DNA of 64,000 bases from positions 2,560,001-2,624,000 of the forward strand of contig OY843592.1 of assembly GCA_963692865.2 (NCBI GenBank), given 5' to 3'. Source of the stretch: a bacterium. Lineage in GTDB: Bacteria; UBA8248. The notes below the pieces were generated by a model. That model was not told where the DNA came from, did not search any database, and saw only the letters and a list, made by a program, of their open reading frames with translations. Shown here in pieces: positions 1-64,000 of the stretch. Both the position numbers and the translations under genes were made by a program. Position 1 is the stretch's first letter; each line of letters opens with the position of its first letter.

Positions 1-2272
<2,272 letters not shown>

Positions 2273-2559
2273 CTGCAATCTCCCAGGAATTAGAGGTCGC
2301 CATAAAATCAAACAGGGCGCTTCGCTAGATGAAATACGTTTTCCGGCGTCTTTTATCATTTCTTGAATTTGGACGGAAGCGCACGAGAAAATGCGTTTAT
2401 TCGCAAAGCTGCAGACAAAAAACGCCGCCCAAACAGGGGAGATGAAAATTATTCGATATTGATTTTCCGTTAAGATTTAATTATCAATATATTAAATCTG
2501 TTTTTATAGATTTTACATGAAATTATGTGCGTCCGGTTTCCTGGCGTTTTTACGAAAAC

Positions 2560-2841
2560 TTACGTGATCTCCCCAAAACCGGTTCGAACCAAATTGGCCA
2601 ACTCTGCCACCGCAGCCTCTTCATCCGAACCATTTGCGTTTATCAGAAGTTCCGAGCCTGGAGTCGCGGCAAGCATCATGACCCCCATGATGCTTTTGCC
2701 GTCTACCTCCATATCGTGAAATCGAACCGTAATTTCGCTCTCGAATTTGCTCGATAACCTCACGAACTTGGCCGCCGCTCTGGCGTGAAGCCCCGTCTGA
2801 TTGTTGATGCTGACTCTCTGCTCCGCCATGACGGCGCTCAT
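2560..2841 (-). CDS. ptsH: Phosphocarrier protein HPr
   Basis: GLHARAAA (His15) and DGKSIMGVMML (Ser46); ATGA overlap with the upstream EIIA gene. Confidence 0.95.
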   Translation of the reverse strand: MSAVMAEQRVSINNQTGLHARAAAKFVRLSSKFESEITVRFHDMEVDGKSIMGVMMLAATPGSELLINANGSDEEAAVAELANLVRTGFGEIT

Positions 2842-3260
2842 TCCCTCTCGGCTGGTTGCTGTTTCACTGAATTGATCATTTCACTCGGCTGGGCCAGATT
2901 CCGTCTCCCATACTCCACCAAAAAACGCGCCGCTTCGGAGACGGTTTTGCCCTTGATGAAAGACAACTTCAAGAGCATCGGCAAATTCACTCCCGTCACC
3001 ACTTCCACTCCGGGATGATTCAACATGGCGAGAGCCGCGTTCGTAGGAGCGCCTCCCATCATGTCCGTCATGATTATCACCCCCTCGCCCGTTTCCACTT
3101 CTGCCACCGCCTTTTCTATTTTTTCCGTAAATCCGGCGGGATCGGCGTCGGGTTTCAAGGCGAGCGCCTTCATTTGGGTTGCGCCGGACAAGACGGACTC
3201 GGCCGCATGCAACAACGCATCCGGATAATTTCCATGACCGACGATCACCAGACCAATCAT
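2838..3260 (-). CDS. PTS mannose/fructose-type EIIA component
   Basis: MIGLVIVGHG, TDMMGGAP, VVTGVNLPML motifs. Confidence 0.92.
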   Translation of the reverse strand: MIGLVIVGHGNYPDALLHAAESVLSGATQMKALALKPDADPAGFTEKIEKAVAEVETGEGVIIMTDMMGGAPTNAALAMLNHPGVEVVTGVNLPMLLKLSFIKGKTVSEAARFLVEYGRRNLAQPSEMINSVKQQPAERE

Positions 3261-3285
3261 TCCAGGTCTCTTTTCCCTTTCTCCC

Positions 3286-4236
3286 CTAACTCGCCGATTC
3301 GAGCGCAATCCGGGCGGAGAGCGTGCGGCTGAATTCTTCTGCGGAGAAATAGCCCATTCTTTGCAATAACAGGTTCCTGGCGGCCACCTCAATCAGCGTG
3401 GGTATGTTTCTCCCTGGGGCGACCGGGATTTTTACGTGTGGCAAGTATTTGTCCAAGACGTTTTGGGTCTCTATGTCGATTCCGAGGCGCTCAAAAGGCA
3501 AATCCGGGCTCCAGGGGATTAACTCTACGATGAGATCGACATTTTTTTCATAACGAATCGCCACCACGCCAAACAAATCTTTCAAATTCAAGATTCCGAG
3601 CCCCCTCACCTCGATATGGTGTTTGAGCAATTCCGTGCTTTTTCCCACCAGTTCATTTCCGCGCAACTGGATATCCACCACGTCGTCGGCGACGAGCCGG
3701 TGTCCCCGCGTCACGAGATGGAGCGCGCACTCGCTCTTCCCGATGCCGCTTTTCCCCTGAATGAGTACGCCGACGCCATACAAATCAACAAGGACGCCAT
3801 GCAACCTGGCGTGCTGAGAAAGGTGCTCTTCGAGATATCCCGACAATTTCGGCATCAAATCCTTGCCAGGCAATCTTGAGAGTATAATCGGCACACCGGA
3901 TCGTTCGGATGCCTCCCTGGTACTCGGGAAAATATGTTTGCCTCCCGTGACCAACACTGCGCACAGCGGCAGGCGAAAATATCTGCGCACCGCTTCGTCT
4001 CTCTCCTCTTCTTTCAGGTGTTCCAAAAAACCGACTTCGGTGCTGCCCCATACCTGAACCCTGTCCGGGTGCACGGCTTTCAAAAATCCGGCAAGAGGCA
4101 AGCCATTTTTCTGAAAATGTGTATGGTTAATCCAGCGGCTCATGCCGGATTCGCCCGAGAGGATGGATAACTTCAACTCTTCTCGCAGGTCTTCGTACAG
4201 TTGAGATACAGAGAGCTTGCTCACCACGCTCCTCAA
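3286..4236 (-). CDS. hprK: HPr kinase/phosphorylase
   Basis: HGVLVD, GKSGIGKSE, LVADD, IEVRGLGI, PGRN motifs; exact start uncertain. Confidence 0.96.
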   Translation of the reverse strand: MRSVVSKLSVSQLYEDLREELKLSILSGESGMSRWINHTHFQKNGLPLAGFLKAVHPDRVQVWGSTEVGFLEHLKEEERDEAVRRYFRLPLCAVLVTGGKHIFPSTREASERSGVPIILSRLPGKDLMPKLSGYLEEHLSQHARLHGVLVDLYGVGVLIQGKSGIGKSECALHLVTRGHRLVADDVVDIQLRGNELVGKSTELLKHHIEVRGLGILNLKDLFGVVAIRYEKNVDLIVELIPWSPDLPFERLGIDIETQNVLDKYLPHVKIPVAPGRNIPTLIEVAARNLLLQRMGYFSAEEFSRTLSARIALESAS

Positions 4237-4479
4237 CGCTTGCTACGCCCCAGGGGATTCGATGTCGATTCCGGGGATACGGATCAACCACCAGAGACGA
4301 AGTATCTATGCCGTCATACTGCGTACCCGACCATGGAACGGCCAGATTCTGTAGATAATAACAAATATTTTTGAATTTTTCAGATAAACTGCAAATCCAG
4401 GGAGCCTCTAGACCCACCTCTGCGAACCATGGAGCGCATGGGGTGAAATGTTAGGCGATATATGGGCCGCACCCCGGTG

Positions 4480-5919
4480 TCATTGACGCATTTTTCTTTT
4501 GCCGGCTGGAGGGATGCGAAGTTCTTTGCGGTATTTCGTTACCGTCCGCCTCGCTATCGCCACTTCGTCTCGCTTGAGCCTATCCATGATTTGCTGGTCA
4601 GTGAGCGGTTTTCCGGGGTTTTCCTGTTCCACCATTTTCTTTATGGTTTCCTTTACGGCTACCGAAGAGGCGCTCTTCCCCGCCTCCGATTCTAATCCGC
4701 TGTGGAAAAAATACTTGAAACTCAAAACACCCTGCGGCGTATCCATATACTTGCCCGTCGTAACACGACTCACGGTCGATTCGTGCATCCCGATATCTTG
4801 TGCTATGTCTCTCAAAACCAAAGGCTTTAAGCGACTCACGCCGTGGTCCAGGAAATCCTTTTGGAAACGCACCAGGCTTTGGCAAACCTTCAGAATCGTC
4901 TTTTTTCTTTGCTCTATGCTTTTAACGAACCAGACGGCCGCCCTCAGCTTTTCCTCCAGATATTTCCGCGTATCCGGAGAGGTTCCCGTCTTGTCGGCTG
5001 CCATGGCCGCATACAGAGAATTCACGCGCAGTAACGGAAGTCCATCGTCATTGAGCGTTACCTCATATTCATCTCCCCTTCTGGCAACGCTTACGTCCGG
5101 GGCGACTACCTCCACTCTTTGCTCTGAAAATCGCAACCCGGGGCGAGGGTCGAGGCTTCGGATGATGTGGATAGCTTGAATGATCTCGTCCACATCGACG
5201 CCGTTGGCCTTGGCGAGTTTCACATATTGCCGCTCGCCTATCGTCTCAATGTCTTCGAACAGCAAGACTCGCGCCAATTCCACGAAACGGCTGTTCCCAT
5301 TCACCGACAGATCAAAATTCTTCAATTGTATGATGAGACATTCCTGAAGCGTTCTCGAACCAACACCAGGAGGATTGAACCCTTGCACCAACGCCAATGC
5401 CCTGTCGGCCTCACGAGGCCCCAAGCCCACGCTGACCGCCAACTCCTCCGCATCAACCTCGAGATAGCCCTCATCATTCACATTCCAAATAATTTGCTCG
5501 GCGACCCTTGCTATCGGCTCGGGAACCACCGAAAGACCTAGTTGCCATTCCAAGTGTTCATGCAACGTGTCGGGTTGCGCCAATGTCTGTTCATGAGATA
5601 GGAAATCATCATCGGAGGGTAAGGGCGAAAAATCAAAATAATTGTCCTGCACAATGTTTTCCCAATCAATTTCGATTTCGCCTCTTTCATCATTGCGTCC
5701 CTCGGGAACATCGTCTCTCAATTCGGGCATCTCGCCATCGGCCACTTCTTTGACTTCATCCTGAATTTCTTCCAGCAAGGGATTGTCCAACATTTCCTGC
5801 TGAACGGCTTGCTGCATCTCGGCGCGGCTCAGAGGCAAAAGACCAATCGCCTGCCGCAGCATGGCGGTCATGACGAGACGCTGCTCCGACTTCGTTGCCA
5901 TCTTATGCTGCAAAACCAT
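4480..5919 (-). CDS. rpoN: RNA polymerase sigma-54 factor
   Basis: MHESTVSR HTH and RpoN box ARRTVTKYR; start trimmed to MVLQHK (AAGGA upstream). Confidence 0.97.
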   Translation of the reverse strand: MVLQHKMATKSEQRLVMTAMLRQAIGLLPLSRAEMQQAVQQEMLDNPLLEEIQDEVKEVADGEMPELRDDVPEGRNDERGEIEIDWENIVQDNYFDFSPLPSDDDFLSHEQTLAQPDTLHEHLEWQLGLSVVPEPIARVAEQIIWNVNDEGYLEVDAEELAVSVGLGPREADRALALVQGFNPPGVGSRTLQECLIIQLKNFDLSVNGNSRFVELARVLLFEDIETIGERQYVKLAKANGVDVDEIIQAIHIIRSLDPRPGLRFSEQRVEVVAPDVSVARRGDEYEVTLNDDGLPLLRVNSLYAAMAADKTGTSPDTRKYLEEKLRAAVWFVKSIEQRKKTILKVCQSLVRFQKDFLDHGVSRLKPLVLRDIAQDIGMHESTVSRVTTGKYMDTPQGVLSFKYFFHSGLESEAGKSASSVAVKETIKKMVEQENPGKPLTDQQIMDRLKRDEVAIARRTVTKYRKELRIPPAGKRKMRQ

Positions 5920-5935
5920 GTTCATTCCTTCGACT

Positions 5936-6700
5936 TCAAAGACGAAATTTTTCTCCCAAATACACATCGCGAGCCTTGTCGCTCGCGGCAATTTCCTCGG
6001 GCATGCCGGACTCCAATATCCGTCCCTCACTGATAATGTATACCCTGTCGGATATCTGAAGGGTCTCGCGCACATTGTGGTCCGTGATGATGATTCCGAT
6101 TCCACGAGCCTTCAAGTCCACCACAATGTCTTGGATGCCATGAACCACAATGGGGTCAATACCGGCGAAAGGCTCATCCAGGAGCATAAAAGTGGGATTC
6201 GTAGCCAATGCCCGGGCTATTTCCACGCGTCTTCGTTCACCGCCGGAGAGGGCATATCCTTTCGTAGACTGGATGTGCTGGATGTTCATATCTTCCAAAA
6301 TATCGTTCAAACGCCTTTCTCGTTGGCTTGAATCACGCAAAATCAGTTCAAGCACCGCCATGATGTTTTCCCTCACCGAAAGACGGCGAAACACAGACGC
6401 CTCTTGAGGCAAATAGCTGATTCCCTGCTTGGCGCGCATATACATAGGCTGGTCGGTGATTTCTGCGCCATTCAAGAAAATTTTCCCCGCATCTGGAACG
6501 ATCAAGCCGACAATCATATAAAAGATAGTCGTTTTGCCGGCCCCGTTTGGCCCGAGCAAACCCACGATTTCACCGGGGCGCACTTCAAGCTCCACTGCGG
6601 AGACAACCTTTCGGCCGGAATAGCTTTTCGTTAACCCTGTGGCGTGAATAGAAACGGCGCCTGCACGCCGCATCGTCTCACCATCGGTTCGCATAGCCAT
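5936..6700 (-). CDS. lptB: LPS export ABC transporter ATPase
   Basis: [43 protein letters not shown]; directly upstream of rpoN. Confidence 0.96.
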
Positions 6701-6704
6701 GGGT

Positions 6705-7334
6705 CTAATTGGATTTTTTGCGGCGGGGTATCTCTCTGGAAGGAAAAAGGGTAACGCTAACTCTTCGACGAGGCGAGCCGTGAACTATCGTTTTATCTTC
6801 ATTCAAATTCAACTCTATCCTGGCGCCGAGCAACTGATTCTTTCCTTCCCATACGCGAGGATTGCCCGTCAAAACAGCGATGCCGGTGGATTCTCGATAC
6901 TCAAGCCGGGCAGCAGTGGCGAATCTCCTTTTTGCTTGATCCAGCATCACGTTTCCGATGGCCACAATTCTATCGACTTCCCCACCCCTGTCCTTGGGAG
7001 GCGGCCTGCGTTTCAATCCCGGTTGTTTGGCTTCCAGCGTATACACTTCGAGGCGATTCGCCTTTATGCGCATATTTCCTTGGTTTGCTTTCACATCCCC
7101 GATGAACACGATGAGATTCTTCCGACTGTTCACTTCCATCTTATCGGAGGTAATGCGGATCGGGACCTTGCGATTTAATCGGCCTTTTTTGTTTTTTTCC
7201 TGTGCCGAAGAGTGAGCGCCGCCCCATAGTGAAAAGGCAAAGAACAACCCCAAGACAATGAGACCAAAGCGCTTCGGGCGGTAATTTTTCGGTTTCAAAA
7301 CAGCCCTCCATTCGGGATTGGCCGCGTATGTCAC
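6705..7334 (-). CDS. lptA: LPS transport periplasmic protein
   Basis: Signal-like hydrophobic segment, [23 protein letters not shown] (OstA-like); lies between lptC and lptB. Confidence 0.88.
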
Positions 7335-7335
7335 C

Positions 7336-7950
7336 TCAGTTGGCGCGAGTTAGCCTGCTTCCCATTCGCCGCTTGGGAGAATCCTCTCTCGCACCGTATA
7401 TCGTCGCGCTAACCTTCTCCTTTAGCATATAACTCCCCAGATCGGTTCGCCCCTGAAGTCCGGTGCCGGTCAGACGAAAACGGTCCCCCTCCATCAAAAC
7501 CTGCGAATCCGAATCAATGCGTTTTTCTTTTGAATCAAAATACAGAGAGTCTGTTTTCATTAAAACGCCGTTCGACGCCAGGATAGTGACGTCGCCTCTC
7601 ATACTAAGGTCTCGACTCTCGTTCTGCATGGTGCCTTCCTGGGCAGTCACATACGCCGGGGCGCCTTCTTTCGGATAAAAGCGAAGCTTCAGGTTCTTCA
7701 AGACAGTCAAACTTTTCTGGCGGTACACCTTGGCGGAGTCCGCCCACAATTCCCACTCCTTAACGCCTTTTGTGTTCTGAACGACATGGATTTTGTCTAT
7801 GTCGAGGTCCGCATCCGAGGCCCTGAACGAAACTCCTCCTATGTTAAGAAGATGATCATTCGAAGAACCCGTGATGAAATAAACAATCGCACCGCCAACC
7901 ACGAACAGAAAGACCAGCAACACCATTCTCAACGCCTTATGGAAAAGCAT
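7336..7950 (-). CDS. lptC: LPS export protein LptC
   Basis: One N-terminal TM, then a beta-rich domain (WELWADSA, GDVTI, TDSL, GTGL); synteny with lptAB. Confidence 0.88.
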   Translation of the reverse strand: MLFHKALRMVLLVFLFVVGGAIVYFITGSSNDHLLNIGGVSFRASDADLDIDKIHVVQNTKGVKEWELWADSAKVYRQKSLTVLKNLKLRFYPKEGAPAYVTAQEGTMQNESRDLSMRGDVTILASNGVLMKTDSLYFDSKEKRIDSDSQVLMEGDRFRLTGTGLQGRTDLGSYMLKEKVSATIYGAREDSPKRRMGSRLTRAN

Positions 7951-8078
7951 CGCAAACCTCCTGAAGCACAGGCGGTATTGAATGTCGATACATGCTATAT
8001 CTGTAATATGAACTCATCTCCTCTGGACTTCGAAATGAATCTTCCGCTCTGGCCGCGCTTCTCTCGCCGGAAGATATA

Positions 8079-8094
8079 TGCAAAAACAATGCCT
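8079..8094 (-). promoter_or_regulatory. Putative sigma-54 -24/-12 element upstream of lptCAB-rpoN
   Basis: Minus strand reads AGGCATTGTTTTTGCA (GG-N10-GC with TTGCA), about 130 bp before lptC. Confidence 0.45.
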
Positions 8095-8138
8095 TATCAG
8101 ATTGCCACCCTTTTCTTTCTTTGTAAAGAAGAACCATC

Positions 8139-8591
8139 TCATGACCGGGAAATGTAGAGGCGTCGGCTTTCTTCTCCCACAATCTCAAACTCGACGTGCG
8201 TTGACACGGAGAAACGCCACTTCTCCACATGGTTGGGCCACTCGATCAATACAAAATCACTCTCGCCGATATGATCCCACAACCCCGTTTCCATGAGGTC
8301 TGAATCTTTTGGGAAACGGTAAAGGTCGATATGGTGAACGGACGGTATGGTTGGATAATGGTGAATATAAACAAACGTGGGGCTTCTGATAATTTGCCCT
8401 TCTCCCCCGGGCACTGATTCGATAAAACCTTTTGCGAATACGGTTTTTCCGGCGCCCAGGTCGCCATCAAGCAAAATGACCTCACCGGGTCTCGATGCGT
8501 TCGCCAATCGAGCCCCCAACTCGGCCGTTTGTTCAATCGAGTCGCTTTGCGCCTCCAGGGGAAATTCAAGCAGTTTTGGAACCTCCCGCAT
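8139..8591 (-). CDS. tsaE: tRNA threonylcarbamoyladenosine biosynthesis ATPase
   Basis: GDLGAGKT, SPTF, HIDLYR, LIEW; follows nnr. Confidence 0.93.
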   Translation of the reverse strand: MREVPKLLEFPLEAQSDSIEQTAELGARLANASRPGEVILLDGDLGAGKTVFAKGFIESVPGGEGQIIRSPTFVYIHHYPTIPSVHHIDLYRFPKDSDLMETGLWDHIGESDFVLIEWPNHVEKWRFSVSTHVEFEIVGEESRRLYISRS

Positions 8592-10140
8592 CCATGAACA
8601 CTTCCCTTCTCGCCTTGGGGAGAGCTTGTAAAATATCGGTTGCCGTGATTCCGAGTCCGCCCATTTCCAAGGACGCCAATTCGCCAGACAAGCCATGCAG
8701 ATAAACCCCGCACGCCAGGGCCCATTTACGGGAAAGTCCCTGAGCGAGCAAAGCGCCAATGACGCCCGCCAACACGTCTCCACTCCCGGCCGTGGCCATG
8801 TTGGAGTTTCCCGTGGGGTTGTAGCAGATTTCTCCAGCCGATGTGGCGACAATTGTTCCCCAGCCTTTCAAGGCAACATCCAGATGGTGATGCACGGCAA
8901 ACGAACTGGCGTGCGTGATGCGGTCTTCCTGCACTTCTCTCGTCGAGATTCCAAGGAGCCTCGCCATTTCCCCAGGATGAGGCGTCAGGATCAATTGGGC
9001 GAGCCTGCCATCCAGGATGGTCAGATCCTGAGCAAGCGCATTCAGGCCATCGGCGTCGAGGACAATGGGAGCATCGATATGTTGGATGAGGCGGTGGACA
9101 AGCTCCGTTGTTCTCGGGTTCGTGCTGAGCCCAGGTCCCACGACCAAGGCACTCATGCCTTCTGAACGCTCGACGACAAAATCAAACGCCGATGCGTCGA
9201 CAGAGCCTGATTCCGTGGCCGGCAAAGACAACGTCATGACTTCAGGATACTTGCTCTCCGCCAGGGTGCTAATACTTTCAGGCACTGCAAGCGTTACACG
9301 ACCGGCGCCCGAACGAAGAGCCGACATAGCCGTCATCAAGGCGGCTCCCGACATACCGGGCGCGCCGGCTATCAGCAAAAGATGGCCGGCGTCTCCTTTG
9401 TGCGCATCGGGACGTCTTTCAGGCAAATTCTCAGCCACGTCAAAGGGTTCCGTGACGTGGAGCGAAATGTTTTCTTCTTTCAAACATTCTTGTGGAATTC
9501 CGATATCAAGAGATATCACCTCACCCACATGCTCAGCAGCGGGCATGAGAAGATGCCCCCTCTTGAGCGCGCCCAACGCCAAGGTGATTTCCGCGCCAAT
9601 ATATGGAAACTCTGCCTTCCCTGCCGTGGCGTCGAGCCCGGACGGCATGTCAATGGCCACTATCGGGGTTTGACTTGCGGAAAGAATGCGAACGGCTTTT
9701 TCGGGAAGCCCTCGGACAGGCGGGCAAAACCCGGTTCCCAAAATCGCATCTACTATCAGTTCCGTATTTTTTGCCTTTGCCTCCAGCAGCGCGGTATCTT
9801 CCTCTTCCACCTCGAGGATGGGAATCCGCATCTTTTCAAGCGATTTCAAAAAAACGGCAGGAGCACCCGCGGCTTCTTTCAGGGGAAACAAAGTCGCGAC
9901 ATCAACATCGGCTCCCGCATTGCGCAAATGTCTGGCGATTACGAAACCATCTCCACCGTTGTTTCCTTTGCCGCAAACAATCAGAACGCGGAGACCGGCT
10001 CTGCCATATTTCTCCCAGATCATTTGAGAGGATTTCACGCCTGCCGTTTCCATCAAGCAAGTGGAGGGAATTCCATATTCTTGAATCGCCCGGCTGTCGA
10101 TATTCGACATTTCCTGGGCCGTAACGACGGGGACCGGCAT
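8566..10140 (-). CDS. nnr: Bifunctional NAD(P)H-hydrate epimerase/dehydratase
   Basis: GKGNNGGDG, DAILGTG, HKG, GPGL, DADGL, TPHPGE, TAGSGDVLAG. Confidence 0.96.
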   Translation of the reverse strand: MPVPVVTAQEMSNIDSRAIQEYGIPSTCLMETAGVKSSQMIWEKYGRAGLRVLIVCGKGNNGGDGFVIARHLRNAGADVDVATLFPLKEAAGAPAVFLKSLEKMRIPILEVEEEDTALLEAKAKNTELIVDAILGTGFCPPVRGLPEKAVRILSASQTPIVAIDMPSGLDATAGKAEFPYIGAEITLALGALKRGHLLMPAAEHVGEVISLDIGIPQECLKEENISLHVTEPFDVAENLPERRPDAHKGDAGHLLLIAGAPGMSGAALMTAMSALRSGAGRVTLAVPESISTLAESKYPEVMTLSLPATESGSVDASAFDFVVERSEGMSALVVGPGLSTNPRTTELVHRLIQHIDAPIVLDADGLNALAQDLTILDGRLAQLILTPHPGEMARLLGISTREVQEDRITHASSFAVHHHLDVALKGWGTIVATSAGEICYNPTGNSNMATAGSGDVLAGVIGALLAQGLSRKWALACGVYLHGLSGELASLEMGGLGITATDILQALPKARREVFMDAGGSKTA

Positions 10141-10142
10141 GT

Positions 10143-10871
10143 TCAGGAGGCGCCTACTCGGTCGATGATGTCCGTCATCTCGCGCACGGCTCTCTCAAAG
10201 CCGACAAAAACGGAATGCGAGACGATGCTGTGGCCAATGTTGAGTTCCTGCAGGTGGGGTAGAGAAGCCACGGCTTCCACATTGAGGTAGGTGAGGCCGT
10301 GGCCAGCGTGAACGCCGAGACCGATATTATGGGCTTGCAAGGAAGCATCCCGGAGCGAGGCCAACTCCTTTTGCTGGGAAACATGACTTTGGGCTTCAGA
10401 ATATGCCGCCGTGTTCAATTCCACGAAATCTGCGTCTAACTCCTTGGCGGCTTCGATCTGCCTGGGATGAGGGTCAATAAAAAGACTCAAGAGAAGCCCC
10501 GCTTCTCGCAACGGCTTCATCAAGCTGGCTATTTGTTCGATGTTGTCAGCCACGTTCAAGCCACCCTCGGTCGTTATTTCCCGGCGTCGTTCCGGGACCA
10601 AAGTGACCTGCTCCGGCTTCACGTCCAGTGCGATATCCTGCATCTCGGATACCGGCGCCATCTCCAGGTTGAGCTTGCCCCGAACCACTTGTCGCATCAA
10701 CCTCAAGTCCCTGTCCTGGATATGCCTTCTGTCTTCACGCAGGTGAATGGTGATGCCTATCGCGCCTGCACGCTCAGCGACGAGCGCGGCCGCTACCGGA
10801 TCGGGTTCATTCGTCTTCCGCGCTTCGCGGATAGTGGCAACATGGTCTACATTCACACAAAGCTTGGCCAT
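10143..10871 (-). CDS. pdxJ: Pyridoxine 5'-phosphate synthase
   Basis: [34 protein letters not shown]. Confidence 0.97.
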
Positions 10872-10983
10872 CTTTCCCCTCAACACCACAAACGCAACAC
10901 CAAGTCATTTGGGCGGTACGTCCATGGTGCTGGAATCTAGAGGAACTCGTAAACGACATCATAAATCGAAATATAGGGAGAAA

Positions 10984-12903
10984 CTAGGCCTGGCCGGGCG
11001 CCAAGTCGGTCGGGGACGCCTGCGGATCCTCGCGAGGTTTTTCCTCCGGGTTTGGAGAGAGCGGAGTGTTTCCTTCGTCGACCTCGTCTTTTCGCTTACG
11101 ACTCCTGGAAATCTTTCCGGTTTCCATCAAGGACTCGATGTCTTTGAGGTCGATGGTTTCATACTCAAGCAGCGCATTGGCGAGCAAATCAAGCTTGTCC
11201 CGGTTTTCCTCGAGCAATTTATACGCTCTCTCATAACTCGACGAAACCATATTCTTCACTTCACTATCAATTTCCAGGGCCACTTGGTCGCTATAGTCCC
11301 TGTGCTGGGAGATTTCTCGGCCCAGGAAAATTTGCTCATGTTTTTTCCCATACGCCAAAGGGCCGAGTTTCTCGCTCATCCCCCATTCACAAACCATACT
11401 TCTCGCCAAGTCGGTCGATGTCTGGATATCGGCCTTCGCCCCGGTCGTCAACTCTTCAAAGACCAACATTTCCGCTGCGCGTCCACCCATCAGGCAGGCA
11501 AGCTGGTTCGTCAAAAACGTCTTGTCGTTGCTATAGCGGTCTTCAAGAGGCGAAGACCATGTGCTTCCCAACGAAAAGCCTCGTGGGATGATTGTCACCT
11601 TCTCCACGGGGTCCGTCCCGGGTATCAGCAATGCGACAAGGGCGTGCCCCGCTTCGTGGTAGGCCGTGTTCCTCTTCTCCTTTTCGCTGAGCGCCATACT
11701 GCGCCGCTCCTTGCCCATCAAGACTTTATCCTTCGCTTCCATCAGGTCTTCATTTTCGACGGAGCGTTTCCCGCGACGCGCCGCAAGGAGTGCGGATTCA
11801 TTCAGCAAGTTCGCCAGGTCGGCACCCGCAAATCGCGGCGTTCCACGCGCTATGAGATTCAAATCGACCGATTCATCGAGCGGCACTTTCGACGCATGCA
11901 CTTTCAAAATCGCCAAGCGCCCTTTGATGTCGGGCAAGGAAACGACGATTTGGCGGTCAAAGCGACCTGGTCTGAGAAGAGCCGGATCCAGGACGTCCGG
12001 CCGGTTCGTCGCCGCCATTAGGATGACCCCATCGTTTGATTCAAAACCATCCATCTCGACGAGAAGTTGATTGAGCGTCTGTTCACGCTCATCATGGCCG
12101 CCACCGAGACCGGCTCCCCTGTGACGCCCGACGGCATCAATCTCATCGATGAAAATGATGCACGGCGCATTCGACTTGCCCTGCTCGAACAAATCCCGAA
12201 CCCGCGACGCCCCGACCCCGACAAACATCTCCACGAAACTCGAACCACTTATTGAGAAAAACGGGACATCCGCTTCGCCCGCGATGGCGCGCGCCAGCAG
12301 GGTCTTGCCTGTACCTGGAGGGCCAACCATGAGAACGCCCTTGGGAATACGCGCGCCCAAACGTGTGAACTTTTGCGGATCGCGGAGAAAGTCAACGAGT
12401 TCTTCAAGTTCTTCTTTCGCCTCTTCAATGCCAGCCACATCTGCGAACGTAATCTTTTTCTTCGCTGATTCGGGCATCATTCGCGCTTTGCTTTTCCCAA
12501 ACGACAGAGCTTTCGAGCCACCCATCTGCATCTGGCGCATGAAGAAAATCCAAACGCCCAGCATCACCAGCATAGGCAGCCAACTCAACAACATGTTCAT
12601 ATACCAGGAGTTTTGTTCTACGGGCTGCGCCGTGATGCGAACGCCTTTGGCCCTGAGGGTGTCAATAAGTTTCGGGTCCTTGGGAGCGTGGGTATGAAAG
12701 GATCTGCCACTAAGGTAGCGGCCCCGAATGTTGTCTCCCTGGACAATCACTTCGCTCACCTGGCCATCAGATACCGCTTGCAGGAAATCGCTGTAAACAA
12801 CTGTCCTGTCCGTGGTGCGCGGGCTGTTGAAGGCTTGAAACAGCCCCACCATTATCAACCCGATTATCAGCCAAAGCGCCAAGTTCTTGTAAAATTGATT
12901 CAA
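10984..12903 (-). CDS. ftsH: ATP-dependent zinc metalloprotease FtsH
   Basis: Two TMs, [26 protein letters not shown]; TTG start. Confidence 0.98.
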
Positions 12904-12996
12904 AATGCATTCCTTTTCTTTCGGGTGAGCGTCTCCACGACCTCTAAATATAAGTTATCAGGATTTTTCCCATCCGTCCACGAGTCAAAAACCAAA

Positions 12997-14484
12997 TCAC
13001 CCATACAACAAATTGAAGAGTTTATCGTCTTCATTCTCCGGCAACGCTTTAAGGGTAACCCCCTTCTTCTCATGCCCATCAAGTACGAATTCCGCCGAAA
13101 CCCGGTGACCTATAATCCAAGCCACCTTGTTTCCCACCGCCAGGAGGGGCGTCTGGTTCCTCAAGGATTTCGGTATTTTCCGCTCTATAAGGTAGTCCTT
13201 GAGCTTCTTCGCCTTTTTTCGGCCCAAAGGGTGGAATTGATCTCCATCGCGCCGGGTTCGTATACAGGCATCCAACCCCAGTTTTTCCGCATCGAGGCGC
13301 GCCTCCCATGCTCCTTCCGGTCGATGCGCAAGATCGCATGAGGCCTCTACTTCCAGACCCAATGAATGATGAACCGTTTTTCCTGGAATCACCAGTTTTT
13401 TCTCCTCGAGCGATTTCGAATCAAAATGTCGACACCCGAAGATAAGGCGATCATATTCCCTCCTCGCTTCCAAGTCGCCCGACAAACTCAGCACACCCGA
13501 GGGATTATCCCCCATCGCCAGACCATCCAAATCTTCAATCCATTTTCGCAAAGGGCGTCTGCGGGCACGGGCGGGCGAATCGTCCATGAACATATCCAGC
13601 GCCGCGCGCCAAACCCCGGCCCTAAGCGATTGAGTGAGCTCTTTCACCTCACGTAAAGGAAAAACAATGAGCTCTCCATCGTCTTCATGGATGAACTTCG
13701 CACTCAAATCCCCGGACATTTCATCCATGAGGGAGATGAGCGGAGCCGATATCTCTGCGCTCTTGGCTATTCCACTGATGGCCGCATCCCCAATATGCGC
13801 CTGAATTACCGGTATGATGTTTTTGCGTATCTGGTTTCTAAGGCGACGCTCGTCTTCATTTGTCTCGTCTTCGACCCAGGAGATGCCCCGCGCCTCCAAA
13901 TACTCCAAAATCTCCGCACGCGACAAATCCAGCAAGGGCCGAATGATGTGGAGCCCATCTTCTCCTTTCGACGAAAGCAGGGTCCGCCACTTCATGCCTG
14001 CAATCCCCCTAACGCCTGCCCCTTCAAATAAACGCATGAGCACCGTTTCGGCTTGATCATCCCGGTTGTGGGCCAACGCGATGGTGTCGGCGCCCAACTC
14101 CTTCGCGGCAGCCAGGAAAGCCGAGCGCCTTGATTCGCGGGCAGCTCCTTCGAGGCCCCATTGCGCCATTCGAGACACATGAACGTGCTCGCAACGAAAA
14201 TCGATGCCGTAGCGACGACACATCTCCTCGGAATGCTCGGCGTCTTTTTTCGAAAGATCGCCACGCAACCCATGTTCGACGTGAACAGCGCACAGGGGCT
14301 GTGATTCCGGCAGGAGCGATTTCAAGGAAAGCAGGAGAGCGGTGGAATCCGCACCACCCGAAAAACCGACGAGCAAGGGGGCCGTCCCACCTTCGTAAAG
14401 CGATTTTTTGAGGCCTCTTCTCACCTTGGTTTCAAATGTTTTTTTTATCTTCCAAGGAGTTGTTCGCGAGGTGTCCGATCTCAT
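12997..14484 (-). CDS. tilS: tRNA(Ile)-lysidine synthetase
   Basis: SGGADS PP-loop, HGLRG, AHNRDDQAET, IIRPLL, KKLKD; start at MRSD with GGAGG SD. Confidence 0.95.
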   Translation of the reverse strand: MRSDTSRTTPWKIKKTFETKVRRGLKKSLYEGGTAPLLVGFSGGADSTALLLSLKSLLPESQPLCAVHVEHGLRGDLSKKDAEHSEEMCRRYGIDFRCEHVHVSRMAQWGLEGAARESRRSAFLAAAKELGADTIALAHNRDDQAETVLMRLFEGAGVRGIAGMKWRTLLSSKGEDGLHIIRPLLDLSRAEILEYLEARGISWVEDETNEDERRLRNQIRKNIIPVIQAHIGDAAISGIAKSAEISAPLISLMDEMSGDLSAKFIHEDDGELIVFPLREVKELTQSLRAGVWRAALDMFMDDSPARARRRPLRKWIEDLDGLAMGDNPSGVLSLSGDLEARREYDRLIFGCRHFDSKSLEEKKLVIPGKTVHHSLGLEVEASCDLAHRPEGAWEARLDAEKLGLDACIRTRRDGDQFHPLGRKKAKKLKDYLIERKIPKSLRNQTPLLAVGNKVAWIIGHRVSAEFVLDGHEKKGVTLKALPENEDDKLFNLLYG

Positions 14485-14514
14485 TGCTATATCCTCCCCT
14501 AGGTGGCGAGGAAG

Positions 14515-14591
14515 TGGTAGCGGCGGAGGGACTTGAACCCCCAACACTACGGATATGAGCCGTATGCTCTAACCGGTTGAGCTACGCCGCC
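14515..14591 (-). tRNA. tRNA with CAU anticodon, most likely elongator tRNA-Met
   Basis: GGCGGCGTAGCTCAACCGGTTAGAGCATACGGCTCATATCCGTAGTGTTGGGGGTTCAAGTCCCTCCGCCGCTACCA folds as a cloverleaf with encoded CCA. It lacks the initiator C1 mismatch and the GGG/CCC anticodon stem. Confidence 0.95.
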
Positions 14592-14756
14592 AGGATACAC
14601 CCCGTCAGGGAGACTGCTTGGGTCGGAATATGGCGAAAAAAAACATGGCCGAAAGAATATAGAAAAAAACCTGCATGCCGATGTCTTCCATGCGGAAGCC
14701 TACCATCAGGCATAAATATCCCAAAAAGAGCAAAACAAGAATCTCGATTTCACGCC

Positions 14757-14948
14757 TCATTTATTATTTTCTCCCCGTTCCAAGCCTTCGGAAGAAGGTG
14801 GCATCCCCTTCGGTTCCGCTCGCTGTAGTCTTAAATCCAGAGAAAATTCCGGACAAAAAATCGCTCCGTTCGGCTCATTACGATACTTCAGGCGGCAACC
14901 TTCTCGCCAAGCGCAAACAGCACACTCGCGAACCCCTCGGTAAGCCAC
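14757..14948 (-). CDS. Small Cys4 hypothetical protein (63 aa)
   Basis: GTG start with GGAAGGAG SD; C-x2-C-AWR-x2-C...C-PEF motif; candidate promoter upstream. Confidence 0.7.
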   Translation of the reverse strand: MAYRGVRECAVCAWREGCRLKYRNEPNGAIFCPEFSLDLRLQRAEPKGMPPSSEGLERGENNK

Positions 14949-14992
14949 GCTTTAATATCTCCTTCCGCAATATCGTTTCACTACAAAAGCAG

Positions 14993-15022
14993 AATATAAA
15001 TGCCCAGGCCCAAAAACGTCAA
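14993..15022 (-). promoter_or_regulatory. Putative sigma-70 promoter for the Cys4 ORF / tRNA / tilS
   Basis: TTGACG-N18-TATATT on the minus strand. Confidence 0.5.
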
Positions 15023-15126
15023 GTTTTCTATTTTCGGTTTCTCTGCATGATATTTCAGCGTCATGAGAGGACTTCGCAACAGGAATTCATTGGCCATTTC
15101 AAAAGAGAATTCGAGAGCCTCGGGAA

Positions 15127-16839
15127 TCATCCGACGGATTTCATCTCTCCGTAAATCAGATTTTTCAAAAAAGATACCGCCTCGTTCATCGCTATCAGTT
15201 GGATTTCCCCCGTTCTTCTCGATTTTATCTCGATTTTCCCTTCCTTGAGACCCTTGGGGCCGATGACCACTTTGTAGGGGAACCCCATGAGATCGGCGTC
15301 CTTGAATTTCACGCCCGGCCGTTCATCTCTGTCGTCAATCGCGACATCCAGCCCTGCGGACTCGATCGAGTTATATATGCCATCACAAATCTTCATGGTT
15401 TCATTATCCATCCTCACCGGAATGACGCCCACATGATACGGAGCGATGGGAGTCGGCCAGATAATGCCGTCCTCATCATGGTTCTGCTCTATGGCTGCCG
15501 CCACTGTGCGACCCACGCCAATGCCATAACAACCCATGACGATGGTGTGCGTCTCGCCACTCTCATCCTGATAGGTAGCGTCCAGGGATTCGGAATACTT
15601 GCAGCCCAGCTTGAATACGTGCCCCACTTCGATGCCGCGCCTGACGCCGAGCTCCGCATCGCATTTGGGACAGGCGTCTCCCTCCTCGGCGACGGTGAGG
15701 TCTGCAAATTTGCTTGCGGCAAAGTCACGGCCCTCGCGCGCGCCTGCGTAGTGATAGTCCGTTTGGTTCGCCCCGACGACGAGGCCGCCGCTATTTTCAA
15801 TGGCGTAATCGGCCAGGAGCCGAACACCCGACAAGCCTACCGGACCTGCGAAGCCGACTCTGGAGTTCGTGAGCTTCTCTACCGTCTCGACGTCGGCAAG
15901 TTCGACGTCCACTGCATCGAGCGCATTTTTCAGTTTGATTTCATTCAATTCCCTGTGGCCCGGAACCAGAGCGGCCACCGGCGCGCCGTCCGCGATATAC
16001 AAAAGGGTTTTCACCATGCGATATGGAGGCAAGGAAAGGAATTGCGCGACCTCTTCTATCGTATGAGCGCCGGGGGTATGTACTTTTTCGAGTTCGCCTT
16101 CCTCATTCTCGGGCAACTTCAACCGGACCGGCGATTTTTCCACATTCGCCGCGTATCCACACGAATCGCAAACGGTGATTGCCTCCTCGCCCGTATCGGC
16201 CATGACCATGAACTCGTGCGAAAAACTCCCCCCGATGGCCCCGGAATCCGCCTCCACGGCGCTGAACTTCAGCCCACAGCGCTGAAATATCCGCGTGTAG
16301 GCTTGCACCATCTCATCATAACTCCGCTCTGCACCCGCCTCGTCCCGATCAAAGCTGTAGCCGTCTTTCATTGTAAACTCCCGCCCGCGCATCACGCCGA
16401 AACGGGGCCTGATCTCGTCTCTGAATTTCGTTTGAATCTGATAGAGATTGAGCGGCAGGTCTCGATAACTCCTTACCTCGCGCGCGACCAGATCGGTAAT
16501 TACCTCCTCGTGCGTGGGGCCCAGGCAAAAATCGCGCTCATGGCGATCTTTCAGGCGAATCAATTCTTTACCATATACGTCCCAGCGTCCCGTTTTCCGC
16601 CAAAGCTCGGCGGGATTCAGCGCAGGCAGAAAAACCTCTTGTGCGCCTGCGCGATTCAACTCTTCACGCAATATCTGCTCGACTTTGCGCTGCACGCGCA
16701 CGCCGAGGGGCAAGAGCGTATACACGCCCGCCGCCAAACGGCGAATCATGCCCGAGCGCACCATAAGCCTATGGCTGACGACTTCCGCCTCGGCGGGCGC
16801 TTCTTTTAATGTGGGGAAAAACCCTCGCGTAAATCGCAT
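15127..16839 (-). CDS. proS: Proline--tRNA ligase (with editing insertion)
   Basis: LGPTHEE, KFRDEIRPRFG, GIEVGHVF, MGCYGIG. Confidence 0.98.
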   Translation of the reverse strand: MRFTRGFFPTLKEAPAEAEVVSHRLMVRSGMIRRLAAGVYTLLPLGVRVQRKVEQILREELNRAGAQEVFLPALNPAELWRKTGRWDVYGKELIRLKDRHERDFCLGPTHEEVITDLVAREVRSYRDLPLNLYQIQTKFRDEIRPRFGVMRGREFTMKDGYSFDRDEAGAERSYDEMVQAYTRIFQRCGLKFSAVEADSGAIGGSFSHEFMVMADTGEEAITVCDSCGYAANVEKSPVRLKLPENEEGELEKVHTPGAHTIEEVAQFLSLPPYRMVKTLLYIADGAPVAALVPGHRELNEIKLKNALDAVDVELADVETVEKLTNSRVGFAGPVGLSGVRLLADYAIENSGGLVVGANQTDYHYAGAREGRDFAASKFADLTVAEEGDACPKCDAELGVRRGIEVGHVFKLGCKYSESLDATYQDESGETHTIVMGCYGIGVGRTVAAAIEQNHDEDGIIWPTPIAPYHVGVIPVRMDNETMKICDGIYNSIESAGLDVAIDDRDERPGVKFKDADLMGFPYKVVIGPKGLKEGKIEIKSRRTGEIQLIAMNEAVSFLKNLIYGEMKSVG

Positions 16840-16853
16840 GAATCAGAATTTTC

Positions 16854-18098
16854 TCAGGAGTGCGATGTCTCGAATTGACCTTTTTCGTATTGCGTTGCGA
16901 GTTCCTCTACGCGCTCAACAAGATTTTTCTTGATGTCTTCATAAGAGACCAAACCTGATTTTTCTCCTTTCATAAAAATCAAAGCGCGCTTATGGCCTCC
17001 GGCCACGCCGATGTCGGCGTCTCTCGCCTCGCCCGGACCGTTCACTTCACACCCCATGACGGCCACTGTGATGGGCGCATTGATATGGGCGAGTTCCTGT
17101 TCTACCTCCATGGTGAGCTTGTCCACGTCAATCTGGACGCGCCCGCACGATGGACACGCGACGACATTAACGCCTTTTTGGCGCAACTTCAGGCTTTTTA
17201 GAATTTCATAGCCCACGCGCACCTCCTCTACCGGGTCCGCCGCCAAAGAAACGCGGATGGTGTCCCCAATGCCTTCCGAGAGCAGAATGCCCAGGCCGAC
17301 AGCGCTTTTTATGCTGCCCGTCTGGAGGCTTCCACTCTCCGTGATGCCCAGATGAAGAGGATATTCGACGCGTTTCGCCATCAAGCGATAGGCTTTCACC
17401 GCCCTCGCGACATCGGAGGCTTTCAGAGAGATTTTCGTGGCAAAAAAGTTCCGCTTCTCCAGCATGGCGACATGGCGCAATCCGCTCTCCACCATCGCCT
17501 CGGGCGTTGCGCCGCCGAAACGATCGAGCAGATGCTTTTCCAAAGAGCCGGCGTTCACCCCTACGCGGATGGGCAAACCATGATCCTTCGCCGCAGCGAC
17601 GACCTCGCTTACCCTTTCCTCCCCATTGATGTTGCCTGGGTTGATACGCAAGCAATCAATCCCCGCATCCGCCGCCATCAAGGCATAGCGATAATCGAAA
17701 TGGATATCCGCGACCAAGGGCATCTCAGTGCGTTTTCTGATTTCATAAAGCGCGTTGGCCGACCTCTCGTCAGGAACGGCCAGACGCACAATTTCACACC
17801 CAGCGGCTTCCAGGCGCTCGATTTGGGCTACGGTCGCCTCCACATCGTGCGTGTAAGTGTTGCACATCGATTGCACGACGATGGGAGCGCCGCCACCGAT
17901 TTTGACGCCGCGCACTTCGACTTGGGAACTTTTTCGCCGATTCAGCGGGAACAAAGACGGATCCGCGCAAGGCAACGATTCGCCAGCTTCATCCACTCCA
18001 AGCATTGGCAGATCAGTGCTGCCCTGCTCTTTGGGGGGAAGCCCGACTCCCGGTATAGGCTTCGTGTAAAACACGTCGTCTGTAAACGGCTCAAACAC
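16854..18098 (-). CDS. ispG: (E)-4-hydroxy-3-methylbut-2-enyl diphosphate synthase
   Basis: VQSM, ADIHF, RINPGN, CPSCGR, MGCEVNGPGE. Confidence 0.97.
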   Translation of the reverse strand: MFEPFTDDVFYTKPIPGVGLPPKEQGSTDLPMLGVDEAGESLPCADPSLFPLNRRKSSQVEVRGVKIGGGAPIVVQSMCNTYTHDVEATVAQIERLEAAGCEIVRLAVPDERSANALYEIRKRTEMPLVADIHFDYRYALMAADAGIDCLRINPGNINGEERVSEVVAAAKDHGLPIRVGVNAGSLEKHLLDRFGGATPEAMVESGLRHVAMLEKRNFFATKISLKASDVARAVKAYRLMAKRVEYPLHLGITESGSLQTGSIKSAVGLGILLSEGIGDTIRVSLAADPVEEVRVGYEILKSLKLRQKGVNVVACPSCGRVQIDVDKLTMEVEQELAHINAPITVAVMGCEVNGPGEARDADIGVAGGHKRALIFMKGEKSGLVSYEDIKKNLVERVEELATQYEKGQFETSHS

Positions 18099-18109
18099 TA
18101 CGAAAGCTC

Positions 18110-19306
18110 CTATTCGCCTTTCTGGCTCTCAGGAGATAGTTTTATCGCGTTTTTATTTTCCCTCTCTTGCTTTTCTTTTTTCGTTATCGCGGCCGGTTCA
18201 CTCCTAAAAAGATAATATACGCTGTCTTTGTAAGTGGCAAAGATCATCAAACCGATGAGCAGAACGGTGCCCACCTGCATGGCCAGCTCCCGGACTCTCA
18301 GACTGATAGGTTTGCCACGCAAGCCTTCAATGAGCAAGAAAAAAATATGTCCGCCATCGAGAACCGGAATCGGCAGCAAGTTCAAAATCGCCAGGTTGAC
18401 GCTAAGTAAAATCGTGAACATGACGAGGTAGCGGAATCCGCGCTGCGCCTGTTCCGCGGCCACCACGGAAATACGGATCGGACCACCGATGTCCGCAGGA
18501 ATAGTCTTCGTGAGCATCGAATACAGCGTAACGACCGTTAAGCTGGCAATGCGGTAGTTTTGATCGAACCCCTTCCCCAAAGACTCAAAGAAGCCAAAAC
18601 GCTCGGTGTAGGTGCCTTGGCCGATCCTGATGCCGATTCGGCCATAACCCAACTCTTTGCCCGTCGCGCTCTTTGATGTTGGAACGATGGATGTTTCAAA
18701 AGACTTGCGGCCGCGCTCCACCGCCAGCACAAGTTTTTGCCCGGCGCTTTTTTGCACGATTGCGACAAGCTCGGACCATTTTTGAATCCGCTTCCCATCA
18801 ATGGCCACGATATGATCGCCGGTCTGGAGGTTCGCCTTTTGCGCAGGCGTATCGGGCAAAACACCGCCGACCCACGTTCCGGGGACGGGGATACCTCCAA
18901 GATGCAGTCCCCAACTGAGGAGTATTGCCAAGGCGACATTAAACAAGGGTCCAGCCGAAATGACAGCCAATCGGTGGCTCACCGGCCGCAAATAGAATGA
19001 TTTCTCCGGCTCATCCGGTTCTTTGGGAACATCAGGATCATCAGGTCGTGCTTCCGGGTCTTCTCCCAGGAGCTTTACATAACCGCCCAAGGGGATCAGA
19101 GACACGCGATATTCGGTCTCTCCCCGCTGAAAACCCCAGATGCGGCGACCGAAGCCCAAAGAAAACGTGGAAACGCCGATTTTGAGCCATTTCGCAACGA
19201 GATGGTGGCCCAACTCGTGGATGAAAATGAGCAGCCCCAGAACCAGCACGGCCCAGAAAATCGTCTGCCCGAAACCCATCACCCAGTTGATGATTTGCAT
19301 CGCCAT
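18110..19306 (-). CDS. rseP: RIP metalloprotease RseP
   Basis: HELGH, PLGGYVK, AGP, PDZ domain, NLLPIPVLDGG. Confidence 0.96.
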   Translation of the reverse strand: MAMQIINWVMGFGQTIFWAVLVLGLLIFIHELGHHLVAKWLKIGVSTFSLGFGRRIWGFQRGETEYRVSLIPLGGYVKLLGEDPEARPDDPDVPKEPDEPEKSFYLRPVSHRLAVISAGPLFNVALAILLSWGLHLGGIPVPGTWVGGVLPDTPAQKANLQTGDHIVAIDGKRIQKWSELVAIVQKSAGQKLVLAVERGRKSFETSIVPTSKSATGKELGYGRIGIRIGQGTYTERFGFFESLGKGFDQNYRIASLTVVTLYSMLTKTIPADIGGPIRISVVAAEQAQRGFRYLVMFTILLSVNLAILNLLPIPVLDGGHIFFLLIEGLRGKPISLRVRELAMQVGTVLLIGLMIFATYKDSVYYLFRSEPAAITKKEKQERENKNAIKLSPESQKGE

Positions 19307-19324
19307 TCTCTAATGAATCCTTAT

Positions 19325-20053
19325 TTATTTCCGGCCGCTGGGGGCCGGCATTTGCAGAACTTCGACATTCGGCGGCACGACGAACTGAAATTTCTCTTCC
19401 GTGATTCTGACGTTTTCTTTGACATTTGAAAACCGCAAACGGCTCTTGTTGCCGATAAGATCGATATACGCCAAAGTGAGGATCATGAAATTTTCAGGCT
19501 CCACCTCTACCCACATTCGCCGAAACGAAGCGACCTCGGACTTCGGCTCCAAGCGAATGCGATGGGGTTGACCGGCCTTCCAGATTCCTCCACTTCGTCT
19601 GGCAATTCCAATCTCTTCCACGGTTACATGAAAATTCTTCCTCAAATTCCCCTTGCCTTCCAAAAACAACAAAGGGGTAGTCCCAAATCCAGCACTCCCG
19701 GTTTTGGAAACCATCACCTGTCTGAAGCGAGCCGTGTAGAGCCAAAACATGTGACCATCAGAGACCAGAACCTGCTTTTCAGGTTTGGCATACTCCATGC
19801 GCAATTTGCCGGGCTTTTTCCACAAGAGACTCCCGCTCGACGTCGTCGTCCGACCCAAGGACCTTAATTCATTTTTTTGCTCGAAAGAAGCTTGCAAAGA
19901 TAAAAGGGTCTCATATTTCTCCTGAAGCGCCGTGATTATCTTCTCGACTTCTGGATTCGATTCTTCCGCTAGAGACACGCCGTGAACGAAAACTTGTACA
20001 AATGCAGAAAACAAAAAAACCAATACCGAAATCCAGAAACTCAATTTGCGCAA
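19325..20053 (-). CDS. lolA: Outer membrane lipoprotein carrier LolA
   Basis: Signal-like segment, ASFEQ, KKPGKLRMEY, VSDG, FQFVVP; start uncertain (TTG 20053 chosen). Confidence 0.88.
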   Translation of the reverse strand: MRKLSFWISVLVFLFSAFVQVFVHGVSLAEESNPEVEKIITALQEKYETLLSLQASFEQKNELRSLGRTTTSSGSLLWKKPGKLRMEYAKPEKQVLVSDGHMFWLYTARFRQVMVSKTGSAGFGTTPLLFLEGKGNLRKNFHVTVEEIGIARRSGGIWKAGQPHRIRLEPKSEVASFRRMWVEVEPENFMILTLAYIDLIGNKSRLRFSNVKENVRITEEKFQFVVPPNVEVLQMPAPSGRK

Positions 20054-20078
20054 AATTCTCTTAATCCTATGTGAATGA

Positions 20079-20732
20079 CTATTCGAAGACCGGCGAAATG
20101 AAGCCCCTGCTTTCCATAAGAGCATCACCTGAGTATTTCACGACGCCACCAATGCAGTGAACGCTCCCCTCGGCGATGAGCCGCACCGCCAGCGGATATA
20201 TAAGGTGCTCATAAACGAGAATTCTCTTTGAGAGGGTTTCTTCATCATCACCTGGCAACACCGGCACGGCAGCTTGTAAAATAATAGGCCCCGTATCCAC
20301 TCCCTCGTCTACAAAGTGAACCGTGCAGCCTGTGACTCTCACGCCACCATCCAAGGCTTTTTTCTGCGCGTGAAGACCAGGAAAACTCGGCAGAAGCGAG
20401 GGATGAATGTTGATGATTCTTCCTGAAAAACGGCTCACAAACTCCGGAGGCAAAATGCGCATAAAACCAGCGCAACAGACGAGTTCGATTCCACAGCTTT
20501 CAAGCTCGTCGCCCATCTTCAGGTAAAAACCATCCTCTTCGGATGCCAGGTATCTGTGTCGTATTCCAGCCATTGAGGCGCGTTCGAGTGCATACGCCTT
20601 TTTTTTATCGCTCAACACCAACACAACTTCCGCCGGAAAATCCGCGTTCTCCCCGGCATCAATGAGGGCTTGCAGATTCGATCCACGCCCCGATGCCAAA
20701 ACGCCCACACGTAATCGTGCTCTTGGATACAC
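20079..20732 (-). CDS. purN: Phosphoribosylglycinamide formyltransferase
   Basis: SGRGSN, AGFMRIL, NIHPSLLP, GCTVH, DTGPII. Confidence 0.97.
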   Translation of the reverse strand: MYPRARLRVGVLASGRGSNLQALIDAGENADFPAEVVLVLSDKKKAYALERASMAGIRHRYLASEEDGFYLKMGDELESCGIELVCCAGFMRILPPEFVSRFSGRIINIHPSLLPSFPGLHAQKKALDGGVRVTGCTVHFVDEGVDTGPIILQAAVPVLPGDDEETLSKRILVYEHLIYPLAVRLIAEGSVHCIGGVVKYSGDALMESRGFISPVFE

Positions 20733-21787
20733 TAGAATATGCCCTCAATGGCGACGGAGCGGCCAGCCTTTGGTTTTTTGACGACTTCGCCGACAACCAT
20801 GGCTTGTTCGCCTGCGTTTTTCAAACATTCGAGCAAAGGTTCCGTTCGCTCCGCCCTCGCGAGGAAGACAAACCCCAAGCCCATATTAAAAGTACGATAC
20901 ATCTCCGCGCTTTCAACCGGGCCGAGCTCTTGAATCAATGGGAATATCTCCGGCGTCTCCCATTTTTCAGGATAAAATTTGGCTTGCAGAGCCCCCGGAA
21001 TCACACGTCCCACGTTTCCCGGTATCCCGCCTCCCGTGATGTGCGCGAGACCGCTTACCCCCTCTTTTCCCCGAACGGAATTAGCCCCTGTGGCGTAAAT
21101 CCGAGTTGGCTCCAACAAAACATCTTCAACGGGAACACCGAGTCTTATCGACGCCATATCTCGTTTTTCCTTTGAATCAAATATCTTTCTCACCATGGAA
21201 AATCCGTTGCTATGAATTCCTGAAGAAGGTAGTGCGAGTATGATGTCTCCCGCTTTCACTGGGATTGCATTCTCCAATTCATTGCGTTCAACCACTCCCA
21301 CGACGAATCCAGCGAGATCATACACGCCCGGCTTATACATATCGGGCATCTCGGCCGTCTCGCCGCCAATCAGGGCGCACCCGGCTTCCCGGCAACCTCG
21401 AGCGATCCCGGACAGGACTGCCTTCAAGACGCTTTGGTCAATCTTTCCCGTCGCGATGTAGTCAAGGAAAAAAAGCGGCTCTGCTCCTGTGGTCAAGATG
21501 TCATTGACGCACATGGCCAGCAGGTCAATCCCGACTGAATCATGCCGCTCGAACTCCTGGGCCAAGAGCAATTTCGTGCCGACGCCGTCGGTACCTGAAA
21601 CGAGTACGGGGTCGTCATATCCTTCCCCCAGGCGAAACAGGCCTGCAAAATCCGCCGTCCCCTTCAGGATACGGCTACTTTGGTTATCGTGGGTAGACTT
21701 TACAGTTTGGGCGATAGACTGAACGAACCGCTCTCCCAAATCCACATCCACGCCTGTGTCACGGTATGTCAGACGATGATCTTTCAA
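20732..21787 (-). CDS. purM: AIR synthetase
   Basis: TDGVGTK, MCVND, GGETAEMP, HSNG, HITGGG, TFNMG. Confidence 0.97.
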   Translation of the reverse strand: MKDHRLTYRDTGVDVDLGERFVQSIAQTVKSTHDNQSSRILKGTADFAGLFRLGEGYDDPVLVSGTDGVGTKLLLAQEFERHDSVGIDLLAMCVNDILTTGAEPLFFLDYIATGKIDQSVLKAVLSGIARGCREAGCALIGGETAEMPDMYKPGVYDLAGFVVGVVERNELENAIPVKAGDIILALPSSGIHSNGFSMVRKIFDSKEKRDMASIRLGVPVEDVLLEPTRIYATGANSVRGKEGVSGLAHITGGGIPGNVGRVIPGALQAKFYPEKWETPEIFPLIQELGPVESAEMYRTFNMGLGFVFLARAERTEPLLECLKNAGEQAMVVGEVVKKPKAGRSVAIEGIF

Positions 21788-21838
21788 AAGTGGTGTTCCA
21801 TGATTTCGCAGGCGGAGTCGTTCAGAATGAACTCAAAA

Positions 21839-23971
21839 TCACCCATGGGCTTCCATCAATTTTTTGACCAATGCGACATTATGTCGATGACCACTCCTCT
21901 CAGCGGTCACTCTCCCTCGAATAGGACGACCGATTAAATACAGATCTCCTATCACGTCAAGAATTTTATGCCGAACGAACTCATTGGGAAATCGCAATTG
22001 GGTATTCACGACACGCGTCTTGTCTACCAGAATCACGTTATCCCAACGGCCACCCTCGGCCAAGCCCATTTTCTCGAGCGATTCCAATTCAGAGACAAAA
22101 CCAAATGTACGGGCCGGTGCGATTTCTTCTTGAAAACCCAAAGCATTCTTGTGTTCATAAAGATAGGCTTGCTTCCCAATCGGCTTGGGATAATCAATGA
22201 GATATGAAACCGAAAAAGAATCCGCAGGCTCTATGCGGATATAACCCTTCTCGTCGCCCGGCTCACCTACTTCGTAAACCTTATCAACCCACAAGTCTTC
22301 GCGTTTTTCTTTTTGATCCTCAATACCCGCTTCTTCAAGCAAGCGACAAAACTCGAGCGCCGATCCATCCATGACGGGCACTTCCTCGCTTATTTTAATG
22401 AGTATATTGCTTATCTTGTATGCGTGCAGCGCGCTCATGAGGTGCTCTATCGTTCGAGCCGTCACCGCTCCATTGCGCAAGTTCGTCGCATGGTTGGTGC
22501 CATCCACGAAATCAGCGTTCGCCCTCACGGTATCGGGGCTCGTCAGGTTGCCGAACTGAATCCCGCTCCCCGGCGGCAAGGGGTCAATGATCAATCCGGT
22601 TTTCAACCCGGAATGAAGCCCCCGGCCATACAACACGACGCTCTTCGAAATACTTCTTTGATTTGTTTTCCCGAGTGGCGACGACGGCGGCGATGCTGGC
22701 TCTATCTTGTATGCTCGAATCTTTCGCCTTAAGGCGGGCACCTTCATGCCCACCCCCCGGGCGGTTTTGCCGATGTCCCAACCGTGCTCCTCCAGGTGGA
22801 AGGAAAGATATTGTCTCTCCCACTGGGTTCTGGCCGCATTAAAATTCGAAGATGCGTCGTTCGTCGATTCGTCCGCCTCGAAATCAGAAACTTCGCGGAT
22901 CGCATGCGGCAAGTGGCCGATGCGAATCTCCGAGCCTTGCGATGTATGTGCCGCGGTGGTCACCGCGCTTTTCAGTTCGGCGATATTGCCCGGCCAATCG
23001 TAGTCTTCCAGAAGCGCGATGACATCTTCGGAGAATTCCTTCTCGTCCCCGCCAAATTCAGCGCATTCATCCAAGAATCTGTTGGCCAAAGGCAAGATGT
23101 CCTCTTTCCGCTCACGCAGAGGGGGCAAATGTATTACATCAGCGCCTATTTTTGTGGACAAAGCTCGCACGTAGGCCTTGTCTTTCGAGGTTCCCATATG
23201 ATCAACGGATGCCATCAGGCGCATCGAGCCCTTTGTATGCGCCAAGAATCGAGCGAGAAATTCCTGACCCTCCACTATGGGCAACTGCTCCAACCCGTCA
23301 AGATATAGCGTCCCCTGAAAGGTAGAGGGCGCCAGCCGATCCAGCGCCTCTTCCCATTCGTTTTTCCCCGATACCGGAAACAGCGAACGGCAATGAACAG
23401 GCCTAAGGTCTTCTTCTTTTCCAGCGCCGTTCTTGTGAATCACCTTTGCGATAAAACGTTTGCCGGTTCCTCTTTCACCCGCAATCAGCAAGGGGCCGAT
23501 ATCTTCCGCCGCATTCCTGACAGCTCTTCGAACCCTTTTAATGCTCTTGCTGGCGCCGTCAAGCATCACGTCGACGATATCATTCGCACTGAGTTCTTTG
23601 GCCCCTCGCGCTTGAACGGCGGCGTCGACTATGCGCAAAACGGTATCAATGGACAGGGGTTTTTCAATAAAATTGAAGGCGCCTAACTTTGTTGCGGCCA
23701 CTGCGGTTTCAATGTTGCCGTGGCCCGACATCAAGACGACCTCGATATCCGCGTTGGACTCTTTCACTGCCTGCAAAGTCTTGATCCCGTCAATGCCCGG
23801 CATCCAAACATCAACCAAAACCACATCCGGAGCTTCGGTCCGAACCAACTGAAGGGCAGTTTCTCCGGAATCGGCCTGTTCTACGCGATACCCCTCATCG
23901 CGCAAGACATCCTCCAGGCTTGCGAGTATTTCGCGCTCATCATCGACGATGAGAACATGTCCCTTATCCAA
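21839..23971 (-). CDS. lpxC: Fusion: NtrX-like response regulator (REC, degenerate AAA+, HTH) plus UDP-3-O-acyl-GlcNAc deacetylase LpxC
   Basis: N-terminal REC (VDDE, DVWMPGIDG, SGHG, EKP), GERGTGK, WPGNIAEL and Fis-like HTH. From about 22660: QRSI..GRGLHSG, TIEHLMSAL, EVPVMDGSA, APARTFGF, RHKILDVIGD, SGH. Confidence 0.93.
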   Translation of the reverse strand: MDKGHVLIVDDEREILASLEDVLRDEGYRVEQADSGETALQLVRTEAPDVVLVDVWMPGIDGIKTLQAVKESNADIEVVLMSGHGNIETAVAATKLGAFNFIEKPLSIDTVLRIVDAAVQARGAKELSANDIVDVMLDGASKSIKRVRRAVRNAAEDIGPLLIAGERGTGKRFIAKVIHKNGAGKEEDLRPVHCRSLFPVSGKNEWEEALDRLAPSTFQGTLYLDGLEQLPIVEGQEFLARFLAHTKGSMRLMASVDHMGTSKDKAYVRALSTKIGADVIHLPPLRERKEDILPLANRFLDECAEFGGDEKEFSEDVIALLEDYDWPGNIAELKSAVTTAAHTSQGSEIRIGHLPHAIREVSDFEADESTNDASSNFNAARTQWERQYLSFHLEEHGWDIGKTARGVGMKVPALRRKIRAYKIEPASPPSSPLGKTNQRSISKSVVLYGRGLHSGLKTGLIIDPLPPGSGIQFGNLTSPDTVRANADFVDGTNHATNLRNGAVTARTIEHLMSALHAYKISNILIKISEEVPVMDGSALEFCRLLEEAGIEDQKEKREDLWVDKVYEVGEPGDEKGYIRIEPADSFSVSYLIDYPKPIGKQAYLYEHKNALGFQEEIAPARTFGFVSELESLEKMGLAEGGRWDNVILVDKTRVVNTQLRFPNEFVRHKILDVIGDLYLIGRPIRGRVTAERSGHRHNVALVKKLMEAHG

Positions 23972-26228
23972 TGGAAGCCGCCCTTTGCTTTTCAGGCGTT
24001 ATGTCCACAGCAGGCGTCAGTGGCAACGTAACGCGAAAAACGGAACCCGCCGGATGGTTGTCCCGCACGCTAATCGTTCCATTGTGATCGGCCACAATGC
24101 GGTGGCATATAGCCAAACCCAAGCCGGAGCCTCTATCTTTCGTGGAAAAATATGGCGAGAATATATGGCCTTTCATATTTTCCGATATCCCCTGCCCCTG
24201 GTCGACAACTTCAACAACTATCATGTTTCTGTCCTTATCACTCCATGCCTGCAAATCTACCCTGCCCTCGACCTCGTGGGATTCGAATGCGTTTTCCAGC
24301 AAATTGATGAACACGCGTTGCAACTGCTCGGAGTCCGCCATGACAGATGCGTTCCCGACATCGATATGAATGGAAAATTTCACATTCCCCTTCCTGCCGC
24401 GATATAAATTCGCGACATCCTCGATGAGGGGAACAAACCCGCAAAGTCTTAATCTCGGCTCCGGCATTCGCGCAAAGCGGCTGAATTCATTCACCATTTC
24501 AATCAGACTCGTCACCTGATTGATAATGGTATCCGTACAAGATTCAAATACTTCTACGAAGTCATAGGCTTCGCTTTCAAATTTTCTTTTCATTCTCTCG
24601 ACGGAGAGCTGGATCGGGGTAAGCGGATTTTTGATCTCATGCGCAATGCCACGAGCCACTTCCTGCCACGCGGCCACTTTTTGGGCCCGTATCAGGGCCG
24701 TCATGTCATCAAACACAATGACGGCTCCGATTCTGCCGCCATCCGCGCTATTGAGCAAAGTCAAGCTGGCGCGCAACGTCAACACCCGGCCATCAATCAT
24801 GATCTCTACCTGCTCCGAAGCGCTTTGATGTTTTTGGCCCCTCATGGAACGCATCAACTGGCGAACAGGTTCAAGATGCGCACTTTCGAAAACCTCGCTG
24901 AACATTCGTCCCACGGCATGCTGAGGTTCGATTCCCAACAATTCCCCAGCCGCTTTATTGAGGGTAGTAACACGCCCTCGGCGATTGATTGATATCACAC
25001 CGGCTGCGATATTTTCGAGCATCGCTTCCATATATCGGCGCCTGCTGTCGATTTCCAAGTTGGAGCGCCGCAGGATTTCAGAGGATTCTTCGATTTTCTC
25101 CTTATTTGCCAACAATTCCTCCGTCATGCCGTTGAATGCGTTGACCAAAAGCCCCACTTCGCCATCCGCTTGCGCATCTACGCGATGTTCGAGGTCGCCG
25201 CCCGACACCGCTCTTGTGGCTTGCGCTAATTTTTCGATGGGAACCGTGATCCCGCGAGCGAGGTAGAAGCCAAACCAGATGGCGGCAAACAGAATGAGCA
25301 AGGTGACCACGAGAAAAGTGATAATGTAGTTCGCTTTGATTGGATTCTTGGATTGCTCCAACTCTTTATAATTCACGAAAGAATCCGATATGCTCCTTAT
25401 CTTCTCAACAAGCCTATCCGACAGATATTTGGATATAACAACAAATCCCACCACTTTTTTTTGAACCTTCAAAGGCGCCACGCCATAGATGACGTCGCCT
25501 TTTTCCCAATTTTCCACACTTGATCGCGACTCCCCGTCAATTACCTGATCCACGTATCCCACCAATGGCGAGAACGTTGTGGCCCGCTCCAACCCCGGAC
25601 GCCTGAGCGACATGATCTCCTTCCGCTCTTTATCGTAGAGTTGGATAAAATCGACCCCCAAGCTCTTTCTCTCAGCCGCCAGCGTTTTTTCAATCGCCTT
25701 GTGGTTTTCCATGATGTCGGGGTGCGTCTTCTCCAACACAGACGCAAGACGACTCGCGCTGAACAGCGCGTTTCGCTCCACTTCGCGGTAATACGTTTGA
25801 GCTACTTCGAACGAGCCCTTGAGCGCGCTCTCCACATTCATGTTGAACAAGGCGTTGAAACTCTGGTTAATCAAGCCGCTGGCCACTATAAAAAGAGCCA
25901 TTACGGGAATGAGCGCAAACCCGACAAAAGCCAACACGAGTTTTAGTTGCAATCGTGAGCGACCGGCGCCCGTTCTCCCTTCGTAGTAAAGACGCACCAG
26001 ATTCTTCGCTATCAAGAGAATAACCACCAGGAGCAGAATGATACTCAGATTCACGAGCGCAAATACGACGACGTTGTTGAGCAGAGGGACTCCCGGCTCG
26101 AGTTCTTTGAAATAAATCCAAGCCGTGAACGAAAGGGTCGCAATTACGATCGAAGCGATGAAGAGGCGCAGAAGCGTTCTTCGCCGGCGCGAGGAGATTT
26201 CTTGATTGTTCAGTCGTTTTGAATACAC
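23964..26228 (-). CDS. ntrY: NtrY-type PAS/HAMP sensor histidine kinase
   Basis: Several TMs, periplasmic domain, HAMP, PAS, H-box AWQEVARGIAHEIKNPLTPIQL, NLLENA, DQGQG, GSGLGL. Confidence 0.9.
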   Translation of the reverse strand: MYSKRLNNQEISSRRRRTLLRLFIASIVIATLSFTAWIYFKELEPGVPLLNNVVVFALVNLSIILLLVVILLIAKNLVRLYYEGRTGAGRSRLQLKLVLAFVGFALIPVMALFIVASGLINQSFNALFNMNVESALKGSFEVAQTYYREVERNALFSASRLASVLEKTHPDIMENHKAIEKTLAAERKSLGVDFIQLYDKERKEIMSLRRPGLERATTFSPLVGYVDQVIDGESRSSVENWEKGDVIYGVAPLKVQKKVVGFVVISKYLSDRLVEKIRSISDSFVNYKELEQSKNPIKANYIITFLVVTLLILFAAIWFGFYLARGITVPIEKLAQATRAVSGGDLEHRVDAQADGEVGLLVNAFNGMTEELLANKEKIEESSEILRRSNLEIDSRRRYMEAMLENIAAGVISINRRGRVTTLNKAAGELLGIEPQHAVGRMFSEVFESAHLEPVRQLMRSMRGQKHQSASEQVEIMIDGRVLTLRASLTLLNSADGGRIGAVIVFDDMTALIRAQKVAAWQEVARGIAHEIKNPLTPIQLSVERMKRKFESEAYDFVEVFESCTDTIINQVTSLIEMVNEFSRFARMPEPRLRLCGFVPLIEDVANLYRGRKGNVKFSIHIDVGNASVMADSEQLQRVFINLLENAFESHEVEGRVDLQAWSDKDRNMIVVEVVDQGQGISENMKGHIFSPYFSTKDRGSGLGLAICHRIVADHNGTISVRDNHPAGSVFRVTLPLTPAVDITPEKQRAASIG

Positions 26229-26231
26229 AAC

Positions 26232-26837
26232 TCACATTCCTTGAAAGCCAAATGTCCGCGAATAACTCCAATCAGACTTCTTCCCCCAAAAAGCGAGTAA
26301 GTAATTAAAAGGAAAAACAAAATCTACATAATTCAACCGCGCTCTGATTTTGACATAATATCGATTATTGGGAGGCAATGCTTCACCAGAGAGAATGGGC
26401 GCGCCATTCAACTCGCGCATCCAGTCCATCATTTTGCCTTGGCTTTTTGTCACTTTTTTCTCAATGTCTTTTGCACCCTCTTTAAGATGAAAAGTATATG
26501 TTTTTTTCAACGCGCTATATTTCACCTGATGATGCAATTGTCGCGAAGAGACTTCCAAATCGTGGATCAGCTTTCGAGAGCGCAGGAGACTTACATCAAA
26601 AATAAACTTTGTGGGCACGCCGCTATGGATGGCTTCCAGCAGTTTTGGCGAAAATACGCCCAAAAGAGAACCAAAAACGAGCAACTCTCCATTTTTCTGA
26701 ACAACGATGATATCTTTTATTCGAATTCCACCTTGGTCATCCGTTGCGGAAAGCGCTGGATCCACCAGAGCAAAGAGCGCACAGATGGTAAGGGCGAACA
26801 TTCCCACAACAAATGTTTTCCGGGTTTCGGGCAACAT
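26232..26837 (-). CDS. DUF4390-like exported protein
   Basis: Signal peptide, EAIHSGVP..F..., YYVKIRA, SDW C-terminus; sits directly before ntrY as is typical for this family. Confidence 0.7.
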   Translation of the reverse strand: MLPETRKTFVVGMFALTICALFALVDPALSATDDQGGIRIKDIIVVQKNGELLVFGSLLGVFSPKLLEAIHSGVPTKFIFDVSLLRSRKLIHDLEVSSRQLHHQVKYSALKKTYTFHLKEGAKDIEKKVTKSQGKMMDWMRELNGAPILSGEALPPNNRYYVKIRARLNYVDFVFPFNYLLAFWGKKSDWSYSRTFGFQGM

Positions 26838-26969
26838 ATGCTCCCCTTGACCTTTAAGTCGAATGCTATCGCATAAGCGCAAAGCTCTCAATCCCGTGTT
26901 TCGTTTCTCTGTCCTCAAGGCTTCGTCAAACGCATCCAGATTGCGCACCGCGCTCTACATCCATTTTTC

Positions 26970-29651
26970 TCACCTCTCACCATTCTTCATCATCCTCCGG
27001 ATTTCATACAGAGCTTCGAGAGCTTGACGAGGCGTCATGGAATCTGGCTCAAGACCTTTCAATACCTCTTCAATCTGCGATTCCGCGCGTGCGAACAAGG
27101 GTAGTTGTCCATTTTCACGGCGATTTTCCAAAAAAGATTTTTCCTCGCCGGAATGGGACATGGCTTCCGCGTTCTCGAACTTAGAGAGCAGAATCTTCGC
27201 TCTGTCGATAACTTTTTCTGGGAGCCCCGCCAACCTGCCTACCTGAATGCCGTAGCTTCTATCGCAACTCCCATCGGTTACTTTTCTTAAAAAAACGATT
27301 TCATCACCCCATTCTCGAACTTCGACCGTTAAGTTTTTTACACAATCAAGCTCTTTCGAGAGTTCGGCCAACTCATGATAATGGGTCGCGAACAAGGTCC
27401 TCGCCCTGTGACGGACCTCATTGTGAAGATACTCTACAACCGACCAGGCGATGCTCACTCCGTCGTAAGTGCTCGTGCCGCGACCGACTTCGTCCAGCAC
27501 GATGAAACTCCTCTGTGTCGCCTCCCTCAATATGGTGGCGGTCTCCACCATCTCCACCATGAAGGTGCTTTGGCCCTCCAAAAGCCGGTCATGCGCGCCG
27601 ACGCGAGTAAACACCCTATCGACCAAACCGATTTTCGCGCTCTTGGCGGGTACGAAGCCGCCGATTTGAGCCATCAGAACGATGAGTGCAGACTGACGCA
27701 GATAAGTGGACTTTCCGGCCATATTCGGCCCTGTAATGATGAGTATTCGACGATCGTCGCGAATCGACAAATCATTCGGCACGAAAGACAGGCCGGGATT
27801 CTCCGCTTCCATTACAGGATGTCTGCCCTCGATGATTTCAAGATTCGTTGAATCCATAATTTGGGGTCTGACGTATCCATGTTTGCGTGCAACGAGCGCC
27901 AATGACAAAACGGCATCAAGAAGCGCTATCCTCTCCGCTGTAGCGAGTATACGCTGGGCCTGTTTCGATATTTGCGCTCTTAAGCGCCCAAAAAGCATGA
28001 ACTCGAGATGCCGGGTTTTCTCCTCTGCGCCGAGGATGTCCTCTTCCATCTTTTTTAACTCGGCAGTGATGTAACGCTCCGCAGAAACGAGGGTCTGCTT
28101 GCGCGTGTATTCCATCGGCGCCTGTTCGCTGAAGCGTTTGGCTATTTCGAGATAATATCCAAAAACACGGTTAAACCCGATTTTCAACGGCAGCCCCGTT
28201 CGTTGTCTTTCCTGGTTTTCGTAATCCTTCAGCCATGTATCGCCCTCCTGCTGCGCTCTTCTCAATCGAGCGAGTTCCTGGTCATAATCAGCACGGAAAA
28301 TTCCACCTTCTCGGATCGAAGCGGGCGGGTCATCCACAATCGCGCTTTTGAGTTCCAGCGCTACCTCCTCAAGAGAATCCCACCCCGATAAGACGGAGCG
28401 AAACAACTCGGAACCCGCCTCCCGTAACGCTCCACAAACCTCCGGCAACTGGGCCAAAGACGCGCCGAGCCCCGCCATATCCCGGGCATTCGCCGTTTGA
28501 GAACCCACACGACCCAAGAGCCGCTCGATGTCTTGAATGGGTTCCAGGGCGTTTCTGAGCATATTCAGGAACTCGGGGTTGTCCACGAGTTCCTGTACGG
28601 ATTCGGCGCGGTAATCAATGGATTTTTTTTCAATCAAAGGCGAAAGCACCCATTTTTTCAGCAGCCGCCCTCCCATTCCCGTCACGGTCTCATCCAGCAA
28701 GCCAAGCAAAGTCCCCTTTTTGCCACGATCCACGGCCGACCGGGTGAGTTCTAAATTTCGCAATGTGGCCGCATCGAGGAGCATGGTGTCCGAGAGTCGG
28801 GAGAAAAACACTGGTTTGATATGGGGAAAATCACCAGGCAGGTTTTCTTTGAGATACGTCAAGACACTTACCGCGGAATCCACCGCTGCCGGATTCGCTA
28901 GAACATTCGCTTCATCCGGAAAGACGGAGGCCAGGTTTTTGAAATCAGGCGGTTCGTTAAAAGTGGAGGCCGGTCTTTTTTCGACATGAATGCGCAGTTC
29001 CTCAATTTTGTTTTTCAACTCATCGGTCGGAGAAAATGCGTCGGGCAAGATGAGTTCACGAGGAGAGAGCCTCTCCAATTGGTTGCAAATAAGCGTCTCG
29101 GCGGCATCGTCTTCCGCCTGGGTCGCACAAAATTCACCGGTCGAACTATCGAGCCATGCCATCCCCCAAAGCGTTTTTCCTTCTCTTGCCGATACGGTGA
29201 GCCCCGCCAAATATTGAGATTCCTTGCTATCCAGCAACTCGAGGTCGGCAATCGAGGTTCCCGGAGTAAGGACGCGAGTCACCTCGCGCTTCACTACTCC
29301 CCTACTTTCTCCCGCATCTTCCACCTGTTCGCATATGGCGACTTTATAGCCTGCTTCCAGTAATCGCCCACAATAAGAGGATGCCGAATGGCAGGGTACG
29401 CCACACATCGGGATGGGCCCCTTGTCATCACTCTGGCGCGACGTCAACGTGAGTTCCAGGACTTTGGCCCCCAGTTCCGCATCTTCATAGAACATCTCGA
29501 AAAAATCACCCAGCTGAAAAAAAAGCATCGCGTCTGGATAGCGTCTTTTCGTTTCCAGGTATTGGCGCATCGCGGGAGATGGGCCACGACTCTTCTTGTC
29601 CGGCCTGGTTTTTTCTTTTTGGGGTTGCAGAGCGCCTTTGGGGAAAGACAT
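26970..29651 (-). CDS. mutS: DNA mismatch repair protein MutS
   Basis: GDFFEMF, TGPNMAGKST, STFMVEM, DEVGRGTS, ATHYHEL. Confidence 0.98.
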   Translation of the reverse strand: MSFPKGALQPQKEKTRPDKKSRGPSPAMRQYLETKRRYPDAMLFFQLGDFFEMFYEDAELGAKVLELTLTSRQSDDKGPIPMCGVPCHSASSYCGRLLEAGYKVAICEQVEDAGESRGVVKREVTRVLTPGTSIADLELLDSKESQYLAGLTVSAREGKTLWGMAWLDSSTGEFCATQAEDDAAETLICNQLERLSPRELILPDAFSPTDELKNKIEELRIHVEKRPASTFNEPPDFKNLASVFPDEANVLANPAAVDSAVSVLTYLKENLPGDFPHIKPVFFSRLSDTMLLDAATLRNLELTRSAVDRGKKGTLLGLLDETVTGMGGRLLKKWVLSPLIEKKSIDYRAESVQELVDNPEFLNMLRNALEPIQDIERLLGRVGSQTANARDMAGLGASLAQLPEVCGALREAGSELFRSVLSGWDSLEEVALELKSAIVDDPPASIREGGIFRADYDQELARLRRAQQEGDTWLKDYENQERQRTGLPLKIGFNRVFGYYLEIAKRFSEQAPMEYTRKQTLVSAERYITAELKKMEEDILGAEEKTRHLEFMLFGRLRAQISKQAQRILATAERIALLDAVLSLALVARKHGYVRPQIMDSTNLEIIEGRHPVMEAENPGLSFVPNDLSIRDDRRILIITGPNMAGKSTYLRQSALIVLMAQIGGFVPAKSAKIGLVDRVFTRVGAHDRLLEGQSTFMVEMVETATILREATQRSFIVLDEVGRGTSTYDGVSIAWSVVEYLHNEVRHRARTLFATHYHELAELSKELDCVKNLTVEVREWGDEIVFLRKVTDGSCDRSYGIQVGRLAGLPEKVIDRAKILLSKFENAEAMSHSGEEKSFLENRRENGQLPLFARAESQIEEVLKGLEPDSMTPRQALEALYEIRRMMKNGER

Positions 29652-29653
29652 GC

Positions 29654-30052
29654 CTACTCCGCCTTCGATTCGCGGGGCGAGAGGCTCGCCTGAGATTTGG
29701 AATCAGTTTTCGATGTACGTTCATCAAGTGCGGTTGCGGATTCGTCAGCTTCTGGATTTCCCATCGCAAGGAGTCTGCCGCTTTTATCACCCGCCTTATC
29801 CAGATTGCTCTCCAACGCCTTTACCTCGCGTTTCAATTTTCCGATTTGGTTCCTGAACCTCAACCTGTCCAATACCCCGCCAAACCATGCCGCGATGAAT
29901 CCGAACGCAAACACGGCCAACAGCACATAAAAAAGAGGCAGGCTGATGCTGCCTTGATAATAGGCGACAGTGACCGGTTCCATGTTGATGACACCAAAAC
30001 TCGTAATCACCAACGCCAGAATCAAACCGATGATGAGTCGAAGACTACCCAT
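29654..30052 (-). CDS. lapA: LapA-domain inner-membrane protein
   Basis: TM-N-x2-V-x-V...LPL-TM followed by a coiled coil; ATG 30052 with GGTG SD. Confidence 0.75.
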   Translation of the reverse strand: MGSLRLIIGLILALVITSFGVINMEPVTVAYYQGSISLPLFYVLLAVFAFGFIAAWFGGVLDRLRFRNQIGKLKREVKALESNLDKAGDKSGRLLAMGNPEADESATALDERTSKTDSKSQASLSPRESKAE

Positions 30053-30059
30053 ATCACCA

Positions 30060-30240
30060 CCAAATCCAAAGGGTTCTGAGGTTTCAAAATCAGGGCGGAA
30101 TTGATTGCGGATCGTCTCTAAATTATCGGGAATCACCCGCACGCCGCCGGGAGCGGCATAAGATTCTGCTCCATCCTCCCAACGCGGAACGATGTGCACG
30201 TGCGAATGGCCGGTAATTCCTGCGCGGTGGCGTCCACGAT
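30060..30240 (-). pseudogene. C-terminal remnant of a HIT-family hydrolase
   Basis: AGITGHSHVHIVPRW...RVIPDNL matches the HxHxH triad end of HIT proteins. There is no room for the N-terminal ~100 aa before the ybeY stop at 30249. Confidence 0.7.
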
Positions 30241-30248
30241 GTTTCCAC

Positions 30249-30728
30249 TCAAGAATTCTCCGGCTTGCGTCTAGACAGCCATCCCCCGTCAAGCAGACAG
30301 GCGATTCTTTGTTCTTCCTCATTCATGCGCGCGGATTCCGCCTTCGTGTAATGATCATACCCCTTGAGGTGTAAAAGGCCATGCACGAGCAGCCGCTCCG
30401 CCAAGACTCCATAATCAACCGCCTCGGCCTCCGCCTGGCGGAGCACCTCATCCACGCAGATGACCAATTCTCCCCCAAAAGCCTTCCCCTCCCCTTGCTC
30501 GTCCACAGGCGGAAAAGAATCCGCCGGCGGAAAAGCCAACACATCCGTTGTTTCGTCTTCCTCCCGATATCGGGAATTCAACGCGCGCATCTGCTCGTCT
30601 CGAATGAATACGACGCTGAACCAGTCATCTTCGGACCGGAGAGCTTTCCGTATGACGTCCAAATGTTGCCTCAGCGCTTTGTGATCCAGCGCGAACAGCT
30701 TTTGATCGTTTTTGATGAGGACTTCCAT
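30249..30728 (-). CDS. ybeY: rRNA maturation endoribonuclease YbeY
   Basis: LNSRYR, TDVLAFP, HGLLHLKGYDH; start MEVLIKN with AAGGAG SD. Confidence 0.95.
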   Translation of the reverse strand: MEVLIKNDQKLFALDHKALRQHLDVIRKALRSEDDWFSVVFIRDEQMRALNSRYREEDETTDVLAFPPADSFPPVDEQGEGKAFGGELVICVDEVLRQAEAEAVDYGVLAERLLVHGLLHLKGYDHYTKAESARMNEEEQRIACLLDGGWLSRRKPENS

Positions 30729-33111
30729 TCGCAGCTCCTTTCTTCGGAGCGCCTTCTTGTCCCGGATAATGAATCCGGTGGTGATGAATGCCAACCAAAA
30801 CGCGCATGAAGGCATCCTGAATGTTGCTCAAATCCCTGAGTGTGAGGCTGCAATTGTCCAATTGCCCCTCCACGAAAGCGCTCTGGACGATTCTGTCCAC
30901 CAAGGCGCTCAGGCGGCCGAGAGAATGGTCCGACAGCGAATGCGACGATGCCTCCACCATATCAGCCAGCATCAGGATGCCCGCTTCTCTCGTCTGGGGT
31001 CTTGGCCCCGGATAGCGAAAAAACTCTTCTGTCACGCCATCCCCATTTTGATCCTTCGCCTTCTCGTAAAAAAACCGAATCAAGGATGTGCCATGATGTT
31101 GCTGAATCAAATCGATGATCTCTTTGGGCAGTTGATGGCTTTTGGCAAGTTCCACTCCCTCTTTCACATGGCTGATCAGGATGAGCGCGCTCATGTTGGG
31201 CTTGAGTCTGTCGTGCCGGTTTTCGCGCCCCTGGTTTTCGATGAAATACTCCGGTTTCATCATCTTGCCGATATCGTGGAAATACGCGCCCACGCGCGTT
31301 AGAAGCGGATTCGCGCCGACCGCCTCGGACGCCTCCTCCGCCAGGTTGCCTACGAGAAGGCTGTGGTGGTAGGTGCCTGGCGCGCCGACAACCATCTTTC
31401 TCAGTAGCGGGTGATTCTGGTCGGCCAACTCCAGAAGGCGCATGTCGGTCGTGAGTTTGAAAATCGACTCGAGCAGGGGCATGGCGCCGGCTACGATGAT
31501 GACGTTGGAAAGGCCGCCGAGCAATGCGATGGGAACATCCGTCCATTGCATAATTGCGGCGCGGAAACCCTCCTGCACGTTGAAACCCAGAGCGAGCGCA
31601 GCGCCCAGCAGACCCAGGATGAGCGCCACGATAAGCACGGAAGTCCTGCGACGATATTCTTTCCATCGAATGGCCGACAGCACGCCGCCGGCCAGGGCGA
31701 CAAGGCTGAAGTTCATATGATTCGGCAAAATCAGTCCGGTCAGAACGGCGGAGAAAATCGCCATCAACACCGCGGATGAGCGTCCCAGTAAAACGGCCGC
31801 GAGCAGAGAGGCGGAACAAAATGGAATGACGTAGTAGAACGAGTGTAGTGGAATCCCCCGAAAAGTTTCATGCAACACTTCGGAGAAAAGAATGCCCATT
31901 TTCAGCAAAACAGCCTGGCTTAAAAGCAGTATCACGAAAAGTGTTACGTTTTTTTGCGATGACAAAAAACTCACGTCGTATTTCTGCACGCAAATCCATG
32001 CCAGAACGAGCAAAATGAAAATCACCAAAGCCGTTCCGGTAAAGTTGCCGATCACATGGCTTTGCCGGTAGATTTTCTCCAGGCTTTTGAGTTTAATGAT
32101 TTGTCCCTCGCTCAACCGTTCTCCCTCGCGAACAATCATCTCCCCTTGCTTGAGAACCTCGGAGACAGGAGGAACGGCGGCCGCGACCTTTTCCCGGCTC
32201 TCGAGCGTCGCCCTGTTATTGAAAGTCAACGTCGGCTGAACCATCTTCAATACTTGGGAGACCAGCAAATCACCAATGCGCCGAGGAATTCCGAGGGGCA
32301 CCTTTCGGGCTTCTCGCTTGAGTAATTCATCGACCTGTCTGAGTTCCAGGGGGTTCATGGACGGGCTGAGTGAAACGCGATTTCCCGTTCTGATGTCGCG
32401 CGCCGTAATCCCCTTCTCCGCATGGGTGGCGTACAATCTTTTATCGCTCACTATTTGGTGGGAATATGCCACCCGCAACAGCTTGGCGATAACCTCTCGA
32501 ATCCAGTTTGCGAATCTCTCATCTCTCAGCCATGCCGCCAGTTCCTTTGGAACCGCGCCACCCACCAACCCATGGAACGCGCTCTCCGCTTTGATGAAGG
32601 CAGTGGTAGCGTACATTTCCCGGTAAGCTTCCGACTCGGATAAAAGCGTCCGGCTCTTCTGCTTGGCCAGTTTTTTCAATTGCTCGGCTTTTACCCTCTC
32701 GATCTCTTTGTCCACCGTTCGTTGAATGGATTCAAAAGCGCCATTCAGCCTGGCAAGGACGACCTGCGAAAGTTGGGTATCGATATCGTAACGCGGCAGG
32801 ACTTTTTCTCTGGCTGCTTGGCGTTTCGCATTTGTTGCGATGGGGTCGACCACGCGCATATCCTGAGGGGCTTTGATATCCCTGGGGACGATATCGCCCA
32901 CCTCAAAGGAAACGCGAGGCGCCGAAAGATCCGTTGTGAGCAGAAATGAGAGGACGACGGCGAGCGTTCCACCCAAAATCCATGGATAGGTACTTGTCTT
33001 GGTAAACGCCAAAACAAAATTCGCGATCGGGCGTCCCACCGACGCCAGCAGACGTAAAAAAATATTTTGGGGTTTCCCGGCAGATTTTCCGACGCCGGCT
33101 CGATGGATCAC
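30625..33111 (-). CDS. 7TM-HD (HDIG) phosphohydrolase, PgpH-like putative c-di-AMP phosphodiesterase
   Basis: Large extracytoplasmic domain, about 7 TMs, APGTYHHS, HDIGK, FIENQ, HHGT, YPGPRP; phoH-HD-ybeY synteny. Confidence 0.9.
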   Translation of the reverse strand: MIHRAGVGKSAGKPQNIFLRLLASVGRPIANFVLAFTKTSTYPWILGGTLAVVLSFLLTTDLSAPRVSFEVGDIVPRDIKAPQDMRVVDPIATNAKRQAAREKVLPRYDIDTQLSQVVLARLNGAFESIQRTVDKEIERVKAEQLKKLAKQKSRTLLSESEAYREMYATTAFIKAESAFHGLVGGAVPKELAAWLRDERFANWIREVIAKLLRVAYSHQIVSDKRLYATHAEKGITARDIRTGNRVSLSPSMNPLELRQVDELLKREARKVPLGIPRRIGDLLVSQVLKMVQPTLTFNNRATLESREKVAAAVPPVSEVLKQGEMIVREGERLSEGQIIKLKSLEKIYRQSHVIGNFTGTALVIFILLVLAWICVQKYDVSFLSSQKNVTLFVILLLSQAVLLKMGILFSEVLHETFRGIPLHSFYYVIPFCSASLLAAVLLGRSSAVLMAIFSAVLTGLILPNHMNFSLVALAGGVLSAIRWKEYRRRTSVLIVALILGLLGAALALGFNVQEGFRAAIMQWTDVPIALLGGLSNVIIVAGAMPLLESIFKLTTDMRLLELADQNHPLLRKMVVGAPGTYHHSLLVGNLAEEASEAVGANPLLTRVGAYFHDIGKMMKPEYFIENQGRENRHDRLKPNMSALILISHVKEGVELAKSHQLPKEIIDLIQQHHGTSLIRFFYEKAKDQNGDGVTEEFFRYPGPRPQTREAGILMLADMVEASSHSLSDHSLGRLSALVDRIVQSAFVEGQLDNCSLTLRDLSNIQDAFMRVLVGIHHHRIHYPGQEGAPKKGAANGSPHQKRSKAVRAGSQSAEATFGRHTESSPVRR

Positions 33112-33159
33112 GCGATCAACCTCCAGAATCCTTCAATGATGAAGGGATTGTGGACGTAT

Positions 33160-33194
33160 CGGCTATATGAGCACGCCCGCGGCTATATAAGCAC
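33160..33194. repeat. 15-bp imperfect direct repeat with a 20-bp period
   Basis: cggctatatgagcac (33160-33174) and cggctatataagcac (33180-33194), 14/15 identical. Confidence 0.8.
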
Positions 33195-33209
33195 TCTTAT
33201 AGAGTTCGC

Positions 33210-34166
33210 TTATAGACTGTGGGCCTCGTATGCAGAAACGATTTTTCTCACCAAGTGCGTGCGAACCACATCTCGCTCACTGAAATAGACGAAACAAACT
33301 TCTTCTAAATCTCCCAGGACGTCTTGCGCATGAACCATCCCGCACCCGGAGGTTTCGGGCAAATCGATTTGGGTGATGTCCCCCGTTACAACCGCCTTGC
33401 TCCGGGTACCGAGACGGGTGAGGAACATTTTCATCTGCTCGGGCGTCGTGTTCTGCGCCTCGTCCAATATAATAAAAGAATCATTCAACGAGCGACCCCT
33501 CATATATGCGAGCGGCGCTATCTCTATCTCACCTCTTTGAATGAAACGCTCTACCCGCTCAAACTCCACCATATCGTTCAGAGCGTCAAACAGCGGCCTG
33601 AGATACGGATTCACCTTCTCCTGCAAATCACCGGGCAAAAATCCGAGTTTCTCGCCGGCTTCCACCACGGGCCTCGTCAACACGATGCGAGCGTATGCCC
33701 TCTCCAGTAATCCGGAAACGGCCATGGCCATGGCCAGATAAGTTTTCCCCGTTCCGGCTGGTCCGATCCCGAATGTTACTCCCTTTTCTCGAATCGCCTT
33801 GATATATTCGCTTTGAACCGGGCTCTTGGGAACGACGTATCGCTTCTTCGATGAAACCGAGATTCGATTCGTCACCAAAGAACGAAGCGTAACGTCTTGT
33901 TCCATCGCAACGGTCTGGGCCAGTGTTCTGACGTTCAAAGGGTCGAACCGAAACCCCTCGTCCACGCATTCCGTCAACTCGTCAAGGAACAATCCGGCCT
34001 TCTCGGCGGCGTCGGGCGGGCCTTCCACCACGAACCCCTCTGATGCAATTCTGATTTTTACGTCAAACGCCCTCTCCACGGCCTTGAGGGATTCATCCCG
34101 ATTACCAATAATATGAACCAACCTATCGGGCCCGGCCAGCGGGCTCGCAGACATCCTTGTCGCCAA
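33210..34166 (-). CDS. phoH: PhoH-family ATPase
   Basis: GPAGTGKT, GFLPGDL, APLAYMRGR, DEAQN, GDITQIDL. Confidence 0.95.
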   Translation of the reverse strand: MATRMSASPLAGPDRLVHIIGNRDESLKAVERAFDVKIRIASEGFVVEGPPDAAEKAGLFLDELTECVDEGFRFDPLNVRTLAQTVAMEQDVTLRSLVTNRISVSSKKRYVVPKSPVQSEYIKAIREKGVTFGIGPAGTGKTYLAMAMAVSGLLERAYARIVLTRPVVEAGEKLGFLPGDLQEKVNPYLRPLFDALNDMVEFERVERFIQRGEIEIAPLAYMRGRSLNDSFIILDEAQNTTPEQMKMFLTRLGTRSKAVVTGDITQIDLPETSGCGMVHAQDVLGDLEEVCFVYFSERDVVRTHLVRKIVSAYEAHSL

Positions 34167-34231
34167 AAGATTCAGGCTCCCCGTATCTACATGGATCGGC
34201 TTTTCAAAATCGAAGTCCCATGCGCCGTTAA

Positions 34232-34260
34232 ATCGTACGCCCCAGAATTTCAGGCGTCAA
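34232..34260 (-). promoter_or_regulatory. Putative sigma-70 promoter for the phoH operon
   Basis: TTGACG-N17-TACGAT with an A-rich tract upstream. Confidence 0.6.
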
Positions 34261-34295
34261 CAAAAGAACTTTATTTTTGTTTCGCTTTTTATTTC

Positions 34296-35249
34296 CTACC
34301 CTCTCGGATGGCTCTTGTCCAAGAGTCCCCGCAGTTTTTGTCTGTCTACATGCGTGTAAACCTCTGTGGTCGAAATATCCGAATGTCCGAGCATCGCCTG
34401 GACGGCCCGCAGGTCGGCCCCGTGATTGAGCAAGTGGGTCGCAAAGCTGTGTCGAAACACATGAGGGCTCACGCCTTTTCCCACGCCCGCTTCCTTTGCC
34501 CATCTCTTGACCCTCGCCCAAAAAGCCTGACGGGTCATAGGCTCTCCCCGGCCCGTAATGAATACATAATCCGATTTCCGGGCGCGCAGTAGACTCAGCC
34601 GGGCGGTATCAAGATAATCCATAAGCATATTTTTAGCCGCATCTCCCATGGGGACGAGCCGCGATTTATCTCCCTTTCCATGAACGATGCAAAAACCCGA
34701 TTCAAGTTCAATTTGGTTGAGCTTGAGTCGAATGATCTCACTGGCGCGCATACCGGTGGCGTACAAAAGCTCAAGCATGGCCCTGTCCCGAATCGCCTGC
34801 GGCGTTTTGCCGTCGGGAGCCGACAAAATTTTGGACATATCTTCTTGCGAAAGCGTCTTGGGCAAACGCTTCCACTTTGAAGGCTGCGCAATATCCGCTG
34901 TAAAATCCTCCTTGACGTAACCATCTCTGAGCAACAACTTGGCAAGCGCGCGAATGGACGCCAAGTGCCGACGCAGCGTGGTGTCCGATTTCCCCTTCTC
35001 CCGCTTCTCTTTCAAATAACCGATGATGGTGTTCTTCGACCAGTTCATCGGCGAAACCTCCCCGTTTTCCTGCAGCCAAAAGAAAAGTGATTCGATGTCA
35101 CGCCCGTAACTCTCCACGGTATTCACCGCACGGCGACGCTCAATCAGAAGAAAATCCTTGAAAGTCCTCAAAATGCCGATCAGGCGCGCATCCAGCGAAA
35201 CCCCGTTATTCTTTTCGTTCCCTTCAGCCGAAAATTTTTCCTTCGTCAT
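34296..35249 (-). CDS. xerD: Tyrosine recombinase XerD
   Basis: LYATGMRASE, GKGDK, HVFRHSFATHLL, LGHSDISTT..Y. Confidence 0.93.
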   Translation of the reverse strand: MTKEKFSAEGNEKNNGVSLDARLIGILRTFKDFLLIERRRAVNTVESYGRDIESLFFWLQENGEVSPMNWSKNTIIGYLKEKREKGKSDTTLRRHLASIRALAKLLLRDGYVKEDFTADIAQPSKWKRLPKTLSQEDMSKILSAPDGKTPQAIRDRAMLELLYATGMRASEIIRLKLNQIELESGFCIVHGKGDKSRLVPMGDAAKNMLMDYLDTARLSLLRARKSDYVFITGRGEPMTRQAFWARVKRWAKEAGVGKGVSPHVFRHSFATHLLNHGADLRAVQAMLGHSDISTTEVYTHVDRQKLRGLLDKSHPRG

Positions 35250-36949
35250 CGTCCGGCCCTCATCGCCCAGGACTTTCCCCGTGAGAAGCGGGTAAAGTGA
35301 CGCCAGGATGCGTAGGAGGAAGCATCGATTCTTTTCGCCATGAAAATATAAAACCCCGCGCCGAGAGACACCTCAAACGTCACCAACAACAACTTCAGCA
35401 CGGATGCTCCCTGCGAATCCCACAATTGAAGATGGACAAGCGGGAGGTGAACGAAATACGTGATCAATCCCGTCAAGACGCCAAGCGCGAGAAGCCTGCC
35501 CAGGGAATGGGTCAACTCTTTTTTGGGGAAATCGCTCCACTCCCGCATCAGTCCCCGCAACAACAATCCCGCATTCAATGCGCTCGAACACGACGTGGCA
35601 AGCGCGAGACCCACGAACCCGAAGGGAAACATCAAGGCGACGCTGAGCGCCACGTTCGCGAGAACGGCGAGGTTTGCGCATCGCATCGGGAAGCTCGTGT
35701 TCAAGCGGGAGTGAAAGGTTCCCGCCAAAAGTCTCGTGACTCCGAAAAACATCAACCCCGCCGCATACGCCCGCAGGGCGGCTGCGGCCGCGGCAGTATG
35801 GTTTTCCGTAAAGGCGCCCCGCTCAAAAATAACTTCCATGATCGGATGGGCGAGGGCGATCAGGCCGAATGTGGCGGGAATGGTGATGAACAGGGTCAGA
35901 CGCCCCGCCTCAAGCATGGCGTTTCGCTCGGAACCGCCGGACTTGGCATTCCCTCTGTTTTTCGCCGCATAGTCGGACAAAACCGGCAAAACGGCGGACA
36001 CCACCGCGAGGCTCAAAATGCCGTGAGGAAGTTGAACCACCCGGTTCGCGTAGTAGAGATAGGAAATGGAGCCTTCGGCCAGGAACGAGGCCAGCCATCG
36101 ATCAACGAGAACATTGACATGAAAAACAACGCCTCCAAAAGCCGCCGGCCCCATCAGCGTCAAGCATCTGCCGACGCCCTCCGTCCGCCACGGAATAGAG
36201 GGAAGCGGTAAAATCCGCAACTTCCCCATAAAAGGGAGTTGGAAGAAAAACTGCGCGGCTCCGCCGATTACGACGGCCCACGCGAGCCAACGGATGGCTC
36301 CCGCCCTGTTTACCCAAAAATCCGCAGCCAAAAGGGCGGTGATGATAACCACGTTCTGCAGCGCGGGCGCGAAAGCGGGCACGAAAAAGCGGCGCGCCGC
36401 GTTCAACATGCCGGCCGCAACCGCCCACAAGCCGATAAAAATGATGAATGGAAACATAATCTTCGTGAGTTGCGCCGCAAGGCGCAGTTTCTCCGGGTTG
36501 CTCGAAAAACCGGGCGCCAGCGCTCTCATCAAAGGTTCCGCGAACCAAATCCCAATCGCACAGCCCGCGCTCCCCGCAAAGATGAGAAACACCAACATGC
36601 CGCCGGCGAACCTCCGGGCCTGCCTGACTCCGGACCGCTCGCGAACATCGGAGTAGACGGGAAGAAACGAGGAACTCAACGCCCCTTCCATGAACATGCG
36701 CCTGAAGAGATTGGGAATCGCGAATGCGACGAAAAAAGCATCGGCCATCATCGCGGCGCCGAAGAATTTGGCGATGAGCAAATCACGGAAAAAACCCGCA
36801 ACCCGGCTGATGAGAGTCGCCAGACTGACGTGACCCGCAAACCTGGAAATGTTCTCCTCTGCCGGAAAATCCCTGTCTTCTTCTACCGGCGCGGCAGCAG
36901 AAACCTTTTTTTCTTGTCCTGGACGAGAGGATTCAGGTGGCGTGGTCAC
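35246..36949 (-). CDS. murJ: Lipid II flippase MurJ
   Basis: SRVAGFFRD, PNLFRR..EGA, YANRVVQLP; multi-TM protein. Confidence 0.95.
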   Translation of the reverse strand: MTTPPESSRPGQEKKVSAAAPVEEDRDFPAEENISRFAGHVSLATLISRVAGFFRDLLIAKFFGAAMMADAFFVAFAIPNLFRRMFMEGALSSSFLPVYSDVRERSGVRQARRFAGGMLVFLIFAGSAGCAIGIWFAEPLMRALAPGFSSNPEKLRLAAQLTKIMFPFIIFIGLWAVAAGMLNAARRFFVPAFAPALQNVVIITALLAADFWVNRAGAIRWLAWAVVIGGAAQFFFQLPFMGKLRILPLPSIPWRTEGVGRCLTLMGPAAFGGVVFHVNVLVDRWLASFLAEGSISYLYYANRVVQLPHGILSLAVVSAVLPVLSDYAAKNRGNAKSGGSERNAMLEAGRLTLFITIPATFGLIALAHPIMEVIFERGAFTENHTAAAAAALRAYAAGLMFFGVTRLLAGTFHSRLNTSFPMRCANLAVLANVALSVALMFPFGFVGLALATSCSSALNAGLLLRGLMREWSDFPKKELTHSLGRLLALGVLTGLITYFVHLPLVHLQLWDSQGASVLKLLLVTFEVSLGAGFYIFMAKRIDASSYASWRHFTRFSRGKSWAMRAGR

Positions 36950-36976
36950 TAAATTCCTGACACCGGGGCGGTGAGC

Positions 36977-37004
36977 TTGACAACCCTTTGTTCCGTGGTA
37001 TTTT
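36977..37004 (+). promoter_or_regulatory. Putative sigma-70 promoter for rpsT
   Basis: TTGACA-N16-TATTTT with TG extended -10. Confidence 0.55.
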
Positions 37005-37067
37005 ACCGGGGCTGCGAAACAGCCTCAAGAGAAACTTTTTAACCATATTCACGGAGAAAGAAATAAA

Positions 37068-37322
37068 TTGCCTCATATCCATTCGGCCAAAAAGCGCAAT
37101 CGCCAGAACATCGTCCGCCGCGCCAGAAACCGCGCTATTCGAACGCAGTTTCGCAACACCATCAAACAGGTTTTGAATAGCGAAGAAGACCCCGGAGAGT
37201 TGCTGAAAAAAGCCCAGTCGCAATTGGACCGCGCGGCCGCCAAAGGAATTATCCACAAAAAAACGGCGTCGAGACGCGCAGGAAGACTGGCCAAGCGAGT
37301 CCATGCGGCATCTTCCAAATAG
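37068..37322 (+). CDS. rpsT: 30S ribosomal protein S20
   Basis: SAKKRNRQ...LDRAAAKGIIHKKTASR; TTG start; divergent from murJ. Confidence 0.95.
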   Translation: MPHIHSAKKRNRQNIVRRARNRAIRTQFRNTIKQVLNSEEDPGELLKKAQSQLDRAAAKGIIHKKTASRRAGRLAKRVHAASSK

Positions 37323-38366
37323 CTAGGCAACCTTGTGCGTTCCGCTTCTTGAGGAACGCACGTCCACCAGAAACAACTCCAGCGTCTGACGAGCGACCTT
37401 CATATCGCTCGTTCGTTTGAGTTTGCGGTCCACCTGAAGCAGTTTCCGGTACAAATCGCGCAAAGAGGCGGAACGCAACCCCCTCACCTGATTCTCAAGC
37501 CTTTTCGCCACAAAGAGTGGCAAACCCAGCACCTCAGAAATACCCTGGGCGCCTCTGCCACTCCGAATCAAGGCCTTCGAAATCGTCCAACGCCGAACCA
37601 AGTTGCGCAGCAGCCCGATGAACACGACGGGGTGTTCGGTTTCCATCATCCGGCGCAAGAGAACGAGGGTTCCGCCCAAGCTCCTCTGGTTGAGCGAATC
37701 ACTCAGCTTATAGAGCAACTCCTCTTTGGAATAGCCGACTATTTCACGAATCTCCTCCGCGCCCGCGACTGTTCCCGGCATCAGATAGGAAGCGACCTTC
37801 TCGAGCTCTTTGCTGAGCCTCATCATGGAGGGTTTGACCATTTCGACCAGCATATCGGCGGCCTCCGGCCGCAACTCAAACCCCAACCTCGAGGCGCGCC
37901 CGTGAAGCCATTTCTTTAACTCCTCCCCCTCCAGGATGTCCACCCGGCAAACCACGCTCGCCTTCACGAGGCGTTGGAAGAAAACGGTGCGCCTGTCAAC
38001 GCTTTCCACGCAAAAAACCAGAACCGTGGACGCGGACGGGCGATCGAGATAAGAGAGAAAGAGGGCTTCATCCCTCTCGCCGGGCCTGGCGAAATTGAGG
38101 ATTTCGATGAGGCGCTTCTCCGCCACGAATGGCAGCGTTTGGGCAATGGTCATGATTTCGGATCCATCGGCCTCCGCCCAGTCGAAGCGGTCATGGTTGA
38201 AATCATCCGGCCCATCGCCAAAAACCTTGCGGCGAATGACGCGCAGATATTCATCCCGCAAAAAAGAGTCCTTGCCTTCCAAAAGGTATAGGGGTTGCGT
38301 CGGCGCGTTTTGCGCATCGGAGAGCGCCGCCAGGGAACTCTTCGGCTTCTTGCGGCTCGCGGCCAA
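37323..38366 (-). CDS. holA: DNA polymerase III delta subunit
   Basis: LYLLEG, TLPF..KR, ELEKV, DRKLK; follows lptE; TTG start with GGAGG SD. Confidence 0.88.
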   Translation of the reverse strand: MAASRKKPKSSLAALSDAQNAPTQPLYLLEGKDSFLRDEYLRVIRRKVFGDGPDDFNHDRFDWAEADGSEIMTIAQTLPFVAEKRLIEILNFARPGERDEALFLSYLDRPSASTVLVFCVESVDRRTVFFQRLVKASVVCRVDILEGEELKKWLHGRASRLGFELRPEAADMLVEMVKPSMMRLSKELEKVASYLMPGTVAGAEEIREIVGYSKEELLYKLSDSLNQRSLGGTLVLLRRMMETEHPVVFIGLLRNLVRRWTISKALIRSGRGAQGISEVLGLPLFVAKRLENQVRGLRSASLRDLYRKLLQVDRKLKRTSDMKVARQTLELFLVDVRSSRSGTHKVA

Positions 38367-38367
38367 G

Positions 38368-38904
38368 CTAAAAGCCCTCCAACACGAGACTGACGACGTC
38401 TTCTGACAGAGAATCGGCCACTCGTCGATTAGCGCCCGAGCGGTTCGCGTCGCTCTGCGCGATGGATGAGGAAACCGCAAATTCGGCGTATGCCTCCAAA
38501 TCCTGATTGATGAGCAATTTTTTTCGCTCCTTGTCCCGCAGCCGTATTCGCGAGCGCACAACAACGCGGTATTGCTTTGCCCTGTCGGCGCGAGTGAAAC
38601 CAATCGGAAAGAGACGATACTCGCGCAAAACACCCTCAAGCGCGATGTCGGCATCGGGAGAGTCGGAAACCCGAAGGCGACCGTCCCGCAAGAATCTTCC
38701 CCTCACCGTTTTCGTCACGACGCGGCCAAGGCCCGGTACGTCCGTCTGGTTCAGAAAGGGAGGTATCGAAATTGTGCGCGCGCCTTTCAGGTTCGCGGGG
38801 CGTCGGGTTCCCTCGAGTTCATAGCCGCAACCCGCCGCCAGAAAAACACTCAGCAAGAGGAGGAAAGCGAATCTGCGAAACACCCTCAAAAACGACTTTT
38901 TCAA
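38368..38904 (-). CDS. lptE: LPS assembly lipoprotein LptE
   Basis: Lipobox LAAGC-GY, FLNQT; lptE-holA synteny. Confidence 0.85.
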   Translation of the reverse strand: MKKSFLRVFRRFAFLLLLSVFLAAGCGYELEGTRRPANLKGARTISIPPFLNQTDVPGLGRVVTKTVRGRFLRDGRLRVSDSPDADIALEGVLREYRLFPIGFTRADRAKQYRVVVRSRIRLRDKERKKLLINQDLEAYAEFAVSSSIAQSDANRSGANRRVADSLSEDVVSLVLEGF

Positions 38905-39455
38905 ATGAAAATCTCCACGGAGAGTTCACGATTCTTCACACGGCTAAAAGCAATTTGCTCGCTCAGCGCAATCAGCTCGTCGTATCTCTCACCATCCGGT
39001 TCGCAAACAAGAATATCGACATCCCAAGGGGTTCCGATGACACCCCGTATCGCACCGTTCATGATCTCCGTGGCCACGGGCGCGTAATCATCCGGAAGAT
39101 GCGCGAAGCCGGAAACCTGCATCGACAAATTTTTCGCCGAAGTCTTCATCATTCTGCCGAAAATTTCCTTTGCGCACCGGTAGAGCTTGGTCAGGGTCAA
39201 GTTGTCCAAAGAACCCAATCCTGCGAACAAAACATATTCAGGCGCGAGTCGTCCCTTCGTGGCCAGCATCGCTTGCGACTGCCATGCGCCGCTCAGTTTG
39301 CCCTGCTGCACCAGACGGCTCGCCTCGCTCTCCAGCAAGCGGTCGATTTCTTCCAATCGTCCTTGAAACGGAAAATCCTCCACCGCAAACATGGAAACAG
39401 CGGCGAAACTTTTTACCTCATCCAGTCTTTGGGGAAACAGGCGAAGACGTATCAC
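38901..39455 (-). CDS. Stand-alone peptidase M17 N-terminal-like domain protein
   Basis: IDRLL..EASRL...LSG...VLFAGLG pattern; 184 aa with no catalytic domain. Confidence 0.55.
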   Translation of the reverse strand: MIRLRLFPQRLDEVKSFAAVSMFAVEDFPFQGRLEEIDRLLESEASRLVQQGKLSGAWQSQAMLATKGRLAPEYVLFAGLGSLDNLTLTKLYRCAKEIFGRMMKTSAKNLSMQVSGFAHLPDDYAPVATEIMNGAIRGVIGTPWDVDILVCEPDGERYDELIALSEQIAFSRVKNRELSVEIFI

Positions 39456-39456
39456 C

Positions 39457-39870
39457 CTAGACCACCATTTTTTCTCGGTGGAGACGATCCAGGATACCGT
39501 TCACGAAACCCGGAGCATTTTCGGGTCCATATCGTTTGGCCAGGCGAATTGCTTCATCCATCGCGACAGCGGGCGGGACATCAGGAACAAAATACATTTC
39601 GCAAACGCCCAGGCGAAGAATGCTTCTCGATACGGCGTCCATGCGTTCGATCGGCCAACTCGCGCTCGCCTCGGTGAGCAAATCGTTAATTTGTCCGTCT
39701 TTTCCCAAGATGATCGACACCAATCTGTCGGCGAACATTCTTGAATTCTCATCCGCCGGATGCAAGCGCCAATAGCGCTCGACCTCCTCCGGCGAAAGAC
39801 TTCCGGTACGATCCATATGATAAAGAATTTGAAACGCGAGTTCTCGCCCCGCCTTTCTGCTCTCGGCCAT
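39457..39870 (-). CDS. nusB: Transcription antitermination factor NusB
   Basis: RKAGRELAFQILY, W..ERM, EAIRLAK, FVNGILD; follows ribH. Confidence 0.96.
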   Translation of the reverse strand: MAESRKAGRELAFQILYHMDRTGSLSPEEVERYWRLHPADENSRMFADRLVSIILGKDGQINDLLTEASASWPIERMDAVSRSILRLGVCEMYFVPDVPPAVAMDEAIRLAKRYGPENAPGFVNGILDRLHREKMVV

Positions 39871-40370
39871 TACTTCCCCTCTTCCAGAGCGCCGCTCCCA
39901 TCCTCATCCATTTTCGAAAAGAGATTCGCCATCTCCACGGCCGCCAGGGCGCCCTCGTACCCCTTGTTGCCCATCTTCGTTCCCGCGCGCTCGATGGCCT
40001 GCTCAATGGTATCCGTTGTGACGACGGCGAAAATGGCAGGCACCCCCGTCTGAGCGCCCACTTGGGCGATGCCCTTCGTCGCCTCGGCGCACACCAGATC
40101 GTAGTGAGAGGTAGCGCCCCGTATGACGCAGCCCAGGCATACGATGGCATCGTATTTTTGCGATTTCGCCATCCTCATCGCGGCCGCCGGAAGCTCGAAC
40201 GAACCCGGCACCTGCACGTGCGCAATATCCGGTTCGGACACGCCGCATTGGCGCAAAGCCGTCTCGGCCCCTCGCACGAGGTGCGTCACAATGAAATCGT
40301 TGAACCGGGATGAAACCAAACCTATCCGCAAACCCCGCCCGTTCAGGTCGCCTTCCACCGGATTGCCCAT
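39870..40370 (-). CDS. ribH: Lumazine synthase
   Basis: [28 protein letters not shown]. Confidence 0.97.
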
Positions 40371-40389
40371 TCCCTCTCCAAATCCCTTC

Positions 40390-41622
40390 TCATGGACGCT
40401 GCAAGTAGGATTCCTTGCCGTCCTTCCTCTTTTTTTGCAAAAACGGCAAGGAAGGCTCCATATTCACCGCCACCCTGTCTTCAAGTTCGAGGCCGTAGCC
40501 TTCGAGCGCTACAATCCGGCGCTCGTCATTCGTCATGATCCGGATCCGGCGCAAGCCCAGGTCCACGAGAATCTGGGCGCCTATGCCGTAATCGCGCAAC
40601 CCTTCGAACGGCGCGCTCTTGACCCCGATTTTCTGCTCCATCGCGCGCGCGCCGACCGCCATCTTTTCTTTTCGGGTGAATTCTTCTCCCATCGAATCGG
40701 GTTGCAAGAAAACCAACACTCCCTTGCCCGCTTCGTGAATTTTAGCCAGCGCGTTTCTGATCCTGTCCGGACAATCAGAGCGCAAAAGCGCCAACAGATC
40801 CCAGATGGCATTCACCGGCTGCACCCGGATGTGGGTGGGTTCATCCGGGTCCAATTCGCCCATCACCAGAGCGGCGTGAATCCTTCCGCTGCTTTGATTG
40901 TGGTACGCATACACCTTGAAAGTGCCGAACGCCGTCGGCAACTCGGCCTCCTCGACACGCTCCACGAGACGATCGTGCCGCATTCGATAAGCGATGAGAT
41001 CCTTGATGGTCACAAGAGACAGGTTGTTTTTTTTCGCTATTTTTCGCAGGTTCGGAAGACGCGCCATCGAGCCGTCTTCATTCAAGACCTCGCAAAGTAC
41101 GCCCGCCGGCTGAAGACCGGCCAGGCGGGACAAATCCACCGTGCCCTCCGTGTGCCCCGCTCGCCTGAGCACGCCCCCCGGCTGCGCCCGCAACGGGAAA
41201 ATGTGGCCCGGCGTCACCAGGTCCGACGGCCTGGCATCCTCTTGTATCGCGGTTTGGATGGTGTGAGCCCTGTCGAAGGCGCTGATGCCCGTCGTGACGC
41301 CTTCGCGCGCTTCTATGGAAACAGTGAAAGCCGTGCCGAAAGCGGAGCCGTTCTCGCCGCTGGGCACCATCATGGGAAGCCCCAGAGATTCCACTTTCTC
41401 GGGCGTGAGCGCGAGACAAACCAAACCGCGCGCGTGTTTCGTCATGAAGTTGATCGATTCGGGCGTTACTCTCTCGGCCGCCAGAATGAAATCGCCCTCG
41501 TTCTCGCGGTCCTCGTCATCCACGAGAATGACGATGCGACCCTCTCGAATATCGCCAATCGCCTCTTCAATCGTAGAAAAAGGAGTCTCGTCGTAATCCT
41601 TTTTCTCCCTCGGCTCAGGCAT
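40390..41622 (-). CDS. ribB: DHBP synthase fused to a degenerate GTP cyclohydrolase II domain (RibBX-like)
   Basis: [22 protein letters not shown] are intact. The C-terminal domain lacks two of the three Zn cysteines and the QEGRG motif. Confidence 0.92.
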
Positions 41623-42265
41623 AGCCTTGCTCCCTCAGTTTTTCCATCGTGATGCCGTCCTTAGACCTCGATTCCGCGTGGGGAGCGAGCAGCTTTTCCA
41701 CGTATTTCCCAATCAAATCCGCCTCCAGGTTCACGGCGCCGCCGTCCTGCTTCTCCGTAAGAGTCGTCTGCTCACTCGTATGCGGAATAATCGACACCGA
41801 AAAAGTTTCGTCATCACACGCCGCCACCGTCAAGCTGATCCCATCGACCGCGATAGAACCTTTATAAACGACATAGCGCATCACCTCCACCGGGGCTTCG
41901 AACGTGAGCCAAATCGAATCGCCCTCGTTTTTTCTGCTCCTGATCCTGCCCACGCCGTCGACGTGGCCGCTCACGAGGTGCCCGCCCAGACGTTCTCCCA
42001 GCGCCATGGCGCGCTCCAGGTTGCATCGGTCGCCGACGGCCAGTTCTCCCAAATTCGTACGCCTGAGCGTTTCGACGGACAAATCGGCCTCGAATTTTCT
42101 CTCGTCGAAATCCACCACCGTGATGCAAGCGCCGTTCAAGGCGATGGAATCGCCGATCTTCACGCCGTCCAGAACGCCCGGCGCCTCAATGGCGATTCGC
42201 GCGCCCCTGGCGTCTTTTTTCACTGAGCGAATCGCGCCGATGGTCTCGATGATTCCACTAAACAC
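41615..42265 (-). CDS. ribE: Riboflavin synthase
   Basis: MFSGII, NLERA, GGHLVSGHVDG, KGSIAVDGISLT. Confidence 0.97.
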   Translation of the reverse strand: MFSGIIETIGAIRSVKKDARGARIAIEAPGVLDGVKIGDSIALNGACITVVDFDERKFEADLSVETLRRTNLGELAVGDRCNLERAMALGERLGGHLVSGHVDGVGRIRSRKNEGDSIWLTFEAPVEVMRYVVYKGSIAVDGISLTVAACDDETFSVSIIPHTSEQTTLTEKQDGGAVNLEADLIGKYVEKLLAPHAESRSKDGITMEKLREQGYA

Positions 42266-43415
42266 CCGCCCAATCCTCTATGTCTTCCCAAATTGGTTTT
42301 TTGAAATATCCTTGAATCAACAAATCATCGCCAATAACTTCATGTGTTACATTAAATAACCCGGGCAGAGATTGCAATTCCTCCGCATCAAGGCCCGATA
42401 TCGCGCCCGGCGCCTCATGATCCCCCACAATCAAGGGGGCCAAGAAGTAAAGGAGACGATCCGCCAAACCCTCCCGGATGAAGGAGCCGTGAACCCGCCC
42501 GCCGCCTTCCACGAGGATATGACGAACGCCGCGGCTTCCCAACACCCCCAACAGCGGAGCGAAAGAAACGCGGCCCTGTTGATCCGCTTCCACACGGATG
42601 ACTTCCGCGCCCGCTTCGCGCAACGCCTCTTCCCTGACGGGGGGCGCCGCGTTCGTAGTCGCAACGAGGGTGGAACTCCCCTGCAGAGGAGCGAGAATAC
42701 GGGCGCGAGAGGGCATCCTGAGCCTGGAATCCAGAACAACCCTCGCCAATGGCTTTCCCGCAACTCCATCAGGCCTCGCCGTAAGCAGTGGGTCGTCCTC
42801 GAGCACTGTCTCCACGCCCACCAGGATGGCGTCGACTGTGTTTCTGAAATGATGGCCCGCGTTTCGCGCCGCCTCGCCCGTTATCCATCTGCTCCGCCCG
42901 CTTCGGGTGGCGATTTTTCCGTCCAGACTCGCGGCGGCCTTCAAGGTAAGAAAAGGCCGGCCAAACCGCCACCAGTGGAAATAGGCCTCATTCTGGCGCA
43001 CCGCCTCCTCAGCCATGATGCCCGTTTCCACCCCGACGCCATGCGCGCGCAGGTGTGCAAATCCCTTGCCGGACACTTGCGGATTCGGATCCGAAACGGC
43101 TGCGATAACGTGAGAAACGCCCGCGGCCACCACAAAGGGCGCGCAGGGGGGGGTTCTGCCCTGGTGAGAACACGGCTCCAGGGTGAGGATCAAAACGCCT
43201 CCTCGCGCCCGATCACCCGCTTCCTGCAGCGCGAGGACTTCCGCATGCGGCTCCCCTGCCTTTCGGTGCCAGCCTCGGCCGACTATCTCACCATGGGCGT
43301 CGAGAACGACCGCGCCGACGAGCGGGTTGGGGCTCGTCCTCCCCTCCGCGCGCGCCGCGAGAGAGAGGGCTTCGGCCATCAACTCGTTTTTCCGCTCGGC
43401 GGAGAGGCGAAACAT
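42258..43415 (-). CDS. ribD: Diaminohydroxyphosphoribosylaminopyrimidine deaminase/reductase
   Basis: PNPLVGA, HAE, LEPCSH..TPPC, SLDG, VEGG. Confidence 0.96.
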   Translation of the reverse strand: MFRLSAERKNELMAEALSLAARAEGRTSPNPLVGAVVLDAHGEIVGRGWHRKAGEPHAEVLALQEAGDRARGGVLILTLEPCSHQGRTPPCAPFVVAAGVSHVIAAVSDPNPQVSGKGFAHLRAHGVGVETGIMAEEAVRQNEAYFHWWRFGRPFLTLKAAASLDGKIATRSGRSRWITGEAARNAGHHFRNTVDAILVGVETVLEDDPLLTARPDGVAGKPLARVVLDSRLRMPSRARILAPLQGSSTLVATTNAAPPVREEALREAGAEVIRVEADQQGRVSFAPLLGVLGSRGVRHILVEGGGRVHGSFIREGLADRLLYFLAPLIVGDHEAPGAISGLDAEELQSLPGLFNVTHEVIGDDLLIQGYFKKPIWEDIEDWAGV

Positions 43416-43431
43416 CAAAGAGAAATCCCGC

Positions 43432-46080
43432 TCAATGGATTTCGACCGTCTGGTATGAGCCGTGCGTGATGGCCGCCTGGGCGGCGGCGAGCCTCGCAAT
43501 CGGCGCCCGATACGGCGCGCAGGAGACGTAATCCATTTTCACCATGTGGCAAAATTCAACCGAGGTGGGTTCTCCGCCGTGTTCTCCGCAGATGCCCACC
43601 TCGAGGTTCTCCCGCCTGGCCCGGCCGCGCTCGATGCCGATTCTCACCATCTCGCCCACGCCCTCGCGATCGACGGCCACGAAAGGATCTCGGGGAATCA
43701 AATCCTTCTCGATGTATTTGGGCAGGAACCAGCCCGCGTCGTCGCGGCTCAAGCCATAGGTCAACTGCGTGAGGTCGTTCGTGCCGAAACTGAAGAATTC
43801 CGCGCTGTCGGCAATCTCTCCCGCCAGGAGGCAAGCCCTGGGGATTTCGATCATCGTGCCGGTGAGATATCGCGGCGTTACGCCTTTTTCTTCGATCACC
43901 TTCTGAGCGACCTCGTGCACGATGTCGCGGTTGAACTCCCATTCCCCGATGCCCGAGGTGAGCGGAATCATGATCTCGGGCAGCACGTCCACGCCTCGCG
44001 ATTTCATCTCGCATGCCGCCTCGATGATGGCGCGCACCTGCATTTCGGCGATTTCAGGATAGGTGACCACCAGACGACAGCCGCGGTGGCCAAGCATCGG
44101 GTTTTGCTCTTCGGTCGCTTCGGTGGCGTGGCGCACCGCGTCGAGGCCCACGCCCAGCAGCCTGGCCACGTGCTCCATGTCTTCTTCCGTTTTGGGCAAG
44201 AACTCGTGAAGCGGCGGATCCAGCAGCCGGATCGTCACGGGCCTTGCCTTCATCACTTCGAAGATGCCGATGAAATCCTCGCGCTGCATGGGCAGGAGAT
44301 GATCGAGCGCATCCCGCCTCCCTTCCTCCGTGGCCGCCAGAATCATCGCGCGCACGTAGTCGATGCGCTCGCCCTCGAAGAACATGTGCTCCGTGCGGCA
44401 CAGGCCGATTCCCTCGCAGCCGAATTTGACGGCCGCCTCGCTGTCCGTCACCGTGTCGGCGTTGGCGCGAACGCCCAGGGTCCTGATCTCGTCCGCCCAT
44501 TCCATCAGGGTGGCGAAATCTCCCGAAAGCTCGGGCTGTTTGAGTTTCGCCTCGCCCAGTATCACCTCACCCGTGGCGCCGTTCAGGGAAATAAAATCCC
44601 CCTCCAATACCGTCTCGCCGTTTACGTGGATCACCTTCTCATCCGCCTTGACGTTCAGGGCGCTGCAGCCCGTAACGCAGCATTTGCCCATTTGCCGGGC
44701 GACGACGGCCGCGTGCGAGGTGAGCCCGCCGCGCGCCGTGAGGATGCCCTGAGAAACGTTCATCCCGTTGATGTCCTCGGGGCTCGTCTCCTGACGCACG
44801 AGAATCACGGGTTCTCCCGCTTCGGCCCGCTCCACCGCATCCGCCGCGGTGAAGACCACCCGGCCCACGGCGGCGCCCGGCGACGCGGCCAGACCCGTGG
44901 CGGCTACCTTCAAATCCCCCTCCGCGTCGATCATCGGATGGAGCAACTGATCCAGGCTGTCGGGCTCCACCTTTTGGAGGGCCGCCCGCCTGTCTATCAC
45001 GCCTTCCCGCACCAACTGGATGGCGATTCGCACGGCCGCCGCCGCCGTTCGCTTGCCGTTTCTCGTCTGAAGCATGAACAGGCGTCCGTTCTGGATCGTG
45101 AACTCCATGTCCTGCATGTCTTTGTAATGGGCTTCGAGCTTTTCGGTAATGCTTTCAAACTCGGCGTAACACTCGGGCATCTTTTCTTTGAGGACATCGA
45201 TGGGCTCGGGCGTCCTGATGCCCGCCACCACGTCCTCGCCCTGGGCGTTGAAGAGAATCTCGCCATAGAGGGCGTCCTCGCCGGTCGCCGGGTTTCGCGA
45301 GAAGGCGACCCCGGTGCCGCAATCCTCGCCCATGTTGCCGTAGACCATGCACTGCACGTTCACGGCGGTGCCCCAGTCGTGGGGAATATGGTACAGCCTG
45401 CGGTAGGTGAAGGCGCGGTCGTTGTTCCAGGATTTGAACACCGCCTCTATGGCCAGACGGAGTTGCTCGTAAGGGTCCTGGGGGAAACCCGAACCCGTTT
45501 TTTCTTTGACGAGGGCGGCGTATTCGTTCGCCAGTTCGACCAGGTCGTCCGCCGTCAGGTCCAGGTCGGACGCTGCGCCCTTGCGCTGTTTCATCGCCTC
45601 GATCTTCGATTCGAAATCGTGGTGATCCATCTCTAGAACCACGTTGCCGAACATGTTGATGAACCTGCGATAGCTGTCGTACGCGAAGCGGCGGCTGCCC
45701 GATTTTTTCTCGAGGGCGGCGACCGTCTCGTCGTTCATCCCCAGATTCAGGACGGTATCCATCATGCCCGGCATCGAGTCGCGCGCGCCCGAGCGCACGC
45801 TCACCAGAAGCGGATTTTCATCACCGCCGAACTGCGCCCCCATCGCGTCTTCCAGACGCGCCATCTGCTCCTTCACGCCCTCCCAGAGGCCGTCGGGAAA
45901 TGTCTTTTGCCTCAAATAATCGACGCAAACCTGCGTGGTGATGGTAAAACCCGGCGGCACGGGTATGTCCAGGCTCGCCATCTCCGCCAGATTCGCTCCT
46001 TTGCCGCCCAGCAAGTTGCGCATTCCGGCGTCGCCGTCGGTTCGCCCCGCGCCAAAGGAATAAATCATCTTCTCCGCCAT
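43432..46080 (-). CDS. ppdK: Pyruvate, phosphate dikinase
   Basis: GGKGANL, SVRSGA, GGLTSHAAVVAR, GLCRTEHMF, SFGTNDL, CGEHGG. Confidence 0.98.
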   Translation of the reverse strand: MAEKMIYSFGAGRTDGDAGMRNLLGGKGANLAEMASLDIPVPPGFTITTQVCVDYLRQKTFPDGLWEGVKEQMARLEDAMGAQFGGDENPLLVSVRSGARDSMPGMMDTVLNLGMNDETVAALEKKSGSRRFAYDSYRRFINMFGNVVLEMDHHDFESKIEAMKQRKGAASDLDLTADDLVELANEYAALVKEKTGSGFPQDPYEQLRLAIEAVFKSWNNDRAFTYRRLYHIPHDWGTAVNVQCMVYGNMGEDCGTGVAFSRNPATGEDALYGEILFNAQGEDVVAGIRTPEPIDVLKEKMPECYAEFESITEKLEAHYKDMQDMEFTIQNGRLFMLQTRNGKRTAAAAVRIAIQLVREGVIDRRAALQKVEPDSLDQLLHPMIDAEGDLKVAATGLAASPGAAVGRVVFTAADAVERAEAGEPVILVRQETSPEDINGMNVSQGILTARGGLTSHAAVVARQMGKCCVTGCSALNVKADEKVIHVNGETVLEGDFISLNGATGEVILGEAKLKQPELSGDFATLMEWADEIRTLGVRANADTVTDSEAAVKFGCEGIGLCRTEHMFFEGERIDYVRAMILAATEEGRRDALDHLLPMQREDFIGIFEVMKARPVTIRLLDPPLHEFLPKTEEDMEHVARLLGVGLDAVRHATEATEEQNPMLGHRGCRLVVTYPEIAEMQVRAIIEAACEMKSRGVDVLPEIMIPLTSGIGEWEFNRDIVHEVAQKVIEEKGVTPRYLTGTMIEIPRACLLAGEIADSAEFFSFGTNDLTQLTYGLSRDDAGWFLPKYIEKDLIPRDPFVAVDREGVGEMVRIGIERGRARRENLEVGICGEHGGEPTSVEFCHMVKMDYVSCAPYRAPIARLAAAQAAITHGSYQTVEIH

Positions 46081-46140
46081 CACCTGCATCCTCCCGCGCC
46101 TTTCGCGCGTCTGAAAAAAGTCATGGGTGACCGGAAACAG

Positions 46141-48342
46141 CTACGATTGTTTCGTCGCCCTGGATTGAATTATCGTAAAATCCGCGTTCGCCGAAAACAG
46201 CGCGCCCACGCCGGCCATCAGCGCAAGGCGATTCTTCCGCAAGGCGGCGTCCTCGGTCATCACCATCACCTCATCGAAAAAATCATCCACCACGGGGCGA
46301 ATTTCCGCGATGGAGGTATTCGCTGAAACATAGGCCTCCTCCAGGGAGGCGGCGTCTCCCGCGGATACGTTCGCCAACGCGTCTTTCACCGACTTTGAAA
46401 CAGCACCCAAGGATTTGCTCAGCCTTTTCTCGGCGTCATCTACAAGAATATCCTCATCCAGGCTGTCCGCCGTATCATGTTCACCGCCCTGATTCGCCTG
46501 CCGGATGATGTTGCTCACCCGCTTGAAGGTCGTCGTGAGCGGCTCGAAGGTTTCTTCGCTCGAAGCCAACCGCTCCAGCGCGCGGAGCCGCGCCCTCGCG
46601 TCTATCACGTCGCGCCAGCCCGTGTCGCCTCCCGCCGCCAGCACCGCCTCCACCAGGTCGCCTCGCGCGCCGCCGCGCGAAAGACAGGCGGACACCCGGT
46701 TGCGCAGAAAACCCAAAACTCTTTCAACCGCCTCGCCCCGGTCTTTGAACTTATCCTCAAGGGGTTCGCTTGCGACTTCCACCCATTCAGGGAGGGAGAT
46801 TCTGAAACCCTTGTCTTCCAGGATGAGCAGAATCGCATTGGCCGCGCGTCTGAGCGCATAAGGGTCCTCCGAGCCGCTGGGCAGGTAGCCAAGCCCCACC
46901 ATGCCGACGATGGTGTCCATGCGGTCGGCAAGCCCGACGACGGCCCCCGCTAGGCCTACGGGTAAATCGTCTCCCTCGCCCCTGGGGAGATAATGCTCGT
47001 ATATGGCGCGGGATACCGCCTCGTCCCTGCCCTCGCGTTCTGCGTAGCGCCGCCCCATGACGCCCTGTAGCTCCGGAAACTCATAGACCATGCCGCTGGT
47101 CAAATCCGCTTTACACAGAGACGCCGCTTCGTCCACGGAGCTCGCCAACGCGGCATCTCCCGGCGCAATCTTTTCGCACAGCCAAGCGCCCAGGCGCCTG
47201 AAACGCTCCACCTTGTCCCAACTCGTGCCCAGCCTCGGGTGATAGACCACGCCCTTCAACGCCTCCGCCATGTCGGCGAGGGGCTTTTGGAGGTCTTGCC
47301 GCCAATAAAAATCCGCGTCCTCCAATCTCGCGCGCACGACACGCTCGTAGCCCTTGCGCACCACGCCCATATCCTTCGCCCGCGTGTTGCTCACGCCGAT
47401 GAAGGAGGGAACGAGCCGCTCTCCACCCTTCTCCTTGAGGGCAAAACACCTTTGGTGTATTTCCAGGGTGGAGATGATGACCTCGCCCGGCAGGTCCAGA
47501 AACTTCTCATCGAACCCGCACGCCACCGGAAACGGCCACTCCACCAGGTGCGCCACCTTTTCCACCAGGCGCTCCACGGCCTCTTCGTCCGCCGCGGGTT
47601 CGCCTCCTTGCGATTCAGCCGCTTCGAGAATGCTCGCTCGAACCATGGGGATGCGCCCGCCACCGCTCCCGTCATCGACGATGGGCTCTACATTATTCTC
47701 ATGTAAGGCATGAATATATTCCTGGAAATTACTGATATTTAGGTTATTGCTTCCATGAAACCTGTGGCCATTCGTGATCGATCCAAAGCGCGGAAGAGAT
47801 GCGCCCTCACTCAATGCGGGACCGTCGACGCGCTCCTGCCCATAAAGCGCCAAAACCCATTGCACGGGCCGGACGAAGGAAAACTTGCCTGCCCCCCAGC
47901 GCATGGATTTAGGGGACGGCAACTCCTGGACGAGTTTCGTCAGCAAAGGCCCCAAAACGGCTTTGGCCTCATCCCCCAAGTCTTCTCTGAAATACATCAG
48001 GCGCGCGCCCTTGGGCGTATCCACCTGTTTGAGTTCGGACACCTCTGCGCCATTCGTCCTCGCGAAGCCGAGGGCCGCTTTCGTCGGATTCCCGTCTTCA
48101 TCGAATGCGTTCTTGACGGGAGGACCCAGGATTTCTTCTTGAAGCGGCTGCTGGCGCTCCGCCAAATCGGCCACGTGCAGGACGAGCCGTCTGGGCGTTC
48201 CGAACGTCTCCAGATCCTCGCAGGCGAGGCGCGCCTCTTCAAACGCCGCCTCGGCTCGAACCTTCAGCGCAGCGAGCATCCCCGGCATATAGATGGAGGG
48301 AATCTCCTCGGTCCCGATTTCAAAGAGCAGTTCTTTGCCCAA
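46141..48342 (-). CDS. glyS: Glycine--tRNA ligase beta subunit
   Basis: EIGTEEIP, TPRRL, LVEWP, EFPELQG, DPYALRR. Confidence 0.96.
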   Translation of the reverse strand: MGKELLFEIGTEEIPSIYMPGMLAALKVRAEAAFEEARLACEDLETFGTPRRLVLHVADLAERQQPLQEEILGPPVKNAFDEDGNPTKAALGFARTNGAEVSELKQVDTPKGARLMYFREDLGDEAKAVLGPLLTKLVQELPSPKSMRWGAGKFSFVRPVQWVLALYGQERVDGPALSEGASLPRFGSITNGHRFHGSNNLNISNFQEYIHALHENNVEPIVDDGSGGGRIPMVRASILEAAESQGGEPAADEEAVERLVEKVAHLVEWPFPVACGFDEKFLDLPGEVIISTLEIHQRCFALKEKGGERLVPSFIGVSNTRAKDMGVVRKGYERVVRARLEDADFYWRQDLQKPLADMAEALKGVVYHPRLGTSWDKVERFRRLGAWLCEKIAPGDAALASSVDEAASLCKADLTSGMVYEFPELQGVMGRRYAEREGRDEAVSRAIYEHYLPRGEGDDLPVGLAGAVVGLADRMDTIVGMVGLGYLPSGSEDPYALRRAANAILLILEDKGFRISLPEWVEVASEPLEDKFKDRGEAVERVLGFLRNRVSACLSRGGARGDLVEAVLAAGGDTGWRDVIDARARLRALERLASSEETFEPLTTTFKRVSNIIRQANQGGEHDTADSLDEDILVDDAEKRLSKSLGAVSKSVKDALANVSAGDAASLEEAYVSANTSIAEIRPVVDDFFDEVMVMTEDAALRKNRLALMAGVGALFSANADFTIIQSRATKQS

Positions 48343-48351
48343 AACGACCCC

Positions 48352-49325
<974 letters not shown>

Positions 49326-49329
<4 letters not shown>

Positions 49330-50534
49330 CCGAGAAACTCCTTATGTAGTACGCGCACCGCATTCTCGGAATCCGCCTGGCAAACCACGACGGATATGGA
49401 AATCTCGGAAGTCGAAATCATCATGATGTTGATGCGGCTTCTCGCCAAGGCGGAGAAAACGCGCGCCGCCACGCCGGCCTGGCTCTTCATGCCCACGCCC
49501 ACGACGGAAACTTTTGCAATGTCGTCGTCGCGGGAGATTGCGGCGCCGCCGAAGGATTCATTGGATTTGCGCATGATTTCTTCGGCTTGCCCGGCCATGT
49601 CGCTGTTCACCGTGATGGAGATGTCGGTCAGAGCGTTTTCGCTCACGTTCTGGACGATCATATCCACCATGATGGATTTTTCGGCCAACTGGCCGAACAA
49701 AGCGGCGGCGATTCCGGGCCTGTCGGGCACGGCGCCAATCGTGAGTTTCGACTGCTTCGAATCGCAACTCACGCCGCGAACGGCGGGGGACTCGATTCCC
49801 GTCGACTCTGGAATGATCAATGTTCCCTCTCCTTCATCAAACGCGGAGCGGACGACGAGCGGAAGGGCATACTTCGCCGCCAGATCCACAGAGCGCGCCT
49901 GCAATACTTTCGCGCCCAGGGACGCGAGTTCCATCATCTCCTCGAACGATATCTGCTCCATGCGCTTCGCGTCGGGGACAAGGCGCGGGTCGGCAGTGTA
50001 CACCCCGTCCACATCGGTATAAATCTCACAGCGGTCCGCTTCAAGCGCGGCGGCCAAGGCCACGGCGGTAAGGTCGGAGCCTCCGCGCCCGAGCGTCGTC
50101 TCCTCATCGAACTCGTCGACTCCCTGAAAACCCGCCGCGACGACCACCTTTCCCTCGTCGAGTTCCTTGAGAATCCTCGCCGGGCGGATGGAGCGTACGC
50201 GCGCGCGCGTATGGGCTCCCTCCGTCAGAATGCCCGCCTGCCCGCCCGTCAAGGATATGGCGGGGATTCCGGCCGCATCAAGGGCGATGGCCAGAAGCGA
50301 ACTCGCAATGCGCTCCCCGGAAGTGAGCAGCAAATCTATCTCCCGCCCCACCGGCTGGGGCGAAAGCTCGTGCGCGAGGCGAATCAGTTTGTCGGTTTCG
50401 CCCGCCATCGCGCTCACCACGACGATGATGCGGTCCCAAGAACTTCTCGCCGACGACACCCGCTTGACCACGGCGCGGATCTTGTCCAGATTCGCAACCG
50501 ACGTGCCGCCGAATTTCTTTACGACCAGACTCAT
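49326..50534 (-). CDS. lysC: Aspartate kinase
   Basis: [21 protein letters not shown], two ACT domains. Confidence 0.97.
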
Positions 50535-50543
50535 TTTATCCCA

Positions 50544-51824
50544 TTATCCGCCGAGCAATCGTTTTTTCACCGCATCGAGCGTATAGACGCGCCCTGCATG
50601 CCCCAGTTCTTCGGAAAAACCGACGCCTGAATTTTTTCGCGTCCCATCGCCTCCGCGAAACATATTCAAAAGGGCGGCCAATCCGCCCGAACGCTTCGGC
50701 GGAGTGAAATTCTCCCCATCGAAATCCGTCATGGCGAACGGGACGGCATCGGCGATCCATTCCTGGGATTCCACGCTGAAGCCACAATCCACCGCCACGA
50801 GGATGCGGCAGGGGCCGCTCAACTCTTCCAACAGGGGCGACATGAACCCGGCGTCGAACCTTTCGATGGACTCGATTTTATCCTCAGGCTCGCGCCACGG
50901 GGATGTGTCGGCCGCATCCTCGATCACAAAAACGAAATCATGTCTCGAAAGCGCCTCGCTCACCGCGGCGGATGCCTTCTCCCCCGGCTCATATACATCC
51001 GCACCCCCCAGTTTGGCAAAGCCCTTTGCGAGTTGCGAGTCGGTGATCAACGCCGATCTCCTGCCTCCCGTTTTTTCCGACATCCGCTCGACCTCTTCGG
51101 CGAGACCCCCGCCCCAAAGCCAGGCGGAGTTCGCCGCGAACATGCGGGTTTGCGCCTTTTCCCTCAAACCCGCGTGGGTGGAGAGCACCATCTGGGAATC
51201 ATTGACGAAATGAACGAAACGACGCGCCTCCTCCGCTACCGGCATATGCTCCCCGATGGGTTTTCCGGTGATCGCATACGGGGGCGAGAAACCGCGAAAG
51301 GATTCTTGCGAAAGCGGCGCGCCCTCGCGCTGATAAAAGAGAAGCGCCTCGCAGCCGCCCAGGGATTCGAAGCGGAAAGATTCGCCCTCATCGGGCGGCA
51401 TATGCCTTTCCAGATAGGCGATGAGTTCACGGTTCTCCTCGTCCGTGACGCCGAAGCCGGTCGGGTCCAGCATGACGACGCTCGTGGCGCCGGGCTTCAG
51501 GCAGACGAAGTTCAGCCGGAAAACCGCCTCCCCCGCCCTGGGGAGAAGGTCGGCGGCAGCGGACAGCATAAGGCCGGAAGACAGGGCGTCTGAGAAGCCG
51601 AAAAATTTCTTGAGAAACCCATCCAGGGAGGGATGCTCCTCACCGGATGCGAGAGACCATACGCCCGAAAATCCCGAACCCGCCAGGCGGTCCAGCGCGG
51701 GCGTACGCGCCCTTTGCAAAGGCGTTTCACCTCCAAAATCCGCCACCGGCCTGTCTGCGAGGCCGCGCGCGAGAACCATCAGGATTTTCCGCATCGGGAA
51801 TTGATCTCTTGTCAGCGTGATCAC
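50544..51824 (-). CDS. ApgM-like (cofactor-independent phosphoglycerate mutase family) protein with degenerate metal ligands
   Basis: GLAD.P...TPL..A.TP.LD.LA..G, FRLN, ANSAWLWGGG, KIESIERFD; lies between hom and lysC. Confidence 0.8.
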   Translation of the reverse strand: MITLTRDQFPMRKILMVLARGLADRPVADFGGETPLQRARTPALDRLAGSGFSGVWSLASGEEHPSLDGFLKKFFGFSDALSSGLMLSAAADLLPRAGEAVFRLNFVCLKPGATSVVMLDPTGFGVTDEENRELIAYLERHMPPDEGESFRFESLGGCEALLFYQREGAPLSQESFRGFSPPYAITGKPIGEHMPVAEEARRFVHFVNDSQMVLSTHAGLREKAQTRMFAANSAWLWGGGLAEEVERMSEKTGGRRSALITDSQLAKGFAKLGGADVYEPGEKASAAVSEALSRHDFVFVIEDAADTSPWREPEDKIESIERFDAGFMSPLLEELSGPCRILVAVDCGFSVESQEWIADAVPFAMTDFDGENFTPPKRSGGLAALLNMFRGGDGTRKNSGVGFSEELGHAGRVYTLDAVKKRLLGG

Positions 51825-53149
51825 ATGAAAGCCATGCCGTCCGATTCCACTCGAATGAGCGCGTAAGCAGGCTGCACCACGTCGAGGCGGGAAATCTCCT
51901 CGAGCGCGTTTTGCATGTTCGCCTCCGTCGCATTGTGAGTCAGCAACACGAGGCGGGCATAGCCGTCTTCGTCGGCGCGGCTCTTCTGGACGACGGTTTC
52001 GAGACTGATGTCGTGTTCGCCGAAAACGCCGGAGATGCGGCTCAACACCCCCGGTTTGTCCAAGGCCGCGAAGCGAACGTAGAAGCGCGTCGAAATTTCA
52101 CGGGGCGTCAGGATGTCGAGACGCGCGCGTTGATCCGGCAAAAACGCGGCGGTGGGGATCCGTGAGTCGCCCCCGTTCTTGAGCCATCTCGCCACTTCGA
52201 TGATATCGCCCACCACGGCGGAGGCCGTGGCCTCCGAACCCGCGCCTTTGCCGATGAAAACCTGCGGCCCGGCATTCACGCCCGAGACGGCCACGGCATT
52301 GTAGACCCCTCCCACCCGCGCCAGGGGGTGGCTTTCGGGGAGCATTGCCGGATGGACGCGAATATCGAGTTTTCCGTTTTTCTCGCGCGCCATGGCGATG
52401 AGCTTGATCCGGTAGCCGAGTTCCTTGGCGATGTCGATATCGGCGGACGTGATTTGTCGTATCCCCTCGGTGTGGTATTCCTCAACGTCCACGGGCGTGC
52501 CGTAGGCCAGGTTCGCCAGAATCGCTATCTTGTGAGACGCATCGACGCCGTCGATATCGAAAGCCGGGTCGGCCTCGGCATAGCCGAGTTCCTGCGCACG
52601 CGCGAGCGTTTCTCCGAAATCCGCGCCCATCTCCGTCATACGGCTCAGAATATAGTTGCACGTTCCGTTCAGGATGCCGGCGAGCCTCTCGATTTTATCC
52701 GCAGCGAAGGCCTCGCGCAGGTTTCTGACTATCGGAATGCCGCCCGCGACGGACGCCTCGAAACCCAGCGGGCAGCCGGCCCTCTCCGCCGCGGCGAATA
52801 TCTCCTCACCGTGAACGGCGAGCACCGCCTTGTTCGCGGTCACCACCGGCTTTTTCTTCTCGATCGCCCGCAGGATGTGGCGTCTGGCGTCTTCCGTCCC
52901 CCCGATGAGTTCCGCGACCACGTGAACCTCGGGCGCGTCGATGACGGCCTCGAAATCCGTGCCCATATTCTCGGGCGCCACCCCGCGCGCCGTCTTCTTC
53001 TTGGCGAAAACGCTGCGATCCGCGATTCTGGAGACGCACACCTCCACGCCGAGGCGTCTTTTGATCAACTCCCGCTGCTCGTCGAGCAGATTCACCACGC
53101 CGCTTCCGACGGTGCCCAAACCCAGTATGCCGACGCAAATTTTCTTCAT
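51821..53149 (-). CDS. hom: Homoserine dehydrogenase
   Basis: GLGTVG, VTANK, FEASVAGGIP, NGTCNYIL, GYAEADP, C-terminal ACT; start MKKICV. Confidence 0.97.
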   Translation of the reverse strand: MKKICVGILGLGTVGSGVVNLLDEQRELIKRRLGVEVCVSRIADRSVFAKKKTARGVAPENMGTDFEAVIDAPEVHVVAELIGGTEDARRHILRAIEKKKPVVTANKAVLAVHGEEIFAAAERAGCPLGFEASVAGGIPIVRNLREAFAADKIERLAGILNGTCNYILSRMTEMGADFGETLARAQELGYAEADPAFDIDGVDASHKIAILANLAYGTPVDVEEYHTEGIRQITSADIDIAKELGYRIKLIAMAREKNGKLDIRVHPAMLPESHPLARVGGVYNAVAVSGVNAGPQVFIGKGAGSEATASAVVGDIIEVARWLKNGGDSRIPTAAFLPDQRARLDILTPREISTRFYVRFAALDKPGVLSRISGVFGEHDISLETVVQKSRADEDGYARLVLLTHNATEANMQNALEEISRLDVVQPAYALIRVESDGMAFM

Positions 53150-53175
53150 ATTCCTTCGACCCGATGAGCGGCGAA

Positions 53176-54378
53176 CTAGCTCGCCGCCCGCCTGGGCGCT
53201 TTCTCCTGAAACAGGGGTCGTAAGTTTCTGAGCGCCTGCCGCGTGCGGTGTTCGTTCTCCACGAGCGCGAAGCGCACGTGCCCGTCGCCCAACTCGCCGA
53301 AGCCGACGCCGGGAGAGACGGCCACCTCGGATTCGGTCAACAAGAACTTGGAAAACTCCAGAGAACCCATCTCTCGATAGGCCTGGGGAATCTCCGCCCA
53401 TACGAACATCGTGCCCCTGGGTTTTTGAATCTGCCAGCCGATTCTCTCCAACCCGTTGCACAGCACGTCGCGGCGATTCTGGTAAATCCCCCGAATTTCC
53501 TCTACACACTCCTGAGAACCGTTGAGCGCGATGATCGAAGCAATCTGGATGGGCTGGAACGCGCCGTAGTCGAGGTAGCTCTTGATGCGCCTGAGCGCGC
53601 CGATGATCTCCCTGTTCCCCACGGCGAAGCCAATCCGCCATCCGGGCATGGAGTAGCTCTTCGAGAGCGAGAAAAACTCCACGCTCACATCCTTGGCGCC
53701 CTTTACCTGCAAAATGCTGGGCGGTTCATAGCCGTCAAAGCCCAAATCCGCATAGGCGAAATCGTGGACAACGATGAGGTTGTATTCCTTCGCGAAGGCG
53801 ACGACTTTTTCGAAAAAATCAAGGTCCACGCAAACCGTGGTGGGGTTGTGCGGGAAGCTCAAAACGAGGATTTTCGGCCGCGGCCAAATCGGACGGATGA
53901 TATCGGTCATGTTTTCAAAGAAATCATCCCCCTGCGAGAGCGGCACGTGGACCACGTTGCCGTTCGCCAGTACCATGGCGTAGGTATGGATGGGGTACGT
54001 GGGGCTCGGCACCATGACCAAATCGCCCGGGTTCGTGATGGCCAACGCGAGGTGGGAGATCCCCTCCTTCACGCCGATGGTGACGATGGCCTCCTCTTCA
54101 GAGTCGATGTTCACGTCATAGCGGCGGCCGTACCAGTCGGCGATGGCCGTCCTCAGCCGGGTGATGCCCCGCGAAGCGCTGTAGCGGTGATTCCTGGGGT
54201 TCGTCGCCGCCTCCACGAGTTTTTCCACGATGTGCGGCGGGGTGGCGAGGTCGGGGTTTCCCATGCCGAAATCGATGATGTCGTCGCCACGGCGTCGAGC
54301 CTCGATCTTCAACTCGTCGACGCTCGCAAAGACATAGGGCGGCAGGCGCGTAATGCGCTGGAACTCATACACGTTCAA
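53176..54378 (-). CDS. alaC: Class I PLP aminotransferase (AlaC-like)
   Basis: [37 protein letters not shown]. Confidence 0.88.
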
Positions 54379-54384
54379 AAATCC

Positions 54385-55368
54385 TCAACTGACCGGCAAG
54401 GATACCAGGCGGTGGGAGGGCGCCGGAACGTTCCGGCCCGAGCCGTCGGCCGTCATGAAGGCGCGGCCCTCGGGGTCTCCCTCCAATTTCCCCTCCCCCG
54501 ACTTCCGGGAAGCGTGCAAGGCCTCCTCCGCATTGTAGGAGCTTCTCACGAAAGGGCCGGCGAACACGTGCGCGAAACCCCTCGCCTCGCCCGCCAGCCG
54601 GTAGCGCGCGTAGACGTCCGGATGAACGTATTCGCGAACGGGGATCGACTTCTTCCTGGGCGAGAGGTACTGACCAATCGTCATTATCCGGCAATCGACG
54701 CTTTCAGCCCTCAAATCATCCATCAAGGAGAGCACGTCCTCTTCGGTTTCGCCCATCCCGACCATGACGCCGCTTTTCGTCACCATTTCCGGGTCAATCC
54801 CTCTCGCCATGCCGATGACGCGCAGGGAGCGTTCGTAATCGCCGTTCGGGCGCGTGCTCTTGAACAGCCGCCTCACCGTCTCGATGTTATGGTTGAACAC
54901 GTCCGGCCCTGCGCGGACCACCCGCTCGACCGCCTCGAAATCGCCCATGAAATCACTCACCAAAACTTCCACAGTGGTCTCGGGCAGCAAATCGCGAATC
55001 GCCTCGATGGTCGCCACCACGTGGCCGGCCGCGCCATCGGGCAAATCGTCGCGATTCACCATCGTAACGACCACATGCTTTAATCCCAAGTGTTTCGCGG
55101 CCTCCGCCACGTGCAGCGGCTCGTTTACGTCCAAAGGCTCGGGCGCGCCCTTCGTGACGGCGCAATAGCCGCAAGTTCTCGTGCAGACGTCCCCGCCAAT
55201 CATGAAAGTGGCCGTGTCGCGCGAGAAACACTCGAACAGGTTCGGGCAACGGGCTTCCTCGCACACGGTGTGCAGATGCTTGTTGCGCATCAGCGCCTTG
55301 ACCTCGTGCGCGCGGCTCGGGCTCGGCAAGCGTTTTACGAGCCAGGGCGGAAAGCGTCGAGAAGCCAT
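54385..55368 (-). CDS. lipA: Lipoyl synthase
   Basis: CEEARCPNLFEC, CTRTCGYC, NHNIETV, VRSSY. Confidence 0.97.
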   Translation of the reverse strand: MASRRFPPWLVKRLPSPSRAHEVKALMRNKHLHTVCEEARCPNLFECFSRDTATFMIGGDVCTRTCGYCAVTKGAPEPLDVNEPLHVAEAAKHLGLKHVVVTMVNRDDLPDGAAGHVVATIEAIRDLLPETTVEVLVSDFMGDFEAVERVVRAGPDVFNHNIETVRRLFKSTRPNGDYERSLRVIGMARGIDPEMVTKSGVMVGMGETEEDVLSLMDDLRAESVDCRIMTIGQYLSPRKKSIPVREYVHPDVYARYRLAGEARGFAHVFAGPFVRSSYNAEEALHASRKSGEGKLEGDPEGRAFMTADGSGRNVPAPSHRLVSLPVS

Positions 55369-55402
55369 CGAATCGTCTCCTGTCCCGGAAATCGGAAGGC
55401 TC

Positions 55403-55431
55403 ATATTAGGAACGCGAAGCGCGGGTGTCAA
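55403..55431 (-). promoter_or_regulatory. Putative sigma-70 promoter for the lipA-alaC-hom run
   Basis: TTGACA-N17-TAATAT with AT-rich upstream DNA. Confidence 0.65.
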
Positions 55432-55484
55432 GATTAAAGTCGTTTGTAGCTAATAAACCACAAAACATTGTATTCACGGATATT

Positions 55485-56267
55485 TTACATGGCTATAATT
55501 TTTGCACTTAGGGGTTTGACTCTCACTTGCATCTCGGAGAGCGCCTTTTGGGCCTCGGCCTTGTCCCGATAGTGCCCCACGCGGACGCGATACCATTTGC
55601 CCTTCGGGCCAAGATCCGCATTCTTGATGAAGGGCTGAAAGCCCGCATCCCTCAGCTTTCGCACGACTCGAAGCGCCACGTCGAATTTCTTGACCGAGAC
55701 GACCTGAATGGTATATCCGCCTTCCTTTGCCCAGGGTTTCGTCGTACGAGACGCCGCTTGTCCAGGTTTTTCCGCTTCGTGAACGGCTTTGTCCGTATTA
55801 TCGTTCTCCTCGTCGACTTTCTTTTCGGGAGCTTTCTCTACCGACGCAGTTTCCGGCTGGGGGGCCGGTTTCGGTGGGGTTTCCTTTTTCACCACGGGCA
55901 GCTTGATGGGCTCGATGGGCTGCTCGTCTTCCCGGGTCTCTTTCAGCAAGTCCTGATAAAATTTCGGTTTGATGGCTTCCGCGGGCTTGTTCGCCACCTC
56001 GATTTCAGTTTCGGGTTCGGGCTTTTTTTTCAGCGCGGCGGCCGCCTCGCGCTCCGCCTCTTTCTCCCCGTCCTTTTCAAGAACCTTACGCTCGGGCGCG
56101 GCCCCGGCCTTGGCCACCTCGCTCAATGCGTCATGCGCGCCCCAGAGGTAGCCGAGGCTGAAGGACCCGGCAACCGCCGCGAGGAGGATGAGCGCAAAAA
56201 CGCCCGCCTGCAGTTTGCCGAAAACAATCCTGTAGCGTTTCGCGGAAGCTCGGCGCCGGGACTTCAT
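55485..56267 (-). CDS. SPOR-domain (FtsN-like) membrane protein
   Basis: One TM, Pro/Lys/Glu-rich linker, YTIQV...WYRVRVG; argS-SPOR synteny. Confidence 0.85.
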   Translation of the reverse strand: MKSRRRASAKRYRIVFGKLQAGVFALILLAAVAGSFSLGYLWGAHDALSEVAKAGAAPERKVLEKDGEKEAEREAAAALKKKPEPETEIEVANKPAEAIKPKFYQDLLKETREDEQPIEPIKLPVVKKETPPKPAPQPETASVEKAPEKKVDEENDNTDKAVHEAEKPGQAASRTTKPWAKEGGYTIQVVSVKKFDVALRVVRKLRDAGFQPFIKNADLGPKGKWYRVRVGHYRDKAEAQKALSEMQVRVKPLSAKIIAM

Positions 56268-56296
56268 GGACTTCTCGATTCGCGGGCGGATGCTGT

Positions 56297-57970
56297 CTAC
56301 ATCTTCTCGGGAGCGGAGACTCCCAATAGATTCAAACCATTCCTCAAGACGACTTGCACGCACTTCGCGAGGCGCAGACGGGCGCGGGTGAGTTCTTCGC
56401 CCTGGCCCAGGATGCGGTTGCGATTATAGTAGGCATGGAATTGTTTGGCGAGCGCGATGAGGCCGAACGTGACGTGGTGGGGTTCGGACCTCTCCGCCGC
56501 GGTGCGGACCACGTCGGGCCATTCGAGGAGATTCTTCATGAGCCGGCGCTCCTCGTCCAGCACGAGCACGCCGGGAGGCGGCTCATCGAGGCCATCGAAC
56601 GACTCGCCCTCCTCCTCCGCCTGCCTGAAAAGACTGCAGGCGCGCGCATGGGCGTATTGCACGTAATAGACCGGGTTCTCGCTGCTTTGCTCTTTCGCCA
56701 AATCGAGATCGAACTCCAGCGCCGCGTCCGCGCTCCTCATCAGGAAGAAAAAGCGGGCCGCGTCCACGCCCACCTCGTCCACCACGGTGGACAGTTCCTC
56801 GAACTCGCCCGCGCGCGTGCTCATCTGCACCGCCTCGCCGCCGCGGCGCAGGCTCACGAACTGAACGAAGAGAACGTCGAGCTTTTCAGGGTCATGGCCG
56901 AGCATCTCCATCGCCGCGCGCACCCGAGGCAAATACCCGTGGTGATCCGCTCCCCAGATGTTGATGTAGCGATCGAAGCCGCGCCCATACTTGAGATGGT
57001 GATAGGCGATGTCAGACGCGAGATAGGTCGGGCGGCCATCTTCGCGCACGACGACGCGGTCCTTCTCATCGCCGTACGCGCTCGAAGCGAGCCATTTGGC
57101 CCCGTCTTTCTCATAGAGTTTTTCGTTCGCTTCCAGATCGGCGACCGCCTCTTCCACCCTGTTGCCGTTTTCGTTGAACAAAGACGACTCGCTGAACCAC
57201 TCATCGAAGCGAACCCGGAACCCGGCGAGAGATTTCTGGATGTCCTCCAGAATCAAATCCTTGGCGATGACGCCCGCTTGCGAGAGAAGCGACTCTTCAT
57301 CTTCGAGCGCACCGACGCCCTCGCGGAACCTCGCGGATTTGACGATCTCGCGAATGTATTCCCCCTGGTAGGCGTCCTCGGGAAAGGGAACATCCTCTCC
57401 CTTCACGTCCTGCAAATAACGCGCGCAGGCCGATTTCGCCAGCGTCTCTATCTGGTTGCCCGCGTCATTGATGTAGTACTCCCGGTGCACGCGAAAGCCC
57501 GAAGCCTCCAGCACGCGCCCCAGAACGTCGCCCAGCGCGGCGCCCCGTCCATGGCCGACGTGAAGCGGCCCCGTGGGGTTCGCGCTCACGAACTCCAGGT
57601 GCACGGATTTTCCCGCTCCCGATTCGTTTTTTCCAAAATCATCCGGCGCGCAGAGAATGTCCGTGAGCTTCGCGCACAGGTAATCCCCGTCGAGATACAG
57701 GTTGATGAAGCCGGGCTTTTCGATCCGGACGTCTCTCAAGAACCCTTTGGGCGCCTCGAAGTGCCTGACGATTTTTTCCGCAATCAACAGCGGCGCCTTG
57801 CGCTCGGCTCTCGCCAGCGTCATCGCGATATTGCAGGAGAAATCGCCGAACGCCTCGTTCGGCGGCGTCTCGATGACGACCGGGGGCCTCTCCCCGGAGG
57901 TCAGGTCGCCCGCCGCGCGCGCGCTTTCGAATGCGTTCTCGAACATGGGGATCATCAGTTCTTTGAGCAC
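56297..57970 (-). CDS. argS: Arginine--tRNA ligase
   Basis: SANPTGPLHVGH, GADHHGY, MSTRAG, YVQYAHAR. Confidence 0.98.
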   Translation of the reverse strand: MLKELMIPMFENAFESARAAGDLTSGERPPVVIETPPNEAFGDFSCNIAMTLARAERKAPLLIAEKIVRHFEAPKGFLRDVRIEKPGFINLYLDGDYLCAKLTDILCAPDDFGKNESGAGKSVHLEFVSANPTGPLHVGHGRGAALGDVLGRVLEASGFRVHREYYINDAGNQIETLAKSACARYLQDVKGEDVPFPEDAYQGEYIREIVKSARFREGVGALEDEESLLSQAGVIAKDLILEDIQKSLAGFRVRFDEWFSESSLFNENGNRVEEAVADLEANEKLYEKDGAKWLASSAYGDEKDRVVVREDGRPTYLASDIAYHHLKYGRGFDRYINIWGADHHGYLPRVRAAMEMLGHDPEKLDVLFVQFVSLRRGGEAVQMSTRAGEFEELSTVVDEVGVDAARFFFLMRSADAALEFDLDLAKEQSSENPVYYVQYAHARACSLFRQAEEEGESFDGLDEPPPGVLVLDEERRLMKNLLEWPDVVRTAAERSEPHHVTFGLIALAKQFHAYYNRNRILGQGEELTRARLRLAKCVQVVLRNGLNLLGVSAPEKM

Positions 57971-58033
57971 GGAAGCCTCATCAAAGAATCATCGCCGAAA
58001 CGAAGGAACAAATACCGCCCCCGCGCGATTCCG

Positions 58034-58780
58034 TCAACGCGAAACGGCGGCGCGGCGCCGAGGCAGGGATTTTCCGCCATGATATTGCAGAAACGCCTCC
58101 GCGCACCCGATGATTTCAGACCCAAGGGATGCGGCGAATCGAATGGAAAAACATTTATCAGGCGTCAGGCGGAGGACCTCTCTCATCGCGGCGACGGAAC
58201 CCGCGCGCAGGCGCATCTCCCGCGCAGCAGGCTCCGGGCATCTCGCGCAGCGGAGCTCGCCCGTGGCGACATCGAAGCGCGCCGCCTCGCTTCCCGGTTT
58301 TTTCTCGCACGCCGCGCAGTAGTCGAGGCCCGGGCCGAGCCCCATCGTCTTGAGCAGCATCAGAAGGAATACCCCCTCCATGCCCGCCGCGCCCGCGCCC
58401 TTCTCCAGCGCTTCGAACGAGGACCTGAGCAAGAGATAGTGCGCGCTCTCGCCCTCGTCCACGCCCAACACCACATCGATCACCTTCAAGAGGCGCGACG
58501 CCACCCGCATGGCCTCGTAGTCACTCCAGAGCCTTTGGTAGACCCGTGTCGTCTCGCATTTTCGCATCGCGCCCAAACCCGAACCGCCGCGCCGGCTCCA
58601 TTCGATATGACTCACGCTCGCGGGTTCGAGTCCCACGCCCACCCTCGACTTCGCCGAGCGCACGCCCTTGGCCACCAGGCGCGCCTTGCCGTGGCCTTTG
58701 GTCAAAACCGTCACTATCAGGCTCGTGTTCGAGTATGGACGCGCGTTCAGGACGATGGCTTCGTCGCTCAGAATGGCCAA
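58034..58780 (-). CDS. recO: DNA repair protein RecO
   Basis: OB-fold N-terminus (LT..HGK...AKGVR), CAAC/CARC zinc finger. Confidence 0.9.
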
Positions 58781-58907
58781 GAAAACGCCTCCCGACAGGT
58801 CTTCTTTTTCAGGCCTTGACGAAATCGGGCGGATGAGAGATAGTTTGCGGCCTGAAAGATTCTATTTTCTGACGCCTTATACCGCAAACGGGAGGAACAC
58901 AACCAAT

Positions 58908-59096
58908 ATGCCGGGAGTAAAAGTACACGAAGGTGAATCCATCGACAAGGCTTTGAAACAGTTCAAGAAACAATGCGAAAAATCAGGCATTCTCACGGAA
59001 ATCAAAAAGCGCGAGTATTATGAGAAGCCCAGCGTGAAGCGCAAGAGAAAGATACTCGCCGCGCACAAAAAGCGCATGCGCGCCCAGAACCGCTAA
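58908..59096 (+). CDS. rpsU: 30S ribosomal protein S21
   Basis: [32 protein letters not shown]; GGGAGG SD; TTGACG at 58816. Confidence 0.95.
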
Positions 59097-60088
59097 GCCT
59101 GAACATTCTCATACCCGAGTTCGGAAAGCGCGGCGTCCTTCTGCCGCCAGTTCGGCTTGACGCGAACCTTGAGGCCGAGAAATATCCGCTCGCCGAGGCG
59201 CCGTTCGATCTCCTTTCTTGAAAACTCTCCGATTTTCTTGATCCGGCTGCCTCCCTTGCCCACCAGAATACCCCGCTGGCTCTTCCGCTCCACGAAGATT
59301 TCCGCCTCGACGCGCAACAGGCCCGAACGCTCGTCGCGCTCCATCTCGCGAACCCTCACCGCCACCGCGTAGGGAATCTCCTTGTGCAGCAGGCGGTACG
59401 CCTGCTCGCGAACGAACTCCTCTATCAGGAGCGCTTCGCTCACGTCCGTCGTCATGTCGGGAGAAAAGTATCTCGGTCCCTCGGGAAGCGCCCCGATGAT
59501 GTTCTCCACCAGCGGCCCCACGTTGTCCCCCTTGAGCGCCGAGACGGGATAGGCGCTCTTGAACCCCTCGTCTTCGGCGTATTTCGCCAGAACGGGCAGG
59601 AGCTTCGTCTTGTCCTTGATGCGGTCCACCTTGTTGATGACGAGAAACACAGGCACGCCCGCATCCTCGATGAGCGCGAGTGCGTTCTCATCCACCTCCC
59701 CTTCGGGGTCGTCCGTCATGAACAGGGCGAGGTCGGCGCCCGAGCAGGCGGCCTTCACCTCTTCGAGCAGAAAACGCCCGAGCTTCGAGGCGGGGCGCTC
59801 AAAGCCGGGCGTGTCGAAAAATGCCGCCTGCGCGCCCTCCGTGTTCAACACGCCGAGCAGCCTGCGCCTCGTGGTCCCGGGCTTACGGGTGACAATGGCG
59901 AGTTTCTCGCCGAGGATGCGGTTGAGCAGGGTGGATTTGCCCACGTTCGGGCGTCCGATGATGGCGATGAAGCCCGAGCGGAATCCTTCGGGCGTATCGA
60001 GGCGCTCCCCGGTGCTTCTCAAGATTTTATCGAGGTCGAGCGTGCGCGCGTCGCCCCGGGTTCGAGGTCTCTTTTTCTTCGGCGGCAC
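59093..60088 (-). CDS. era: GTPase Era
   Basis: [22 protein letters not shown] domain (GKGG). Confidence 0.96.
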
Positions 60089-60097
60089 CCGCGCGCC

Positions 60098-61882
60098 CTA
60101 CCGGAAGGCCCCGTCGATGCCAAGCTCCCTGAGCTGAAGGCGCTCGACCGAGGCCGGCGCGCCGGTCATCAGGCAGGTGGCTTTCTGGGTCTTGGGAAAC
60201 GCGATGACGTCGCGGATGGAGGGGGCGCCCGTCAAGAGCATCATGATGCGGTCCAGACCGAACGCGATTCCCCCGTGGGGCGGCGTGCCGAACTCCAACG
60301 CCTCCATGAAGAAACCGAAGCGCCGCTGCGCCTCTTCTTCGTCCATGTCCAGGGCGGCGAACATTTTCTGCTGCACCTCGCGCTGGTGGATCCGCCGGCT
60401 GCCGCCGCCGATCTCGTTCCCGTTCACCACCATGTCGTAGGCCTGGGAGCGGATGGCGCCGGGGTCGGAATCGAACAGCGGGGCGTCTTCGGGCACGGGC
60501 GCCGTGAAGGGGTGGTGAAGCGCGTGAAACCGCTTCTCCGCCTCATCGTATTCGAGCAGCGGGAAGTCCACGACCCAGCAGAAATCGAAATTCTGATCGT
60601 CGCGGGCGACGAGACCCAGCCGCGCGCCGATTTCTTCGCGCAGATGACCCAGCACCGACGCGCTCACCGCCGGGGCGTCGGCCACCATCATCAACAGGTC
60701 GCCGACCTCCACGCCCGCTCTCGCGCCGACCTCCTCCAACTGGCCGTCCAGGAAGAACTTGGTGATGTTCGATTCATACCCGTTTTCCGTCCGCTTCGCC
60801 CAGGCGAGGCCGCCCGCGCCCAACTCCTGGGCGCGCGCGATGATGCCGTCGATTTCTTTTCTCGACGCCGACGCCATGCCCGGCCCCGCCATGGCGCGCG
60901 CCACGCCGCCCTTCTCCACCGCGCCCCTGAACACCTTGAACTCGCTCGCCTGCGCCACGTCGGTGAAGGTGGCCAGCTTCATGCCGAAGCGCCTGTCCGG
61001 CCTGTCGGTTCCGTACTGCGCTATCGCCTCTGCGTAGGGGACCCGCTCGAAGGGGGTTTCGATCTCGACCTCGCCCACCTCTTTCCATATCCTGGCCACC
61101 AGACCTTCCATGAGGCCGAAGAAGGCTTCGCTGTTCAGGAAGGAGCACTCGATGTCGATCTGCGTGAACTCGGGCTGCCTGTCGGCGCGCAAATCCTCGT
61201 CCCGGAAGCATTTCACGATCTGGTAGTAGCGATCGAAACCCGCCACCATGAGAATCTGCTTGAACATCTGGGGGCTCTGGGGGAGCGCAAAGAAACTCCC
61301 GCGCGCGAGACGGCTCGGCACCAGGTAATCCCTCGCTCCCTCGGGCGTGCTCCTGGTGAGCACCGGGGTCTCGACGTCGACGAATTGGTTTTCCGTGAGG
61401 AAATTGCGGATCACCTGGGTCGCCTGATGGCGCCTGATGAAATTTTCCCGCAGGGCGGGCCGCCTGAGGTCGAGGTAGCGGTACTGGAGGCGCAGCGCTT
61501 CACCCGCGTCGGAATCGTCTTCTATCTCGAAGGGCGGCGTTCTCGCCTCGCTAAGAACTTCCAGCTTCGTTATCCGGACCTCGACTTCGCCGGTCGCGAG
61601 ATTGGGATTCGCCATCCCCTCGGGGCGTTCGAGAACAACCCCCCGGACGGCGAGCACCCACTCGCCGCGCACCCGCTCGGCGAGGGCGTGGGCCGCCTCG
61701 TCGTAAGAAGGATCGGCCACCACCTGGGTGACGCCGTAGCGGTCGCGCAGATCGATGAAGATCAATCCGCCGTGGTCTCGGTTCGACCCCGCCCAACCCA
61801 TGAGAACGACCTCGGCGCCGACGTCGGAGGCGCGAAGCGACCCGCAGTCGTGCGTCCTTCCTTCTTCCAAAAGCTCGCTCAA
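60098..61882 (-). CDS. aspS: Aspartate--tRNA ligase, probably non-discriminating (Asp/Asn)
   Basis: RDHGGLIF and RPEG (the His/Gly pair associated with ND-AspRS), LPQSPQ, FRDED, PPHGG. Confidence 0.97.
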   Translation of the reverse strand: MSELLEEGRTHDCGSLRASDVGAEVVLMGWAGSNRDHGGLIFIDLRDRYGVTQVVADPSYDEAAHALAERVRGEWVLAVRGVVLERPEGMANPNLATGEVEVRITKLEVLSEARTPPFEIEDDSDAGEALRLQYRYLDLRRPALRENFIRRHQATQVIRNFLTENQFVDVETPVLTRSTPEGARDYLVPSRLARGSFFALPQSPQMFKQILMVAGFDRYYQIVKCFRDEDLRADRQPEFTQIDIECSFLNSEAFFGLMEGLVARIWKEVGEVEIETPFERVPYAEAIAQYGTDRPDRRFGMKLATFTDVAQASEFKVFRGAVEKGGVARAMAGPGMASASRKEIDGIIARAQELGAGGLAWAKRTENGYESNITKFFLDGQLEEVGARAGVEVGDLLMMVADAPAVSASVLGHLREEIGARLGLVARDDQNFDFCWVVDFPLLEYDEAEKRFHALHHPFTAPVPEDAPLFDSDPGAIRSQAYDMVVNGNEIGGGSRRIHQREVQQKMFAALDMDEEEAQRRFGFFMEALEFGTPPHGGIAFGLDRIMMLLTGAPSIRDVIAFPKTQKATCLMTGAPASVERLQLRELGIDGAFR

Positions 61883-61967
61883 GATTTCTTATCCCTCATT
61901 CATGTCCGCGCTTGAATTTTCGCATCCCTTCACTGGCGCGGGAGCCTATCCGCTTCGCATCAGGAAT

Positions 61968-63215
61968 TCAACCATCCTGCGCCCGCCTCTTCATTATACG
62001 GGAAAGCCAGACGATTCCGCCGAGACCGATCCAGACGGCCACGCCCACCGAGGCCCAGGCCGCCGTCCACTCGGTGGGGAGAACCTCGCCCCGGGAGCCC
62101 GGGTTCGTGATGTCGAGAATGTAGCCCACCTCGATGGAGGAGAGCGCGCCGAAGAGAAAACCGAACCCGGCGAGGCAGCCCAGCGCCGTGCCCAAGTGGC
62201 GCTTGGGGGCGATTTCGCTCATCACGACCAGAAAGACGGACGCATCGACGGCCATCGTCACCGCCCAGACGAGCGCCACGACGAGTAGAACCGGAATGGG
62301 CGCGTGGAACAGAAGGCCGATACCGAACGTCATCGCGCCGCTCAGGAACAGACTCCCCCCGATGCTCCGGAGACGACCGAACCTGTCCGCCGACCATGCG
62401 CCGATGAAATTCGAAAAGGCCGATATCGCGATCATGAACGCCAGCGCCGTCGCGGCGTTGTCCACGGCGCCTCCTCTCGGCAGGCCGTGCGCCACGAACG
62501 CCGAGGCGAGGAACGTGACGCCCCAGCCCCTGAAGGCGAACATCTCCCAGCGGTGCATGACGTAAGCGCCGATGAGCACCCAGCACCCGAGCGGCAGGCG
62601 CGGGAAGGAGAATCTCTCCCCTCCTCCCGATTCCCCCCTGCCGGGGTCGGGCGCCCAGAGCAGCACCATCATCACGCCGGCGACGGGGCCGAGCGAGCCC
62701 GCGGCGAAGGTGAAGCGCCAGCCGAAATCGGGAAGCAGATAACCCGTCAAAAACATCGAGACCGACACGCTGAAGGTGAAGAAAAAGGCGTAGCCCGAGA
62801 CCGTCTTCGCCCTGAGAGCAGGCGAGGCGTGCTCGGCCACGATGCGAAGACCCGGCCCGAACACGCCCGCAAGCCCCACCCCGCAGGCGCACCGCAGAAG
62901 CGCCGCCGTCCAAAGCCCCTCGGCGAAGAAGGGGAACATGAGGTTCGTGAGGCCCAGCCAGGCGGCCGAGAAGAGGTATATGGTTCTCGCGCTGAAATAG
63001 TCCGTCGCGCCGGTGAGAACGGCGGAGGCGACGACGTAGCCCACGTAAAACATGAAATAGATGAAACCGGCGTCCGCGTTGGTGAGGGACCACTCCGCCT
63101 TCAGAATCGGGATGGCGGTCGGGTAGTTGGCGTAGACGAGCATGATGGGAAGCTGGGAGAAACTCAGAACCCACAGGGACGCCTGACTGAGGCGCGCTTT
63201 TCGGGGATTTTCCAT
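61968..63215 (-). CDS. MFS transporter
   Basis: About 12 hydrophobic segments; motif-A-like GAWSADRFGR. Confidence 0.88.
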   Translation of the reverse strand: MENPRKARLSQASLWVLSFSQLPIMLVYANYPTAIPILKAEWSLTNADAGFIYFMFYVGYVVASAVLTGATDYFSARTIYLFSAAWLGLTNLMFPFFAEGLWTAALLRCACGVGLAGVFGPGLRIVAEHASPALRAKTVSGYAFFFTFSVSVSMFLTGYLLPDFGWRFTFAAGSLGPVAGVMMVLLWAPDPGRGESGGGERFSFPRLPLGCWVLIGAYVMHRWEMFAFRGWGVTFLASAFVAHGLPRGGAVDNAATALAFMIAISAFSNFIGAWSADRFGRLRSIGGSLFLSGAMTFGIGLLFHAPIPVLLVVALVWAVTMAVDASVFLVVMSEIAPKRHLGTALGCLAGFGFLFGALSSIEVGYILDITNPGSRGEVLPTEWTAAWASVGVAVWIGLGGIVWLSRIMKRRAQDG

Positions 63216-63242
63216 GTATTCAGCGATTGGTTGGCTCTGCGC

Positions 63243-64000
63243 CTAGGCGAAGTCGTTTTCCCAGATGCGCTTCAAGCGCTCCATCTCGTCTTCTTCCAGC
63301 GGCTCGGCGCCGACGCAGGAGAGCGCTTCCGCGAGTTGCTCCTCGCCCGAGAAACCCACCAGGGCGCAGGAAACCTCTTCATGCATCAGGACGAAGCGGA
63401 GCGCCGCCTGCGCCAGCGCGCGTCCCTCGCGAACGAGAAACGCGAGCTTTTCGGCGCGCGCCGCGTCCTTATGGTATTCCGAGCCGAGGGACAGCGCCGG
63501 CGGACGTTCATCCAGAAAACCCAGCAGGTTCGGCTCCGCCGTCAGCGCGCCCAGCGCCAGGGCGCGAATCGCCAGCACTCCCATGCCGATGGACGCTGCG
63601 CGCTCGATGAGCAGCTTATAGTCCACCGCGCCGAAACCCTCGGGCACGGGATAGGCCGCGCTCGGGTTGAGCAGGTTGAAATACGCCTGCACCGCGTGGA
63701 ACTCGCCGCTCTCGACCATCTCGGCCAGCGAGTCGGGATGCCCGACCCCGGTGAAGCCGAAAAAGCGCACGAGGCCGCGCTCGCGCAATGCCTTGAAGCC
63801 GTCGAGCACGCCGCCTGAGCGAAATATATCGGAGAGATCGAACACCACCTCCCCCACCGGCCAGTCTCTCCCGGGCGCCACGTAGTTGTGGATCTGGATC
63901 AGATCGACATGGGGTCGATCCAGCCGCGCGAGGCTCTTCTCCACCGAGGCGACCACCGCCTCTTCGGGCGCTTCGCGCTCCTCGGCGGTGAGGCGGATCT
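63243..64000 (-). CDS. Aldo/keto reductase (5' end off the window)
   Basis: SLARL...VDLIQIH, GLVRFFG, FNLLN, AQAALRF; the frame stays open to the window edge. Confidence 0.88.
   Translation of the reverse strand, partial: IRLTAEEREAPEEAVVASVEKSLARLDRPHVDLIQIHNYVAPGRDWPVGEVVFDLSDIFRSGGVLDGFKALRERGLVRFFGFTGVGHPDSLAEMVESGEFHAVQAYFNLLNPSAAYPVPEGFGAVDYKLLIERAASIGMGVLAIRALALGALTAEPNLLGFLDERPPALSLGSEYHKDAARAEKLAFLVREGRALAQAALRFVLMHEEVSCALVGFSGEEQLAEALSCVGAEPLEEDEMERLKRIWENDFA

What the first reader, a model, noticed from the sequence alone, without database searches (positions are those of the whole stretch)
21839..23971. Response regulator fused in frame to an apparently intact LpxC
Seen: one 710-aa ORF made of a receiver with the acidic pocket, phospho-Asp (DVWMP), Ser and Lys intact, then an AAA+-like domain, a Fis-type HTH, a Pro/Ser linker (PASPPSSPLGKT, about 22664-22699) and LpxC. 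The LpxC part keeps EH, ARTF, HKILD and SGH. The linker has no Met or SD, so this does not look like two genes joined by a lost stop. Established: LpxC catalyses the committed step of lipid A synthesis. It is normally stand-alone or fused to FabZ, and in E. coli is controlled by FtsH/LapB proteolysis. Inference: phosphorylation directly switches deacetylase activity, oligomeric state or stability, and/or the LpxC domain couples precursor status to DNA binding. I do not know of this architecture being characterised.
Basis: partly seen in the sequence, partly recalled or inferred. Interest (0 to 1): 0.92.

Follow-up and report, generated by a model that had tools for sequence, protein, structure and literature searches.

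The report
Response regulator fused to LpxC
The only gene for the committed enzyme of lipid A (outer-membrane) synthesis in this bacterium is permanently fused to the signal-receiving half of a two-component switch, which suggests that a membrane kinase controls outer-membrane lipid production directly at the protein level.

Summary
Window 21839-23971 (minus strand) is one 710-aa ORF: receiver (REC), degenerate sigma54-type AAA+, lid, Fis-type HTH, 12-residue linker, full-length LpxC. It is not an artefact. Contigs from three studies span it without indels. Every complete LpxC hit in the phylum (45, from 50 of 51 genomes with a hit) lies in an extended frame. It is the genome's only lpxC. REC phospho-site and LpxC catalytic motifs are invariant. 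The AAA+ has lost GAFTGA (0/94) and mostly the Walker B Glu. An NtrY-like kinase with its DUF4390 partner lies directly upstream, overlapping by 8 nt. New context: in other phyla the stand-alone relatives form lpxC-(DUF4390)-ntrY-like-regulator clusters (23/63 loci). There the regulator keeps GAFTGA and lpxC carries a sigma54-type promoter. The AAA+/HTH module was deleted repeatedly, leaving REC-LpxC with the kinase still adjacent. Best reading: an ancestral transcriptional regulator of lpxC became covalently attached to its target, so kinase signalling now acts on LpxC post-translationally. The mechanism is inferred, not shown. No paper describing the architecture was found.

The parts
21839..23971 (-). 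Whole fused gene, 710 aa, TTG start, stop at 21839-21841
   Evidence: The same TTG/'LDKGHV' start is found in 10 of 10 genus-level genes recovered.
23630..23956 (-). Receiver (REC) domain, residues 6-114. Acidic pocket D10/D11, phospho-acceptor D54 (codon 23810-23812), Ser/Thr82, K104.
   Evidence: Pfam PF00072, 105 bits. D10, D11, D54 and K104 are invariant in 66 long and 102 short forms. dN/dS 0.042.
23117..23557 (-). Degenerate sigma54-type AAA+ core, residues 139-285. Walker A GERGTGK is kept. Walker B reads LYLDGLE (no Glu). There is no GAFTGA loop.
   Evidence: GAFTGA 0/94; hhhDEh 5/94. dN/dS 0.207.
22871..23116 (-). AAA+ lid, residues 286-367 (PPLRERKEDI, WPGNIAEL)
   Evidence: PF25601, 74 bits. 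R288, D291, W326 and N329 are invariant.
22709..22825 (-). Fis-type HTH, residues 383-421
   Evidence: PF02954, 22.9 bits against a cut-off of 22. dN/dS 0.100. A remnant is retained in deletion form P0044.
22664..22699 (-). Pro/Ser linker, residues 425-436. Predicted to be flexible.
   Evidence: pLDDT is below 50 at 427-432.
21854..22660 (-). LpxC domain, residues 438-706, ending 4 residues before the stop, so there is no C-terminal tail. Catalytic motifs E509-H510, T622, H668-K669-D672-D676, H695.
   Evidence: PF03331 1-267/268. TIGR00325 is above its cut-off. The motifs are invariant. dN/dS 0.048. Sole LpxC hit in G000.
23964..26228 (-). Cognate NtrY-like histidine kinase, 754 aa (NtrY_N, HAMP, PAS, HisKA, HATPase). 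Its stop overlaps the fusion's start by 8 nt.
   Evidence: It sits directly upstream of long and short fusions in other genomes.
26232..26948 (-). DUF4390 (PlrP-like) protein, 238 aa, the putative periplasmic third component of this NtrYX-type system
   Evidence: PF14334, 93 bits. Role taken from passages of PMC13001219.

Best explanation
This is a genuine bifunctional protein. [quoted passage not shown] The NtrY-like kinase encoded immediately upstream serves that regulator, with a DUF4390/PlrP-like periplasmic partner. Most likely mechanism (inferred): the kinase phosphorylates Asp54. The resulting rearrangement or dimerisation of the receiver changes the output of the tethered LpxC domain post-translationally. 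This would work like CheB or PleD, where an N-terminal receiver on a flexible linker gates a C-terminal enzyme. Lipid A flux would then follow an envelope signal without FtsH/LapB-type proteolysis. Evolutionary reading: the ancestor was a sigma54-dependent activator encoded next to lpxC, which it regulated. After fusion to its target, sigma54 activation was lost (no GAFTGA, no Walker B Glu). The AAA+/HTH module became dispensable and was deleted in many lineages. In this genus that module is still under purifying selection and probably still binds DNA and/or nucleotide, as NtrX does. If the regulatory sign was conserved, phosphorylation should raise LpxC output; that is a weak inference.
For: Shown:
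- The architecture is real, with an intact enzyme and phospho-site.
- It is the sole lpxC in G000, and LpxB and LpxK are present.
- In the phylum, 50 of 51 genomes have an LpxC hit. Of 45 complete-domain hits, 35 lie in frames of 646-755 aa and 9 in frames of 432-538 aa. One 356-aa frame is cut by a contig end. None is a ~300-aa stand-alone form.
- The fused gene is the sole lpxC in 9 of 10 genomes of other phyla.
- Kinase and fusion are translationally coupled by an 8-nt overlap.
- An NtrY-like kinase is directly upstream of long forms L013 and L015, and of short REC-LpxC forms L021-L023, G024, G046 and G040.
- The long/short label needs at least 6 changes on the tree, at least 4 of them forced by well-supported branches.
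- Short form P0044 retains an HTH remnant.
- Of the 120 closest LpxC-domain relatives of 152-485 aa, 103 are REC+LpxC.
- dN/dS is 0.04 for REC and 0.05 for LpxC, against 0.21 for AAA+, 0.15 for the lid and 0.10 for HTH.
- GAFTGA is present in 0/94 fused against 39/63 stand-alone regulators. Walker B DE is present in 5/94 against 58/63.
- lpxC lies upstream on the same strand in 23/63 stand-alone loci.
- A sigma54-type site scoring >=12/15 lies upstream of lpxC in 16/23 of those loci, against 102/920 control windows. At >=14 the counts are 7/23 against 12/920.
- Both halves of the fusion separate from stand-alone relatives on one branch (SH-aLRT 99 and 100).
- Models show confident domains joined by disordered linkers.
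Literature (passages read):
- D. vulgaris regulator DVU2934 has lpxC as its single target (PMC3333781).
- NtrYX loss raises lpxC mRNA 8.8-fold and raises LPS in R. sphaeroides (PMC7240162; PMC12444477 section 10).
Against: - No experiment or computation here shows that phosphorylation affects LpxC.
- AlphaFold gave no defined REC-LpxC arrangement: pTM 0.45 for the long form and 0.65 for the short form, the latter explicable by the LpxC domain alone.
- The HTH and AAA+ are still under purifying selection in this genus, so transcriptional function has not been abandoned here.
- The kinase is not within 6 kb of the fusion in L017, L018, L020, L024, L025 and L059.
- The GAFTGA/sigma54-promoter correlation (16 of 16 against 0 of 7) rests on few independent events. 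The 7 GAFTGA-less lpxC-adjacent loci form essentially one clade.
- The trees are unrooted and used quick searches. 'One origin' is not excluded rather than shown.
- The 63 stand-alone loci are the top hits of a scan seeded on two REC motifs, not a random sample.
- Orthology of DVU2934 to this family was not tested.
Confidence: 0.55

Rival explanations
1. Regulated proteolysis or localisation rather than catalytic gating. The receiver would act as a phosphorylation-dependent degron or adaptor-binding module, as RssB or CpdR do. Alternatively it would tether LpxC to the membrane kinase, setting LpxC amount or location rather than turnover number.
For: LpxC is controlled by proteolysis in E. coli, and by membrane localisation through a LapB homologue in Neisseria (PMC12444477 section 10 passage). 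The fused LpxC ends 4 residues after the domain, so it lacks the C-terminal tail needed for FtsH degradation (Fuhrer 2006 seen only as a title in a reference list). No LapB Zn-ribbon hit was found in G000. The linkers are long and disordered.
Against: No evidence bears directly on this. The PF18073 control also hits Gram-positive genomes, so its absence here is weak evidence. No protease or adaptor gene is conserved next to the fusion.
Confidence: 0.17
2. Trigger-enzyme or feedback model. The protein is primarily a DNA-binding NtrX-like regulator, and the LpxC domain reports substrate or product occupancy to the HTH. Envelope gene expression would then follow lipid A precursor status, as in PutA or BirA.
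For: The HTH (dN/dS 0.10) and lid are under purifying selection in this genus. W384, L393, A404 and L414 are conserved. The ancestral regulator class binds DNA at lpxC (PMC3333781).
Against: The HTH was deleted repeatedly while REC-LpxC persisted with the kinase. Short forms dominate the nearest relatives at 103/120. The domain must be catalytic because it is the sole LpxC. This model could hold in addition in long forms.
Confidence: 0.12
3. Passive fusion. The joining only guarantees co-expression or stoichiometry of LpxC with the regulator, and the receiver regulates nothing about the enzyme.
For: Flexible linkers and no predicted fixed interface.
Against: This does not explain why lineages that deleted every other regulator part kept an intact phospho-acceptor receiver and the cognate kinase beside LpxC. 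It also does not explain why REC is as constrained as LpxC.
Confidence: 0.12
4. Artefact: an assembly chimera, a frameshift, or two genes read as one.
For: None found.
Against: Contigs of three studies span the gene with 0 gaps. The architecture is conserved in more than 100 assemblies and across phyla. All domains are under purifying selection. The linker runs straight into the conserved N-terminal QR(T/S) of LpxC.
Confidence: 0.01

Closest known systems
NtrY/NtrX two-component systems (Brucella NtrX structure 5m7n; PlrSR-PlrP of Bordetella)
   Same: Residues 5-420 align best, among solved structures covering all three regulator domains, to Brucella NtrX (E 2.6e-43). The best NCBIfam regulator hit is NtrX. 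There is no GAFTGA. The kinase has the NtrY_N region plus HAMP-PAS-HisKA-HATPase, and a DUF4390 gene lies upstream as in PlrP-PlrS. NtrYX is already linked to lpxC expression and the envelope in alphaproteobacteria.
   Different: The score is 234 bits against the NtrX equivalog cut-off of 600. A complete LpxC is attached at the C-terminus. The Walker B Glu is lost. Known NtrX proteins act on lpxC only through transcription, and indirectly in R. sphaeroides.
Sigma54-dependent regulator next to lpxC (clusters lpxC-DUF4390-ntrY-like-bEBP found here; D. vulgaris DVU2934 -> lpxC)
   Same: The kinase type and REC are the same (REC 47-59% identical). lpxC is linked to the system. DVU2934 binds only the lpxC promoter (PMC3333781).
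   Different: There, lpxC is a separate upstream gene with a -24/-12 promoter, and the regulator keeps GAFTGA and Walker B. Here the regulator is fused downstream to LpxC, has lost both motifs, and no convincing sigma54 site precedes the operon. Orthology to DVU2934 was not tested.
Response regulators with enzymatic outputs (CheB methylesterase, PleD/WspR cyclases, RpfG)
   Same: An N-terminal receiver and a flexible linker lead to a C-terminal enzyme. This is the working analogy for phosphorylation-gated catalysis (recalled knowledge).
   Different: The output is a zinc amidase of an essential biosynthetic pathway, not a signalling enzyme. No interface or gating has been shown.
Bifunctional LpxC/FabZ
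   Same: It is the other known LpxC fusion. NCBIfam NF009667 matches the LpxC part (211.6 bits).
   Different: The score is below the cut-off of 465. There is no FabZ domain. The partner here is N-terminal and regulatory, not a pathway enzyme.
E. coli LpxC control by FtsH/LapB
   Same: The controlled step is the same, and both act post-translationally.
   Different: There is no C-terminal tail on this LpxC and no LapB Zn-ribbon hit in the genome (weak negative). The proposed input is phosphotransfer, not proteolysis.

Membership tests
LpxC (PF03331 / TIGR00325) | Full-length domain match above curated cut-offs | tested here: met
   PF03331 278.9 bits, positions 1-267/268. TIGR00325 239.5 bits against 187.25. 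PDB LpxC chains E 1e-47.
LpxC (PF03331 / TIGR00325) | Zinc ligands and catalytic residues: the EH, ARTF, HKxxD...D and SGH motifs (E. coli E78/H79, T191, H238/K239/D242/D246, H265; numbering recalled) | tested here: met
   E509, H510, T622, H668, K669, D672, D676 and H695 are invariant in 66 long and 102 short forms.
LpxC (PF03331 / TIGR00325) | Deacetylase activity | not testable with these tools
   Indirect only: sole lpxC with LpxB and LpxK present, and dN/dS 0.048.
Response regulator receiver (PF00072) | Asp-Asp-Asp-Ser/Thr-Lys quintet | tested here: met
   D10, D11, D54 and K104 are invariant. Position 82 is Ser or Thr.
Response regulator receiver (PF00072) | Cognate kinase and phosphotransfer | tested here: inconclusive
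   The kinase is adjacent with an 8-nt overlap and adjacent in many but not all relatives. Phosphotransfer is not testable here.
Sigma54-dependent enhancer-binding protein (NtrC family) | GAFTGA sigma54-contact loop | tested here: not met
   0 of 94 long forms, against 39 of 63 stand-alone relatives.
Sigma54-dependent enhancer-binding protein (NtrC family) | Walker B Asp-Glu for ATP hydrolysis | tested here: not met
   The window has LYLDGLE. hhhDEh occurs in 5 of 94, against DE in 58 of 63 stand-alone relatives. Walker A is kept.
NtrX (NCBIfam NF051870 equivalog) | Score above the equivalog cut-off | tested here: not met
   234.3 bits against a cut-off of 600. It is NtrX-like, not an equivalog.
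NtrYX-type system with DUF4390 third component | NtrY_N-HAMP-PAS kinase with an adjacent DUF4390 gene | tested here: met
   NtrY_N 28.2 bits against 23.2, and DUF4390 93 bits. No NCBIfam kinase model is above its cut-off.
Bifunctional LpxC/FabZ (NF009667) | C-terminal FabZ domain and score above cut-off | tested here: not met
   211.6 bits against 465. There is no FabZ Pfam hit.
CheB-like receiver-gated enzyme (works-like only) | Receiver contacts or occludes the catalytic domain in one phosphorylation state | tested here: inconclusive
   The monomer models give no defined arrangement.

The most novel reading that the evidence does not exclude
A third, previously undescribed mode of controlling the committed step of LPS synthesis: direct phosphorelay control of the LpxC enzyme by an NtrY-type envelope kinase through a covalently attached receiver. 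It would be used as the only LpxC by a whole phylum and by many Desulfobacterota-, Acidobacteriota-, Bdellovibrionota- and Nitrospirota-labelled lineages. It would have been created when a sigma54 activator of lpxC fused to its own target's product and then shed its transcription machinery. This would be a documented path from transcriptional to post-translational regulation. It would also explain mechanistically why NtrYX systems are tied to lpxC and the envelope in proteobacteria.
Probability: 0.45. Interest if true: 0.85.

Novelty: new variant of a known kind. Interest (0 to 1): 0.74.

Why it matters
LpxC is the flux-controlling and essential step of lipid A synthesis and a major antibiotic target. 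How bacteria other than E. coli and Pseudomonas regulate it is an open question, and the 2025 review read here lists only proteolysis, partner proteins and transcription. A receiver-LpxC fusion that is the sole LpxC of entire lineages makes a new regulatory logic directly testable with purified protein: acetyl-phosphate or BeF3 treatment, and D54 variants. The comparative series found here runs from separate lpxC with a sigma54 activator, to a full fusion with a decayed AAA+, to minimal REC-LpxC. It is also an unusually complete natural record of a regulator being rewired from controlling a gene to controlling its protein. It gives independent, Rosetta-stone-type support for the functional link between NtrYX-type systems and LPS synthesis.

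Tried and rejected
- Complex prediction of LpxC (433-710) with REC (1-125), both cut from alignment A2, returned 'no answer' (ipSAE 0.01, controls not run). It is evidence for nothing.
- The look-up of sequencing runs listed no RNA holder, so expression could not be examined.
- The AlphaFold monomers gave confident domains but no usable inter-domain geometry.
- The LapB search by PF18073 found nothing in G000. The same model rings in Gram-positive controls, so this is only a weak negative.
- NCBIfam gave no kinase family above its cut-off and nothing for the DUF4390 or LapA-domain proteins.
- The 609-aa open frame around LpxK looked like a second fusion. It is only a stop-to-stop frame overlapping the upstream gene.
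- The 356-aa LpxC frame in G011 looked like a near-stand-alone form but is cut by the contig end and carries AAA/HTH sequence.
- A sigma54 promoter for the window's own operon was sought. Only 4 weak sites (12-13 of 15) were found, all inside coding sequence.
- Assembly artefact and lost-stop fusion were rejected. In the stand-alone clusters lpxC lies upstream of the kinase, not downstream of the regulator, so the fusion needed a rearrangement, not just a stop-codon loss.
- Supplementary tables of PMC3333781 (orthologue and motif tables for DVU2934) were not seen. They may bear on whether DVU2934 belongs to this family.
- Eight literature searches found no description of the fusion. A ninth, on DUF4390, found the PlrP paper. 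Subscription journals are not covered.
Full report
OBSERVATION

Window 21839-23971 holds, on the minus strand, one uninterrupted 710-aa ORF starting with TTG.

Pfam places the domains as follows:
- Receiver at residues 6-114.
- A weak sigma54-interaction AAA+ core at 139-285. The canonical Sigma54_activat model covers only 139-196.
- An AAA+ lid at 286-367.
- A Fis-type HTH at 383-421, 22.9 bits against a cut-off of 22.
- A complete LpxC domain at 438-706, model positions 1-267 of 268, 279 bits.

NCBIfam's lpxC equivalog is passed at 239.5 bits against 187. The best regulator model is NtrX at 234 bits, which is below its cut-off of 600. Among solved structures, residues 5-420 align best over all three regulator domains to Brucella NtrX 5m7n (E 2.6e-43). 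Residues 437-706 align to many LpxC chains (E about 1e-47).

IT IS REAL

Single contigs from runs of three different studies span 21700-24100 with no gaps. One is identical, and two carry 152 and 157 substitutions.

A search with residues 380-710 returned more than 100 proteins of 700-745 aa with the same architecture. It also returned a shorter form of about 445 aa with only REC and LpxC.

The gene is the only LpxC hit in the window's 4.15-Mb, 97%-complete genome. LpxB and LpxK are present.

Across the 51 species genomes of the phylum, 50 have an LpxC hit, and the one without is 93% complete. The 45 hits covering the whole domain break down as follows:
- 35 lie in open frames of 646-755 aa.
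- 9 lie in open frames of 432-538 aa.
- 1 lies in a 356-aa frame that is cut by its contig end and still shows AAA/HTH sequence.

No stand-alone frame of about 300 aa was seen. I checked three of the nine short frames, and all three are REC-LpxC with the kinase upstream.

Outside the phylum, the fused gene is the only LpxC in 9 of 10 genomes examined. One Nitrospirota-labelled genome has an additional stand-alone copy.

WHAT IS INTACT AND WHAT IS NOT

Intact, in 94, 66 and 102 homologues:
- The receiver's D10, D11, D54 and K104 are invariant. Position 82 is Ser or Thr.
- LpxC's E509-H510, T622, H668-K669-D672-D676 and H695 are invariant.

Degenerate, in the AAA+:
- It keeps Walker A and the lid motifs.
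- No long form has a GAFTGA loop (0 of 94).
- Only 5 of 94 have a hydrophobic-DE Walker B. The window reads LYLDGLE.

So it cannot be a sigma54 activator.

Among 11 genus-level genes (55 pairs), dN/dS values are as follows:

| Domain | dN/dS |
|---|---|
| REC | 0.042 |
| LpxC | 0.048 |
| HTH | 0.100 |
| lid | 0.147 |
| AAA+ | 0.207 |

Every part is under purifying selection. The middle module is two to five times less constrained than the two ends.

CONTEXT

Directly upstream lies a 754-aa kinase whose stop overlaps the fusion's start by 8 nt. It has the NtrY N-terminal region plus HAMP, PAS, HisKA and HATPase domains. A DUF4390 gene precedes it.

DUF4390 (PlrP) has just been proposed as a periplasmic third component of a subset of NtrYX systems (PMC13001219, passages read).

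The genome has no second NtrY-like kinase or NtrX-like regulator.

The surrounding co-directional array holds a LapA-domain gene, mutS, purM, purN, lolA, rseP, ispG and proS.

RELATIVES TELL THE STORY

(i) The short forms. REC-LpxC proteins without AAA+ and HTH occur inside the phylum. They also occur in MAGs labelled Deltaproteobacteria, Acidobacteriota, Bdellovibrionales, Pseudomonadota and Nitrospirota.
- Of the 120 closest relatives of the LpxC domain between 152 and 485 aa, 103 are REC+LpxC. Seven are lid/HTH+LpxC fragments. Ten are LpxC-only, mostly on contigs of 3 kb or less.
- On a tree of the shared REC+LpxC parts (66 long, 21 short), the long/short label needs at least 6 changes, at least 4 of them forced by well-supported branches. 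Short forms are nested among long ones.
- P0044 sits inside the window's own clade. It aligns to REC 1-130, then resumes in the last HTH helices and continues through LpxC. It is therefore a long form with an internal deletion.
- The NtrY-like kinase stays directly upstream of short forms both inside the phylum (G024, G046, G040) and outside it (L021-L023, 34-36% identity over about 700 residues).
- The kinase is not within 6 kb in L017, L018, L020, L024, L025 and L059.

(ii) The stand-alone relatives. The 63 best stand-alone relatives of the regulator half came from a scan seeded on two REC motifs, so they are not a random sample.
- They are mostly ordinary sigma54 activators: GAFTGA in 39 of 63 and Walker B DE in 58 of 63.
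- 52 of 63 have a long NtrY-like kinase match beside them.
- 23 of 63 have a separate lpxC just upstream on the same strand, in the order lpxC-(DUF4390, 18 of 63)-kinase-regulator.
- Upstream of those lpxC genes, a sigma54-type -24/-12 site scoring at least 12 of 15 is present in 16 of 23. Control windows of the same loci reach that score in 102 of 920. At a score of at least 14 the counts are 7 of 23 against 12 of 920.
- All 16 loci whose regulator keeps GAFTGA score 12 or more. All 7 without GAFTGA score 11 or less. Those 7 are essentially one clade, so this is few independent events.

This fits three findings seen in paper passages:
- The D. vulgaris regulator DVU2934 has lpxC as its single target, and lpxC abuts the orthologous operon in S. 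fumaroxidans (PMC3333781).
- A sigma54 promoter is predicted at Leptospira lpxC. That organism's NtrC-like EbpB neighbours a kinase of the NCBIfam family that is the window kinase's best hit, though below its cut-off (PMC12655853).
- Loss of NtrYX in R. sphaeroides raises lpxC mRNA 8.8-fold and raises LPS, without an NtrX site at lpxC (PMC7240162; PMC12444477 section 10).

Orthology of DVU2934 and EbpB to this family was not tested.

(iii) One origin or several. Both halves of the fusion separate from their stand-alone relatives on a single branch:
- LpxC half: 46 fused against 22 stand-alone, SH-aLRT 99.
- Regulator half: 25 fused against 61 stand-alone, SH-aLRT 100.

A single origin is therefore not excluded. 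The trees are unrooted, used quick searches and are narrowly sampled.

The window's own operon has no convincing sigma54 site, although rpoN is present in the window.

HOW IT MOST LIKELY WORKS

Shown:
- An essential, intact enzyme is permanently joined to an intact receiver.
- A cognate-looking kinase is translationally coupled to it.
- Evolution repeatedly removed everything between receiver and enzyme but never separated them.

Inferred:
- The receiver-enzyme pair is the functional core.
- Phosphorylation of D54 alters LpxC output post-translationally.

I commit to receiver-gated catalysis or assembly, as in CheB or PleD, as the most likely version. Phosphorylation-dependent stability or localisation is the main rival.

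The models show well-folded domains on disordered linkers and no fixed interface:
- In the long form the low-confidence segments are 129-134, 362-375 and 427-432.
- In the short form a 38-residue segment (132-169) has pLDDT of about 30.

That pattern is compatible with tethered gating but proves nothing.

In this genus the HTH and the nucleotide-binding site are still selected. The long form is therefore probably also an NtrX-like DNA-binding protein. A trigger-enzyme role may coexist with gating.

If the ancestral logic (phospho-regulator activates lpxC) was preserved, phosphorylation should increase LpxC output. This is a weak inference.

COMPARISON AND NOVELTY

- The enzyme half is a member of LpxC by every sequence criterion tested.
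- The regulator half is NtrX-like but fails the NtrX equivalog cut-off.
- It fails two defining features of sigma54 activators.
- Response regulators with enzymatic outputs are a known kind. [quoted passage not shown]
- The 2025 review of lipid A regulation contains none of the words 'fused', 'fusion', 'receiver' or 'response regulator'.
- The proteins are abundant in databases under generic names.

I therefore rate it a new variant of a known kind, of high but not extreme interest. The mechanism is untested, but it is directly testable with recombinant protein.

LIMITS

- Paper supplements were not seen.
- No RNA data were available.
- The complex prediction gave no verdict.

Noticed in passing
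window ~4492-4965 (-), inside a 543-aa open frame: The genome's sigma54 gene (rpoN, Sigma54_DBD 204 bits) lies in this window, about 17 kb from the fusion. The genome has only two other NtrC-like AAA+ regulators.
   Followed up: partly
window 29654-30322 (-): A 222-aa protein with a LapA domain (residues 113-174) sits directly upstream of mutS, in the same co-directional array as the kinase and fusion. No LapB Zn-ribbon (PF18073) hit was found anywhere in the genome.
   Followed up: partly
window 18110-20128 (-); also L018, L020: The envelope genes lolA and rseP (M50 protease with PDZ) follow purM-purN downstream of the fusion. purN and lolA also follow the fusion in distant Nitrospinota-labelled loci.
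   Followed up: partly
short forms P0054-P0066, alignment A3 columns ~130-200: The REC-LpxC linkers of Nitrospinota-type short forms are 40-70 residues long, low-complexity and rich in Lys/Arg/Ser/Pro (with runs of Lys/Arg). They are predicted to be disordered. Whether they bind membrane or nucleic acid is unknown.
   Followed up: no
L054, L059; G059:C8:110046-110852: The most divergent REC-LpxC forms (Pseudomonadota- and Nitrospirota-labelled MAGs) carry a 10-residue insertion in the LpxC domain. The Nitrospirota genome also has a separate stand-alone LpxC (318-aa frame, 354 bits), so there the fused copy may be a paralogue with another role.
   Followed up: no
G028:C19:33661-34399: In one same-genus genome (8 Mb, 70 contigs), the LpxC domain is split between two frames (model positions 1-203 and 199-244). 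This is either a frameshift or an assembly error.
   Followed up: no
L022 10796-13242 (-), L023 11665-13083 (-): Two Deltaproteobacteria-type loci with kinase-REC-LpxC also carry, about 4 kb downstream on the other strand, a second kinase plus a full NtrC-type regulator. This may be the transcriptional arm kept as a separate gene.
   Followed up: no
G000:C1:1684786-1689004 (locus L097): lpxB, a 243-aa ORF, a 423-aa ORF and lpxK form a co-directional cluster. The 609-aa 'LpxK' open frame is only a stop-to-stop frame overlapping the preceding gene, not a fusion.
   Followed up: yes
window 30625-34166 (-): A 7TM-HD (PgpH-like) membrane hydrolase and a PhoH-like ATPase lie upstream of the LapA-domain gene.
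   Followed up: no
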